Positions 1-32,000 of a stretch of 32,000 bases of DNA are shown piece by piece. The stretch covers positions 870,001 to 902,000 of the forward strand of contig NC_007205.1 of assembly GCF_000012345.1 (NCBI RefSeq), in the 5' to 3' direction. Positions within the stretch are counted from its first letter, which is position 1. The number at the start of each line of letters is the position of its first letter. Position numbers and translations under genes: made by a program. The DNA comes from Candidatus Pelagibacter ubique HTCC1062. GTDB lineage: Bacteria > Pseudomonadota > Alphaproteobacteria > Pelagibacterales > Pelagibacteraceae. The notes beneath the pieces were generated by a model. That model ran no database searches and had not been told where the DNA came from. It worked only from the letters and a program-made list of their open reading frames with translations.

Positions 1-1
1 T

Positions 2-3000
2 CTTAACGAAAATGGATATAAGAGAATTATTGAACTTTCCTCAAGGTCTTACCTTGAAAATGATGCATTATCTGACCCTCATTTAGATGTAAAAGAACTT
101 TTAATAGACACTGAGGGCGTGTCCTTACTTTCCGGGACTATTCAAGGTTTATTTGGTAAACTATTTGAAAAAGGTCGTTTAGATGAAATATCAAAACTAT
201 ATAGAAGCTTATCATCAAAATTTAATGATAATTTTTACCTAGAAATCCAAAGACATGGTGATCAAAACGAAATTGCTTTTGAAAAATTCAATTTAGAACA
301 ATCTTTAAAAATTCAAATACCAATTATAGCTACAAATGAAGTTTATTACTTAACACCTGACATGCACGAAGCTCATGATGCTTTAACGTGCATTGGTTCT
401 AAAACTTATGTTAATGAAAAAAATAGAATTAAATATAGCAACCAGCATTATTTTAAATCTAATGAAGAAATGTCAAAGCTATTTTCAGATCTTCCTGAAG
501 CTTTAGAAAATAACTTCAATTTACCATTTAAATGTAATTTTAGACCACAGTTTTCAAAACCTGTACTTCCAAATATTAGTTCTGAAAAAGGAGGTAGTGC
601 TGATGAAATACTTAAAAAAGATTCGCTAGACGGATTAAAAGAAAAATTTCAGAAAGTTTTTAAAATTGAAGAAAATAATTTAAAAACAGATGATAAATTC
701 TTGAAATACAAAGACAGACTAGATCATGAGTTAAAAATCATAATCGAAATGAAATATCCAAGTTATTTTTTGATTGTATCTGATTATATTAAATGGGCTA
801 AAAATAACGATATTCCAGTAGGACCTGGTAGAGGTTCTGGTGCTGGCTCACTGGTTGCTTGGTGTTTATCCATTACGGATGTTGATCCGATTAAATTTAA
901 TTTAATATTTGAAAGATTTTTAAACCCTGATCGAGTATCAATGCCTGACTTTGATATAGATTTTTGTGAGGAAAAAAGAGATCTTGTTTTTAAATATTTA
1001 ACTACAAAATATAAAGATAGTGTTGCTCATATAATTACATTTGGAAAATTAAAAGCAAGAATGGTTATTAGAGATGTTGGTAGAGTATTAGGTCTACCAT
1101 ATGGTTTTGTTGACAGTATTTCAAAAATGATCCCTTTTGATCCCTCTAGACCTCAAAGTCTAACTGAGTGTATTAATAGTGAACCACGACTTCAAAAATT
1201 AGTTAATGAAGACCCACGTGTAAAAAAATTAACTGATCTTTCTTTAAAATTAGAAGGTTTAAATAGAAATGTAGCAACTCATGCAGCAGGCGTTGTAATA
1301 GCTGATAGAAAATTAACTGAAGTTGTACCTTTATACAAAGATGCTGCAGCAGACTTGCTGTTACCATCAACACAATTTGACATGTATTCAGCAGAAAATG
1401 CTGGCTTAATCAAGTTTGATTTTTTAGGATTAAAAACTTTAACAGTTATTAATAGAACACAAAAATTGATTAATAAAAAAGTTAAAGATTTCAAAATTGA
1501 AGATATTGATTTTGATGATCAAAAAGTTTTTGAACTTTTATCTTCTGGTAACACTGTTGGATTATTTCAAGTTGAAAGTGCTGGTATGCGCGAAGCTTTG
1601 TTGCAAATGAAACCCAACCATATTGAAGATATTATTGCTCTTGTTGCACTTTACCGTCCAGGACCTATGAGCAACATACCAATTTACAATGACTGTAAGC
1701 ACGGAAGACAAACACCTGATTATTTGCATCCATTACTTGAGGATATTTTAAAACCTACTTATGGAGTTATTATTTATCAAGAACAAGTGATGCAAATAGC
1801 ACAAAAACTCTCTGGTTTTACCGCTGGTGAGGCAGATATTTTAAGAAGAGCTATGGGTAAAAAAAAAAGAGCCGAATTAGAAAAGCAGAAACAGGGATTT
1901 ATTGCTGGTGCTTTGAAAAATGGAATTAGCAAAGAAGTTGCAGCTAGTATATTTTTAAAAATTGAACCATTTGCTGAATATGGATTTAACAAAAGTCATG
2001 CTGCTGCTTATGCTATAATTTCCTATCAAACTGCTTTTTTAAAAACCTATTATCCTAAAGAGTTTTTTGCAGCATCTATGACAATGGATATTTCAAATCA
2101 AAATAAATTGGGAGAATTCCATGAAGAACTAAAAAGAATTAATATTAAAGTTATACGACCTGATATTAATAAGTGCTTTGCAGATTTTCAATTCGATGAC
2201 AATAATTTTTATTATGCTCTTGGTGGAATTAAAAGTGTTGGTTATGAAGCAATATCAAATGTTGTTAAAGAAAGAAATGAAAATGGAGATTTTAAATCTA
2301 TAAATGATTTTTTAAATAGAGTTAATCCTAAAGATATAAATAAACTTCAATTAGAAGGTTTGGTTAAAGCAGGAGCTTTTGATAATATAGATAACAATCG
2401 ACAAGCCTTATTTAATTCTATTCCAAATTTTATTTTAAAAACAAAAAATATTTATGAAAACAAAGCAGCAAATCAAATTGATCTTTTTGGCTCAGATGAT
2501 GAACAGGATAATGAAATAGTTCTAAATATTGAAGATTGGAAGTTTGAGGATCGTTTATCAAGAGAATTTGAAGCTATTGGTTTTTTTATATCTGACCATC
2601 CTTTAAATCAATTCAAAGAAATTTTTGATGACTATAAAATTGTCGATTATGCACAGTTTAATTTGAATGATACAATAAAAGAGGCAAATATTGCAGCTAC
2701 ACTTTTAAAAATCACTGAAAGAAAAACTGCAAAAGGTAATTCATACGGAGTTATTAAGTTCACTGATTTAACTAGTGTTTTTGAGCTGTTTATTTTTTCA
2801 GATATTTTAGAACTTAATAGAGAGGCTTTAGTGGAGGGTAGCTCTTTAATCATAACCTTGATCAAAACCATTTCTAACGATGAAAATAGATTTAAAAGAA
2901 TAAATGTTCAAAAAATTGCATCTCTCAAGGATCTTTTTAATATGCCTGTTAACGAAATTGTATTTAATATTAAATCAATTAAAGACATCGATAAAATATC

Positions 3001-3154
3001 TGATTTAGTCAATGAAGAGGGGACAACTGAGGTAAAAATTAATATAACCGATAAAAACAATGAAATTAGCTTTAAATTGAAAAACAAGCGTCTTATTGAC
3101 AGGAAAGCTATTAATATTATCAGAAATAAAGATATTTCGACTACTATTCATTAA
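2..3154 (+). CDS. dnaE: DNA polymerase III alpha subunit, 5'-truncated by the window edge (the frame is open from position 2)
   Basis: The frame reads through from nt 2 (LNENGYKRIIELS...), so the GTG at 119 in the track is internal. Diagnostic motifs seen: MPDFDIDFC, GLIKFDFLGLKTL, LYRPGPM, FNKSHAAAYA. Stop TAA at 3152-3154. Confidence 0.96.
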   Translation, partial: LNENGYKRIIELSSRSYLENDALSDPHLDVKELLIDTEGVSLLSGTIQGLFGKLFEKGRLDEISKLYRSLSSKFNDNFYLEIQRHGDQNEIAFEKFNLEQSLKIQIPIIATNEVYYLTPDMHEAHDALTCIGSKTYVNEKNRIKYSNQHYFKSNEEMSKLFSDLPEALENNFNLPFKCNFRPQFSKPVLPNISSEKGGSADEILKKDSLDGLKEKFQKVFKIEENNLKTDDKFLKYKDRLDHELKIIIEMKYPSYFLIVSDYIKWAKNNDIPVGPGRGSGAGSLVAWCLSITDVDPIKFNLIFERFLNPDRVSMPDFDIDFCEEKRDLVFKYLTTKYKDSVAHIITFGKLKARMVIRDVGRVLGLPYGFVDSISKMIPFDPSRPQSLTECINSEPRLQKLVNEDPRVKKLTDLSLKLEGLNRNVATHAAGVVIADRKLTEVVPLYKDAAADLLLPSTQFDMYSAENAGLIKFDFLGLKTLTVINRTQKLINKKVKDFKIEDIDFDDQKVFELLSSGNTVGLFQVESAGMREALLQMKPNHIEDIIALVALYRPGPMSNIPIYNDCKHGRQTPDYLHPLLEDILKPTYGVIIYQEQVMQIAQKLSGFTAGEADILRRAMGKKKRAELEKQKQGFIAGALKNGISKEVAASIFLKIEPFAEYGFNKSHAAAYAIISYQTAFLKTYYPKEFFAASMTMDISNQNKLGEFHEELKRINIKVIRPDINKCFADFQFDDNNFYYALGGIKSVGYEAISNVVKERNENGDFKSINDFLNRVNPKDINKLQLEGLVKAGAFDNIDNNRQALFNSIPNFILKTKNIYENKAANQIDLFGSDDEQDNEIVLNIEDWKFEDRLSREFEAIGFFISDHPLNQFKEIFDDYKIVDYAQFNLNDTIKEANIAATLLKITERKTAKGNSYGVIKFTDLTSVFELFIFSDILELNREALVEGSSLIITLIKTISNDENRFKRINVQKIASLKDLFNMPVNEIVFNIKSIKDIDKISDLVNEEGTTEVKINITDKNNEISFKLKNKRLIDRKAINIIRNKDISTTIH

Positions 3155-3161
3155 AAAAGAC

Positions 3162-3190
3162 TTGTTTGTTCTATAAATAATTTGTAAATA
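3162..3190 (+). promoter_or_regulatory. candidate sigma70-type promoter for rpsB-tsf (TTGTTT, 17 nt spacer, TAAATA)
   Basis: TTGTTT at 3162-3167, a 17-nt spacer, then TAAATA at 3185-3190 preceded by TG. Such matches arise easily by chance in AT-rich DNA. Confidence 0.25.
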
Positions 3191-3210
3191 ACTCTTAAAT
3201 TAAATTAACA

Positions 3211-3283
3211 CGCACACAGTTTGTGGTTTTATACCTCCGGTCCTTAAATGGAAATTACTGTGGTGGCTTAACCGGGAATAAAT
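3211..3283 (+). promoter_or_regulatory. candidate structured 5' leader of rpsB (possible pseudoknot occluding the SD-like GGGA)
   Basis: This patch is locally GC-richer than the surrounding AT-rich spacer. CACAGT 3215-3220 can pair with ACTGTG 3257-3262. TCCGGT 3236-3241 can pair with ACCGGG 3271-3276. The second helix crosses the first and covers GGGA, 7 nt upstream of ATG 3284. Confidence 0.3.
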
Positions 3284-4105
3284 ATGAAAATACCAAGTCT
3301 AACTATCCAACAACTATTAGAAGCAGGCGTTCATTTAGGTCATAAGACCTTAAGATGGAACCCAAAGATGAAAAAATACATTTTTGGAAAAAGAGATTCA
3401 ATTCACATTATTGATTTAACTCAAACATTAGAATTAACCAATGTAGCTTTGGAAAAAGTTTACAATACGATAGCCAATAATGGCAAAATTCTTTTTGTTT
3501 CTACAAAAAAACAAGCATCAGAAGCTATTGCTGAAGTTGCAAAAGAAACTGGACAATACTTTGTAAACTACAGATGGTTAGGTGGAATGCTAACCAACTG
3601 GGGAACAATCTCAGGATCAATTAAAAAGATGAAAAAATATGAGGCTGATCTTGTAGCTGAAAATAGAGGCTTTACAAAAAAAGAACTATTAAAGATGAGC
3701 GTTAAAAAAGATAAATTAGAAAGAGCATTAGGTGGAATTGCAGAAATGAAAAAGGTTCCCGATCTAGTTTTTATTATTGATACTAATTATGAATCTCTAG
3801 CTATTGCTGAAGCTTCTAAATTAGGTATTCCAATCTGTGCTATACTTGACAGCAATTCTAATCCTGATGGTATTGATTACCCAATTCCAGGTAACGATGA
3901 TGCTAGAAGAGCGATTGATTTGTATTGCAATTTAGTAAAAGAAACTATTGAAAATGCAAAAAAAGCTGCTCCATCTAAATTTGAAGAAAAACCAGATGTT
4001 GATGATACAAAAACCAAAGAAACTTCATCAAAAACTATTCAGGAGATTGATAGAGAGAAGTTAGATGCTAAATTTTCAAAAAAAGATAAGGAAAAACTAA
4101 ATTAA
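3284..4105 (+). CDS. rpsB: 30S ribosomal protein S2
   Basis: The N-terminus [19 protein letters not shown] and the motif FVSTKKQA are typical of S2. It lies in the conserved position upstream of tsf. Confidence 0.97.
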
Positions 4106-4106
4106 C

Positions 4107-4958
4107 ATGAGTGATATAGAAAAAGTAAAACAATTACGTGAAGCAACTGGTGCTGGATTTAAAGATTGTAATTTAGCAATCAAAGAATCTGGAGGCGACC
4201 TAGATAAAGCTGTTGAAATTTTAAGAGTAAAAGGAATTTCTAAAGCTTCAAAAAAAATGTCAAGAGATGCTAAAGAAGGTGTTATTGCAACTTCAGGCGA
4301 TGAAAATAAAATATCTATTATTGAAATTAACTGTGAAACAGATTTTGTTGCTAAAAATGATGACTTCGTATCCTTTGCAAAAGAATTAAGTGAACTGAAT
4401 AATCAAAATTCATCTGACTTAGAGAAACTCAATAAATCAAAAATGGCAAATGGAGAAACAGTTGAAGATAGCCTTGTTGCATTAATTGCAAAAATGGGAG
4501 AAAAGATAACACTTGGTAAAGCAAAAACATTTAGCCAACCAGGTTCTAAAAACTTTAATTATTTGCATACTGTAGTTAAAGATAATTTGTCTAAATTATC
4601 AGTCATAACTTCACTTGAGACCTCAAACGATAGTGAAGATGTTAAAGCTTTTGGTAAACAACTTTCAATGCATATTGCAGCTTCAAATCCTTTGGCACTA
4701 AGTTCAGATTTAATTGATAAAGATCTTCTTCAAAAAGAACAGGATCTTGTTGCTGAAGAGTTAAAAAACTCAGGAAAACCTGAGGATATTGCACAAAAGA
4801 TTAGTTTAGGTAAAATGAATAAATTTAAAGAAGAAAATGCCTTATTAACACAAGCCTGGGTTATGGAACCAAAAAAGAAAGTTCAAGATATCATAAAAGA
4901 ACTAAACATACCCGATTTAAAGATTAACAATTTTCTAAGAATTAAAATAGGTGAATAA
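4107..4958 (+). CDS. tsf: translation elongation factor Ts
   Basis: [34 protein letters not shown] is the UBA-like N-terminus of EF-Ts. It starts 1 nt after the rpsB stop. Confidence 0.97.
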
Positions 4959-5510
4959 ATGTTTAATGAAAAATCATATAGCCAGAAGATGGATAAAACC
5001 ATTGAGGTTTTTCAGAAAGAGTTAACATCATTAAGAACTGGCAGAGCAAATTCCTCGATGTTAGATCTTGTTAAGGTTGATGTTTATGGTCAAGCAATGC
5101 CTTTAAATCAAGTATCAAGCATAACAACTCCAGATGCTAGAACTATTAATATTCAAGTTTGGGATCTTAATAATGTGCCACTTGTTGATACTGCAATTAA
5201 AAAATCAGAATTAGGTTTAAATCCTCAAATTGATGGTCAATTAATTAGACTTCCTGTACCAGACTTAAATGAAGAACGAAGAACAGAGATTAAAAAATTA
5301 ATCAAATCTATGGGTGAAAAGTGTAAAATCTCAATTAGAAATATTAGAAGAGAAGCCAATGATGATTTAAAAAACCTAGTTAAAGAAAAAATAATTAGTG
5401 AAGATGAAGAAAAGATTAATGAAAAATTAGTACAATCATTTACAGACGAACATATTAAAATCATAGATACTAAAGTTGAAGTTAAAGAAAAAGAAATAAT
5501 GACCATATGA
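4959..5510 (+). CDS. frr: ribosome recycling factor
   Basis: LTSLRTGRANSSMLD and IRNIRREAND are RRF signatures. The ATG directly abuts the tsf stop. Confidence 0.96.
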   Translation: MFNEKSYSQKMDKTIEVFQKELTSLRTGRANSSMLDLVKVDVYGQAMPLNQVSSITTPDARTINIQVWDLNNVPLVDTAIKKSELGLNPQIDGQLIRLPVPDLNEERRTEIKKLIKSMGEKCKISIRNIRREANDDLKNLVKEKIISEDEEKINEKLVQSFTDEHIKIIDTKVEVKEKEIMTI

Positions 5511-6184
5511 ACCCAATTAAACATGTTGCCATCATCATGGATGGAAACGGTAGATGGGGCGTTAAGCATAAACAATCAAGAAATGCAGGTCATAGAGCTG
5601 GTTTAAACACAGTCGATCTAATCATTAATCATTGCATTAACCATAAAATTAAGTTTTTAACTCTTTATACCTTCTCTTCTGAAAATTGGAAAAGACCCAA
5701 AAATGAAATTGTTTTTTTATTTAAATTATTAGAAAACTTTTTACAAAAAAAGATTAGTAAAATTATTGAAAAAGATATTAAGCTTAAGTTTATTGGTGAA
5801 TTAAATAAATTACCTACAAAACTTCAAAAATTAATTAAATTATCAGAAAAAAAAACTTTTAATAAAAAAACGTTACAAGTTAATATTGCTTTAAACTATG
5901 GTTCGAAAATTGAATTAATTAATACCGTAAAAAAAATTAAACGAAAAAAAATTACAATAAATGAAAAAAATATAGATAACAATTTGTATACAAAGCATCT
6001 ACCGAACCCTGATATTTTAATAAGAACTGGAAATACCAATAGACTAAGCAACTTTTTACTTTGGCAACTATCTTACACAGAGATATTTTTTGAAAAAAAA
6101 TTATGGCCTGATTTTAAAGGTAAAGATTTTGATAAAATTATGAATAAATTTAAAAATATTAAAAGAAATTTCGGATCAATTTAA
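5507..6184 (+). CDS. uppS: undecaprenyl diphosphate synthase
   Basis: HVAIIMDGNGRWG and the RLSNFLLWQ motif. There is a 4-nt ATGA overlap with frr. Confidence 0.95.
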   Translation: MNPIKHVAIIMDGNGRWGVKHKQSRNAGHRAGLNTVDLIINHCINHKIKFLTLYTFSSENWKRPKNEIVFLFKLLENFLQKKISKIIEKDIKLKFIGELNKLPTKLQKLIKLSEKKTFNKKTLQVNIALNYGSKIELINTVKKIKRKKITINEKNIDNNLYTKHLPNPDILIRTGNTNRLSNFLLWQLSYTEIFFEKKLWPDFKGKDFDKIMNKFKNIKRNFGSI

Positions 6185-6846
6185 TGAATTCAAATATAAA
6201 AAAAAGAATTTTAACTTCAATACTTCTTATTGCTCTTTTAATAGGAATGTTTTTTTACTCGTATATAATGATAATTTCTTTAATTATTATAGCAATAATT
6301 TCATGGATTGAATTTTATGCATTAATATCAAAAATTTTTAAAAAAGATATTTTAAAGGATAAATTTTTTAGATTCTCTTATAAAGCTTTATCATTAATTT
6401 ATTTATCAGGATTAGTTTATTTAATTTTTACTATAGAATCAGAGAATTCTAATCTTAAAATCTACCTTTTATATTCTGTTTTAATTGCAATATTGTCAGA
6501 CATTGGAGGGCTTGTTTGTGGAAAAATATTTAAAGGAAAAAAACTAACTAAAATCAGCCCTAATAAAACAATTTCTGGATCAATTGGTTCTTTCATGTTC
6601 TCCATGCTGTTGATCCCCTTTTTTTATAAAGTTCAAATTGATCAATCAATAGTAAATCTTTTTTTAATAACAATCATTATTTCCCTAACATCTCAATTAG
6701 GAGATCTATTTATTTCACTTTTAAAGCGCAAAGCAAAAGTTAAAGATACGAGTGATTTGCTGCCTGGCCATGGAGGAGTTTTAGATAGAATAGATGGAAT
6801 AATTTTTGCAATACCACTTGGGATTTTTTTGTTTATATTTATTTAG
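6184..6846 (+). CDS. cdsA: phosphatidate cytidylyltransferase (CDP-diglyceride synthase)
   Basis: A multi-pass hydrophobic protein with SDIGGLVCGKIFKGKKL..SPNKTISGS and a GHGGVLDRIDG signature. There is a 1-nt TAATG overlap with uppS. Confidence 0.93.
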   Translation: MNSNIKKRILTSILLIALLIGMFFYSYIMIISLIIIAIISWIEFYALISKIFKKDILKDKFFRFSYKALSLIYLSGLVYLIFTIESENSNLKIYLLYSVLIAILSDIGGLVCGKIFKGKKLTKISPNKTISGSIGSFMFSMLLIPFFYKVQIDQSIVNLFLITIIISLTSQLGDLFISLLKRKAKVKDTSDLLPGHGGVLDRIDGIIFAIPLGIFLFIFI

Positions 6847-6847
6847 T

Positions 6848-8014
6848 ATGAAAAAAATTGCAATTTTTGGATCTACAGGCTCTATTGGATCATCATTATT
6901 AAAGATTATTAAAGATGATCAAAAAAACTTTAAAATTGAATTACTCACAGTAAATAAAAATTATAAGAAATTAATAAAACAAGTTAAATTGTTTAATGTT
7001 AAAAATGTAATTGTCACCGATTATAATTCTTTTTTAATTACAACCAAACTTTTGAAAAATGCTAAAGTTAAAGTTTTTAATAACTTTGATTCATTAAACA
7101 AAATTTTTAATACAAATAATAAAATTGATTATTCAATGTGTGCAATTTCAGGATTTGACGGATTAAAACCAACTTTGGATATTATTAAATTTACCAAAAC
7201 TATAGCGATAGCAAACAAAGAATCCATTATATGTGGATGGAATTTAATTAAAAAAGATTTAAAAAAATATAAAACATATTTTGTACCAGTAGATTCTGAA
7301 CATTTTTCTATTTGGTCACTATTAGATAACAATAAAAAAAACAATTTTGAAAAAATTTACATAACAGCTTCTGGAGGTCCTTTTAGAAACTTATCATTAA
7401 AAAAATTTAGAAATATTTCAGTTAAAGATGCATTAAAACATCCTAATTGGTCGATGGGAAAAAAAATTACAATCGATTCTGCTACAATGATGAATAAAGT
7501 TTTTGAAATTATAGAAGCAAAAAAAATCTTTAATTTAAATTATAAACAACTTGAAATATTAATTCATCCAAAGTCATACCTACATGCAATAGTAAAATTT
7601 AATAATGGTTTATCGAAACTTTTAGTTCATGATACCAATATGACAATTCCAATATTTAATTCTATTTATTTTAATACCGACAAAAAACTTAAATCAAAAA
7701 ATATCGATATTAAAACGTTAAATAATCTAAATCTTAAAAAAATTGATAATATTAGATTCCCAGTAATTAAAATTCTTAATAATTTGAGTAATGAAGATTC
7801 TTTATTTGAGACTATAATTGTGAGTGCAAATGATAAATTAGTGAAACTTTTTTTAAATAATAAGATTAAATTTAATGATATATCTAATACATTGATAAAA
7901 ATTTGTAATACTCCTGAATTCAATAAATTTAAGTCAATGAAGCCCAGAAATATTGATGAAATTCAAAATTTAAATGATTATGTAAGTTTAAAAATTAGCT
8001 CTATGAGTGTATAA
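6848..8014 (+). CDS. dxr: 1-deoxy-D-xylulose 5-phosphate reductoisomerase
   Basis: MKKIAIFGSTGSIGSS is the NADPH-binding N-terminus, and PVDSEH and NKG-like motifs are present. I chose ATG 6848, just after the cdsA stop, rather than the track start at 6806, which lies inside cdsA. Confidence 0.94.
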   Translation: MKKIAIFGSTGSIGSSLLKIIKDDQKNFKIELLTVNKNYKKLIKQVKLFNVKNVIVTDYNSFLITTKLLKNAKVKVFNNFDSLNKIFNTNNKIDYSMCAISGFDGLKPTLDIIKFTKTIAIANKESIICGWNLIKKDLKKYKTYFVPVDSEHFSIWSLLDNNKKNNFEKIYITASGGPFRNLSLKKFRNISVKDALKHPNWSMGKKITIDSATMMNKVFEIIEAKKIFNLNYKQLEILIHPKSYLHAIVKFNNGLSKLLVHDTNMTIPIFNSIYFNTDKKLKSKNIDIKTLNNLNLKKIDNIRFPVIKILNNLSNEDSLFETIIVSANDKLVKLFLNNKIKFNDISNTLIKICNTPEFNKFKSMKPRNIDEIQNLNDYVSLKISSMSV

Positions 8015-8021
8015 ACTCGCT

Positions 8022-10259
8022 ATGTTTAGATTTTTTATTCAATTAATATTACTCTCTATTTTTTTGACATTTTCGTCAAACTCAAAAAATTATGAAAAAA
8101 TCATTATTAATGGTAATGAGAGAATATCTAATGAAACAATATTAGTTTTTTCAGAAATTCAAGACAACATACCTTTAGACGAAAATTCCATAAATGAAAT
8201 TTTAAAAAAATTATATAAATCTGGTTTTTTTAAAGATGTTGCAGTTAAAATTGAAAATAATAATCTAACTATAGATGTATTGGAAAATCCAATAATTCAA
8301 ACAGTTTTAATAGAGGGAATTAAAAGAAAAAAAACAAAAGAATCTTTATATGAAATTTTATCTTTAAAAAATAGATCCTCTTATAACTCAACTTTAATTA
8401 AAAAAGATGAATCAGCTATATTAAGTTTTCTTAAAGATGATGGTTATTACTTTTCTAAAGTCACATCCTCCTATCAAGATTTAGGGGATAATAAAATTGA
8501 TCTCCTTTACCAAATTGAACTTGGTGAAAAATCAAAAATCTCAAAAATTTCATTTATTGGGGATAAAAAATTTAAAGACAGCACATTAAAAAATATAATT
8601 ATTAGTGAGGAATATAAATTTTGGAAGTTTCTTTCTGGTAAAAAATACTTGAATGAAAATTTAATTAATTATGATAAAAGATTGTTAAATAATTTTTATA
8701 AGAATAAAGGTTTTTTTAACGTTGTAATTGAGTCGTCATTTGCTAACTATCTTGGCAATGATGAGTTTGAAATAATCTATAATATTTCATCTGGTAATAA
8801 ATTTTATTTTAATGAATTTAATCTTAATCTTCCATTAGATTATGATCGTGCTAATTTTCAGCAATTAGATAATATCTTTAAAAATCTTAAAGGAGAAAAT
8901 TATTCTCTCAACTCCATTGATAAAATTTTAAAAGAAATTGATAAAATTGTTTTGAATGAACAATTTGAGTTTCTAAAATCTACTGTTAACGAGAGTATAG
9001 AAGACAATTTAATTAATCTTACATTCGATATAGATGAATCAGAAAAATTCTATGTCGAAAAAATTAACATATTAGGTAATAATGTTACCCTTGAAGAAGT
9101 AATTCGAAATAATCTTCTGGTTGATGAAGGAGATGCTTTTAATGAGTTACTTCAAACCAGAACATTAAATAACTTAAGAGGACTTAATTTTTTTCGTAAA
9201 GTTGAGACTGAAATTTTAGATATCGATAATGAAAATAAAAAAATAATTAATATTACAGTTGAAGAAAAACCTACAGGGGAAATTATGGCTGGAGCTGGTG
9301 TTGGTACTGGTGGTGGAACTTTTGCTTTTGGTGTATCAGAAAATAATTTTCTTGGTAGAGGTATAGAGTTTGCATCTGATATTTCAGTCAGCACTGAAAG
9401 TCTTAAAGGAATTATTTCAATGAATAATCCTAACTATAAGGGCTCTAACAGATCATTAAACACCTCATTGGAAAGTACGATCACAGATAGACTTAAAAAT
9501 TTTGGTTATAAGTCAAATAAAACTGGTTTTTCTGTTGGAAGTGGTTTCGAGTTTTATGATGACCTTTATTGGAATACAGGTGTTTCTTCGTATGTTGAAA
9601 AACTAGAAACCGATAGCACAGCCTCTGCTAGTATGAAAAAACAAGAAGGTTCATATTTTGATACCTTTTTTAATCATACTTTTAGTTATGATAAGAGAGA
9701 CCAAAGATACAAAACCTCTGATGGTTACATTAGTAGGTTCTCACAAAATATTCCTTTAATAAGTGAAAGTTATACCTTAACCAACACTTATGATTATAAA
9801 ATCTATAATGAATGGCTAGACGAAAATATTTTTTCGATTGGTTTTTTTGGGCAAATCTCAAATTCTTTAGCTGGTAAAGATATTAAACTTTCTGATAGAT
9901 TGTATTTACCAGCAAGTAAACTAAGAGGGTTTGAGTCTGGAAAAGTTGGTCCAAAAGATGGGGCTGATTTTATTGGTGGTAATTATGCAGCTTCAATAAA
10001 TATAGCAACAAGTCTTTCTCAAATATTACCTAATTCACAGAATACTAATTTTTCTGTTTTTTTTGATGCAGCAAATGTCTGGGGTATAGATTATAGTTCA
10101 TCATTAAGCGATGAAAGTAAAATTAGATCATCTGTAGGAATAGCTGTAGATTTCTTCACGCCAGTTGGTCCTCTAAACTTTTCTTTAACTGAAGCTATTA
10201 CTAAAGGTAAAAATGATATAACTGAATCTTTCAGGTTTAATTTAGGTACCACTTTTTAA
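8022..10259 (+). CDS. bamA: outer membrane protein assembly factor BamA
   Basis: A signal-peptide-like MFRFFIQLILLSIFLTFSS, repeated POTRA-like segments, and a C-terminal barrel ending in FRFNLGTTF (terminal Phe). An alternative GTG start at 8007 overlaps the dxr stop. Confidence 0.93.
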   Translation: MFRFFIQLILLSIFLTFSSNSKNYEKIIINGNERISNETILVFSEIQDNIPLDENSINEILKKLYKSGFFKDVAVKIENNNLTIDVLENPIIQTVLIEGIKRKKTKESLYEILSLKNRSSYNSTLIKKDESAILSFLKDDGYYFSKVTSSYQDLGDNKIDLLYQIELGEKSKISKISFIGDKKFKDSTLKNIIISEEYKFWKFLSGKKYLNENLINYDKRLLNNFYKNKGFFNVVIESSFANYLGNDEFEIIYNISSGNKFYFNEFNLNLPLDYDRANFQQLDNIFKNLKGENYSLNSIDKILKEIDKIVLNEQFEFLKSTVNESIEDNLINLTFDIDESEKFYVEKINILGNNVTLEEVIRNNLLVDEGDAFNELLQTRTLNNLRGLNFFRKVETEILDIDNENKKIINITVEEKPTGEIMAGAGVGTGGGTFAFGVSENNFLGRGIEFASDISVSTESLKGIISMNNPNYKGSNRSLNTSLESTITDRLKNFGYKSNKTGFSVGSGFEFYDDLYWNTGVSSYVEKLETDSTASASMKKQEGSYFDTFFNHTFSYDKRDQRYKTSDGYISRFSQNIPLISESYTLTNTYDYKIYNEWLDENIFSIGFFGQISNSLAGKDIKLSDRLYLPASKLRGFESGKVGPKDGADFIGGNYAASINIATSLSQILPNSQNTNFSVFFDAANVWGIDYSSSLSDESKIRSSVGIAVDFFTPVGPLNFSLTEAITKGKNDITESFRFNLGTTF

Positions 10260-10783
10260 TGAAAAAACTACTCGCATCATTTTTAATTATTTTTTTATTT
10301 TCTACGAATATAGTTTTTTCTGAACAAAAAATAGCATTCATAGATATGGATAAAGTTATTTCAACATCTAATGCAGGCTCTTCAATTTTAAAACAATTAA
10401 CAGATCTTAATAAAAAAAATTTAAAATTTTTGAATGAGGAAGAAAAAAAATTCAAAGAAAAAGAAACAAAATTAATTTCTCAAAAAAATATTATATCTGA
10501 AAATGATTTTAAAAATAAGGTTAATGAACTGAAATCTGAAATTAATAACTACAATCAAAATAGAAATAAAATGTTGTCTGATTTTAATAAATTAAAAATA
10601 GATAATACCAATAATCTTTTAAAATTGATTAATCCAATTTTAGTTAAATTTTCAAATGACAAAGAAATAGCTATTATTTTACAAAAAAAAGATTTAGTTG
10701 TTGCTAAAACACAACTAGACATTACAGACGAAGTTATTAAAATTGTTAATTCAGAAGTTAAAGAATTTAAGATTAACAAATAA
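10259..10783 (+). CDS. skp: periplasmic chaperone Skp/OmpH
   Basis: A signal peptide followed by QKIAFIDMDKVISTSNAGSSI and a long Lys/Glu/Asn-rich coiled region. It lies in the conserved position after bamA, with a 1-nt overlap. Confidence 0.88.
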   Translation: MKKLLASFLIIFLFSTNIVFSEQKIAFIDMDKVISTSNAGSSILKQLTDLNKKNLKFLNEEEKKFKEKETKLISQKNIISENDFKNKVNELKSEINNYNQNRNKMLSDFNKLKIDNTNNLLKLINPILVKFSNDKEIAIILQKKDLVVAKTQLDITDEVIKIVNSEVKEFKINK

Positions 10784-10789
10784 ATAGAG

Positions 10790-11230
10790 ATGCTAGATAA
10801 AAAACAAATTGCTAATTTGCTACCTCATAGGGAGCCAATGTTACTAATCGATGAATTGCACGATATTAAAAAACTATCTTCTGCCACAGCTATTGTTTAT
10901 GTAAAAAAAGACAGTTTTTTTGTGCAAGGTCATTTTCCCAATAATCCTGTTATGCCAGGCGTTTTAATTGTAGAAGCATTCGGTCAGGCTGCTGCAGCAT
11001 TAACGGCTCATGGTTTAGATAAAGAAACATATGATAATAAGCTAGTTTTTTTAATGGGTATAGAAAAAGCAAGATTTAGAAATCCTGTAATACCTGATTG
11101 TAAACTAGAATTAAAAATTCAAGCGATCAGAACTCATGGTAGGGTTTGGAAATATAAAGGTGATGCCTTTGTTGATGGAAAAAAAATGGCTGATGCTCAA
11201 TGGTCAGCTACTATCGTTGATAAGAAATAA
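10790..11230 (+). CDS. fabZ: 3-hydroxyacyl-ACP dehydratase FabZ
   Basis: LLPHREPMLLID ... VQGHFPNNPVMPGVLIVEAFGQAAA is the hot-dog dehydratase active-site region. Confidence 0.96.
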   Translation: MLDKKQIANLLPHREPMLLIDELHDIKKLSSATAIVYVKKDSFFVQGHFPNNPVMPGVLIVEAFGQAAAALTAHGLDKETYDNKLVFLMGIEKARFRNPVIPDCKLELKIQAIRTHGRVWKYKGDAFVDGKKMADAQWSATIVDKK

Positions 11231-11271
11231 TCAGCAACAAATCTTGATAACACAGCTTAATTAGCTTTGGT

Positions 11272-11300
11272 AAAAAGGATTTGTGATTAATCCTTTTTTT
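11272..11300 (+). terminator. AT-rich hairpin with T-run between fabZ and lpxD; the lpxD GTG start sits in its loop
   Basis: AAAAAGGATT at 11272-11281 pairs with AATCCTTTTT at 11289-11298 (10 bp, only 2 G-C pairs). The loop TGTGATT contains GTG 11283-11285, and T's continue to 11300. Confidence 0.3.
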
Positions 11301-12263
11301 AAAAATAATGGTCCCCTTAATATATCTGATATTTTACAATTAATAAATCTTGATGACCTTAATATTGATAATGATCAAGAAATTAATGATATTAAAGATC
11401 TACTTACATCAAAAAAAAATGACATTACTTTTTTTCATTCTAAAAAATATAAAAATTTTGCAAAAAATACCAAAGCCTCTTTTTGTTTAACAACTGAGAT
11501 TTTAAAAGACGAATTACCAAAGAGTTGCTTACCATTAATTGTTGAGAATGTTTTGGTTTCAACTTCTAAAGTTACATCAAAGTTTTATCCTTCTTCAATT
11601 AATGATAACTTTGATTATACAGCAAGAGATATAGCTGAAACAAAATTTAAAGATAAAGTAAAATGTGGAAAAAATGTTTTAATTGGTGACAATGTTACCC
11701 TTGGATCTAATTGCTTAATTGGTCATAATTCTATTATTGAACAGAATGTTTCAATTGGTGATAATTGCTCAATAGGATCAAATGTTATTATAAGAAACAC
11801 ATTAATTGATAATAACGTTACAGTTTTAGATAATTGCGTTATTGGTAAGCATGGGTTTGGTTTTTTTCCTGTTAGTAAAAAAAATTTAAGATATCCCCAT
11901 ATTGGAATTGTAATAATTGGTGAAAATTCTGAAATCGGTTGTGGTTGCACTATTGATAGAGGCTCTATGTCTAACACTGTTATTGGAAAAAATTCATTTT
12001 TAGATAATCAAATTCACATTGCTCATAATGTTAAAATTGGAGATAATTCAATTATAGCAGGTCAAGTAGGAATTGCTGGTAGCTCCATCATTGGCAACAA
12101 CGTTCGAATTGGTGGACAAGCTGGGATTTCTGGTCATTTAACTATTGGCAATAATGTTGAAATAGCAGGTGGTAGTGGAGTGATAAAAAACATCAAGGAT
12201 AATTCAAAAGTAATGGGATATCCTGCAAAAAATATTAGAGATTTTTTAAAAGAAAGTAAATGA
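11283..12263 (+). CDS. lpxD: UDP-3-O-acylglucosamine N-acyltransferase
   Basis: GTG start. The N-terminal LpxD-type region (ITFFHSKKYKNFAKNTKASFCL) is followed by long left-handed beta-helix hexapeptide repeats (IGDN.., IGSN..). Confidence 0.93.
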   Translation: MINPFFKNNGPLNISDILQLINLDDLNIDNDQEINDIKDLLTSKKNDITFFHSKKYKNFAKNTKASFCLTTEILKDELPKSCLPLIVENVLVSTSKVTSKFYPSSINDNFDYTARDIAETKFKDKVKCGKNVLIGDNVTLGSNCLIGHNSIIEQNVSIGDNCSIGSNVIIRNTLIDNNVTVLDNCVIGKHGFGFFPVSKKNLRYPHIGIVIIGENSEIGCGCTIDRGSMSNTVIGKNSFLDNQIHIAHNVKIGDNSIIAGQVGIAGSSIIGNNVRIGGQAGISGHLTIGNNVEIAGGSGVIKNIKDNSKVMGYPAKNIRDFLKESK

Positions 12264-13042
12264 TACATAAAACAGCAATTATTGATCCAAAAGCTAAAAT
12301 TAGTGCCAATGTTAGTATTGGAGCTTACGCTTTAATAGGTCCCAATGTTGAAATAGGAGAAAATTCCATAATACAATCACATGTAAGTATTGTTGGACAT
12401 ACCAAAATTGGAACTAATAATAAGATCTATTCATTTGCATCAATTGGAAATGATCCTCAAGATTTAAAATTTGCAGGTGAAGAAACGAAGCTTGAAATTG
12501 GTGACAACAATAAAATTAGAGAATATGTAACCATTAACCCCGGAACTGCTGGCGGTGGTGGAATAACTAAAGTAGGAAATAACTGTTTATTTATGGTTTC
12601 TTCACATATAGCACATGATTGTTTAGTCGAAGATAACGTTATTCTAGCTAACAACGTTCCTTTAGGAGGACACGCTCATATAGAAAGTAATGTCATAATA
12701 GGAGGTAATTCAGCTGTACAGCAGTTTACTAGAGTTGGAAGGTCAGCAATGATAGGAGGAATGTGTGGTGTTGTAAGAGACGTCATACCCTACGGAATTG
12801 CTCATGGTAATCGAAGTGTATTACAAGGATTAAATTTAATAGGTTTAAGAAGAAAGAATATTCCAAATAAAAAAATTTTAAATTTAAGTGATGCCTATAA
12901 AGAAATTTTTAAGGATGAGAATTTAACTCAAAATTTAATCAAACTAGATCAAGATTTTAAAAAGAACGAGCTTGTATTAGAGGTAGTGAATTTTTTAGAG
13001 AAAGATAAAAAAAGACCTATTTGTACACCATTTTCAAAATAA
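12260..13042 (+). CDS. lpxA: acyl-ACP--UDP-N-acetylglucosamine O-acyltransferase
   Basis: MIHKTAIIDPKAKISANVSIGAYALIGPNVEIGE hexapeptide repeats plus the LpxA C-terminal helical domain. There is a 4-nt ATGA overlap with lpxD. Confidence 0.95.
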   Translation: MIHKTAIIDPKAKISANVSIGAYALIGPNVEIGENSIIQSHVSIVGHTKIGTNNKIYSFASIGNDPQDLKFAGEETKLEIGDNNKIREYVTINPGTAGGGGITKVGNNCLFMVSSHIAHDCLVEDNVILANNVPLGGHAHIESNVIIGGNSAVQQFTRVGRSAMIGGMCGVVRDVIPYGIAHGNRSVLQGLNLIGLRRKNIPNKKILNLSDAYKEIFKDENLTQNLIKLDQDFKKNELVLEVVNFLEKDKKRPICTPFSK

Positions 13043-13043
13043 A

Positions 13044-13829
13044 ATGATTGGACTATTTTTAGGAGATACAGATTTTTCAGAAGCTGTTCTTAAAAATATA
13101 AAAAAATTAAATAAAAGATATTTTATAATTGATTTTTCAAAAAATAATAAATTTAAAAACGATATAAACTCTAATCGAATAAGCATTGGTAAGTTTGGTA
13201 AAATAATAGATTTAATTAAAGAAAAAAAATCAAAAAAAGTTTTATTTGCAGGTAAAATTGCAAAACCAAAATTTTCAACATTAAGATTGGACCTTAAAGG
13301 CATTTATTATATGCCTAGTATCTTAAAAGCAGCAAAATTAGGTGATGCAGCAATTATTAAAGCTATAATAAAAATTTTAGATAATGAAAAAATAAAAGTT
13401 CTTAGTTCTGTCTTTTTTAATCCTGAACTAACGGTTAAAAGAGGAAATTATACTAAATTGAAAGCTAATAGAAAGGACATCAACTCTATTAAAATGGGAA
13501 TTACTTACTTTAATAAACTAAAAAGTCTAGACCACGTTCAAGCAATCATTGTTAAAGATAATACTATTCTAGCTATTGAAGACCAGCAGGGAACTAAGAA
13601 AATGTTATCAAAATTAAAGAAAAAATCTGAAGGAATATTGATTAAGCTACCTAAAAAAAAACAGGATTTAAGAATGGATTTACCAACTATTGGCCTTCAA
13701 ACTCTGAAAGATTGTAAAAAATATGGCCTAAAAGGAATAGTATTAAGATCTAAAAAAAATATATTTTTAGATAAAGCTAAATGCATAGCATTTGCTAATA
13801 AAAATAAGATTTTTGTTAAGATTATATGA
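13044..13829 (+). CDS. lpxI: UDP-2,3-diacylglucosamine pyrophosphatase LpxI (DUF1009 family)
   Basis: It sits between lpxA and lpxB as in alphaproteobacteria. The C-terminal DLPTIGLQTLKDCKKYGLKGIVL resembles the LpxI catalytic domain. The N-terminus is more diverged. Confidence 0.8.
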   Translation: MIGLFLGDTDFSEAVLKNIKKLNKRYFIIDFSKNNKFKNDINSNRISIGKFGKIIDLIKEKKSKKVLFAGKIAKPKFSTLRLDLKGIYYMPSILKAAKLGDAAIIKAIIKILDNEKIKVLSSVFFNPELTVKRGNYTKLKANRKDINSIKMGITYFNKLKSLDHVQAIIVKDNTILAIEDQQGTKKMLSKLKKKSEGILIKLPKKKQDLRMDLPTIGLQTLKDCKKYGLKGIVLRSKKNIFLDKAKCIAFANKNKIFVKII

Positions 13830-14962
13830 AAAAAATTTTTATTTTAACGGGCGAACCCTCTGGTGATAAATTAGCCTCAACAGTTATCTCTAAACTTAAA
13901 ATGAATAATCCAAATATTGAATATTTGTCAGTAGGTGGAACACATATTAAAAAATTAGGAATTAAATCTATATTTGATCTCAAAGAGATTACATATCTTG
14001 GTTTTACTAGTGTGCTGTTTAATATCTTCAAAATTAGAAAAAAAATTAACAAAACTGTTGAGGAAATTATAAAATTTAATCCTGATATCTTATTTAGTGT
14101 TGATAGTCCTGATTTCACATTAAGAGTTGCTGAAAAAGTAAAGAATATCAATCACAACATAAAGATAATTCATTATGTCGCTCCTCAGGTATGGGTTTGG
14201 AGAAAAAATAGAGTTAAAAAAATTAAAAAATTTATTGATCACATACTTTTATTATTTAATTTTGAAAAAAAATATTTTGATGAAGAAAATATTAAAAATA
14301 CTTTTGTTGGGCATCCCTTAATTGAAAAAAAAGACAATGTAATCACATCATTAGATAATTTAATTTCTAAAGATAAAAAAATTATATCCTTATTCCCAGG
14401 TAGTAGAAAATCAGAAACAAGTGTTCTTTTACCAATTTTATTAAATTTTATTAAATTGATGAACAAAAAAAAACTTGATCATTTATTTGTTTTTCATGCA
14501 ACAGACGAAAATAAAGAATTTATAATCAATAAAGTAAAAAAAACTAATTTAGATAATATAGATATAATTTCAGATGAAGATATTAAAAATCAGGTTTTAT
14601 CTAATTCAATCTTTGCAGTCTCTAAATCAGGTACAATTTCACTTCAAATTTCTAGTGCCAATATTCCTTCAATAATTATTTATAAATTAGGTTTTATAAA
14701 TTTTATGATATTTAAATTATTAGTTAATGTTAGATTCGCAAACATCATTAATATTATTAATGACAAGGAGGTGATACCTGAATTATTACAAAAAGAATGT
14801 AATGCTGAAGAGATATATAAAACTGTTACATATTTTCTTAAAAACCCAGAGTTAATTGAAAAACAATTAGTTGATTGTAAAAAAACTTTAGAGGGAATTA
14901 AGTCAAAATCTTCTTCATCAAGTGAAGCAGCTTTAATCTTAAATAATTATCTTGTTTCCTAA
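13826..14962 (+). CDS. lpxB: lipid-A-disaccharide synthase
   Basis: KIFILTGEPSGDKLAS (the GE-SGD motif) and FPGSRKSE. There is a 4-nt overlap with lpxI. Confidence 0.94.
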   Translation: MKKIFILTGEPSGDKLASTVISKLKMNNPNIEYLSVGGTHIKKLGIKSIFDLKEITYLGFTSVLFNIFKIRKKINKTVEEIIKFNPDILFSVDSPDFTLRVAEKVKNINHNIKIIHYVAPQVWVWRKNRVKKIKKFIDHILLLFNFEKKYFDEENIKNTFVGHPLIEKKDNVITSLDNLISKDKKIISLFPGSRKSETSVLLPILLNFIKLMNKKKLDHLFVFHATDENKEFIINKVKKTNLDNIDIISDEDIKNQVLSNSIFAVSKSGTISLQISSANIPSIIIYKLGFINFMIFKLLVNVRFANIINIINDKEVIPELLQKECNAEEIYKTVTYFLKNPELIEKQLVDCKKTLEGIKSKSSSSSEAALILNNYLVS

Positions 14963-16342
14963 TCTTCGTTCCACTTCTTCATTCCCCAAAGAAATAATTA
15001 TATCATACAGGCCAGGACCAAATTTTGATCCTGTTAAAGCAATTCTTAGGGGCTGACCTACACCTTTAAAATTAGTTTCATATTTTTTTATTAAATCGTT
15101 AACTATGGGTTCAAGTGTTTCTTTATTTAATGTATTTATTGAAATTAGTTTTTCCTTAAACTCTTTTATGATACTTTTTGCTTTATCATCAATTAATTCT
15201 AAATCTTTATCTTCAAATTTTACATCATCAAAAATTATATATTTAGCATTATTAAATATATCTTCTAATGTTTTTGCTTTATTCTTAAGAAAGATTAATG
15301 AAGGTTTAATTTTTGTTTCTTTTTCAGGTTTAATTTTTTCCTTATAAATTTCACAATATTTTACAAGATGATCGTAAAGTTCATTTTCATTAATAGTTTT
15401 TATATAATGTTCATTCAATGATAATATTCTGCTCATATCTAGTTTTGATGGAGACTTACCAATTCCTTCTAAATTAAAGAGTTCAATGCTTTCTTTTAGT
15501 GTAAATATTTCTTTATCCTGATAAGACCAGCCTAATCTTAATAAGTAATTTCTTAAAGCATCAGGCATTATTCCTATTTTAGAGTAATCGTCCAATGTTG
15601 ATGCATTGTCTCTTTTTGATAGTTTTTTTCCTTCAATAGTATGGATTAATGGAATATGTGCAAAATTAGGAAGATCCCAACTCATTGCTAAATATATTTG
15701 CATTTGCTTGAATGTATTAATTTTATGATCATCACCTCTAATTATATGTGTCATTTTCATTTGATGATCATCTACAGTAGCTGAAAGGTTGTATGTCGGC
15801 GTTCCATCATTTCTTAATATTATAAAATCCTCTATTGTAGTATTCTCAATTTCAACATCTCCTTGCACCAAATCTTTTAGTACTGAAGTTCCTTCAATTT
15901 TAATTTTAAATCTAATTACTGGTTTGATAATTGTAGGTGCATTAGTCTCTTGAAGATCTCTACATTTTCTATTGTAAACATAAGGAAGTTTTTTTTGTCT
16001 TGCTCGTTTTTTTTGCTCTTCTATTTCAGCACTTGAACAATAACATTTATAAGCATGACCATTTTTAAGCAGTTCATTAGCTACATTTACATGATCATTA
16101 ATTTTAGTTGATTGAATGTATTCATCACCATCATGATCAATGCCAATCCATTTTAAAGACTTGATAATTTGAATTTTGTGTTCATCTTTAGATCTTTCCT
16201 TGTCTGTATCTTCAATTCTTAAATGAAAGGTCCCATTTTTATTTTTAGAATATAGCCAATTGAATAAAGCAGTTCTTACACCACCAATATGAAGAGCTCC
16301 AGTAGGAGAGGGAGCAAATCTTGTTGCTACTTTTGACATCAA
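14939..16342 (-). CDS. gltX: glutamate--tRNA ligase
   Basis: RFAPSPTGALHIGGVRTALFNW (HIGH motif) and KLSKR (KMSKS motif). Its 3' end overlaps lpxB by 24 nt, tail to tail. Confidence 0.96.
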   Translation of the reverse strand: MMSKVATRFAPSPTGALHIGGVRTALFNWLYSKNKNGTFHLRIEDTDKERSKDEHKIQIIKSLKWIGIDHDGDEYIQSTKINDHVNVANELLKNGHAYKCYCSSAEIEEQKKRARQKKLPYVYNRKCRDLQETNAPTIIKPVIRFKIKIEGTSVLKDLVQGDVEIENTTIEDFIILRNDGTPTYNLSATVDDHQMKMTHIIRGDDHKINTFKQMQIYLAMSWDLPNFAHIPLIHTIEGKKLSKRDNASTLDDYSKIGIMPDALRNYLLRLGWSYQDKEIFTLKESIELFNLEGIGKSPSKLDMSRILSLNEHYIKTINENELYDHLVKYCEIYKEKIKPEKETKIKPSLIFLKNKAKTLEDIFNNAKYIIFDDVKFEDKDLELIDDKAKSIIKEFKEKLISINTLNKETLEPIVNDLIKKYETNFKGVGQPLRIALTGSKFGPGLYDIIISLGNEEVERRLGNKIII

Positions 16343-16361
16343 TGATTTTTAGACTATTTTC

Positions 16362-17039
16362 TTAGAAGTTTCTATATAAAGATACAAGAACACCTTGAAC
16401 TTTTACTCTATCTGGACCAAATATTTTGGTTTCATAGTTTCTATTAGCACTTTCAAGTGCTACAGTTTTTCCTTTTCTTCTAATTCTTTTCAACATTGCC
16501 TCGTGTTCATCTATTAAAGCTACTACAATTTTACCGTTATCAGCAGTGTCAGATCTTTTTATGATAACAGTATCACCTTCATTAATCCCAGCCTCAATCA
16601 TTGAATCACCTTGAACTTTTAGACCAAAATATTGACCGTTTTTTTCAAGGTTGCTTGGAAGAGGTATACGAGAAACTTCATTTTGTATTGCCTCCACAGG
16701 TGTTCCCGCTGCTATACTACCTAATACAGGTATTTCCATTTCATTTAAGTTAGTATTTTCTGTATCTAGACCACCCTTGATAACACTAGGTGAAAAGCTA
16801 TTGTAAATATCATTAGCAGAAGCTGTTTCAGGAAGTTTTATAACCTCTAAAGCTCTAGCTTTATGAGCTAACCTTCTAATAAAACCTCTTTCTTCTAAGG
16901 CACTTATTAATCTGTGTATTCCTGACTTAGACTTTAAATTTAAAGAATCTTTCATTTCTTCGTATGAAGGAGATACACCTGAGGCTCTCAACTTTTTGTT
17001 GATGAATAAAAGCAGGTTTTTTTGTTTTTTTGTTAGCAT
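16362..17039 (-). CDS. lexA: LexA SOS repressor
   Basis: A winged-helix N-terminus ([34 protein letters not shown]), the Ala-Gly cleavage region [11 protein letters not shown], and an S24 peptidase region with GDSM and a downstream Lys. Confidence 0.95.
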
Positions 17040-17063
17040 AAGAACAAATAAAGTACAAAATCT

Positions 17064-17078
17064 GTTCTACAAGTGTTC
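17064..17078 (-). promoter_or_regulatory. alphaproteobacterial-type SOS (LexA) box, GAAC-N7-GAAC on the lexA strand
   Basis: The + strand reads GTTCtacaagtGTTC at 17064-17078, 25-39 nt upstream of the lexA start at 17039. This matches the direct-repeat GTTC-N7-GTTC operator described for Rhodobacter and Rhizobium LexA. Confidence 0.7.
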
Positions 17079-17127
17079 TTTTAATTCTGCAATAGCTAAA
17101 AAATGTTTAAAATAGGGGCTTATTTTA

Positions 17128-17919
17128 CTAGAGAACGGAAAAAATAGAATTTTTATTTAAATTTTTTAAAAGTGATTCACCAATTAAAAAAGTTTTTATT
17201 TCTGTTTTGTTCTCTAAAGAAAGAAGTTCTTCCTTTGTTTTAATGCCGCTTTCAGAAATTAAAGGGGAGGAGTGATTACTTAAGACGTTATAGATATCAT
17301 AAGTTGTATTAAGATCTGTTTTTAAAGTTTTAAGATTTCTATTATTTATTCCAATTAATGCTTCTTTAAAGTTAAGAGCTTTTTCAGCTTCTTCAATTGT
17401 ATGGACCTCAACAATTATTGACATATTAAGTCTCATTGCTTCTTCATATAATTCATTAGCAAGGTCGTCAGAGACACCAGCTAATATAATTAATATTGCA
17501 TCCGCACCATAACTTTTTGCAAGAGGTACTTGAAACTTATCAATAAAAAAATCTTTACATAAGACAGGTAAATTTATTTTTTCTTTCACTTTACTAATGT
17601 CACTTAGGCTGCCCAAAAAGAAATCTTCTTCAGTAAGAATTGATAAACATGTTGCTTTATTGTTATTGTAGATTTTTGCAATTTCTATAGGGTTATAATC
17701 ATCTATTATAATACCAGCAGATGGGCTTGCCTTTTTTATTTCTGCAATTAGTGAAATTTTATTATTATCAATGTTGTTTTGAATTTTATCTTTAAAGTTA
17801 ATAAATGATTTATTTTGATCTATTTGTTCATTTAAAGAATTTAATGAAATTGATTTTTTTAATAAATCAACTTTTTCAATTTTTTTTTTAATAATTTCCT
17901 CTAGTACATCTTTAGACAT
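17128..17919 (-). CDS. trpC: indole-3-glycerol phosphate synthase
   Basis: LIAEIKKASPSAG, a TIM-barrel pattern, and its position downstream of trpD. Confidence 0.93.
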   Translation of the reverse strand: MSKDVLEEIIKKKIEKVDLLKKSISLNSLNEQIDQNKSFINFKDKIQNNIDNNKISLIAEIKKASPSAGIIIDDYNPIEIAKIYNNNKATCLSILTEEDFFLGSLSDISKVKEKINLPVLCKDFFIDKFQVPLAKSYGADAILIILAGVSDDLANELYEEAMRLNMSIIVEVHTIEEAEKALNFKEALIGINNRNLKTLKTDLNTTYDIYNVLSNHSSPLISESGIKTKEELLSLENKTEIKTFLIGESLLKNLNKNSIFSVL

Positions 17920-18904
17920 TTTGAATTTCCTTTAAGTCATTGTATGTTTTTCCTGACAATATATGTGTTCTTGCTTCGTTATAAGCATCAATAAAAATTG
18001 TATATTTTTCTGAAACGATAAGACCTGCTGCAGCATTTAAACAAACAGCCTTTGAAAAATCATTATCCTCACCTTTAAATATATCTAACATTTTATTTGC
18101 GTTAAATTTTGCATCATCACCAAGTAAATTTTCAAATTTATTTGCACCTATATTTAGTTTTATAGGATCAATTAACATTTCAGAAATTTTACCATCTTTT
18201 AATTGAACAACATTAGTTTTTGAATAAGGTGATATTTCATCCAATCCATCTTCACTATTTACAATCCAGGCAAATTTAATATCTAAATTATTCAAAGCAT
18301 TAGCAAAAATTTTTAATAGTTTTTTATCAAAAACACCAATTACTTGTCTATCAACTAGTGCAGGACTACTTAAGGGACCAATCATATTAAAAATTGTTCT
18401 TTTTCCTATTTTTTTTCGAGTAGGACCAACAAACCTCATTGCACTGTGATAGTTAGGTGCAAACATAAAACCAAAGTTATTTTTTTTAATTTGTTCCTCA
18501 ATATCTTTAGGCTCTAAATCTATCTTTATATTTAAAGCTTCCAAAACATCTCCTGAACCACATTTAGAGGAAACAGCTTTATTACCATGTTTTGCAACCT
18601 TTATCCCCATACTAGATAGAAGTAGTGCTGAAGCGGTTGAAATATTAAGTGTGTTCATACCGTCTCCACCCGTTCCACATGTATCTATACAATCATCAAC
18701 GTTAACTCTTTTAGATTTATCTCTTAATACAAAAACCCCTCCAGCAATTTCATCTGAGCTCTCACCTTTAGATGAAAGTAGAGTTAAAAAATCAAAAATC
18801 TCATCATCTGAAGCTTTGCCATTCATTAGGATTTCAAAAGCATTTTTGCTTTCAGCAAATGATAAATCTTGTTTATCTTTTAATTTATCTATGAAAACTC
18901 TCAT
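17912..18904 (-). CDS. trpD: anthranilate phosphoribosyltransferase
   Basis: DTCGTGGDGMNTLNISTASA and KHGNKAVSSKCGSGDVLE signatures. There is an 8-nt overlap with trpC. Confidence 0.96.
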   Translation of the reverse strand: MRVFIDKLKDKQDLSFAESKNAFEILMNGKASDDEIFDFLTLLSSKGESSDEIAGGVFVLRDKSKRVNVDDCIDTCGTGGDGMNTLNISTASALLLSSMGIKVAKHGNKAVSSKCGSGDVLEALNIKIDLEPKDIEEQIKKNNFGFMFAPNYHSAMRFVGPTRKKIGKRTIFNMIGPLSSPALVDRQVIGVFDKKLLKIFANALNNLDIKFAWIVNSEDGLDEISPYSKTNVVQLKDGKISEMLIDPIKLNIGANKFENLLGDDAKFNANKMLDIFKGEDNDFSKAVCLNAAAGLIVSEKYTIFIDAYNEARTHILSGKTYNDLKEIQNV

Positions 18905-19476
18905 TTACTTTTGTAATTAATAAAATTTTTTAATATTTTAATTCCAATGGTAGTTTTTATACTTTCAGGGTGAAATTGAACACCGTGAATATTATATTCT
19001 TTATGCATTATGCCCATTATAATTCCATCTTCAGTTTCTGCAGTAATTTCAAGATGATCAGATAACGTTTTTTTATCAACTATAAGACTGTGATACCTTG
19101 TAGCTTCAAATTTAGAGGGAAGATTTTTAAGTATACCTATTTTTTTTGATTTTATAAAACTAGTTTTCCCATGCATTAACTTTTTTGCTTGAATAATATT
19201 TGAACCAAAAACTTGACCAATAATTTGATGACCTAAACATACTCCAAGAATTGGTATTTTTCTATAAAGTGCTTTTACTATTTTAATACAATTTCCTGAT
19301 TGATTTGGATTACCTGGTCCTGGTGATATAATAATTCTGTCATATTTAATTTTTAGTATTTGTGTATGGGTGATTTTATCATTTCTAACCACATCAACTT
19401 TAACGCCTAGTGATGATACATAGTGATATAAGTTAAATGTAAAACTATCATAGTTATCTATTAATAAAATTTTCAT
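18901..19476 (-). CDS. trpG: anthranilate synthase component II (glutamine amidotransferase)
   Basis: ILLIDNYDSFTFNLYHY, GVCLGHQ (catalytic Cys) and VQFHPES (His/Glu of the triad). Confidence 0.95.
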   Translation of the reverse strand: MKILLIDNYDSFTFNLYHYVSSLGVKVDVVRNDKITHTQILKIKYDRIIISPGPGNPNQSGNCIKIVKALYRKIPILGVCLGHQIIGQVFGSNIIQAKKLMHGKTSFIKSKKIGILKNLPSKFEATRYHSLIVDKKTLSDHLEITAETEDGIIMGIMHKEYNIHGVQFHPESIKTTIGIKILKNFINYKSK

Positions 19477-20930
19477 TATTTTAATGCATTCATTAAAGCT
19501 TTGGCTTTATTAACAGTTTCTTCGTATTCTTTAATTGGATTACTGTCAGCTACTATTCCTGCACCAGCTTGGACATAAAATTTTTTATTTTTTACAACAG
19601 CAGTTCTTAATGCAATGCATGTGTCAAACTCACCATTCGCAGAAAAATAACCTATTCCTCCAGCATATACTTTTCTTTTAGTGGTTTCTAGCTCATCAAT
19701 AATTTCCATAGCTCTAATTTTAGGTGCACCAGAAACAGTCCCTGCAGGAAATCCAGCAAGTAGTGATTTAAATTTTGAAATTTTTTTATTATAAATGCCC
19801 ATCACATTAGAAACTATATGCATTACATGAGAGTATTTCTCGATCATAAAACTATCTGTAACTTTAACAGTTCCTATTTTAGAAACTTTACCAGCATCAT
19901 TTCTACCTAAGTCAAGTAGCATTAAATGTTCAGAAAGTTCTTTTTTATCTTTAAGCAAATCTTTTGCAAAAAAGCTATCCTCCTTTAAATCTTTACCCCT
20001 AGGTCTAGTTCCAGCAATTGGTCTAACAGTAATCTTGTTATCTCTTAGTCTTACTAAAATTTCTGGACTAGCACCTATAATTTGAAAATCATCAAAATTA
20101 AAAAAATACATAAATGGAGATGGGTTAGTAGTTCTAAGTTTTTTATAAATTTCTAATGGTCTTTTAGACAATTTAGCTTCAAACCTTTGACTTAAGACGA
20201 CTTGAAAAATATCTCCAATTTTTATGTATTTTTTAGCTTTGCTCACCATCTTTAAAAACTTATGCTTAGTTGTATTAGATTTAATTTTTATATTTTTCAT
20301 AATGGTTTTATTAAGATCTTTTTTTTGGAGAGAGGCTTGAATTAATAATTCATTTATTTGTTTTTCAATTTCAAGGTATCTACTCTTATAATTTGTAATT
20401 TTTTCATCCTTAAAGATATTAACAATATAAAAAATCTTTTTTTTCAAGTTATCGTGGACAACTAACACCCTTGGTCTTAAAAGCCTTACATCAGGTAGTT
20501 TTAAATCATCTCTACATTTGTTTGGAATTTTTTCTATGTATCTAATTGAATCATAAGAAAAATAACCAGAAATTAATGAACTAATAGGAGGAAGCCCTGA
20601 TGGTATCTTAAATTTAAATTCTTCAATTATCTTTTCTATAATTTTTTCAGGTTTTCCTTTAATTCTTTTTTTAGTTTTGTTTGTAACTAAATATGAATTA
20701 TTATTATTGAACTCCCAAATTTTATCAGGGTTTTTACCAAAAATAGTGTATCTACCTCTTATTTTTCCCTTTTCTACGGATTCAAAAACAAAACTATTTT
20801 TTTCTATAAGAAAATTATCTATTAGATTTAGGATTTCGTCATCATTTCTTATTTTCCTAGTGGTGTAGAGGATTTGATTTTTGTTTCTTTTATGTTGAAA
20901 CTTAAAATCATTAAAGTTTCTGTTTAACAT
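19476..20930 (-). CDS. trpE: anthranilate synthase component I
   Basis: Chorismate-binding C-terminal region: FPAGTVSGAPKIRAMEIIDELE and GGIGYFS..G.FDTCIALRT. Confidence 0.95.
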   Translation of the reverse strand: MLNRNFNDFKFQHKRNKNQILYTTRKIRNDDEILNLIDNFLIEKNSFVFESVEKGKIRGRYTIFGKNPDKIWEFNNNNSYLVTNKTKKRIKGKPEKIIEKIIEEFKFKIPSGLPPISSLISGYFSYDSIRYIEKIPNKCRDDLKLPDVRLLRPRVLVVHDNLKKKIFYIVNIFKDEKITNYKSRYLEIEKQINELLIQASLQKKDLNKTIMKNIKIKSNTTKHKFLKMVSKAKKYIKIGDIFQVVLSQRFEAKLSKRPLEIYKKLRTTNPSPFMYFFNFDDFQIIGASPEILVRLRDNKITVRPIAGTRPRGKDLKEDSFFAKDLLKDKKELSEHLMLLDLGRNDAGKVSKIGTVKVTDSFMIEKYSHVMHIVSNVMGIYNKKISKFKSLLAGFPAGTVSGAPKIRAMEIIDELETTKRKVYAGGIGYFSANGEFDTCIALRTAVVKNKKFYVQAGAGIVADSNPIKEYEETVNKAKALMNALK

Positions 20931-22351
20931 TATTTAAAATAATTTTTAACTCGCTCAAGTGTTTTTTCATTCACAACAACTTGGTATCTGTTATTTAAAA
21001 ATAAATCATATGATTTTAAAATATTATTTTTACTTTGAGCTCCCTCTTCAGAAGATATTTTTCCAAAATTAGCAGAATTTTTGTTAATGTTTTTTTCTTC
21101 GTATTTTATAGTCTTTGCAATAAACACATCATTTTCATTGTTTGCAATTAATGTAAAAGAATTAATAGGAAGAGAATAGAGTATTTGAATTGAGTTTGTC
21201 TCAAATTTTTTAGTATCATTTATAGAATCTAGCTTAATTTCTTTTATATTGTTTTTACCAAACTCATCAAATGACACTTGATTGAATGTTTTTTTATTAA
21301 TTTTTTCTAAAATATTTTTATTAAATTCCAACTTTTCTTTTTGAAATAGAAGATTTGTAATTTGTTCTTTAATTATAGGATTTTCAAGATCTGGCAATTT
21401 AGAGATTGAATTATTTATATTGTAAAAAATATAAGCACCATTATTTTCAAGAATTTCAATTTTATCTTCTCTTGAATTATAGATCATATTTTCTATTATT
21501 TTTTTATTATCAAGATTTATGTATGAGTTAACTTCGGTAGGGGAAATATCCAAATTTTTAACTATAGTTTTAAAGTCAATATTTTTTGATATTTGGTTTT
21601 CTATATCGTCAATTTTATCAAAAAATGCTTGATTAAAATCATCAATACCTAGTAAGTTTTTTGGGCTAATTTCAACAAAAGAGAAATCAATATAATCTTG
21701 TTTTAATTTTTCTGCATTTTCTTCAACGAAAAACTTAATATCGTTATCTGTAAACATTTCCTTTTTTTTATAAAAGGTACTTAGATCGATATATTCGATA
21801 TCTAATTTTTTGTTATTTTCTTTATAAAATTTATTAATTAAAAATTCTGGTGATTTTGTTCCACCACTTATGTAGGTAAATAATTGTTTTTGAAGTTCAT
21901 TATTTTTCAAGCGTATTTCAAACATGGCTGCAGAAGAATTATTTGTTAATAAAAATTTTTCATATAATGTTCTTTGAAATAATCCATTTTCATCATGGAA
22001 ATTTTTATTATTTTTAATTTTTCTAATCAATACGTCTTCTGTGATTGAAAGATTAAGTTCTTCTATTTCAAGATCAAGAAGAGTCGTGGATACTAATGTA
22101 GATAAAAGTTCTTCTATAATATTTTTATCGATATTTTCTTTAATTACCTGTTGGCTTAATCCTGATTCATTTAAATAATCCATAAAATCTTGTGTAGAAA
22201 TATTAGTATTATTTATCTTAGCTATGTTGTTTTGATTGCCAGTGCTAAATCCTCCACCAAAACCACCAAAACCAAAAGCTACTATAATTACAAAAATTAG
22301 TAGTAGACCACCAATTTTCTTTTTAGAAAAATTTTTAAAAGGATTTATCAT
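20930..22351 (-). CDS. PpiD-like periplasmic chaperone (membrane-anchored, SurA-N-terminal-like); I saw no clear parvulin domain
   Basis: An N-terminal TM helix (IGGLLLIFVIIVAFGFGGF) followed by IAKINNTNISTQDF..., typical of PpiD/SurA N-terminal domains. It sits between tpiA and trpE as in many alphaproteobacteria. Its stop overlaps the trpE start by 1 nt. Confidence 0.65.
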   Translation of the reverse strand: MINPFKNFSKKKIGGLLLIFVIIVAFGFGGFGGGFSTGNQNNIAKINNTNISTQDFMDYLNESGLSQQVIKENIDKNIIEELLSTLVSTTLLDLEIEELNLSITEDVLIRKIKNNKNFHDENGLFQRTLYEKFLLTNNSSAAMFEIRLKNNELQKQLFTYISGGTKSPEFLINKFYKENNKKLDIEYIDLSTFYKKKEMFTDNDIKFFVEENAEKLKQDYIDFSFVEISPKNLLGIDDFNQAFFDKIDDIENQISKNIDFKTIVKNLDISPTEVNSYINLDNKKIIENMIYNSREDKIEILENNGAYIFYNINNSISKLPDLENPIIKEQITNLLFQKEKLEFNKNILEKINKKTFNQVSFDEFGKNNIKEIKLDSINDTKKFETNSIQILYSLPINSFTLIANNENDVFIAKTIKYEEKNINKNSANFGKISSEEGAQSKNNILKSYDLFLNNRYQVVVNEKTLERVKNYFK

Positions 22352-22407
22352 TACTTCATTAATTTATTGATCTTTAAAATACCAAGCTATAGATTAAATT
22401 TTTCATT

Positions 22408-23148
22408 ATGACAAATAAATATATGTATTTTGTAGCTAATTGGAAAATGTATGGGAATTTATCTTCTTTAAATACATTGGATAAAGTTATTAGATTTTCA
22501 AAATCTAAAGAAATAAAGGGAGGTAGATTAATTTACTGCCCTCCAAATACTTTAATAAGTTCTTTTGCTAAAAAATTTAATAATTGTCAAATTGGTATTG
22601 GTGGACAAAATTGTCATGAAAGCAAAGATTATGGTGCTCACACTGGCCATGTTAATTCCCGTATGTTAAAAAACATTGGTGCGCATTTTGTAATTATTGG
22701 TCATTCTGAAAATAGAAAACAAGGTGAGAGTGATAAACTAATTAATCTAAAAATAAAAAGTGCTCTCGAAGCTAAATTAAAAGTTATTTTTTGTATTGGT
22801 GAAACTTTAAGTGAAAAAAGAAAAAAAAAGACACGTTCAATTTTATCTAAACAAATTAAAATTGGTCTAAAAAATATTAAAAATAAATCTAATATTTTTA
22901 TTGCTTATGAGCCTGTTTGGGCTATTGGCAGTGGCATTATACCAAAATCATATGATCTTTTTAAAACTATAGAATTTATTAAAAGTAAATTTAGAGATAA
23001 ATTGCCAAAAGTTTTATATGGAGGTTCAGTCAACCCTGAAAATATTACAAACTTAAAAAAAATTAATAATATTGATGGTTTTTTGATTGGTGGTGCATCT
23101 CAAAGTGCTAAAAAATTTATTGATATAGTCAAAAAAACGTATAGTTAA
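22408..23148 (+). CDS. tpiA: triosephosphate isomerase
   Basis: FVANWKMYG, IIGHSENR, AYEPVWAIGSG and GGASQ motifs. Confidence 0.96.
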   Translation: MTNKYMYFVANWKMYGNLSSLNTLDKVIRFSKSKEIKGGRLIYCPPNTLISSFAKKFNNCQIGIGGQNCHESKDYGAHTGHVNSRMLKNIGAHFVIIGHSENRKQGESDKLINLKIKSALEAKLKVIFCIGETLSEKRKKKTRSILSKQIKIGLKNIKNKSNIFIAYEPVWAIGSGIIPKSYDLFKTIEFIKSKFRDKLPKVLYGGSVNPENITNLKKINNIDGFLIGGASQSAKKFIDIVKKTYS

Positions 23149-23153
23149 GCCAC

Positions 23154-23453
23154 ATGGAAAATATTTTATTAGTAGTCAACTTAGTGCTAGCAACAATACT
23201 TGTACTTTTGATACTTGTACAAAAATCAGAAGGTGGTGCTCTTGGCATAGGTGTCTCTCAGGATAATTTTATGCTTTCCAGATCTGCAGGTAATTTTATG
23301 GGGAAGGCTACTGCAGTAGTTGCAACTTTATTTATAATTTGTAGCTTAGCTTTAACAATTATATCTAGAGGTGAGTTAACACCTACTGAATCAGTTTTGG
23401 ATATCATTGAAGAAAAGTCTAGTGATACACCTTCAATTCCTGAAAATAATTAA
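23154..23453 (+). CDS. secG: preprotein translocase subunit SecG
   Basis: About 100 aa with two hydrophobic helices and LLILVQKSEGGALG. It lies in the conserved position after tpiA. Confidence 0.92.
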   Translation: MENILLVVNLVLATILVLLILVQKSEGGALGIGVSQDNFMLSRSAGNFMGKATAVVATLFIICSLALTIISRGELTPTESVLDIIEEKSSDTPSIPENN

Positions 23454-23538
23454 AAAATTAAAAAAAAAGTTTAAGAAATAAATACTTTTACCTTTAAAAA
23501 CCCAAACTGGTCACTCAACCTTTATTAGAATATTTCTA

Positions 23539-25455
23539 ATGATTTATAAAGAGTTCGTGTACCAAAAAATTATAAAAATTGTATTAATCTTAAGCCTTAG
23601 CTTGTTGGCTTCGTGCGCCAATAGAGGCCCATTGCCATTTTCTTTTGATTTTTTAAAGAAATCTGCTGATGAAGATATTGAAAAAATTTCAAAAATTAGA
23701 AAGCAAAATGAAATATTACAAAAAAACTTAGACATTGATTTATATACAGCGATCGCCCTTGCAATCGAAAATAACAAAGATTTAAAAGTAAAATTATTCG
23801 AAACCGCATTAGCGGACCGTCAATTGAAAGACGTAAAGTTTGACATGTTACCAACCATGTCAGCTAATGCAGGTTATTCTGGAAGTGACAATTATCAATC
23901 ATCCACAAGTGCAACTGTTGGAAATAATGATATAGCAGCATCCAAAGGGTCTACATACTCTACATCACGAAATAGAGATGTTGTTGATCAAGATATAGGT
24001 TTTGCTTGGAACGCACTTGATTTTGGTTTGTCTTATATCAGAGCAGGGCAAACAAGCGATCGATTTTTAATTGCAAAAGAGATAGAAAAAAAATCAGCTA
24101 ACAATATTGCAAAAGAAGTTATTCGATCTTATTGGAATGCTCTTTCTGCAGATAAGTTAATTCAAAAATACGATCCTTTAATTAAAAAAGTAAAAATAGC
24201 TTTAAGCGACTCTCAAAAAATAGAAGAGATGTTGCTACAAAAACCAATGGATGCACTTTTGTATCAAAAAGAATTGCTAGATATAAAGAGAGCTCTTATT
24301 ACACAAAGACAAACTTTAATTAATTCTAAAATTGAATTAGGAACCTTAATGGGATTGTTGCCCAACCAAAGCTATAAATTAGTAGCAACCAATCAACCTA
24401 TCAATATTTTAGACATGGATTTAAAAAACATGGAAAAACATGCTTTAGTTAGTAGAGCAGAGTTATTAGAAAATCGATATCAAGAAAGAATATCCGTTGC
24501 TGAAACTAAAGTTGGATTAAGATCTTTGTTACCTAATTTTAATATTAACGCAGCTTTCACAAGTTCTTCAAATGATTATCTACAAAATAAATCAAATTTT
24601 GAATTTGGTTCTTCAGTTGGCGCAAACTTATTAAATGTCTTTAGAGCACCATCGATTAAGAAAATGAATGAGGCAAATACAGAAATTATTAAAGAACAAC
24701 GTCTTGCTTTATCTATGGCTATTTTATCACAAGTTCATTTAGCAAATATCGATTTTCAAATGAGCATGGAAGAATATGATACGGCTGAACGTTATTTAAA
24801 AGTTTCAACAAAAATTGCCGACCAAGTTCGAAACGCACAAAAAATTGCAAGATTTGGCGAATTAGAATTAATTAGAGAAGAAGCGGGTACTCTTGTTGCT
24901 GAACTAAGAAGAGACATTTCATTCTCTAAAATGCAACATTCAATTGCACAAGTTTATACCTCAGTTGGAATTGATATTACCACAAGAGACACCATAGTAG
25001 GGGGAACGGAATTATTTGCATATGAAATTAAGAATAAATTTAGTGGTTTAGGTAAAAAATACATTGCAAAAGTAACAGAACCTATTCAAAAACAAAATCC
25101 AGTTGCTAAACAATTTGATGAAAATTATAAAAAATTTGAATTTTCAGATAAAACATTCAAACTTGAAGGTCAAGGTTCTGTTCAATATTCAGCAAGATTA
25201 GCAAATGATCAACCATTACCTAGTTGGATAGATTTTTTACCAACGCAAAGAGCGTTTTTAATAGACTCGGTACTAAAAGGTGACATTCATGAAATAGAGC
25301 TCATTGTTAATGCAAAAAATATCAATTCTACAGTTGATGATCAATTTACTTTGATAGTGGATCCAATTTTAAAGAGCCAAAAAGATTTAGCAAAAATAAT
25401 AGGTACCACATTAAAAGAAAAAGCTGAAATAGTTAAAGCTTCAAAAATCCAATAA
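23539..25455 (+). CDS. outer-membrane efflux (TolC/OEP-family) lipoprotein with a C-terminal extension of about 150 aa
   Basis: Lipobox LLAS-C, with Cys26 at nt 23614-23616. An OEP-type repeat starts at LDIDLYTAIALAIENNKDLK, and a second repeat lies around LDMDLKNMEKHALVSRAELLEN. At 638 aa it is much longer than typical TolC-family proteins. Confidence 0.85.
   Translation: MIYKEFVYQKIIKIVLILSLSLLASCANRGPLPFSFDFLKKSADEDIEKISKIRKQNEILQKNLDIDLYTAIALAIENNKDLKVKLFETALADRQLKDVKFDMLPTMSANAGYSGSDNYQSSTSATVGNNDIAASKGSTYSTSRNRDVVDQDIGFAWNALDFGLSYIRAGQTSDRFLIAKEIEKKSANNIAKEVIRSYWNALSADKLIQKYDPLIKKVKIALSDSQKIEEMLLQKPMDALLYQKELLDIKRALITQRQTLINSKIELGTLMGLLPNQSYKLVATNQPINILDMDLKNMEKHALVSRAELLENRYQERISVAETKVGLRSLLPNFNINAAFTSSSNDYLQNKSNFEFGSSVGANLLNVFRAPSIKKMNEANTEIIKEQRLALSMAILSQVHLANIDFQMSMEEYDTAERYLKVSTKIADQVRNAQKIARFGELELIREEAGTLVAELRRDISFSKMQHSIAQVYTSVGIDITTRDTIVGGTELFAYEIKNKFSGLGKKYIAKVTEPIQKQNPVAKQFDENYKKFEFSDKTFKLEGQGSVQYSARLANDQPLPSWIDFLPTQRAFLIDSVLKGDIHEIELIVNAKNINSTVDDQFTLIVDPILKSQKDLAKIIGTTLKEKAEIVKASKIQ
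25135..25365 (+). other. cadherin-like (dystroglycan-type, CADG/He_PIG-like) Ig-fold domain fused to the C-terminus of the TolC-like protein
   Basis: FEFSDKTFKLEGQGSVQYSARLANDQPLPSWIDFLPTQRAFLIDSVLKGDIHEIELIVNAKNINSTVDDQFTLIVDP. The pattern Y-A-L-(N/D)-PLPSW(L/I)-F-then-GD/G-...-I-V-A-D-...-F-L-V is the classic signature of this domain family. Confidence 0.6.
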
Positions 25456-25458
25456 ATT

Positions 25459-25464
25459 AAGGAG
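25459..25464 (+). promoter_or_regulatory. Shine-Dalgarno AAGGAG for the small basic ORF
   Basis: AAGGAG lies 5 nt upstream of ATG 25470 and is the strongest SD match I noticed. Confidence 0.6.
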
Positions 25465-25469
25465 ATCTA

Positions 25470-25697
25470 ATGAAGAAAATTACAAAGAATATTAAGGTTA
25501 AAGTTGCCTCGAATAAAAAAAAAGTTTCAGGAAACATATTGAATGCACCTAAAACACATAAATTACCTCGTGTGGTTAAAGCAAGAGCAGGACAAACTAT
25601 AACAGGTAAAATTGGAGGTATTAGAAAGACACCCAATAAATCAATTGCAAAACCAGGACAAACAATAACTGGTAAAATTAGACGAAGAACCAATTGA
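25470..25697 (+). CDS. small (75 aa) highly basic protein with an internal 22-aa tandem repeat; function unknown
   Basis: It has a strong SD and Lys-rich composition like the host proteome. I recognise no hydrophobic segment or family. The motif (A/P)GQTITGKI occurs twice. Its TGA overlaps the TTG start of the giant ORF. Confidence 0.6.
   Translation: MKKITKNIKVKVASNKKKVSGNILNAPKTHKLPRVVKARAGQTITGKIGGIRKTPNKSIAKPGQTITGKIRRRTN
25588..25679 (+). repeat. 66-nt-period imperfect direct repeat inside the small ORF
   Basis: caggacaaactataacaggtaaaatt at 25588-25613 versus caggacaaacaataactggtaaaatt at 25654-25679, both encoding GQTITGKI. Confidence 0.8.
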
Positions 25698-28600
25698 CCC
25701 AAAAACCTAAAAAGAAACAGAAAATATTTATAGAAGCCCTTGAGCAGAGGATAATGCTCGACGGAGCAGGGGCCTCAACCTTTTTAGATTTAATTGATGA
25801 ACGTAATCAAGAAGATATAAAAAAAAACTCTAAAATAATCGATACCACTAAAGACAACAATGAAGTTCCTTTTGCAAACACTGCAAGAGACCAAAACAAA
25901 AAAAATGTAGTCTTTATTGATAGTGCTGTCTCTGATTATGAAACCATTATTAATTCATTTAAAGAAAACACTGAGTTTTATTTAATCAACTCCAATGAAG
26001 ATGGATTTAAAAGAATTAGTGAAATTTTAAATGATCGAAAAGATATTGATGGTTTACACATCATCGGTCACGGTAGTGCTGGACAAATTTTATTTGGTAA
26101 TGCCTTTTTAAATAACGATACCATCACTAATTACCAATCAACTTTAGCATCCATTGGTCAATCGTTAACCACAAGTGGAGATATTTTATTTTATGGTTGT
26201 AATGTAGCTTCCACTGAACAAGGTGAAATTTTAATTAAAAAAATATCAGAGATTACTAAAGCAGATATTGCAGCGTCAGATGACCTTACTGGTAAAGGTG
26301 GAGACTGGGTATTAGAAAAAAAAGAAGGTTTAATTGGTGAAGAAGAACTTAAAGTTAAAAATTACAAACATGCTCTTGGATCATTATCTTCTTCAGGTGT
26401 TCTATCTAACTCAGGTGTTACTCATATTGATAGCAATGTTACAATGATGAATTCTGGTAATGTTGGACTTGGAAGCTCAGGAGCTTTTGCAACAGTTGGT
26501 TCTGATTTTGGTTTAGCTGTAGAACAACAAAATGTTTCTGTTTCTAGTGGAGAATTAATTTCGAATCTTGATGTTGATTCAACTTATATTTTCGATGACG
26601 ATAATGATACTGGAGATGCTGCATTACAAAATGGAGCTAATCAAAATGCTTCAAGCAATATTACGGTAAATTCATATCTAATGTTTCTAGTAGAGGATAT
26701 AAACAAAAGAGCCAGTGGTTCAGCTGGAGAAGTTGTTTTTGACGGTGAAATAGTTGGAATATTTTTTGATCAAGCAAAAACTCGAGCAGCAAGTGTTGGT
26801 GGTAACACATATCATTCTGGCAATTTAATTTATGCAATGAGTGGTAGCGGAGGAAGTAGCAATTCTTCAGATAATGACGGTGGTAGAATGGCAGAGGGTA
26901 AAAAAAGTCATACTGGTATGACAAACTTCTTTAATACTACTCAATCTCATAGTTCATCTGCAGCTATTGCAAATGGTAGTAGCGGTTCTGATTGGGTTTC
27001 TGTTTCAAATCATGGAAGTGGAACAAATAATCTTTTACAATTTGGAGCGCAGAATGCGAATGTTTCCGCTGGAGATTATATAAGAATTCTCGTTGTACCA
27101 AACTCATCAGATGGTTCAGCAACTGTTGAAGAAGATGGCTCTGTATCAGTTAGCAATGGAGGAAGCGCTTCAAGTCCTGATCCAATTACAGTCGACTCAG
27201 GATCTACATTAAGTTCATCATCAGGTAGCCCAAGAAGAATGACTTTTAGCGATGATGGGACTAAATTATTTGTTCTAGAGCATACTAACGATACAATAAC
27301 TACACATAATCTTGGAACTGCTTACGATATTTCAACCCAAACTTCATCAGTAACAGGTACTACTTTAGCCTCAAACCCTCATTCCAGTTCCAGGGCTTAT
27401 GGAATAGCTTTTAGCAATGATGGAACTAAAATGTTTACATCAGATCTTGATACAGGATATGTTTATCAATCGACTTTGACTACCCCCTGGGATGTGTCCA
27501 CAAATCAAAGAAGTTCTTCAGATGATTTAAATACAGTTTCTCTTTATGGAGTAACAGCTAGTAATAGCTTATATAATAGAGACATTACATTTAGCGAGGA
27601 TGGAACCAAATTATTTATTTTAGGGTCTGATAAAACAGTTCATCAAATTAGTTTAGGAACAGCATGGGATCTATCATCTTATCAAACTCCAGATGTTGAA
27701 AAAGATCTTTCATCAATCCTAACCGACACATATGCCAACTCAATTAGCTTTAGTCCAAATGGAAAAAAAATGTTCATCAATGAATATAATAACACAATTC
27801 ATGAGTTTTCAATTGCAACTGCTTGGGATTTATCTTCAACGGTTACCAATGAAGGAAGTTTTCAATTAGGAACAGAAATAGCAAGTAATAATTTTGGAGA
27901 AGTTACTTGGAATAAAGATGGAACAAAACTTTTTGCAATAGATGATTTAGCTGAGGATATTACTGAGTATACTGTTTCAACACCATTTTCACTTGCAAAT
28001 GTGGATCAAACTAAATCTGCCGAAAGTATCTCAACTGTTTCATCAATTAGAACAGGAACAGTTGCTGCAGGAAGTGGAACATCAGGTTCAACTAATACTG
28101 CTTTAACCGGAACTTACGGTCAGTTAACTATTCAATCCAATGGTTCATATAGTTATGTTGCAAATCAAGATGCAGCGGATGCACTAGATCCAGGGGATAT
28201 TGTGTATGATTATTTTACTATTAATGGAGATACAGATTTAACAATTACCGTTATAGGTATCAATGATACACCAATCGCTGACAATGAAACTAATTCAACA
28301 GATGTTAGTACAACATTAACTGTTACAGATGGGTCTTCAGATGTTTTAGCAGGTGATACGGATGCTGATGCAGATGCATCTTTAACTGTTTCTGCAATCA
28401 GAACAGGTTCATCAGAAGGTTCAGGTGACGCAGGTACAATTGGTTCAGCTTTAAATGGAAGTTATGGTGCTTTAACAATGAACTCTGATGGTACCTATAC
28501 TTATGTTGCAAGTTCAAGCGCTGGAACTGATAGTTTTAACTACACTGTAACCGATGAATTTGGTGCAACAGATATTGCAACGTTAACTATTACTGTTAAT

Positions 28601-31600
28601 TCATCTAACGCTGCACCTACCGCATCTAATTCAACAGTATACATTAATGAAAATAACCAAGTATCTTCAGCAGGAGATAGAACACCATCTAATATTTCAA
28701 AAATATTTGCAGCCAGTGATTTTAATTATTCAGACGGTGATAGTGATAGTTTATCAAAAATAAAAATTACTACTTTAGAAAGTGCGGGTGTTTTAGAATA
28801 TTCATCTAATGGATCATCTTGGGCTGATGTAACTTTAAATCAAGAAATAACAGCGTCAGATATTAGTAATAATAAATTAAGATTTACCCCAGCTGCAAAT
28901 TCAGAAAGTAATGTAACGTTTGGTTTTAAAGTTCATGATGGTACAGATTATAGTTCATCAGCTTACACAATGACAGTATCTGTTAACGCTGCACCAAATG
29001 TTACAGATGCAACAGTTGGATCAACAGTGTCTGCTGATGGAACCAGTTCCGGTGATGTTCATGATGGTGTTGCAGATAGTGATGATGCTGATAGTGTTTT
29101 AGTAGTAACTGGTGTTGCATCAGGAAATGAAAGTTCAAATAATTCAATTGTAACCGATAATACTGGGGTTGGTTCAGCAGTATCTGGAACCTATGGTTCA
29201 TTAAATATTGCTGCAAACGGTACTTATACTTACACAGCAAGTTCAACAAATAATATCGCGTACGATGCAACTGCAACAGACATTTTTACATTTACTACAC
29301 GTGATGATGAAAGTAATTCAGGATCTAATGCCTATGACGTAGGTAGCATTACTTTTACCGTTGCAAGTTCAATTTCTTTAACAGATGACACGGATAGTGT
29401 TAATGAAGATGCAACAATTACTAAAACTGGTTCTCAAGACGATGTATTAAATGATGATGCTGCTGATACTAATGGTTTAGTAGTCACCCATATTAAAAAA
29501 GATGGTGGATCAAATTCAACAGTTGCTAGTAGTAGTACTTATACATCTAACGGAACTTCTGTTACGGGTACTTATGGTACTTTAGTAATTGGTGCGGATG
29601 GTTCTTATACTTATACAGCCGATCAAAGTGCTGCTGATGATTTAGATTTAAATGATGAAGTAACAGATGTATTTGTCTATACGGCAGATGGTGCTACAGC
29701 AAATTTAACTATTACAGTAACTGGTATCAATGATGTACCAGAAGCTGCAGATAAAACTGTAACTACAAATGAGGATACAGCTTATGTATTTTCAGCATCA
29801 GATTTTGGCTACACAGATGCAGATGACGATGATGCGTTAGTAAGTGTAAAAATTACAGGATTAGAAGATGCTGGTGCTTTACAATATAATAATGGTAGTG
29901 CTTGGGTAGATGTAACTGAAAATCAAGTGATAACAGCAACGGATATCGGTAATAATAAATTGAGATTTAACCCAGCTGCAAATGAAAATGGATCTTCTTA
30001 CACTAGTTTTGATTTTACAGTAAATGATGGCGATGCAGATAGTGCCTCAGCTAATACAATTACAGTCAATGTAACAGCAGTTAACGATGCACCTGTTGCA
30101 GATAACGAAACTAATTCAGTCAATGAAGATGCAACATTAACCGTTACCGATGGAACTTCAGATGTTTTACATGGAGACACTGATACTGAAAATGATGCAT
30201 TAACCGTTACCCAAATTGCAGTAACAGGTGCATCTGCTTCATCAGTTGCAGGAAGTAGTACTTACAATAGTAACGGAACATCAAAAACAGGTACTTATGG
30301 TACTTTAGTAATTGGTGCGGATGGTACTTATACTTATACAGCAGATCAATCAGCTGCTGATGACCTTGATGCTGGAGATACCGCAACCGATAGTTTTACT
30401 TACACGGTTTCAGATGGAACCGCAACGGATACTGCAACAATTACAATAACAGTGACAGGTATCAATGATGTACCAGAAGCTGCAGATAAAACTGTAACTA
30501 CAAATGAGGATACAGCTTATGTATTTTCAGCATCAGATTTTGGCTACACAGATGCAGATGATGATGATGCGTTAGTAAGTGTAAAAATTACAGGATTAGA
30601 ATCTGCTGGTGCTTTACAATATAACAATGGATCAGCTTGGGTAGATGTAACTGAAAATCAAGTGATAACAGCAACGGATATCGGTAATAATAAATTGAGA
30701 TTTAACCCAGCTGCAAATGAAAATGGATCTTCTTACACTAGTTTTGATTTTACAGTAAATGATGGCGATGCAGACAGTGCCTCAGCTAATACAATTACAG
30801 TCAATGTAACAGCAGTTAACGATGCACCAACTGCAAGAGGTGACACTGGTATTGTAAATGAAGATGTAACGTTAACAGTTTCTAATAGTAGTAATGCAAC
30901 AACAAGTGTTACTGCAGCTTCATTTGTTAGATCTAAATCTTTAGGGGATGCAGGATATCAAAGTCAGGAAACAAAATTTAGTCCTGATGGAACAAAAATG
31001 TTTGTGCTTGATACTTATCAAAATACAAATGAAATTCATCAATATACATTAACAACCGCCTTTGATATTTCTAGTGCTTCATTTGATGGTGCAGATGAAA
31101 CTTTTGACCTTAGTAATGAGAATTCTTCATCGAGTAATTTCACATTTAATAATGATGGAACCAAATTCTATTCAGCTTATTCGGGTAGATTATATGAATA
31201 TGACGTATCAACTGCTTATGATATTTCCACAAGTTCTTATAATAATAATTTCTTTGATTTAATACTGGAGTACCCAAATACTCGTAATATGGGTAGTGGT
31301 GTAAACGTAGCATTTAATAGCGATGGAACCAAATTATTTGCGCTAGATGCACAACAACGTGAAGTGCATGAATACTCTCTTTCAACTGCCTTTGATGTAA
31401 CTTCAGCATCTCGTACAAATAATTATGTAAGTGTTGGCACTCAAGAAGCAAGTCCATACGGTTTTGCATTTAGCAATGATGGAAAAAAAATGTTTATATC
31501 TGGATTGGGAAAGGATGTTAATGAATATACACTCTCAACTGGTTTTGACTTATCATCTACTTTTGAGTTTGTAGGTAGTTTTGATGTTTCATCTAAAGAT

Positions 31601-32000
31601 TGGTATCCACTCGGTATTACATTTAACAATGATGGTACAAAAATGTTTGTGACAGGCTCACAACAAGATAAACTTTTTGAATATTCGCTTACTACTCCTT
31701 TCAGCTTAATAGATGTATCAGGTGAACATTCAGGAGATGTCATTAACACAAGTTCAACAGATAATTATGATACAGACCCTGAGGGCGACGCACTAACGGT
31801 TACAACTTACTCTCATACATCAGCAACAGATCAAGATGGGGGTAGTATATCTTCAACAAGCAGTACTGGAACAGCTGGAACCAACAATGTTACAGGTTAT
31901 TATGGAACATTGGATTTAGAAGGTAATGGTTCTTACACTTATACTGCAGATCTAACAGTAACTCAGGCCTTAGATTCAGGAGATACTGTAACAGATATAT
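25694..32000 (+). CDS. giant repetitive surface/secreted adhesin-like protein (DUF4347 N-terminus, propeller-like cassettes, VCBS and cadherin-like repeats); 3' end lies beyond the window
   Basis: Hand translation of the frame with positions congruent to 2 mod 3 shows no stop from 25682 to 32000. The previous in-frame stop is TAG at 25679-25681. This gives at least 2102 codons. The ORF is not in the supplied track, presumably because it has no stop in the window. The N-terminus reads (M)TQKPKKKQKIFIEALEQRIMLDGAGAS. Confidence 0.9.
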   Translation, partial: MTQKPKKKQKIFIEALEQRIMLDGAGASTFLDLIDERNQEDIKKNSKIIDTTKDNNEVPFANTARDQNKKNVVFIDSAVSDYETIINSFKENTEFYLINSNEDGFKRISEILNDRKDIDGLHIIGHGSAGQILFGNAFLNNDTITNYQSTLASIGQSLTTSGDILFYGCNVASTEQGEILIKKISEITKADIAASDDLTGKGGDWVLEKKEGLIGEEELKVKNYKHALGSLSSSGVLSNSGVTHIDSNVTMMNSGNVGLGSSGAFATVGSDFGLAVEQQNVSVSSGELISNLDVDSTYIFDDDNDTGDAALQNGANQNASSNITVNSYLMFLVEDINKRASGSAGEVVFDGEIVGIFFDQAKTRAASVGGNTYHSGNLIYAMSGSGGSSNSSDNDGGRMAEGKKSHTGMTNFFNTTQSHSSSAAIANGSSGSDWVSVSNHGSGTNNLLQFGAQNANVSAGDYIRILVVPNSSDGSATVEEDGSVSVSNGGSASSPDPITVDSGSTLSSSSGSPRRMTFSDDGTKLFVLEHTNDTITTHNLGTAYDISTQTSSVTGTTLASNPHSSSRAYGIAFSNDGTKMFTSDLDTGYVYQSTLTTPWDVSTNQRSSSDDLNTVSLYGVTASNSLYNRDITFSEDGTKLFILGSDKTVHQISLGTAWDLSSYQTPDVEKDLSSILTDTYANSISFSPNGKKMFINEYNNTIHEFSIATAWDLSSTVTNEGSFQLGTEIASNNFGEVTWNKDGTKLFAIDDLAEDITEYTVSTPFSLANVDQTKSAESISTVSSIRTGTVAAGSGTSGSTNTALTGTYGQLTIQSNGSYSYVANQDAADALDPGDIVYDYFTINGDTDLTITVIGINDTPIADNETNSTDVSTTLTVTDGSSDVLAGDTDADADASLTVSAIRTGSSEGSGDAGTIGSALNGSYGALTMNSDGTYTYVASSSAGTDSFNYTVTDEFGATDIATLTITVNSSNAAPTASNSTVYINENNQVSSAGDRTPSNISKIFAASDFNYSDGDSDSLSKIKITTLESAGVLEYSSNGSSWADVTLNQEITASDISNNKLRFTPAANSESNVTFGFKVHDGTDYSSSAYTMTVSVNAAPNVTDATVGSTVSADGTSSGDVHDGVADSDDADSVLVVTGVASGNESSNNSIVTDNTGVGSAVSGTYGSLNIAANGTYTYTASSTNNIAYDATATDIFTFTTRDDESNSGSNAYDVGSITFTVASSISLTDDTDSVNEDATITKTGSQDDVLNDDAADTNGLVVTHIKKDGGSNSTVASSSTYTSNGTSVTGTYGTLVIGADGSYTYTADQSAADDLDLNDEVTDVFVYTADGATANLTITVTGINDVPEAADKTVTTNEDTAYVFSASDFGYTDADDDDALVSVKITGLEDAGALQYNNGSAWVDVTENQVITATDIGNNKLRFNPAANENGSSYTSFDFTVNDGDADSASANTITVNVTAVNDAPVADNETNSVNEDATLTVTDGTSDVLHGDTDTENDALTVTQIAVTGASASSVAGSSTYNSNGTSKTGTYGTLVIGADGTYTYTADQSAADDLDAGDTATDSFTYTVSDGTATDTATITITVTGINDVPEAADKTVTTNEDTAYVFSASDFGYTDADDDDALVSVKITGLESAGALQYNNGSAWVDVTENQVITATDIGNNKLRFNPAANENGSSYTSFDFTVNDGDADSASANTITVNVTAVNDAPTARGDTGIVNEDVTLTVSNSSNATTSVTAASFVRSKSLGDAGYQSQETKFSPDGTKMFVLDTYQNTNEIHQYTLTTAFDISSASFDGADETFDLSNENSSSSNFTFNNDGTKFYSAYSGRLYEYDVSTAYDISTSSYNNNFFDLILEYPNTRNMGSGVNVAFNSDGTKLFALDAQQREVHEYSLSTAFDVTSASRTNNYVSVGTQEASPYGFAFSNDGKKMFISGLGKDVNEYTLSTGFDLSSTFEFVGSFDVSSKDWYPLGITFNNDGTKMFVTGSQQDKLFEYSLTTPFSLIDVSGEHSGDVINTSSTDNYDTDPEGDALTVTTYSHTSATDQDGGSISSTSSTGTAGTNNVTGYYGTLDLEGNGSYTYTADLTVTQALDSGDTVTDI
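25904..26317 (+). other. DUF4347-like N-terminal domain of the giant protein
   Basis: NVVFIDSAVSDYETII...DGLHIIGHGSAGQILFGN...GDILFYGCNVAS...ADIAASDDLTGKGGDWVLE is the pattern characteristic of DUF4347. It is preceded by the LE-x-R-I-(M/L)-(L/F)-DGA motif usual at the N-terminus of such giant proteins. Confidence 0.7.
27233..28003 (+). repeat. beta-propeller-like cassette 1: five blade-like repeats of about 50 aa
   Basis: Five units fit the pattern (I/V)xFSxDGTK(L/M)F...(E/Q)(Y/F)xLxTA(W/Y)D(I/L)S(S/T): MTFSDDGTKLF..AYDISTQ, IAFSNDGTKMF..PWDVSTN, ITFSEDGTKLF..AWDLSSY, ISFSPNGKKMF..AWDLSST, VTWNKDGTKLF..TPFSLANV. Confidence 0.65.
29723..30093 (+). repeat. near-identical 371-bp direct repeat, copy 1
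   Basis: It aligns without gaps to 30458-30828 (offset 735 nt, or 245 codons) with about 9 mismatches by hand count. Confidence 0.9.
30458..30828 (+). repeat. near-identical 371-bp direct repeat, copy 2
   Basis: See copy 1. Both encode GINDVPEAADKTVTTNEDTAYVFSASDFGYTDADDDDALVSVKITGLE..AGALQYNNGSAWVDVTENQVITATDIGNNKLRFNPAANENGSSYTSFDFTVNDGDADSASANTITVNVTAVNDAP. Confidence 0.9.
30962..31717 (+). repeat. beta-propeller-like cassette 2: five blade-like repeats, homologous to cassette 1
   Basis: TKFSPDGTKMF..AFDISSA, FTFNNDGTKFY..AYDISTS, VAFNSDGTKLF..AFDVTSA, FAFSNDGKKMF..GFDLSST, ITFNNDGTKMF..TPFSLIDV. It ends with the same TPFSL motif as cassette 1. Confidence 0.65.

Follow-up and report, generated by a model that had tools for sequence, protein, structure and literature searches.

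The closest described counterparts of the locus analysed here are the type I secretion systems of giant adhesins, such as LapA/LapEBC of Pseudomonas fluorescens, MpIBP, SiiE/SiiCDF, and BapA. In these systems, as in the present locus, the genes for a dedicated TolC-family channel and for adaptors of the HlyD type accompany that of a giant protein composed of Ig-like or cadherin-like repeats. Their substrates carry no Sec signal and have a conserved C-terminal end, which is also the case here, and a folded N-terminal domain could stay behind as a plug or an anchor. A second group of relatives comprises the tripartite pumps with paired adaptors, of the TriABC-OpmH type, and the OprM/CusC/NodT family, with which the locus shares an outer-membrane factor that is a lipoprotein with two OEP repeats, as well as the presence of more than one adaptor species per operon. 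SAR11 bacteria, from which the DNA comes, are the most abundant bacteria of the ocean, have a minimal genome, and are regarded as strictly free-living. In coastal Pelagibacteraceae, an "autotransporter adhesin" has been reported in a 2025 preprint, encoded by a SAR11 gene of 5–9.5 kb that is sometimes located in hypervariable regions, always lies beside type IV pilus/type II secretion genes, is absent offshore, and was interpreted in terms of type V secretion (bioRxiv 10.1101/2024.12.23.630198). That gene probably belongs to the same family as the giant gene described below. No published description of the cassette was found in the literature on DUF4347, LEPR-XLL, M50 and HlyD combinations, and SAR11 adhesins, most subscription journals being outside the coverage.

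The window, a stretch of 32,000 nucleotides of Candidatus Pelagibacter ubique HTCC1062 (contig NC_007205.1, positions 870,001 to 902,000), ends with three co-oriented genes, encoding a TolC-family protein, a small basic protein, and a giant repeat protein. According to the original prediction they would constitute a three-part surface-adhesin module. They are not a stand-alone system: genes for HlyD-type adaptors and for an M50 fusion follow the giant gene. The reading that we prefer, with a probability of about 0.6, is that the three genes make up the 5' half of an export module that is conserved and serves a giant repeat protein, either secreted or displayed on the cell surface; it is the linkage of the genes that points to export. 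The features of the first gene, in window coordinates, are:

23539–25455, + strand: TolC-family outer-membrane factor gene, encoding a 638-aa lipoprotein with a C-terminal extension (Pfam, Foldseek, linkage)
23539–23616, + strand: lipoprotein signal peptide ending in the lipobox L-A-S-C (Cys26), read from the translation
23737–24978, + strand: TolC/OEP core, aa 67–480 (Pfam OEP, weak TIGR01844, fold matches to outer-membrane factors)
25069–25356, + strand: predicted Ig-like (He_PIG-type) β-sandwich, aa 511–606, fused to the TolC C terminus (AlphaFold, Foldseek, hhalign)
25363–25449, + strand: charged C-terminal helix of the outer-membrane factor, aa 609–637 (model secondary structure)

The TolC-like ORF was confirmed at 23539–25455. 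Its product contains two Pfam OEP stretches (E 1.4e-25), and Foldseek, despite a poor model, matched it to TolC, OprM, OprN, CusC, and CmeC with E of about 3e-4. It does not qualify for TIGR01844, the TolC subfamily of type I secretion, scoring 25.6 bits against the cut-off of 225. The homologues (n = 1129) are 613–920 aa long, and the lipobox Cys is near-invariant in an alignment of homologues; the only hydrophobic segment of the protein spans aa 6–24. The full-length AlphaFold model, based on an alignment of 15 sequences, has a pLDDT of 48 and was used only for the C-terminal domain and for coarse fold matches. The extension comprising aa 511–606 is all-β in the AlphaFold model (pLDDT about 75–84), is matched by Foldseek to Ig-like domains over about 98 columns, and is conserved to the same degree as the TolC core in the homologue alignment; a search of its sequence against solved structures gave no match. 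The label "cadherin" previously given to it is only loosely right: the Pfam match is He_PIG (E 0.11), and the fold is Ig-like, as in domains of the giant protein. When the two Ig domains at the C terminus of that protein are compared with it by hhalign, probabilities of 95% and 94% (E 1.7e-8 and 7.6e-8) indicate that all three are homologous. In solved structures of TolC-family proteins, the C terminus is on the periplasmic side. The TolC core being poorly modelled, the placement of the Ig domain is taken from these solved structures and not from the present model; the domain is most likely periplasmic and would therefore not be a surface-exposed, adhesin-like part. The helix that follows gives way in relatives to tails rich in Lys and Glu, the longest having about 300 aa, as seen in the alignment and in the translations of loci L019 and L020.

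The second gene is short and is preceded by a ribosome-binding sequence:

25459–25464, + strand: Shine-Dalgarno sequence AAGGAG, 5 nt 5' of the small ORF (sequence)
25470–25697, + strand: small basic ORF, 75 aa, a candidate accessory linked to the outer-membrane factor, with a fixed position behind TolC

The 14-nt gap that separates this ORF from the TolC stop, the 4-nt overlap of its TGA with the TTG at 25694 (TTGA), and its highly basic character all agree with the earlier description. The protein contains 22 Lys+Arg but neither Asp nor Glu, and a GQTITGKI unit occurs in it twice. It has no match in Pfam or NCBIfam and no detected homology to any characterised protein, and neither a transmembrane segment nor a signal peptide is predicted in it. 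Twenty-six variants of the ORF are found in 44 loci, each directly 3' of the TolC stop, and the dN/dS values of 0.1–0.5 correspond to purifying selection; together, the fixed position and these values rule out a spurious ORF. Fusion to the giant gene by a frameshift is ruled out as well, since the giant gene of relatives has its own ATG and the small ORF tracks TolC when the two large genes are divergent. When 1.84 billion representatives were scanned in full with HMMER, only about seven true small relatives emerged, the large multi-stretch matches that might have suggested a wider family being repeat artefacts. The ORF is confined to one SAR11 subgroup; many SAR11 clades lack it, as do all of the cassettes from outside SAR11. 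Its presumed tie to the adhesin was thus not borne out: its partner, as the divergent loci indicate, is TolC, and we classify the protein as an accessory linked to the TolC gene and not as a core part. As it appears cytoplasmic, this lineage-specific accessory may bind nucleic acid or serve as a regulator.

The third gene extends beyond the window, and only its 5' part is included here:

25694–32000, + strand: giant repeat-protein gene, 5' part, 2102 codons, open frame to the window end; presumed exported substrate
25727–25783, + strand: LEPR-XLL-type motif (FIEALEQRIMLDGAGASTF) with a basic stretch before it (NF012209 below cut-off, homologue conservation)
25907–26371, + strand: DUF4347 domain, aa 72–226 (PF14252, E 1.2e-49), with a predicted caspase-like fold
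26069–26071 and 26198–26200, + strand: DUF4347 residues His126 and Cys169, respectively, both invariant
27224–28063, + strand: first block of five ~55-aa "DGTK[LM]F" repeats (motif positions; no Pfam family)
28064–30865, + strand: VCBS/cadherin-like region with ~730-nt repeat units (Pfam, NCBIfam; direct repeats D1–D3)
30866–31723, + strand: second block of five "DGTK[LM]F" repeats (motif positions)

Both the DUF4347 content of this gene and a start that overlaps the small ORF were found as predicted. The start is assigned to TTG 25694 rather than to ATG 25754 selected by the gene callers, since 25682 is where the frame first opens, the conserved motif of the N terminus is encoded 5' of ATG 25754, and relatives have an ATG exactly where the window has TTG (MTKKPKRKQKIFIEALEQRIML in locus L020). 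No hydrophobic segment or signal peptide was found at the N terminus. The motif that occupies this region scores 15.5 bits with NF012209 (cut-off 17), with LEQR in place of LEPR. In the form LE[PQ]R[IL]M[LF]DGA it is universal among the SAR11 homologues of the giant protein, with D23 and G24 invariant; the canonical LEPRIMFDGAA is present in other SAR11 clades, as well as in Azospirillum and Burkholderia, and the motif also occurs in the E. coli substrate. In the DUF4347 domain that follows, H122, H126, and C169 are invariant across 50 sequences. The core of its AlphaFold model has a pLDDT of about 90, and caspases account for every one of the top 50 Foldseek matches in the PDB (E from 3.3e-4 to 2.8e-3, probability 0.91–1.0, about 130 columns, with low TM-scores), so the domain is predicted to adopt a caspase-like fold. 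The spacing from H126-G127 to C169 is 43 residues, compared to 42 in caspase-3, and H126 is in register with His121 of caspase-3 in an alignment that is not significant (E 0.12), as is also true of the single match found in a sequence search of solved structures (E 0.045).

In addition to DUF4347, the giant ORF matches Cadherin_4, Big_9, Cadherin_3/5, VCBS, and tandem-95 (Pfam, NCBIfam), while matches to repeats of the BapA/LapF type lie below cut-off. Tandem Repeats Finder reported nothing in the gene; the repeats are instead dispersed, with units of ~730 nt. The segment 26323–28615, which includes the first "DGTK[LM]F" block, is missing from the loci of some near-identical strains (L009, L017, and L018). 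Complete relatives of the giant protein are 1577–3106 aa long, and fragmented gene calls suggest lengths of >5000 aa. At the C terminus, a pair of Ig domains of the He_PIG type is followed by a tail of ~25 residues, a candidate for an uncleaved secretion signal, and this combination is conserved in SAR11 and beyond. In a complete close relative, the last 376 aa give only He_PIG and RibLong matches, with no autotransporter or YadA barrel among them. The giant protein has no match to HemolysinCabind and none to the Lap retention-module family at E<=0.1, and no RTX arrays are present in 35 complete giant proteins, which have 0–2 GGxGxD motifs each.

The genes beyond the window were traced through related loci. 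The lineage of the window is represented by L018, with a TolC protein 99.7% identical and a complete giant gene of 2071 aa; its 3' end overlaps L103 (98.9% identity) and L104 (95.4%), which continue with MFP, MFP, M50-MFP, pilin, pyrG, and kdsA. In this lineage the module is inserted between secG and pyrG, and its order is TolC-Ig, small protein, giant protein, a periplasmic HlyD-type adaptor, a membrane-anchored HlyD-type adaptor, the M50-adaptor fusion, and a pilin-like gene. MFP-A, MFP-B, and M50-MFP follow the giant gene on the same strand in all 34 loci in which the giant gene ends within the locus, and their products were assigned to HlyD_3, HlyD_D23, RND_mfp, and Peptidase_M50 (Pfam, NCBIfam). 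In the lineage of the window, MFP-A carries a VCBS unit resembling the repeats of the substrate. The M50 fusion (Peptidase_M50, E 8.8e-10) is polytopic, with eight hydrophobic segments, and its HExxH and NxxPxxxxDG motifs are intact, HELGH (195–199) and N289, P292, and D297-G298 being invariant over the clades. It matches the daptide intramembrane metalloprotease family of NCBIfam in part (137 bits, cut-off 300) and includes a third HlyD-type adaptor domain and a conserved cytoplasmic N-domain of ~95 aa. Assignment of these ~95 aa to a PqqD/RRE peptide-binding domain was supported neither by a per-sequence Pfam scan nor by a PDB profile search.

A survey of Pelagibacterales confirmed that the TolC and giant genes co-occur. 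In 76 of 80 species loci a DUF4347 giant gene is located <=10 kb from the TolC gene; the two are adjacent in 74 loci (co-oriented in 9, divergent in 65) and about 9 kb apart in 2, and the four loci with no linked giant gene have incomplete flanks. The pair is thus found in two gene orders and several genomic contexts, which supports its description as a conserved functional pair, and the arrangement recurs in dozens of species and is not due to chance. Of the three genes that were expected to co-occur, it is the TolC/giant pair that is conserved, the small ORF being restricted as described above. Promoter matches of the sigma-70 type are no commoner in the locus than in shuffled sequence, and a terminator scan detected none.

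A cassette of five clustered genes, for substrate, TolC, MFP, MFP, and M50/MFP, is also present in Azospirillum (A. brasilense/argentinense), Variovorax, Burkholderia, Magnetospirillum, and plasmids of E. coli (an IncF plasmid of strains 0H23 and CX04-CX21), so that, together with a large repeat-protein gene, it spans alpha-, beta-, and gammaproteobacteria. The partner is a LEPR/DUF4347 giant in four of these five genera; in Magnetospirillum it has only 492 aa and no LEPR/DUF4347 N terminus. These distant cassettes came from a plasmid collection, the search for M50 homologues being saturated by near-identical SAR11 sequences. The three genes of the window are best described as the 5' half of a rearranged form of this widespread five-gene cassette.

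The search for HlyB- and HlyD-like genes 3' of the giant gene, proposed together with the original prediction, yielded the HlyD-type adaptors and no HlyB-type gene. Across 115 loci totalling 1.94 Mb, no exporter of the HlyB type, with TMD and NBD, is encoded up to about 10 kb away; the only ATPases there are stand-alone ones of the importer type, and no type I ABC exporter is present in the five annotated non-SAR11 cassettes. This bears directly on classical type I secretion of the Lap type, which had been suggested for the locus and in which an ABC transporter and an adaptor would export the adhesin C terminus first through TolC, with the N terminus lodged as a retention module. A module that combines a TolC-family gene with adaptors of the HlyD type, a substrate with a conserved C-terminal tail and no Sec signal, and the sub-threshold repeat matches of the BapA/LapF type are all consistent with such a system, and an ABC gene unlinked to the locus would have escaped a search covering about 10 kb. 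Nevertheless, the third conserved component is an M50 fusion, RTX arrays are lacking, the retention-module family is unmatched, and the annotations of neighbouring genes, in those contexts that were inspected, include nothing LapG- or LapD-like. A Lap-type system was thus not borne out at the locus, and we consider it rather unlikely.

Less probable still is an arrangement in which TolC, the adaptors, and the M50 protein form a device for processing and efflux of peptides or small molecules, exporting, for example, a peptide released by cleavage, for which the small basic protein is a possible candidate, with the giant gene merely co-located or co-regulated. M50 proteases typically act on peptides, the fusion partly matches the daptide protease, the cassette lacks an ATPase such as the transport of a 2000- to >5000-aa protein would be expected to require, and the Magnetospirillum partner is small. 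Against this, a large repeat-protein gene adjoins the cassette across three proteobacterial classes and in both SAR11 gene orders, the small ORF is missing from most cassettes, and the cassette proteins of this lineage bear copies of substrate-type domains. The annotation and structure model in the coastal study (bioRxiv 10.1101/2024.12.23.630198) would make the giant gene a type V autotransporter adhesin, with the TolC gene unrelated to it, and the size range of that gene and its pilin-gene neighbourhood do fit the giant-gene family. The exclusively Ig-type C terminus of the complete close relative, with no barrel, the lack of an N-terminal signal peptide, and the strict linkage with TolC and adaptor genes make this very improbable.

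Under the preferred reading, that of an export module for the giant protein, the three adaptor-type proteins and a TolC trimer would form an envelope-spanning duct of the kind known from type I secretion and from tripartite pumps. In the inner membrane, the position of the ABC transporter of type I systems would fall to the M50 fusion, which may additionally cleave the substrate or a partner. As regards the direction of export, the giant protein, devoid of a Sec or Tat signal, would enter with its conserved C-terminal Ig-plus-tail end first and would be drawn outward while its calcium-binding-type repeats fold outside. The LEPR motif and the caspase-fold domain would exit last and could serve as a plug, an anchor, or a self-processing release switch. 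The Ig domain of TolC, presumably hanging in the periplasm alongside the channel, is of the same kind as the C-terminal Ig domains of the substrate, which makes it a plausible docking or retention site. We can speculate further that the cassette represents a new class of TolC-dependent export, dedicated to LEPR-XLL/DUF4347 giants and found in SAR11 and scattered Proteobacteria, E. coli plasmids included, in which an M50-MFP fusion and two adaptors replace the ABC transporter, the caspase-fold domain controls anchoring or release, and the SAR11 machine has captured Ig/VCBS domains of its substrate and gained a small basic accessory. This full version is offered tentatively, the odds being somewhat against it in all its parts.

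Nearly every SAR11 lineage sampled keeps a module of 10–25 kb for a giant adhesin-like protein, and its retention in such minimal genomes argues for an important surface function, such as attachment, interaction with phages or grazers, or nutrient capture. Should the giant neighbour indeed be exported by the cassette with no ABC transporter, this would constitute a new route for very large proteins across two membranes, and it would also provide the first function for three elements that are little understood, DUF4347, the LEPR-XLL motif, and M50-HlyD fusions. Since E. coli plasmids and Azospirillum carry the cassette, it is open to direct genetics.

Compared to the type I systems of giant adhesins, the module differs in having an M50-adaptor fusion and two adaptors with no ABC transporter, in lacking RTX nonapeptide arrays and, judging from the annotated neighbours, the LapG/LapD switch, in placing a domain with the predicted caspase fold, DUF4347, after LEPR-XLL in lieu of the Lap retention module, and in the extra C-terminal domain borne by its TolC protein. 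Unlike in the tripartite pumps, the inner-membrane partner is not of the RND, MFS, or ABC type, the neighbour is a giant protein and not a regulator, and the outer-membrane factor is 130–450 residues longer than usual. The giant protein, in contrast to the adhesin of the coastal study, shows no barrel domain, is tied to TolC, adaptor, and M50 genes, and is present in 76 of the 80 Pelagibacterales species sampled. With members of clan CD, such as the caspases and the CPD of MARTX toxins, DUF4347 shares the modelled fold, the caspase-like His/Cys spacing, and a location within a giant, putatively exported protein, and the invariant Asp-Gly of the N-terminal motif lies just upstream of it. It differs from them in its position at the extreme N terminus and in the lack of sequence-level similarity and of identified conserved Arg/Gln pocket residues, and any activity or cleavage site is putative. 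Finally, the M50 protein has HExxH and NxxPxxxxDG in a polytopic membrane domain, as do the site-2 proteases of this family, including YydH and the daptide protease, but here this domain is joined to an adaptor of the HlyD type in the periplasm and to a conserved cytoplasmic N-domain of ~95 aa, and it is encoded together with TolC and giant genes.

The window (G+C ~28%) derives from a SAR11 (Pelagibacterales) genome and matches a contig of a public assembly at 99.99% identity; genomes under the names Candidatus Pelagibacter and Pelagibacteraceae encode its TolC-like protein as well. Core genes lie 5' of the module discussed here, including dnaE, rpsB, tsf, uppS, dxr, bamA, and the lpxD/A/I/B cluster, as well as gltX, lexA, trpCDGE, a gene with a SurA_N domain (PpiD-like), tpiA, and secG. 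The three open reading frames of the original prediction were recovered, with their positions, gap and overlap confirmed:

23539-25455, + strand: TolC-family outer-membrane lipoprotein, 638 aa, with two OEP repeats (E 1.4e-25) and the lipobox LASC
14-nt gap between the TolC gene and the small ORF, containing AAGGAG
25470-25697, + strand: small ORF, 75 aa, with 22 Lys/Arg, 0 acidic residues, and two GQTITGKI units
TTG start to window end, + strand: giant ORF, 2102 codons open, its TTG overlapping the small-ORF stop (TTGA)
27224-28063 and 30866-31723, in the giant gene: two blocks of five ~55-residue 'DGTKLF' repeats (D-G-T-K-[LM]-F)

The TTG is the correct start of the giant gene, since the reading frame opens merely four codons before it, the conserved N-terminal motif of the protein lies 5' of the ATG picked by gene callers, and the giant genes of relatives have an ATG at exactly this position. 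The encoded protein comprises DUF4347 (E 1.2e-49), Cadherin_4, Big_9, VCBS, and tandem-95 repeats. The 'DGTKLF' repeats have no match in Pfam or NCBIfam, and each five-repeat block is possibly a five-bladed propeller.

When the TolC alignment was searched against 185,579 species genomes and the best 80 loci were kept, all of these (42-98% identity) belonged to Pelagibacterales or to single-cell genomes of 'uncultured Alphaproteobacteria'. The predicted linkage of the TolC and adhesin genes holds in this survey, with a DUF4347 giant gene within the locus in 76 of the 80; the remaining four end on the side where it would be expected. The giant gene is co-oriented downstream of the TolC gene, as in the window, in nine loci and divergent, 150-300 bp upstream, in 65, while in two (L028 and L050) it is divergent at ~9 kb rather than the usual ~200 bp. 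In all 34 loci in which the giant gene ends inside the locus, three genes follow it:

first gene, same strand: ~245 aa, HlyD/RND-type adaptor with signal peptide
second gene, same strand: ~445 aa, adaptor, single membrane segment, cytoplasmic N-terminal domain of ~180 aa
third gene, same strand: ~700 aa, fusion of a Peptidase_M50 membrane domain and a HlyD-type domain (M50-adaptor), its HExxH and NxxPxxxxDG motifs invariant across clades

In the lineage of the window, a locus with a TolC 99.7% identical (L018) contains a complete giant gene (2071 aa), the last 27 bases of which retrieved two metagenome contigs (L103 and L104) overlapping it at 98.9% and 95.4% identity. Past the giant gene, these contigs carry two adaptors (373 and 444 aa), the M50-adaptor (700 aa), a pilin-like gene, pyrG, and kdsA. 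Because they join the giant gene to pyrG, the module in this lineage is an island between secG and pyrG:

window 23454-32000 plus L104 1-7953: whole module between secG and pyrG-kdsA, with TolC-Ig, small ORF, giant gene, two adaptors, M50-adaptor, and pilin-like gene

Other SAR11 lineages carry it next to pilin genes, PilY1, photolyase, or elsewhere, and in view of these differing contexts it behaves as a movable island.

Every homologue of the giant protein, the presumed substrate, starts with a short basic stretch and the motif LE[PQ]R[IL]M[LF]DGA, in which Asp23 and Gly24 are invariant, and none of its N-terminal region forms a hydrophobic segment. The match of the window protein to the NCBIfam LEPR-XLL model is just under the cut-off, owing to Gln in this lineage in place of the canonical Pro. 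A model of DUF4347, built from a 50-sequence alignment, has a core pLDDT of ~90, and its best 50 fold matches in the PDB are all caspases (best E 3.3e-4). His126-Gly and Cys169, both invariant, are each preceded by a strand, and 43 residues separate them, compared to 42 for the catalytic pair of caspase-3; His126 is aligned to caspase-3 His121 in the sole local profile alignment, itself not significant. The fold matches and the invariant pair mark DUF4347 as a caspase-fold domain with a probable catalytic dyad. At the C terminus, a pair of He_PIG/Rib-type Ig domains is followed by a conserved tail of ~25 residues, F.SL..QL...(8)..YG..LI..L, with no autotransporter barrel there and no RTX arrays in the protein. 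Complete giant proteins range from 1577 to 3106 aa, and fragmented gene calls on long-read contigs suggest some of >5000 aa. Among strains with ~99% identical flanking genes (L009, L017, L018, L011), this gene is hypervariable, and a 2.3-kb segment (window 26323-28615) that includes the first 'DGTKLF' block is missing from some. In L011 (GCA_000472585.1, KI421437.1), it lies near the contig end, interrupted by an N run and split into several gene calls, which makes its public annotation unreliable.

Residues 511-606 of the TolC-family protein are modeled as a confident all-β domain with Ig-like fold matches, which is conserved to the same degree as the channel core and, by profile comparison, shares homology with the two Ig domains at the substrate C terminus (Prob 95% and 94%, E 1.7e-8 and 7.6e-8). 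In solved TolC-family structures, both chain ends are located at the periplasmic equatorial domain; by this analogy, the Ig domain should lie next to the channel on its periplasmic side rather than at the cell surface. Relatives bear added Lys/Glu-rich tails of up to ~300 residues; in those of 780-920 aa (L019 4634-7129, L020 10001-12655, L021 10001-12763), the tails follow the Ig domain, repeat a ~40-residue motif, ...KDG..[FLY].L[FY]SDEEI...I.KQ[ED][KR][KR]N..[LI]RKK[LI]..., and are probably coiled-coil.

The first adaptor of the window lineage (L104 6816-7937, - strand) has 373 aa, compared to ~245 elsewhere, and includes an N-terminal VCBS/Big_9-like unit resembling the repeats of the giant protein (BLASTP E 8e-5 to 1e-3); two machine components, TolC and this adaptor, thus bear substrate-type domains in this lineage. 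The conserved ~180-residue cytoplasmic N-terminal domain of the second adaptor (L104 5485-6819, - strand; L039 2777-4114) has no family match. Its gene starts with TTG in seven SAR11 copies (L030, L037, L039, L062, L068, L103, L104) and with GTG in L058, the start overlapping the stop of the upstream adaptor and the stop overlapping the start of the M50 gene. In SAR11 and Variovorax, the cassette has as neighbors pilin-like (N_methyl) genes, PilY1, or an entire gsp type II secretion cluster:

L104 2669-3307; L020 7947-9870; L019 8392-13185; L112 16273-24903: pilus or type II secretion neighbors of the cassette

A SAR11 'adhesin' gene, probably the same as the giant gene, has been reported to lie always beside pilus or type II secretion genes (bioRxiv 10.1101/2024.12.23.630198), and a functional link of the cassette to pseudopili is possible.

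When the M50-adaptor was the query in a translated search of plasmids and chromids, 74 records matched, and in 59 the match spans at least 80% of the query. Five annotated neighborhoods outside SAR11 all have the order substrate, TolC, adaptor, adaptor, M50-adaptor, and none contains an ABC gene:

Azospirillum argentinense: DUF4347 protein, 3489 aa; TolC 616 aa
E. coli IncF plasmid: 'Ig-like' protein, 4459 aa, N terminus ...FALESRQLFDGAA; TolC 639 aa
Variovorax paradoxus: tandem-95 repeat protein, ~16,000 aa, then gsp type II secretion cluster; TolC 527 aa
Burkholderia anthina: DUF4347 protein, 3302 aa; TolC 550 aa
Magnetospirillum pMSR-1: 492-aa repeat protein; TolC 543 aa

The linkage is thus kept in two gene orders and three proteobacterial classes. 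The E. coli, Azospirillum, and Burkholderia substrates have the N-terminal LE[PQ]R[IL]M[LF]DGA motif in common with SAR11, followed in E. coli by a DUF4347-like segment (IHILSHG...GDILLYGC) spotted by eye. An Ig domain resembling the C-terminal one of SAR11 is present in Burkholderia and Magnetospirillum, and tails of like character end all four non-SAR11 substrates read (these two, Azospirillum, and E. coli). The Magnetospirillum protein (L114 8505-9983), with ELWxxDGT repeats, has neither LEPR motif nor DUF4347 but retains the He_PIG-like Ig domain with the tail; whether a remnant or a minimal form of the substrate, it would help in deciding which end bears the export signal. The TolC proteins of these cassettes are also long, with unrelated or low-complexity extensions, including a ~110-residue C-terminal domain in E. 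coli that differs from that of SAR11. The E. coli cassette (L110/L111, NZ_CP081687.1 44829-64580) is flanked by IS elements on IncFIA/FIB plasmids and a few chromosomes; few genomes have it (24 of 5426 complete ones), and its annotation is limited to generic product names.

The small ORF always lies behind the TolC stop (-50 to +37 nt), regardless of the orientation of the giant gene. Several SAR11 lineages, the clades with 42-47% TolC identity, and the non-SAR11 cassettes lack it; both points argue against the proposal that its product serves the adhesin. Its 26 variants (51-87 aa) follow the pattern K.I.IKIN..K..GN[IL]F...VK.G..I.GKI.LKK, are under purifying selection (dN/dS 0.1-0.5), and have no export signal; a full scan of 1.84 billion representatives returned a handful of true relatives. 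Judged by composition, the protein would be cytoplasmic and possibly binds nucleic acids. We infer that it is an optional, lineage-specific accessory.

The cassette most likely constitutes one functional export and display module (probability about 0.85). In the mechanism that we tentatively propose, the giant protein would pass through a trans-envelope duct built of TolC and the three adaptor-type proteins, in which the M50-adaptor would be the platform at the inner membrane and might also act as a processing enzyme. On the model of type I substrates, and given the conserved tail, the giant protein would probably leave C terminus first, with its calcium-binding-type repeats folding outside the cell and so giving direction to export. 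The LEPR motif and caspase-fold domain would exit last and could plug, anchor, or self-release the protein, and the periplasmic Ig domain of TolC, being of the same type as the C-terminal end of the substrate, is a plausible docking or retention element. Taken as a whole, module and mechanism together appear somewhat better than evenly favored.

The linkage in the original prediction is borne out, its export role is likely, and HlyD genes do lie downstream (in 34 of 34 loci); its ABC-driven, Lap-type reading is not supported, since neither a motif scan of 115 loci (1.94 Mb), which found only short importer-type ATPases, nor the five non-SAR11 neighborhoods revealed a HlyB- or other exporter-type ABC protein. 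Classical type I secretion, possible only with an unlinked ABC exporter, is therefore unlikely. Less likely still is a pump for peptides or small molecules that has nothing to do with the giant protein, as strict linkage to the giant gene and the domains common to machine and substrate are hard to fit to it. The 2025 preprint reads a SAR11 gene, probably this one, as an autotransporter (bioRxiv 10.1101/2024.12.23.630198), which a C terminus devoid of an autotransporter barrel makes highly improbable.

Literature coverage that leaves out most subscription journals yielded no paper on the cassette, DUF4347 function, the LEPR-XLL motif, or M50-HlyD fusions. The cassette, uncharacterized and widespread, occurs in those bacteria that are most abundant in the sea, and E. 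coli and Azospirillum offer hosts in which it can be tested. While an ABC exporter is a defining feature of type I secretion systems, none is encoded near the module here. Its component families are already known, and it would operate along type I or tripartite lines; that it represents a distinct secretion class is conceivable, at rather less than even odds.

Follow-up and report, generated by a model that had tools for sequence, protein, structure and literature searches.

A SAR11 TolC-family lipoprotein with a fused C-terminal He_PIG Ig-like domain, encoded within a conserved putative export module

A TolC-family channel protein of Candidatus Pelagibacter ubique HTCC1062 carries a genuine He_PIG (dystroglycan-type) Ig-like domain fused to its C-terminal end. 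The gene lies within a 32,000-nucleotide stretch of the genome (NC_007205.1, positions 870,001 to 902,000; here called the window), and its features are collected in Table 1. We think that the protein is probably a dedicated, lipid-anchored channel whose periplasmic linker-Ig-helix appendage would provide the base for a strut or tether. In the usual view, TolC-family channels are plain ducts that take their specificity from inner-membrane partners, whereas this one would have a folded periplasmic module of its own.

Table 1. Features of the channel gene and its downstream neighbors (window coordinates)
Feature	Coordinates	Strand	Basis
Whole gene, 638-aa TolC-family lipoprotein with C-terminal extension	23539..25455 (including stop codon)	+	single open frame; homologues
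Signal peptide and lipobox LLAS-C, residues 1-26	23539..23616	+	sequence reading; Cys26 nearly invariant
TolC core, two OEP repeats	23743..24957 (23743-24354, 24424-24957)	+	Pfam PF02321, both above cutoff
Linker after last TolC helix, residues 485-527	24991..25119	+	low-confidence full-length model; limit of non-SAR11 alignments
He_PIG (dystroglycan-type cadherin-like) Ig-like beta-sandwich, residues ~528-608	25120..25362	+	hhalign, Pfam on orthologues, AF2, Foldseek
C-terminal 30-residue helix, residues 609-638	25363..25452	+	AF2 helix at 98-126 of domain model
Very basic 75-aa small ORF between channel and giant genes	25470..25697	+	sequence reading; tblastn
Gene of giant 7,337-aa protein, 5' part	25694..32000	+	LEPR-XLL motif, DUF4347, cadherin-like repeats; presumed channel cargo

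The channel gene reads as one unbroken frame, and more than 1,000 homologues of 613 to 920 aa were found among marine metagenome proteins. The whole protein matches the Pfam OEP family (PF02321) with 90.6 bits (E = 1.4e-25) in two stretches, and each single repeat lies above the Pfam cutoff (66 and 38.8 bits). Since the alignments of non-SAR11 TolC relatives stop at query residues ~480 to 505, the core ends near residue 485 and about 150 residues lie beyond it, in agreement with a preliminary description of the sequence that had placed the end of the OEP part near residues 480 to 490. A helix is predicted at residues 483 to 501 in the secondary structure of the low-confidence full-length model. 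The same description had noted a lipobox, which is indeed present at residues 22 to 26; in an alignment of 17 homologues, 90% or more of the sequences have Cys26. At the level of sequence, the product is supported as a lipid-anchored TolC-family outer-membrane channel. The further label “NodT-like” holds for the lipobox but not for the subfamily. The sole OMF model returned by an NCBIfam scan at E values up to 1 was TIGR01844, with 25.6 bits against a cutoff of 225, which places the protein outside the type I secretion TolC subfamily; because no lipoprotein-OMF model was returned in that scan, we treat the lipobox as a feature shared with the NodT/OprM type rather than as a mark of subfamily membership. 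A PDB sequence search with the TolC core, run both as a profile and as a single sequence, gave nothing significant, including any solved OMF. The full-length AF2 model, built on a shallow alignment of 17 close homologues, predicts long helices, but its fold is too unreliable to show the trimeric 12-strand barrel and long helical tunnel typical of the family, and its pLDDT of 45 makes it unusable for orienting the extension relative to the barrel.

The extension itself had been likened to a dystroglycan-type cadherin-like domain on the basis of the peptide QYSARLANDQPLPSWIDF...FTLIVDP, which corresponds to residues 549 to 609. A direct Pfam/NCBIfam scan returned only a sub-threshold He_PIG match (PF05345; 13 bits, E = 0.15, against a gathering score of 24 bits), with no match at E 0.01, and a family profile was needed to settle the identity. 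This profile, made from 32 orthologous domains, aligned with certified He_PIG repeats at an hhalign probability of 99.3% (E = 3.5e-20) and scored single He_PIG repeats at 50 to 60 bits each. Individually, 21 of the 32 orthologous domains match Pfam He_PIG (best E = 9.6e-8); one orthologue, L075, exceeds the Pfam cutoff with 25.5 bits, and two channel fusions from outside SAR11 (L097 and L098) reach 33.6 and 47.5 bits. The nearest nonorthologous relatives in a phmmer search of 1.8 billion proteins are the tandem He_PIG repeats of giant adhesins. An AF2 model of the domain is a beta-sandwich with six predicted strands (pLDDT 87.3), and its best PDB matches by Foldseek are the Ig domains of alpha-dystroglycan (1u2c and 9c3c; E ~1e-3, TM 0.45 to 0.53); the domain profile matched PDB sequences only weakly, to the Ig domains of Kit (E = 0.06). 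Structure prediction, which had been suggested as a way to locate the domain, thus yielded its fold but no orientation. Judged by these comparisons, the likeness of the motif to He_PIG goes far beyond chance, and the presence of a genuine He_PIG Ig-like domain in the extension is confirmed, as the preliminary description had proposed. “Cadherin-like” denotes here the He_PIG/CADG Ig fold and not the classical cadherin: no Cadherin-family match (PF00028) was obtained in residues 475 to 638 at E values up to 1.

The domain occupies the same position in 77 of 80 SAR11 species loci. One of the three loci without it is cut by a contig end; leaving that case out, the fusion is present in 77 of the 79 informative loci, and all eight same-genus genomes with the channel have it. 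A sequencing frameshift that fused two genes, one for TolC and a small one for the Ig domain, had been raised at the outset as a possible artefact. Its probability is now negligible: nothing was found that supports it, and the architecture is continuous in over 1,000 metagenomic proteins of independent origin, in the genomes of 77 species, and in one closed genome; we rejected it on these conservation data. Searching for other fusions of this kind, as had also been advised, extended the architecture beyond SAR11 to L097 and L098. The add-on has been kept in nearly every genome with this channel despite the extreme streamlining of SAR11 genomes, which argues that a channel can come with a tether or docking site of its own. 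One SAR11 lineage (L044/L045) has nevertheless lost the Ig domain while keeping a Lys-rich tail, so some backgrounds can do without the domain. Outside SAR11, module channels work in its absence.

The C terminus of TolC-family proteins is periplasmic. Instead of finishing with a strand of the barrel, the chain emerges from the helical barrel at the level of the equatorial belt, where it lies outside the periplasmic tunnel. For this reason, the missing C-terminal aromatic residue to which the preliminary description had drawn attention carries little weight. Given this topology and the presence, in orthologues, of a SPOR domain after the Ig domain, the latter is almost certainly located in the periplasm and not on the cell surface. 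He_PIG is typical of extracellular adhesins and glycosidases, which would suit an adhesion or glycan-binding module displayed outside the cell. We rejected such surface display as very improbable: it conflicts with the periplasmic C terminus of the family, no further membrane strands follow the core, and the SPOR domain that comes after the Ig domain in orthologues binds peptidoglycan. Accordingly, of the protein-protein or glycan contact first envisaged, binding to glycans or cells on the outside is unlikely to be what the domain does.

What follows the Ig domain varies among orthologues. At the position of the window protein's terminal helix (residues 609 to 638), most have either a SPOR domain preceded by an acidic linker or a long tail rich in K and E. 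SPOR-like ends are present in 30 of 77 orthologue tails; orthologue L059 has a SPOR match after He_PIG (21.7 bits against a cutoff of 21), and a module-linked OEP-plus-SPOR protein, L101, scores 31.6 bits. Assigning SPOR to the 924- to 996-aa tail type (L060/L075) is tentative, since these tails are SPOR-like by eye but have weak HMM support (E = 0.01 to 0.08) and no Pfam match. A Pfam scan found no SPOR (PF05036) in the window protein. We read the HTCC1062-type protein as a short form in which the Ig module was kept and the tail lost. Our literature search found no report of SPOR fused to a TolC-family protein.

On the reading that we favor, the last ~150 residues would form a periplasmic appendage composed of a linker (residues 485 to 527), the He_PIG beta-sandwich (~528 to 608), and a helix (609 to 638). 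Since the chain of TolC-family proteins exits at the equatorial belt, outside the tunnel, three Ig modules would encircle the tunnel of a trimer, roughly level with the peptidoglycan. In sister lineages the same Ig module is continued either by a SPOR domain, which binds peptidoglycan, or by a long helical tail rich in Lys and Glu; this suggests that the Ig domain may be the invariant part on which a strut or tether is built. A special channel would in this way be fixed to the cell wall and/or to unusual periplasmic partners, and a strut, tether, or docking function is what we infer for the domain. Several observations weigh against the strut. The window copy scores just 13 bits against Pfam He_PIG, and the full-length model has a pLDDT of 45; tethering by itself does not account for the retention of a lone Ig module in the window protein, which has neither SPOR nor a long tail; and the L044/L045 lineage and the non-SAR11 module channels do without the domain.

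An inspection of the genes next to the fusions, also proposed in the preliminary description, revealed a conserved five-gene module, shared by SAR11 and other alphaproteobacteria. Besides the channel and the giant repeat protein of 7,337 aa, it comprises two HlyD-like adaptors (a secreted one of 237 aa and another of 444 aa) and a third HlyD-like protein in which an M50 protease is fused to HlyD. The giant gene continues past the window to genome position 917707 (window-equivalent 47707). No ABC transporter gene is present in the module, and Pfam gave no match to RTX repeats in the scanned parts of the cargo (residues 1 to 2102 and the last 457). The module therefore differs from canonical type I secretion, in which ABC, HlyD, and TolC components occur together with an RTX-type cargo. 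Because the genome has a second, plain TolC (genome positions 624488-625684), we take the window channel to be dedicated to the neighboring export module. In other loci, too, the 75-aa ORF accompanies the 3' end of the channel gene: by tblastn, it lies just past the TolC stop codon in L015, L016-L020, L024, L028, and L037, whatever the orientation of the giant gene. Literature searches on DUF4347 with secretion, LEPR-XLL, He_PIG with TolC, and the SAR11 locus tags returned nothing on this architecture.

Two other readings would give the Ig domain a partner within the module. First, the channel He_PIG domain could bind one or two He_PIG-like modules at the extreme C terminus of the giant protein, either for cargo recognition or to keep the cargo tail periplasmic, whereby the cell would retain the fibre in a LapA-like manner but by the opposite end of the cargo. 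The giant protein matches the channel-domain profile significantly only at residues 7087 to 7153 and 7242 to 7283, beyond its repeat region; such C-terminal matches occur in all 35 informative SAR11 giant proteins and are absent from the three non-SAR11 module giants (3/3) whose channels lack the Ig domain. Yet this contrast is confounded by phylogeny, being in effect one clade against others, and the channel domain is much nearer to canonical He_PIG repeats (50 to 60 bits) than to the cargo modules (10 to 30 bits). Moreover, the L045 genome has no channel Ig domain but does have a He_PIG-like match in the tail of the giant. We regard cargo docking as possible but rather doubtful. Two related ideas were rejected: a strict coupling of channel Ig and cargo He_PIG, because in L045 the giant gene is split and runs past the locus and the genome keeps the C-terminal match, and a derivation of the channel domain from the cargo's modules, as canonical repeats are closer.

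Alternatively, the Ig domain could contact one of the three HlyD-like proteins (237-aa, 444-aa, or M50-HlyD) and stabilize a complex that spans the envelope without the customary pump of the ABC, RND, or MFS type. Linkage of the channel gene to the genes of these three proteins is constant throughout SAR11, an ABC transporter is missing from the module, and three equatorial Ig modules would sit near the place where adaptor tips meet TolC, judging by the architecture of the family and by PMC13082787. We find this adaptor docking unlikely nonetheless, since the same three adaptors, highly similar in sequence (E = 2e-158 for M50-HlyD), work with Ig-less channels in other alphaproteobacteria. More speculative, and less probable still, is a combined scheme in which the channel He_PIG and the giant's C-terminal He_PIG-like pair would act as a specific lock that docks or permanently anchors the 7,337-aa surface fibre to the TolC channel, export would follow an ABC-less route driven or gated by the M50 protease, and the SPOR wall tethering of orthologues would be part of the design. 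If true, this would constitute an undescribed class of envelope-spanning export machine. The fusion also offers a concrete handle on an uncharacterized, Alphaproteobacteria-wide module with a giant protein, three HlyD-like proteins, an M50 protease, and no ABC pump.

Compared with known systems, the channel shares with the TolC/OMF family, and with lipoprotein types such as OprM, two OEP repeats and an N-terminal lipobox, as well as linked genes for periplasmic adaptors of the HlyD type and for an exported protein of very large size. It differs in its ~150 extra C-terminal residues with an Ig-like domain and in its partners, among which an M50 protease-HlyD fusion takes the place of the ABC, RND, or MFS pump. 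With the He_PIG/CADG domains of giant bacterial adhesins and alpha-dystroglycan it has in common the beta-sandwich fold and the signature F.F..TF...YSA.L..G..LP.WL.F...R.F.G.P....L.V.A.D....D.FTL, although the HTCC1062-type copy has lost the G-x-P motif and falls below the Pfam threshold. Adhesin repeats are tandem and extracellular, whereas the channel domain is single-copy, channel-fused, and presumably periplasmic. Like the SPOR-domain proteins FtsN, DamX, DedD, and RlpA, channel orthologues end in a periplasmic peptidoglycan binder, which the window protein itself lacks. A channel from SAR11, a lineage of very small genomes, bears a folded module of its own, and relatives bear SPOR in addition.

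The LapA/LapE system resembles the module in having a dedicated TolC-like channel beside a giant repetitive surface protein and, possibly, a tether between cargo and channel. However, the module described here has no ABC transporter and no LapG/LapD, its cargo has no RTX repeats in the parts scanned, and Lap retention uses an N-terminal plug of the cargo, not an Ig domain on the channel. A further parallel comes from Escherichia coli, where YbjP, a separate alpha/beta lipoprotein, acts in trans on TolC and docks at the equatorial domain, which has been proposed to lie at the peptidoglycan (PMC13082787). YbjP is a small globular accessory module, present in three copies per trimer, that sits against the outer face of the channel in the zone from the equatorial belt to the membrane, a position that the Ig domain may share; the latter, by contrast, is an Ig fold fused in cis to the C terminus. 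With YbjP recently described at the same region of TolC, a fused, in-cis equivalent is timely for structural work on efflux and secretion.

Alignment of TolC relatives from other alphaproteobacteria ends at channel residues ~480-505, so the TolC core ends there and is followed by ~150 residues, as the preliminary description had proposed. Its reading of a lipobox also holds: a signal peptide precedes the lipobox LLAS|C, and Cys26 is almost invariant across homologues. The window covers positions 870001-902000 of a closed genome (1,308,759 bp, ~29% G+C), and the related loci are all from Pelagibacterales (SAR11). Since a second, plain TolC gene lies elsewhere in this genome (624488-625684), the fused gene encodes a dedicated channel.

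The fusion is real and conserved. The same architecture is shared by over 1,000 metagenomic proteins (613-920 aa), in which the Ig segment is among the best-conserved parts, and the domain directly follows the core in 77 of 80 species-representative loci. This conservation rules out a sequencing frameshift joining two genes and establishes the fusion of OEP (TolC-family Pfam repeats) and cadherin-like domain as a genuine single protein. Of the three loci without the domain, one is truncated where its contig stops, and L044 and L045 make up a single lineage nested deep in the Pelagibacter clade, so the domain was lost there secondarily. Within the genus the channel gene is accessory, being found in 8 of 121 high-quality genomes, all eight with the Ig domain. 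Across the order, the domain occurs in 47 of 151 sampled genomes, including most from a second Pelagibacterales family.

The extension was described as a dystroglycan-type cadherin-like domain. Searched alone against Pfam, it matches that family, He_PIG, but below threshold (13 bits, E 0.15). Several independent lines nonetheless show that the assignment is right. Run exhaustively over 1.8 billion representative proteins, phmmer returned 1,183 matches to residues 505-638; those other than orthologues are giant proteins matched over as many as 36 tandem stretches, and all five sampled are Pfam He_PIG arrays of 8-25 repeats. Pfam He_PIG matches 21 of the 32 domains in an alignment of SAR11 orthologues (one per species; best E 9.6e-8), and one complete orthologue (L075) reaches 25.5 bits, which exceeds the gathering score of 24 bits. 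Compared by hhalign with 14 certified He_PIG repeats, the alignment gives a probability of 99.3% (E 3.5e-20, 102 columns), and single He_PIG repeats score 50-60 bits with its profile. A confident AlphaFold2 model built from it (mean pLDDT 87.3, pTM 0.73) is a beta-sandwich of six predicted strands plus a C-terminal helix; in a poor model of the full-length channel, the Ig segment is the sole well-predicted part. Foldseek's leading PDB matches are 1u2c, the N-terminal Ig domain of alpha-dystroglycan, and 9c3c, the dystrophin-glycoprotein complex; further Ig domains as well as protocadherin and Rib domains come next. These matches, modest in score (E ~1e-3, TM 0.45-0.53), agree with the fold class and with the dystroglycan-type label but would not prove them alone. 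The HTCC1062-type copy has lost a G-x-P motif still present in other SAR11 clades; it is a diverged He_PIG member.

In the TolC family both termini are periplasmic, and the C-terminus emerges from the helical barrel at its equatorial belt. This belt is a proposed peptidoglycan contact and the binding site of the E. coli partner lipoprotein YbjP (PMC13082787). One orthologue (L059:9953-12400) reads OEP + He_PIG + SPOR, with SPOR at residues 741-811 (21.7 bits; cut-off 21), and a SPOR-like end is present on 30 of 77 SAR11 channel tails; among loci L047-L089, many channels carry SPOR after the Ig domain. SPOR is a periplasmic domain that binds peptidoglycan; because it follows the Ig domain in these orthologues, the extension should be periplasmic as well. 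Family topology and the SPOR-bearing orthologues thus place the Ig domain in the periplasm, and surface display was rejected. Other Pelagibacter lineages have, in place of the SPOR end, a Lys/Glu-rich tail of 150-300 aa that is probably helical; of such a tail, the window protein retains a 30-residue helix only. In many Pelagibacter orthologues (proteins P0041, P0042, P0054 and P0119; loci L016 and L020), the Lys/Glu-rich tail carries a small motif twice, ERATVKDGKDLKLFSEEEI..MI.KQ.KKN…, which has no Pfam match and may be an undescribed mini-domain.

The Ig module is the constant element across channels, and the tail the variable one. We infer that the domain is a candidate strut or tether. 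In our preferred reading, it would serve as the base from which a periplasmic strut or tether extends; present three times in each trimer, it would hold this dedicated channel to the wall, to its unusual partners, or to both.

Features of the channel gene and its downstream neighbours
Feature	Window position	Genome position	Strand	Description
Channel gene	23539..25455		+	single open frame, 638 aa
OEP repeats	23743-24354 and 24424-24957		+	two Pfam OEP matches, E 1.4e-25
C-terminal extension	25021-25455		+	stretch named in the preliminary description, residues 495-638; its quoted peptide at residues 549-609
Small ORF	25470-25697		+	75 aa, very basic; first gene downstream of channel
Giant protein	downstream of 75-aa ORF			7,337 aa; N-terminal LEPR-XLL motif, DUF4347, long cadherin-like arrays
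He_PIG-like modules of giant	~46,950-47,540 (equivalent)	916,9xx-917,5xx		residues 7087-7153 and 7242-7283
Three genes after giant	47722-51865 (equivalent)	917722-921865		past window end
First gene after giant				secreted 237-aa HlyD/RND-adaptor-like protein
Second gene after giant				444-aa HlyD-like protein
Third gene after giant				700-aa M50 intramembrane metalloprotease fused to HlyD-like domain
Type IV pilin-like gene	51943-52563 (equivalent)	921943-922563		N-terminal methylation motif; directly after M50-HlyD gene

The small ORF, which lacks a signal peptide, has a strong Shine-Dalgarno site (AAGGAG) and contains a repeat of 22 aa (GQTITGKI). By tblastn it lies immediately after the channel stop in several further SAR11 loci, regardless of the giant gene's orientation, and thus travels with the channel gene. 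The giant protein, the presumed cargo, ends, past ~6,900 residues of cadherin-like repeats, in a distinct region of ~450 aa, which holds the two He_PIG-like modules (…DGSALPEWIKINPKTGQ… and …DGTEVPDWLEYDPVTGQ…).

In a more specific, less favoured reading, the channel Ig domain may dock onto these cargo modules. They are the sole significant matches of the channel-domain profile in the giant protein, both within its last 250 residues, where the genome's only Pfam He_PIG match, a weak one, also falls. All 35 informative SAR11 giant proteins have the C-terminal match or matches, which are absent from three non-SAR11 giants paired with Ig-less channels, a contrast confounded by phylogeny. Yet the channel and cargo modules are only distantly alike, and the L045 genome keeps the cargo module although its channel has lost the Ig domain.

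Channel, giant and three HlyD-like genes recur across SAR11 loci, the channel and giant genes being either co-directional or divergent; no ABC transporter is present in the cluster. The M50 part of the protease fusion shows a resemblance to NF041824, the daptide leader protease model, at 131.7 bits, short of the 300-bit cut-off. The same gene set is found in unrelated alphaproteobacteria whose genomes measure 2-6 Mb (L095, L096), and partners of the non-SAR11 module are strongly similar to those of SAR11 (M50-HlyD, E 2e-158). The channels of non-SAR11 modules have no Ig domain; one (L101:2158-4584) is OEP + SPOR (31.6 bits). A contact between the Ig domain and the HlyD-like adaptors is plausible on geometry, but near-identical adaptor sets function with Ig-less channels elsewhere.

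Fusions of OEP and He_PIG are also present in two small-genome alphaproteobacterial families beyond SAR11 (L097:357-3316 and L098:164-3032), where the He_PIG domain exceeds the Pfam cut-off with 33.6 and 47.5 bits. In both, the gene is divergent from an adjoining VirB8-like gene, and the giant-protein module is not nearby. The two proteins form a separate long branch in an unrooted core tree; hence either the fusion had two independent origins, or it is an old one that has been lost repeatedly. Our literature search returned no paper on He_PIG or SPOR domains appended to a member of the TolC family. Overall, the channel belongs to a well-known family in which it represents a variant architecture; both the He_PIG identity of its domain and the conservation of the fusion are solid.

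Follow-up and report, generated by a model that had tools for sequence, protein, structure and literature searches.

The last 6.3 kb of the analysed window, a 32,000-nucleotide stretch of the chromosome of Candidatus Pelagibacter ubique HTCC1062, are the 5′ part of a real and very large chromosomal gene of Pelagibacter (SAR11). The product of the gene is probably a giant, acidic, nearly cysteine-free, modular protein of the cell surface, which is exported, displays β-propellers, is processed at its N terminus, and diversifies by recombination. Its extracellular character is indicated by the acidic composition, the single Cys, and the presence of VCBS, cadherin-like, and Big_9 domains. SAR11 bacteria are the most abundant heterotrophs in the ocean and have minimal genomes. 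Genes of this kind occupy 7–12 kb or more, up to about 1% of the genome, and there are sometimes two in tandem. To devote 7–12 kb or more to a single hypervariable surface protein implies that selection is strong. The named homologs are all from Pelagibacteraceae, as are nine of the ten genome loci. Complete relatives from a single-cell genome and a metagenome contig are 2,373 and 3,307 residues long, and isolate genomes contain giant ORFs of more than 3,800 residues in which no stop is reached before the locus ends. The C terminus and the downstream genes lie outside the window and are predicted from relatives with 60–99% identity.

Independent translation reproduces the uninterrupted frame reported in the preliminary description: the plus strand is free of stop codons from 25682 to 32000 (2106 codons), following a TAG at 25679–25681. 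The longest open stretches in the remaining five frames are 34–107 codons. Only two start candidates follow the stop, TTG at 25694, from which 2102 codons are counted to the window edge, and ATG at 25754. The TTG, which had been proposed before, is the only plausible start of the giant ORF, as homologs begin 12–25 codons ahead of the conserved (K)(I/L)FIE(A/P)LEQRIMLDGA and the JGI gene call uses the identical TTG (P0031). The ATG (MLDGAGAS), which is used by public callers, was rejected because conservation at the protein level extends upstream of it. A frameshift fusion of the preceding 75-residue ORF with the giant was also rejected: the homologs start within the 12–25 codons before LEQRIMLDGA, and the small ORF is separately conserved, has its own stop, and is joined to the giant in three junction styles. 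The product is rich in Ser (13.3%), Thr (12.7%), Asp (9.9%), Gly (8.6%), Ala (8.6%), and Asn (8.0%) and poor in Lys (3.0%), with 13.6% Asp and Glu versus 4.3% Lys and Arg; both this bias and the one Cys codon, at 26198 (residue 169), agree with what had been noted earlier. The gene is indeed absent from the list of ORFs that accompanied the sequence, where only short antisense ORFs follow 25.7 kb, because the listing leaves out ORFs that run off the window. However, automated calling is not blind to it, as had been claimed: Prodigal-type callers in public assemblies call the gene from the internal ATG, as a partial "DUF4347 domain-containing protein" of Pelagibacter. To describe it as the least conventional element of the window was an overstatement, given that NCBI records of close homologs already bear the name "DUF4347 domain-containing protein [Candidatus Pelagibacter]". 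As a whole, the giant protein is typical of a class that is known but unstudied, and parts of it are unexplored.

Table 1 Features of the giant gene and its upstream neighbours in the window.
Feature	Position	Strand	Basis or remark
TolC-like outer-membrane factor gene, 638 aa	23539..25455	+	Pfam OEP
75-aa ORF, very basic, two GQTITGKI motifs	25470..25697	+	positional conservation in SAR11 loci
Giant ORF, first 2102 codons	25694..32000	+	open at window edge
Basic stretch and LEPR-XLL-like motif (FIEALEQRIMLDGAGAS, aa 12-30)	25727..25783	+	NF012209
DUF4347 domain, aa 72-226	25907..26371	+	Pfam PF14252
Candidate dyad, His126 and Cys169	26069 (His126), 26198 (Cys169)	+	invariance and AF2 model
Conserved β-rich domain, aa 227-480, ends GDYIRILV	26372..27133	+	SAR11 homolog conservation
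β-propeller cassette 1, five blades	27206..28063	+	motif FSxDGTKLF ... LxTAWDxS, AF2
VCBS-type and Cadherin_3-like unit array	28064..30925	+	family searches
Recent internal duplication	29695..30729	+	copies 29695-29994 and 30430-30729
β-propeller cassette 2, five blades	30926..31798	+	32% identical to cassette 1
Further VCBS unit, start only, cut by window end	31799..32000	+	core GYYGTL aa 2068

The giant gene comes third among the cistrons of a tight unit, after genes for a TolC-like lipoprotein and a basic protein of 75 residues (Table 1). The TolC-like protein matches the Pfam family OEP in two stretches (90.6 bits), is sub-threshold for the NCBIfam TolC model, and has a lipoprotein-type N terminus (LSLLASC) with one N-terminal hydrophobic segment. 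Its C-terminal extension of about 180 residues (184 residues searched) has no Pfam match; kinship of this extension with the Ig-like domains of the C-terminal module of the giants was rejected, since the 21-residue match (E 0.008) is insufficient. The ORF of 75 residues begins 14 nt after the TolC-like gene, with AAGGAG upstream of its ATG, and ends in the sequence TTGA, in which its TGA stop and the TTG that starts the giant overlap. Small ORFs are found at the same position in L005 and L009 (87 residues, with TAA followed directly by ATG), in L006 (51 residues, again with the TTGA overlap), and in L008 and L011–L014. The ORF of 75 residues is called by public gene callers and has 19 relatives, all from SAR11; it has no match among the searched families, including PHROGs. 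Database versions of the small ORF that are 87 residues long (…RRRTNWPKN…) are a genetic-code artefact in which TGA is read as Trp. A scan of the region 23.1–26.0 kb detected no terminators, and fewer promoter-like sites than in shuffled sequences.

The domain order given in the preliminary description, which runs from the N-terminal motif through DUF4347, an unassigned region, a propeller, VCBS and cadherin units, and a second propeller to further VCBS units, is reproduced by family searches and blade motifs. Residues 12–30 score 15.5 bits against a cut-off of 17 with the NCBIfam model NF012209 (LEPR-8K), and the segment from M21 to A27 is nearly invariant among 45 homologs. The DUF4347 domain is recognized by Pfam with 168.6 bits against a cut-off of 24.6. 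Its residues H122, H126, G127, D163, C169, D191, and D197 are invariant in the 45 homologs. In the AF2 model that covers the domain (pLDDT 64 overall, 70–87 in the domain), β and α elements alternate, and H126 and C169, which are 43 residues apart, end the strands 118–127 and 158–169, respectively. The top 30 or so Foldseek matches of the model in the PDB are nearly all caspases, with probabilities of 0.9–0.99 and E values of 2e-3 to 2e-2. Sub-threshold matches to Peptidase_C80 cover the DUF4347 region in 26 of the 45 homologs (best E 0.0017); among ten homologs scanned singly, the seven that match have scores of 13.8–16.6 bits against a cut-off of 23.8. The protein from the window itself has no Peptidase_C80 match, an hhalign comparison of the DUF4347 family profile with an approximate caspase-3 sequence was negative (probability 0.3), and sequence and profile searches of the PDB (phmmer and hmmsearch) gave no match for DUF4347. 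Together, these weak but consistent signals make DUF4347 look like a putative clan-CD His-Cys domain, akin to caspases and peptidase C80. As in the C80 domains of MARTX and large clostridial toxins and in caspases, the predicted fold is α/β, with the His and Cys at the ends of adjacent parallel strands. C80 domains cut after a Leu just N-terminal to themselves. The likeness to C80 includes a host protein that is giant and secreted and a conserved Leu-containing motif just upstream of DUF4347; the score, however, is below the Pfam threshold, and the protease activity is putative.

The domain that follows DUF4347 has neither a Pfam nor a PHROG match. Its AF2 model consists mostly of strands (pLDDT about 60–88), and Foldseek returned no convincing match for it. 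A PHROGs search of the N-terminal module as a whole gave no match, and residues 227–509 match no family, in agreement with the roughly 300 unassigned residues that had been described after DUF4347.

The two five-bladed cassettes noted previously are borne out by blade motifs at residues 518, 573, 633, 686, and 739 of cassette 1, where the blades are about 53 residues long, and at residues 1762, 1818, 1874, 1926, and 1977 of cassette 2. The AF2 model of cassette 1 (pLDDT 80, pTM 0.82) contains 20 strands arranged as five times four, and these radial four-stranded blades identify the predicted fold as a β-propeller. Foldseek aligns the model with propellers at a probability of 1.00; the TM score is only 0.46 with seven-bladed lactonase and WD40 propellers in the PDB and 0.70, at 2.1–2.3 Å, with viral models. 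An assignment to PD40 had been suggested; the match of cassette 1 is borderline (21.5 bits against a cut-off of 20.9, two short stretches only), that of cassette 2 reaches 10.5 bits, and a five-bladed propeller of an unmodelled family fits better. The identities PD40, WD40, and SGL were not adopted, as the Pfam matches are borderline or sub-threshold. A sequence search of the PDB with the cassette retrieved only paraoxonase fragments (E about 0.05). Although Pfam lacks a model for the cassette, it is matched by about 8,500 cluster representatives, among them proteins encoded at the tail-fibre position of phage genomes. In most complete relatives of the giant, the number of blades is a multiple of five (0, 5, 10, 15, or 20); in the tandem giant L001a, the motif matches only three blades.

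The phage proteins related to the cassette include gp51 of Lentibacter phage vB_LenP_ICBM2, proteins of Roseobacter phages CRP-2, CRP-9, CRP-13, and CRP-738, and those of the uncultured contigs L095 and L096. They share the blade repeat of about 52 residues with the giant at 25–33% identity (E down to 8e-23), and it is to their predicted fold that the cassette model corresponds (TM 0.70, 2–3 Å). The phage proteins are stand-alone, often have ten blades, and in each case precede a gene for a tail assembly chaperone; the genes of the ten-bladed homologs in the phage contigs and in ICBM2 lie directly upstream of it. By contrast, in SAR11 the propellers are five-bladed units embedded in a giant cellular protein. 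The confident model, the occurrence of blades in fives, and the homologs at the tail-fibre position suggest that the propeller is a binding module. The module is generic, because similar cassettes occur in many unrelated giants, some of which have C termini of the Bacteroidota T9SS type.

Between the cassettes, the array contains VCBS-type cores at residues 806, 922, 1165, 1292, and 1533 and Cadherin_3-like units at residues 1005, 1366, and 1611. The giant protein is matched by Pfam Cadherin_4 (165 bits in seven stretches), Big_9, Cadherin_3, and Cadherin_5 and by NCBIfam TIGR01965 for VCBS (148 bits in six stretches) and the tandem-95 model, and a profile search of the PDB with the array retrieved 6xi1 and 9y9w. 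The copies of the internal duplication are 94% identical over 300 nt, lie 735 nt apart, and differ in one residue over about 120 at the protein level. Domain orders vary among relatives behind a conserved N-terminal module. Because of these varying orders, the duplication, and the divergence of L047, which matches the window at 97% from 28683 to 30184 and not beyond, the middle of the giant protein is, as judged from sequence comparison, a mosaic.

In related loci (read in L001, L002, L047, L074, and L084), the genes downstream of one or two giants encode a 238-residue periplasmic HlyD-like adaptor, a 443-residue membrane-anchored HlyD-like adaptor (both HlyD_3), and a 700-residue polytopic fusion of Peptidase_M50 and an HlyD-like HlyD_D23 domain; convergent unrelated genes lie beyond these. 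Among the 50 metagenomic loci that extend far enough upstream, scored by eye because an automated motif was too strict, 46 have a long ORF that carries a conserved tail and terminates about 2.1 kb ahead of the M50 gene. The operons of the five related loci encode no ABC ATPase or other energiser, and the three downstream proteins contain no Walker A motifs. Therefore, the secretion route as modelled here is incomplete; a gene for an ABC protein may lie in another part of the genome. The C-terminal RTX signal that had been expected is replaced in complete relatives by a conserved non-RTX module with the tail F-x-x-L-x-D-Q-L ... D-x-Y-G-x-x-I-I. GGxGxD repeats are absent from the part of the giant in the window and from L001a, L001b, L002, L047, and L084, and L074 has a single isolated match, attributable to chance. 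Because the operon lacks an ABC ATPase and complete relatives lack RTX repeats, the giant would work in the manner of a type-1-secreted adhesin, not as an RTX adhesin. A literature search found nothing on giant proteins of SAR11, LEPR-XLL, or a secretion operon with M50 and HlyD components.

By analogy with type 1 secretion, the giant may cross the envelope unfolded through a conduit formed by the TolC-like protein and the adaptors, and the conserved C-terminal module with its tail is probably the secretion signal. After export, the protein would extend as a chain of Ca-binding Ig-like VCBS and cadherin units, with the N-terminal module remaining close to the cell. The chain would display the five-bladed cassettes as putative ligand-binding modules, probably for glycans. 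The caspase- and C80-like DUF4347 domain probably cleaves the giant in cis, plausibly at the invariant LEQRIML-DGA motif upstream of it, and such cleavage would mature or release the protein. Recombination among the repeats may reshuffle the variable middle.

It is scarcely credible that the ORF is a pseudogene or an assembly artefact made of collapsed or chimeric repeats that stay in frame by chance. The gene does contain nearly identical repeats of 300 nt, and public assemblies break or become chimeric here, as in the first 1.3 kb of L047. However, at the local base composition a run of 2102 codons without a stop has a probability of about 6.5e-73, all segments have in-frame matches to protein families, and complete or very long relatives occur in other genomes. 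The independent assemblies L012 and L013 are colinear with the window at 19445–29473 (98.7%) and 19808–28624 (96.5%), respectively, which clears at least the first ~1260 codons of misassembly; of the misassembly concern raised earlier there remains the last 2.5 kb, for which L047 provides partial independent support. A canonical biofilm adhesin of the RTX or LapA type, secreted by an ABC-MFP-TolC type 1 system, with an N-terminal plug for retention and a LapG-type protease for release, is very unlikely. The fibre-like arrays of Ig-like extenders with inserted ligand-binding domains in LapA of Pseudomonas, MpIBP of Marinomonas, and SiiE of Salmonella resemble the giant, as does the linkage to TolC-like and HlyD-like genes. 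However, five of the six related giants are free of the GGxGxD nonapeptides, the operon has no ABC transporter and has a fusion of peptidase M50 with an adaptor where an ordinary inner-membrane component would be expected, the N-terminal module consists of the LEPR-XLL-like motif and DUF4347 instead of the LapA retention module, and the score with the BapA/LapF family NF045619 is 104.9 bits against a cut-off of 180.

The C80-like signals in DUF4347 with its invariant His and Cys, the giant size, and the TolC-linked export would also suit a MARTX-like polyprotein, from which a C80-like domain frees effector or toxin modules after delivery. That the giant is such a toxin is highly improbable, because no enzyme or effector domains were detected in its body, which consists only of Ig-like units and propellers, the putative protease is at the extreme N terminus and not between effectors, and SAR11 is not known to have a host. 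SAR11 cells are free-living, planktonic, and unattached; hence, "adhesin" may be the wrong biological role. This lifestyle favours the reading of the giant as a hypervariable coat or decoy, in which propellers like those of phage tail fibres bind the glycans of the cell itself or incoming phages, and so mask receptors. Diversifying selection by pelagiphages would account for the mosaicism, the propeller repeat is common to tail-fibre-position proteins of marine phages, and extreme variability follows an identical TolC-like gene. The cassettes of unrelated giants, including those with T9SS-type C termini, speak against such a role, and we regard it as unlikely. A further proposal, which is speculative and rather doubtful, is that SAR11 exports the giants by an undescribed TolC-dependent route without a dedicated ABC ATPase, with the M50-adaptor fusion and the two adaptors as the inner-membrane core and the LEPR-XLL-type motif cut by M50 or DUF4347, and that the propellers serve a phage–host arms race and not attachment.

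The exported, propeller-displaying surface protein favoured here belongs with the DUF4347/LEPR-XLL giants of NCBI PGAP annotation (PF14252, NF012209, and TIGR01965), with which it shares the LEPR-XLL-like motif, DUF4347, and VCBS and cadherin arrays. It differs from them in its LEQRIML variant of the motif, just under the NF012209 cut-off, and in the interspersed propeller cassettes. DUF4347 is mentioned in just three papers and is called uncharacterized in the single one where it is discussed, and the giants that carry it form a widespread, experimentally untouched class. Culturable strains that carry the locus make three leads testable: the likely His-Cys protease fold predicted for DUF4347, the unmodelled propeller module in common with tail-fibre-position proteins of phages, and the operon with adaptors and an M50 protease and without an ABC ATPase. 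The giant gene also accounts for the repeated breaking of SAR11 metagenome assemblies at this point: the exact OEP sequence is present on 73 contig blocks, and every block examined ends within the giant.

The giant ORF is a real gene, and the preliminary description made from the sequence alone described it correctly. Independent translation of the + strand from 25682 to 32000, downstream of the TAG stop at 25679–25681, gives 2106 codons with no in-frame stop, as had been claimed. The longest open run in the other frames across this stretch is 107 codons, and the probability that 2102 codons lack a stop by chance at the local base composition is approximately 6.5e-73. The composition computed from the translation agrees with that noted by eye: the product is rich in Ser, Thr, Asp, Gly, Ala and Asn, contains 3.0% Lys, and has one Cys, encoded at 26198. 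The G+C content rises from 0.21–0.33 in the flank to 0.34–0.375 in the giant ORF, which fits a product rich in Gly, Ala, Thr and Asp. The ORF track lists only short antisense ORFs here; however, the listing tool by design leaves out ORFs that run off the source, and the "missing ORF" therefore reflects how the track is made, not the gene itself. The claim that automated ATG-to-stop ORF calling would miss the gene entirely was incorrect, because public callers do call it, from an ATG.

The only start candidates between the TAG stop and the conserved motif are TTG 25694 and ATG 25754. Annotated homologs have N-termini 12–25 residues ahead of the near-invariant (K)(I/L)FIE(A/P)LEQRIMLDGA, and one JGI call uses exactly TTG 25694. 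By contrast, the ATG start (MLDGAGAS...) chosen by the public callers removes residues conserved among homologs, and is rejected. Therefore, TTG 25694, the start proposed initially, is right.

Family searches and blade motifs reproduced every element of the proposed domain architecture. The conserved domain that follows DUF4347 has neither a family nor a fold match in profile and structure searches. The giant ORF belongs to a class that is already named in databases. All its named homologs belong to Pelagibacter; of the ten genome loci with homologs, nine are from Pelagibacteraceae, the isolates HIMB1493 and HIMB1748 among them.

Features of the giant gene, its neighbours and its relatives (positions are in the window unless a public locus, L-number, is named; aa numbers count from TTG 25694)
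Feature	Location	Description
Syntenic SAR11 core housekeeping genes	1–23453	dnaE, rpsB, tsf, frr, uppS, cdsA, dxr, bamA, skp, fabZ; gltX, lexA, trpCDGE, SurA-like gene, tpiA, secG (list leaves out four ORFs at 11283–14962); G+C down to 0.21
TolC-like outer-membrane factor	23539–25455	638 aa; lipoprotein-type N-terminus
Small ORF	25470–25697	75 aa, very basic; two GQTITGKI motifs; AAGGAG ahead of ORF
Basic stretch and LEPR-XLL-like motif	aa 1–30	NF012209, 15.5 bits against a cut-off of 17
DUF4347	aa 72–226	168.6 bits
Conserved, mostly beta domain	aa 227–480	ends GDYIRILV
Propeller cassette 1	aa 505–790	five ~53-aa blades
Propeller cassette 2	aa 1745–2035	five ~53-aa blades
Six VCBS-type and three Cadherin_3-like units	between and after cassettes	
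ICBM2 gp51	L097 3276–4487	403 aa, same blade repeat
Tandem giants	L001 1118–9883 and 10001–19924	3,307 aa; the giant ahead of it has at least 2,921 aa
L084 giant		2,373 aa
L074 giant		at least 2,500 aa
L002 giant		at least 2,557 aa
HIMB1493 and HIMB1748 giants		more than 3,800 aa
Downstream gene 1		238-aa HlyD-like protein, signal-like N-terminus
Downstream gene 2		443-aa HlyD-like protein, ~175-aa cytoplasmic N-terminal domain, one TM segment
Downstream gene 3		700-aa fusion of polytopic HExxH peptidase-M50 domain and HlyD-like domain
Downstream genes 1–3 together	L074 7644–11787; L084 7458–11623; L002 8763–11873; L047 6122–10265	followed by convergent unrelated genes

The content past the window edge was inferred from relatives of the giant ORF. 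They share a conserved C-terminal module of ~370 aa, with a linker rich in Lys and Glu and two weak He_PIG/RibLong-like Ig domains, and end in the tail KF(V/I)xLxDQLxKE...(D/E)(D/E/N)YGxx(I/L)I(N/R/S)xL. In some SAR11 genomes there are two tandem giant genes (L001 and L007 4438–4623), ~120 nt apart, the second of which lacks a small ORF ahead of it. Searching through the M50 gene retrieved 80 metagenomic loci, 50 of them with at least 2.6 kb of upstream sequence. In 46 of these 50, a long ORF that has the conserved tail ends ~2.1 kb 5' of the M50 gene. Therefore, the linkage of giant, two adaptors and M50/adaptor fusion is conserved, down to ~60% identity. Intramembrane metalloproteases that process RiPP leaders show weak similarity to the M50 part (daptide_HExxH, 131 bits; cut-off 300).

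Gene order and domains suggest that the giant leaves the cell through a TolC/adaptor conduit. It may then be displayed as a long Ca-binding fibre bearing binding modules. Processing of its N-terminal motif might fall to DUF4347, acting in cis, or to the M50 protease of the operon. RTX adhesins have the same working mode, and a search for any C-terminal RTX/T1SS signal had been proposed. However, RTX adhesins are defined by RTX repeats and an operon-encoded ABC transporter. The related giants scanned contain no RTX repeats, save one isolated match in L074, and the downstream trio of genes includes no ATPase, the Walker A motif being absent from all three proteins. The giant is therefore not filed among the RTX adhesins. 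Export could be energised by an ABC protein encoded elsewhere, or by something new.

DUF4347 is termed uncharacterised in the literature searched, and sequence searches of the PDB returned nothing for it. All 45 aligned homologs share H122, H126-G127, C169 and a number of Asp residues; C169 is the sole Cys in the 2,102 residues of the giant ORF, and likewise in the 2,373-aa L084 relative. The predicted structure alternates beta-strands and alpha-helices, with H126 ending the strand 118–127 and C169 ending the strand 158–169, and a hairpin and a helix separate the two strands. We take this arrangement to be the layout of a caspase-type dyad. The best Foldseek matches of the model are almost all caspase-3, caspase-8 and CED-3 (probability 0.9–0.99, but E only 2e-3 to 2e-2), and 26 of the 45 homologs have sub-threshold colinear matches to Pfam Peptidase_C80 over the His-Cys region. 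Alignment of the family profile with caspase-3 by hhalign was negative; this and the PDB searches speak against such a relationship. On balance, a clan-CD-like His-Cys peptidase fold is somewhat favoured for DUF4347. C80 domains cleave after a Leu just upstream of themselves; by analogy, DUF4347 might cut the LEQRIML-DGA motif that lies upstream of it in the same chain, a tentative proposal that is rather doubtful.

In the family-profile check, DUF4347, VCBS and cadherin-like domains were found as expected, whereas PD40 on the cassette is barely above its cut-off (21.5 against 20.9 bits), and SGL and WD40 are sub-threshold. An AlphaFold model of the cassette from 51 sequences is confident (pLDDT 80, pTM 0.82), and its 20 strands form five sets of four. 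Its closest solved structures, seven-bladed lactonase and WD40 propellers, reach a TM-score of only ~0.46, whereas predicted viral proteins reach 0.70 (2.1–2.3 Å). The nearest sequence relatives outside SAR11 are stand-alone proteins of ~540 aa with ten such blades. The two looked up (L095 8001–9617 and L096 8001–9623) are on phage contigs, immediately 5' of a tail-assembly-chaperone gene, and in the cultured Lentibacter phage ICBM2 (L097) the homolog is flanked on both sides by such genes. All three are annotated only as hypothetical, and phages of Roseobacter, Maribacter and Synechococcus have further homologs. The position before the tail-assembly-chaperone gene implies that the phage proteins are tail fibres or receptor-binding proteins.

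In an exhaustive HMMER scan, the cassette matched 8,491 cluster representatives with E<=1e-3; 1,022 of these had E<=1e-30. The best matches (P0260–P0408) are giant, otherwise unrelated proteins of 2,000–6,246 aa, each with as many as 32 matched stretches. Several of them have a Bacteroidota T9SS-type sorting domain at the C-terminus, and none of the top 149 representatives has a LEPR/DUF4347-type N-terminus. Blade counts in complete SAR11 relatives are mostly multiples of five (0, 5, 10, 15, 20); the tandem giant L001a has only 3 by motif. The cassette is thus a discrete, widespread and uncurated five-bladed module, which phages have in receptor-binding positions and which giant cell-surface proteins also carry. 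The natural reading is a putative role in binding, probably of glycans.

The small ORF begins 14 nt past the TolC-like gene, and its TGA overlaps the TTG of the giant (TTGA). It has no family match; relatives retain its position and GQTITGKI-like motifs, with a varying number of motif units in versions of 45–95 aa. Their junctions with the giant are of three types: TTGA overlap, TAA-ATG abutment, and a shortened one-motif version. The small ORF is regarded as a real SAR11-restricted gene, translationally coupled to the giant. Many public calls of it have 87–94 aa (P0242, P0244, P0249) because TGA was read as Trp (…RRRTNWPKNLKRNRKYL), an artefact of calling genes with genetic code 4 on SAR11 contigs of low G+C. 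The ~180-aa C-terminal extension of the TolC-like lipoprotein (24900–25455) has no Pfam match. Its 'PLPSWIDF' was compared with the 'LPEWIK' that opens the C-terminal Ig-like domains of the giants, and the similarity is too weak for a call (E 0.008 over 21 aa). The locus offers four leads: DUF4347 as a putatively C80/caspase-like domain, the propeller shared with phages, the adaptor/M50 operon without an ABC gene, and the small basic ORF coupled to the giant.

Misassembly of repeats had been named as an alternative explanation of the long frame. The window sequence is confirmed independently to 29473, and the last 2.5 kb have partial independent support. This end includes a 300-nt direct repeat, 94% identical and 735 nt apart (29695–29994 and 30430–30729), which encodes two almost identical Cadherin_3-like units; a change in copy number or a collapse of the assembly is likely at this site. 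The exact TolC-like protein is present on 73 contig blocks, and each of the four such loci examined ends inside the giant gene. L047 is 97% identical to window positions 28683–30184, beyond which its repeats form a different series, and relatives with 60–80% identity in the N-terminal module differ in domain order after it. The giant gene is therefore a recombination-shuffled, assembly-breaking hotspot.

At positions 1–1370 of L047, the giant ORF does not continue and the translation is Cys/His-rich nonsense; this segment resembles a chimeric join made during assembly within the repeats.
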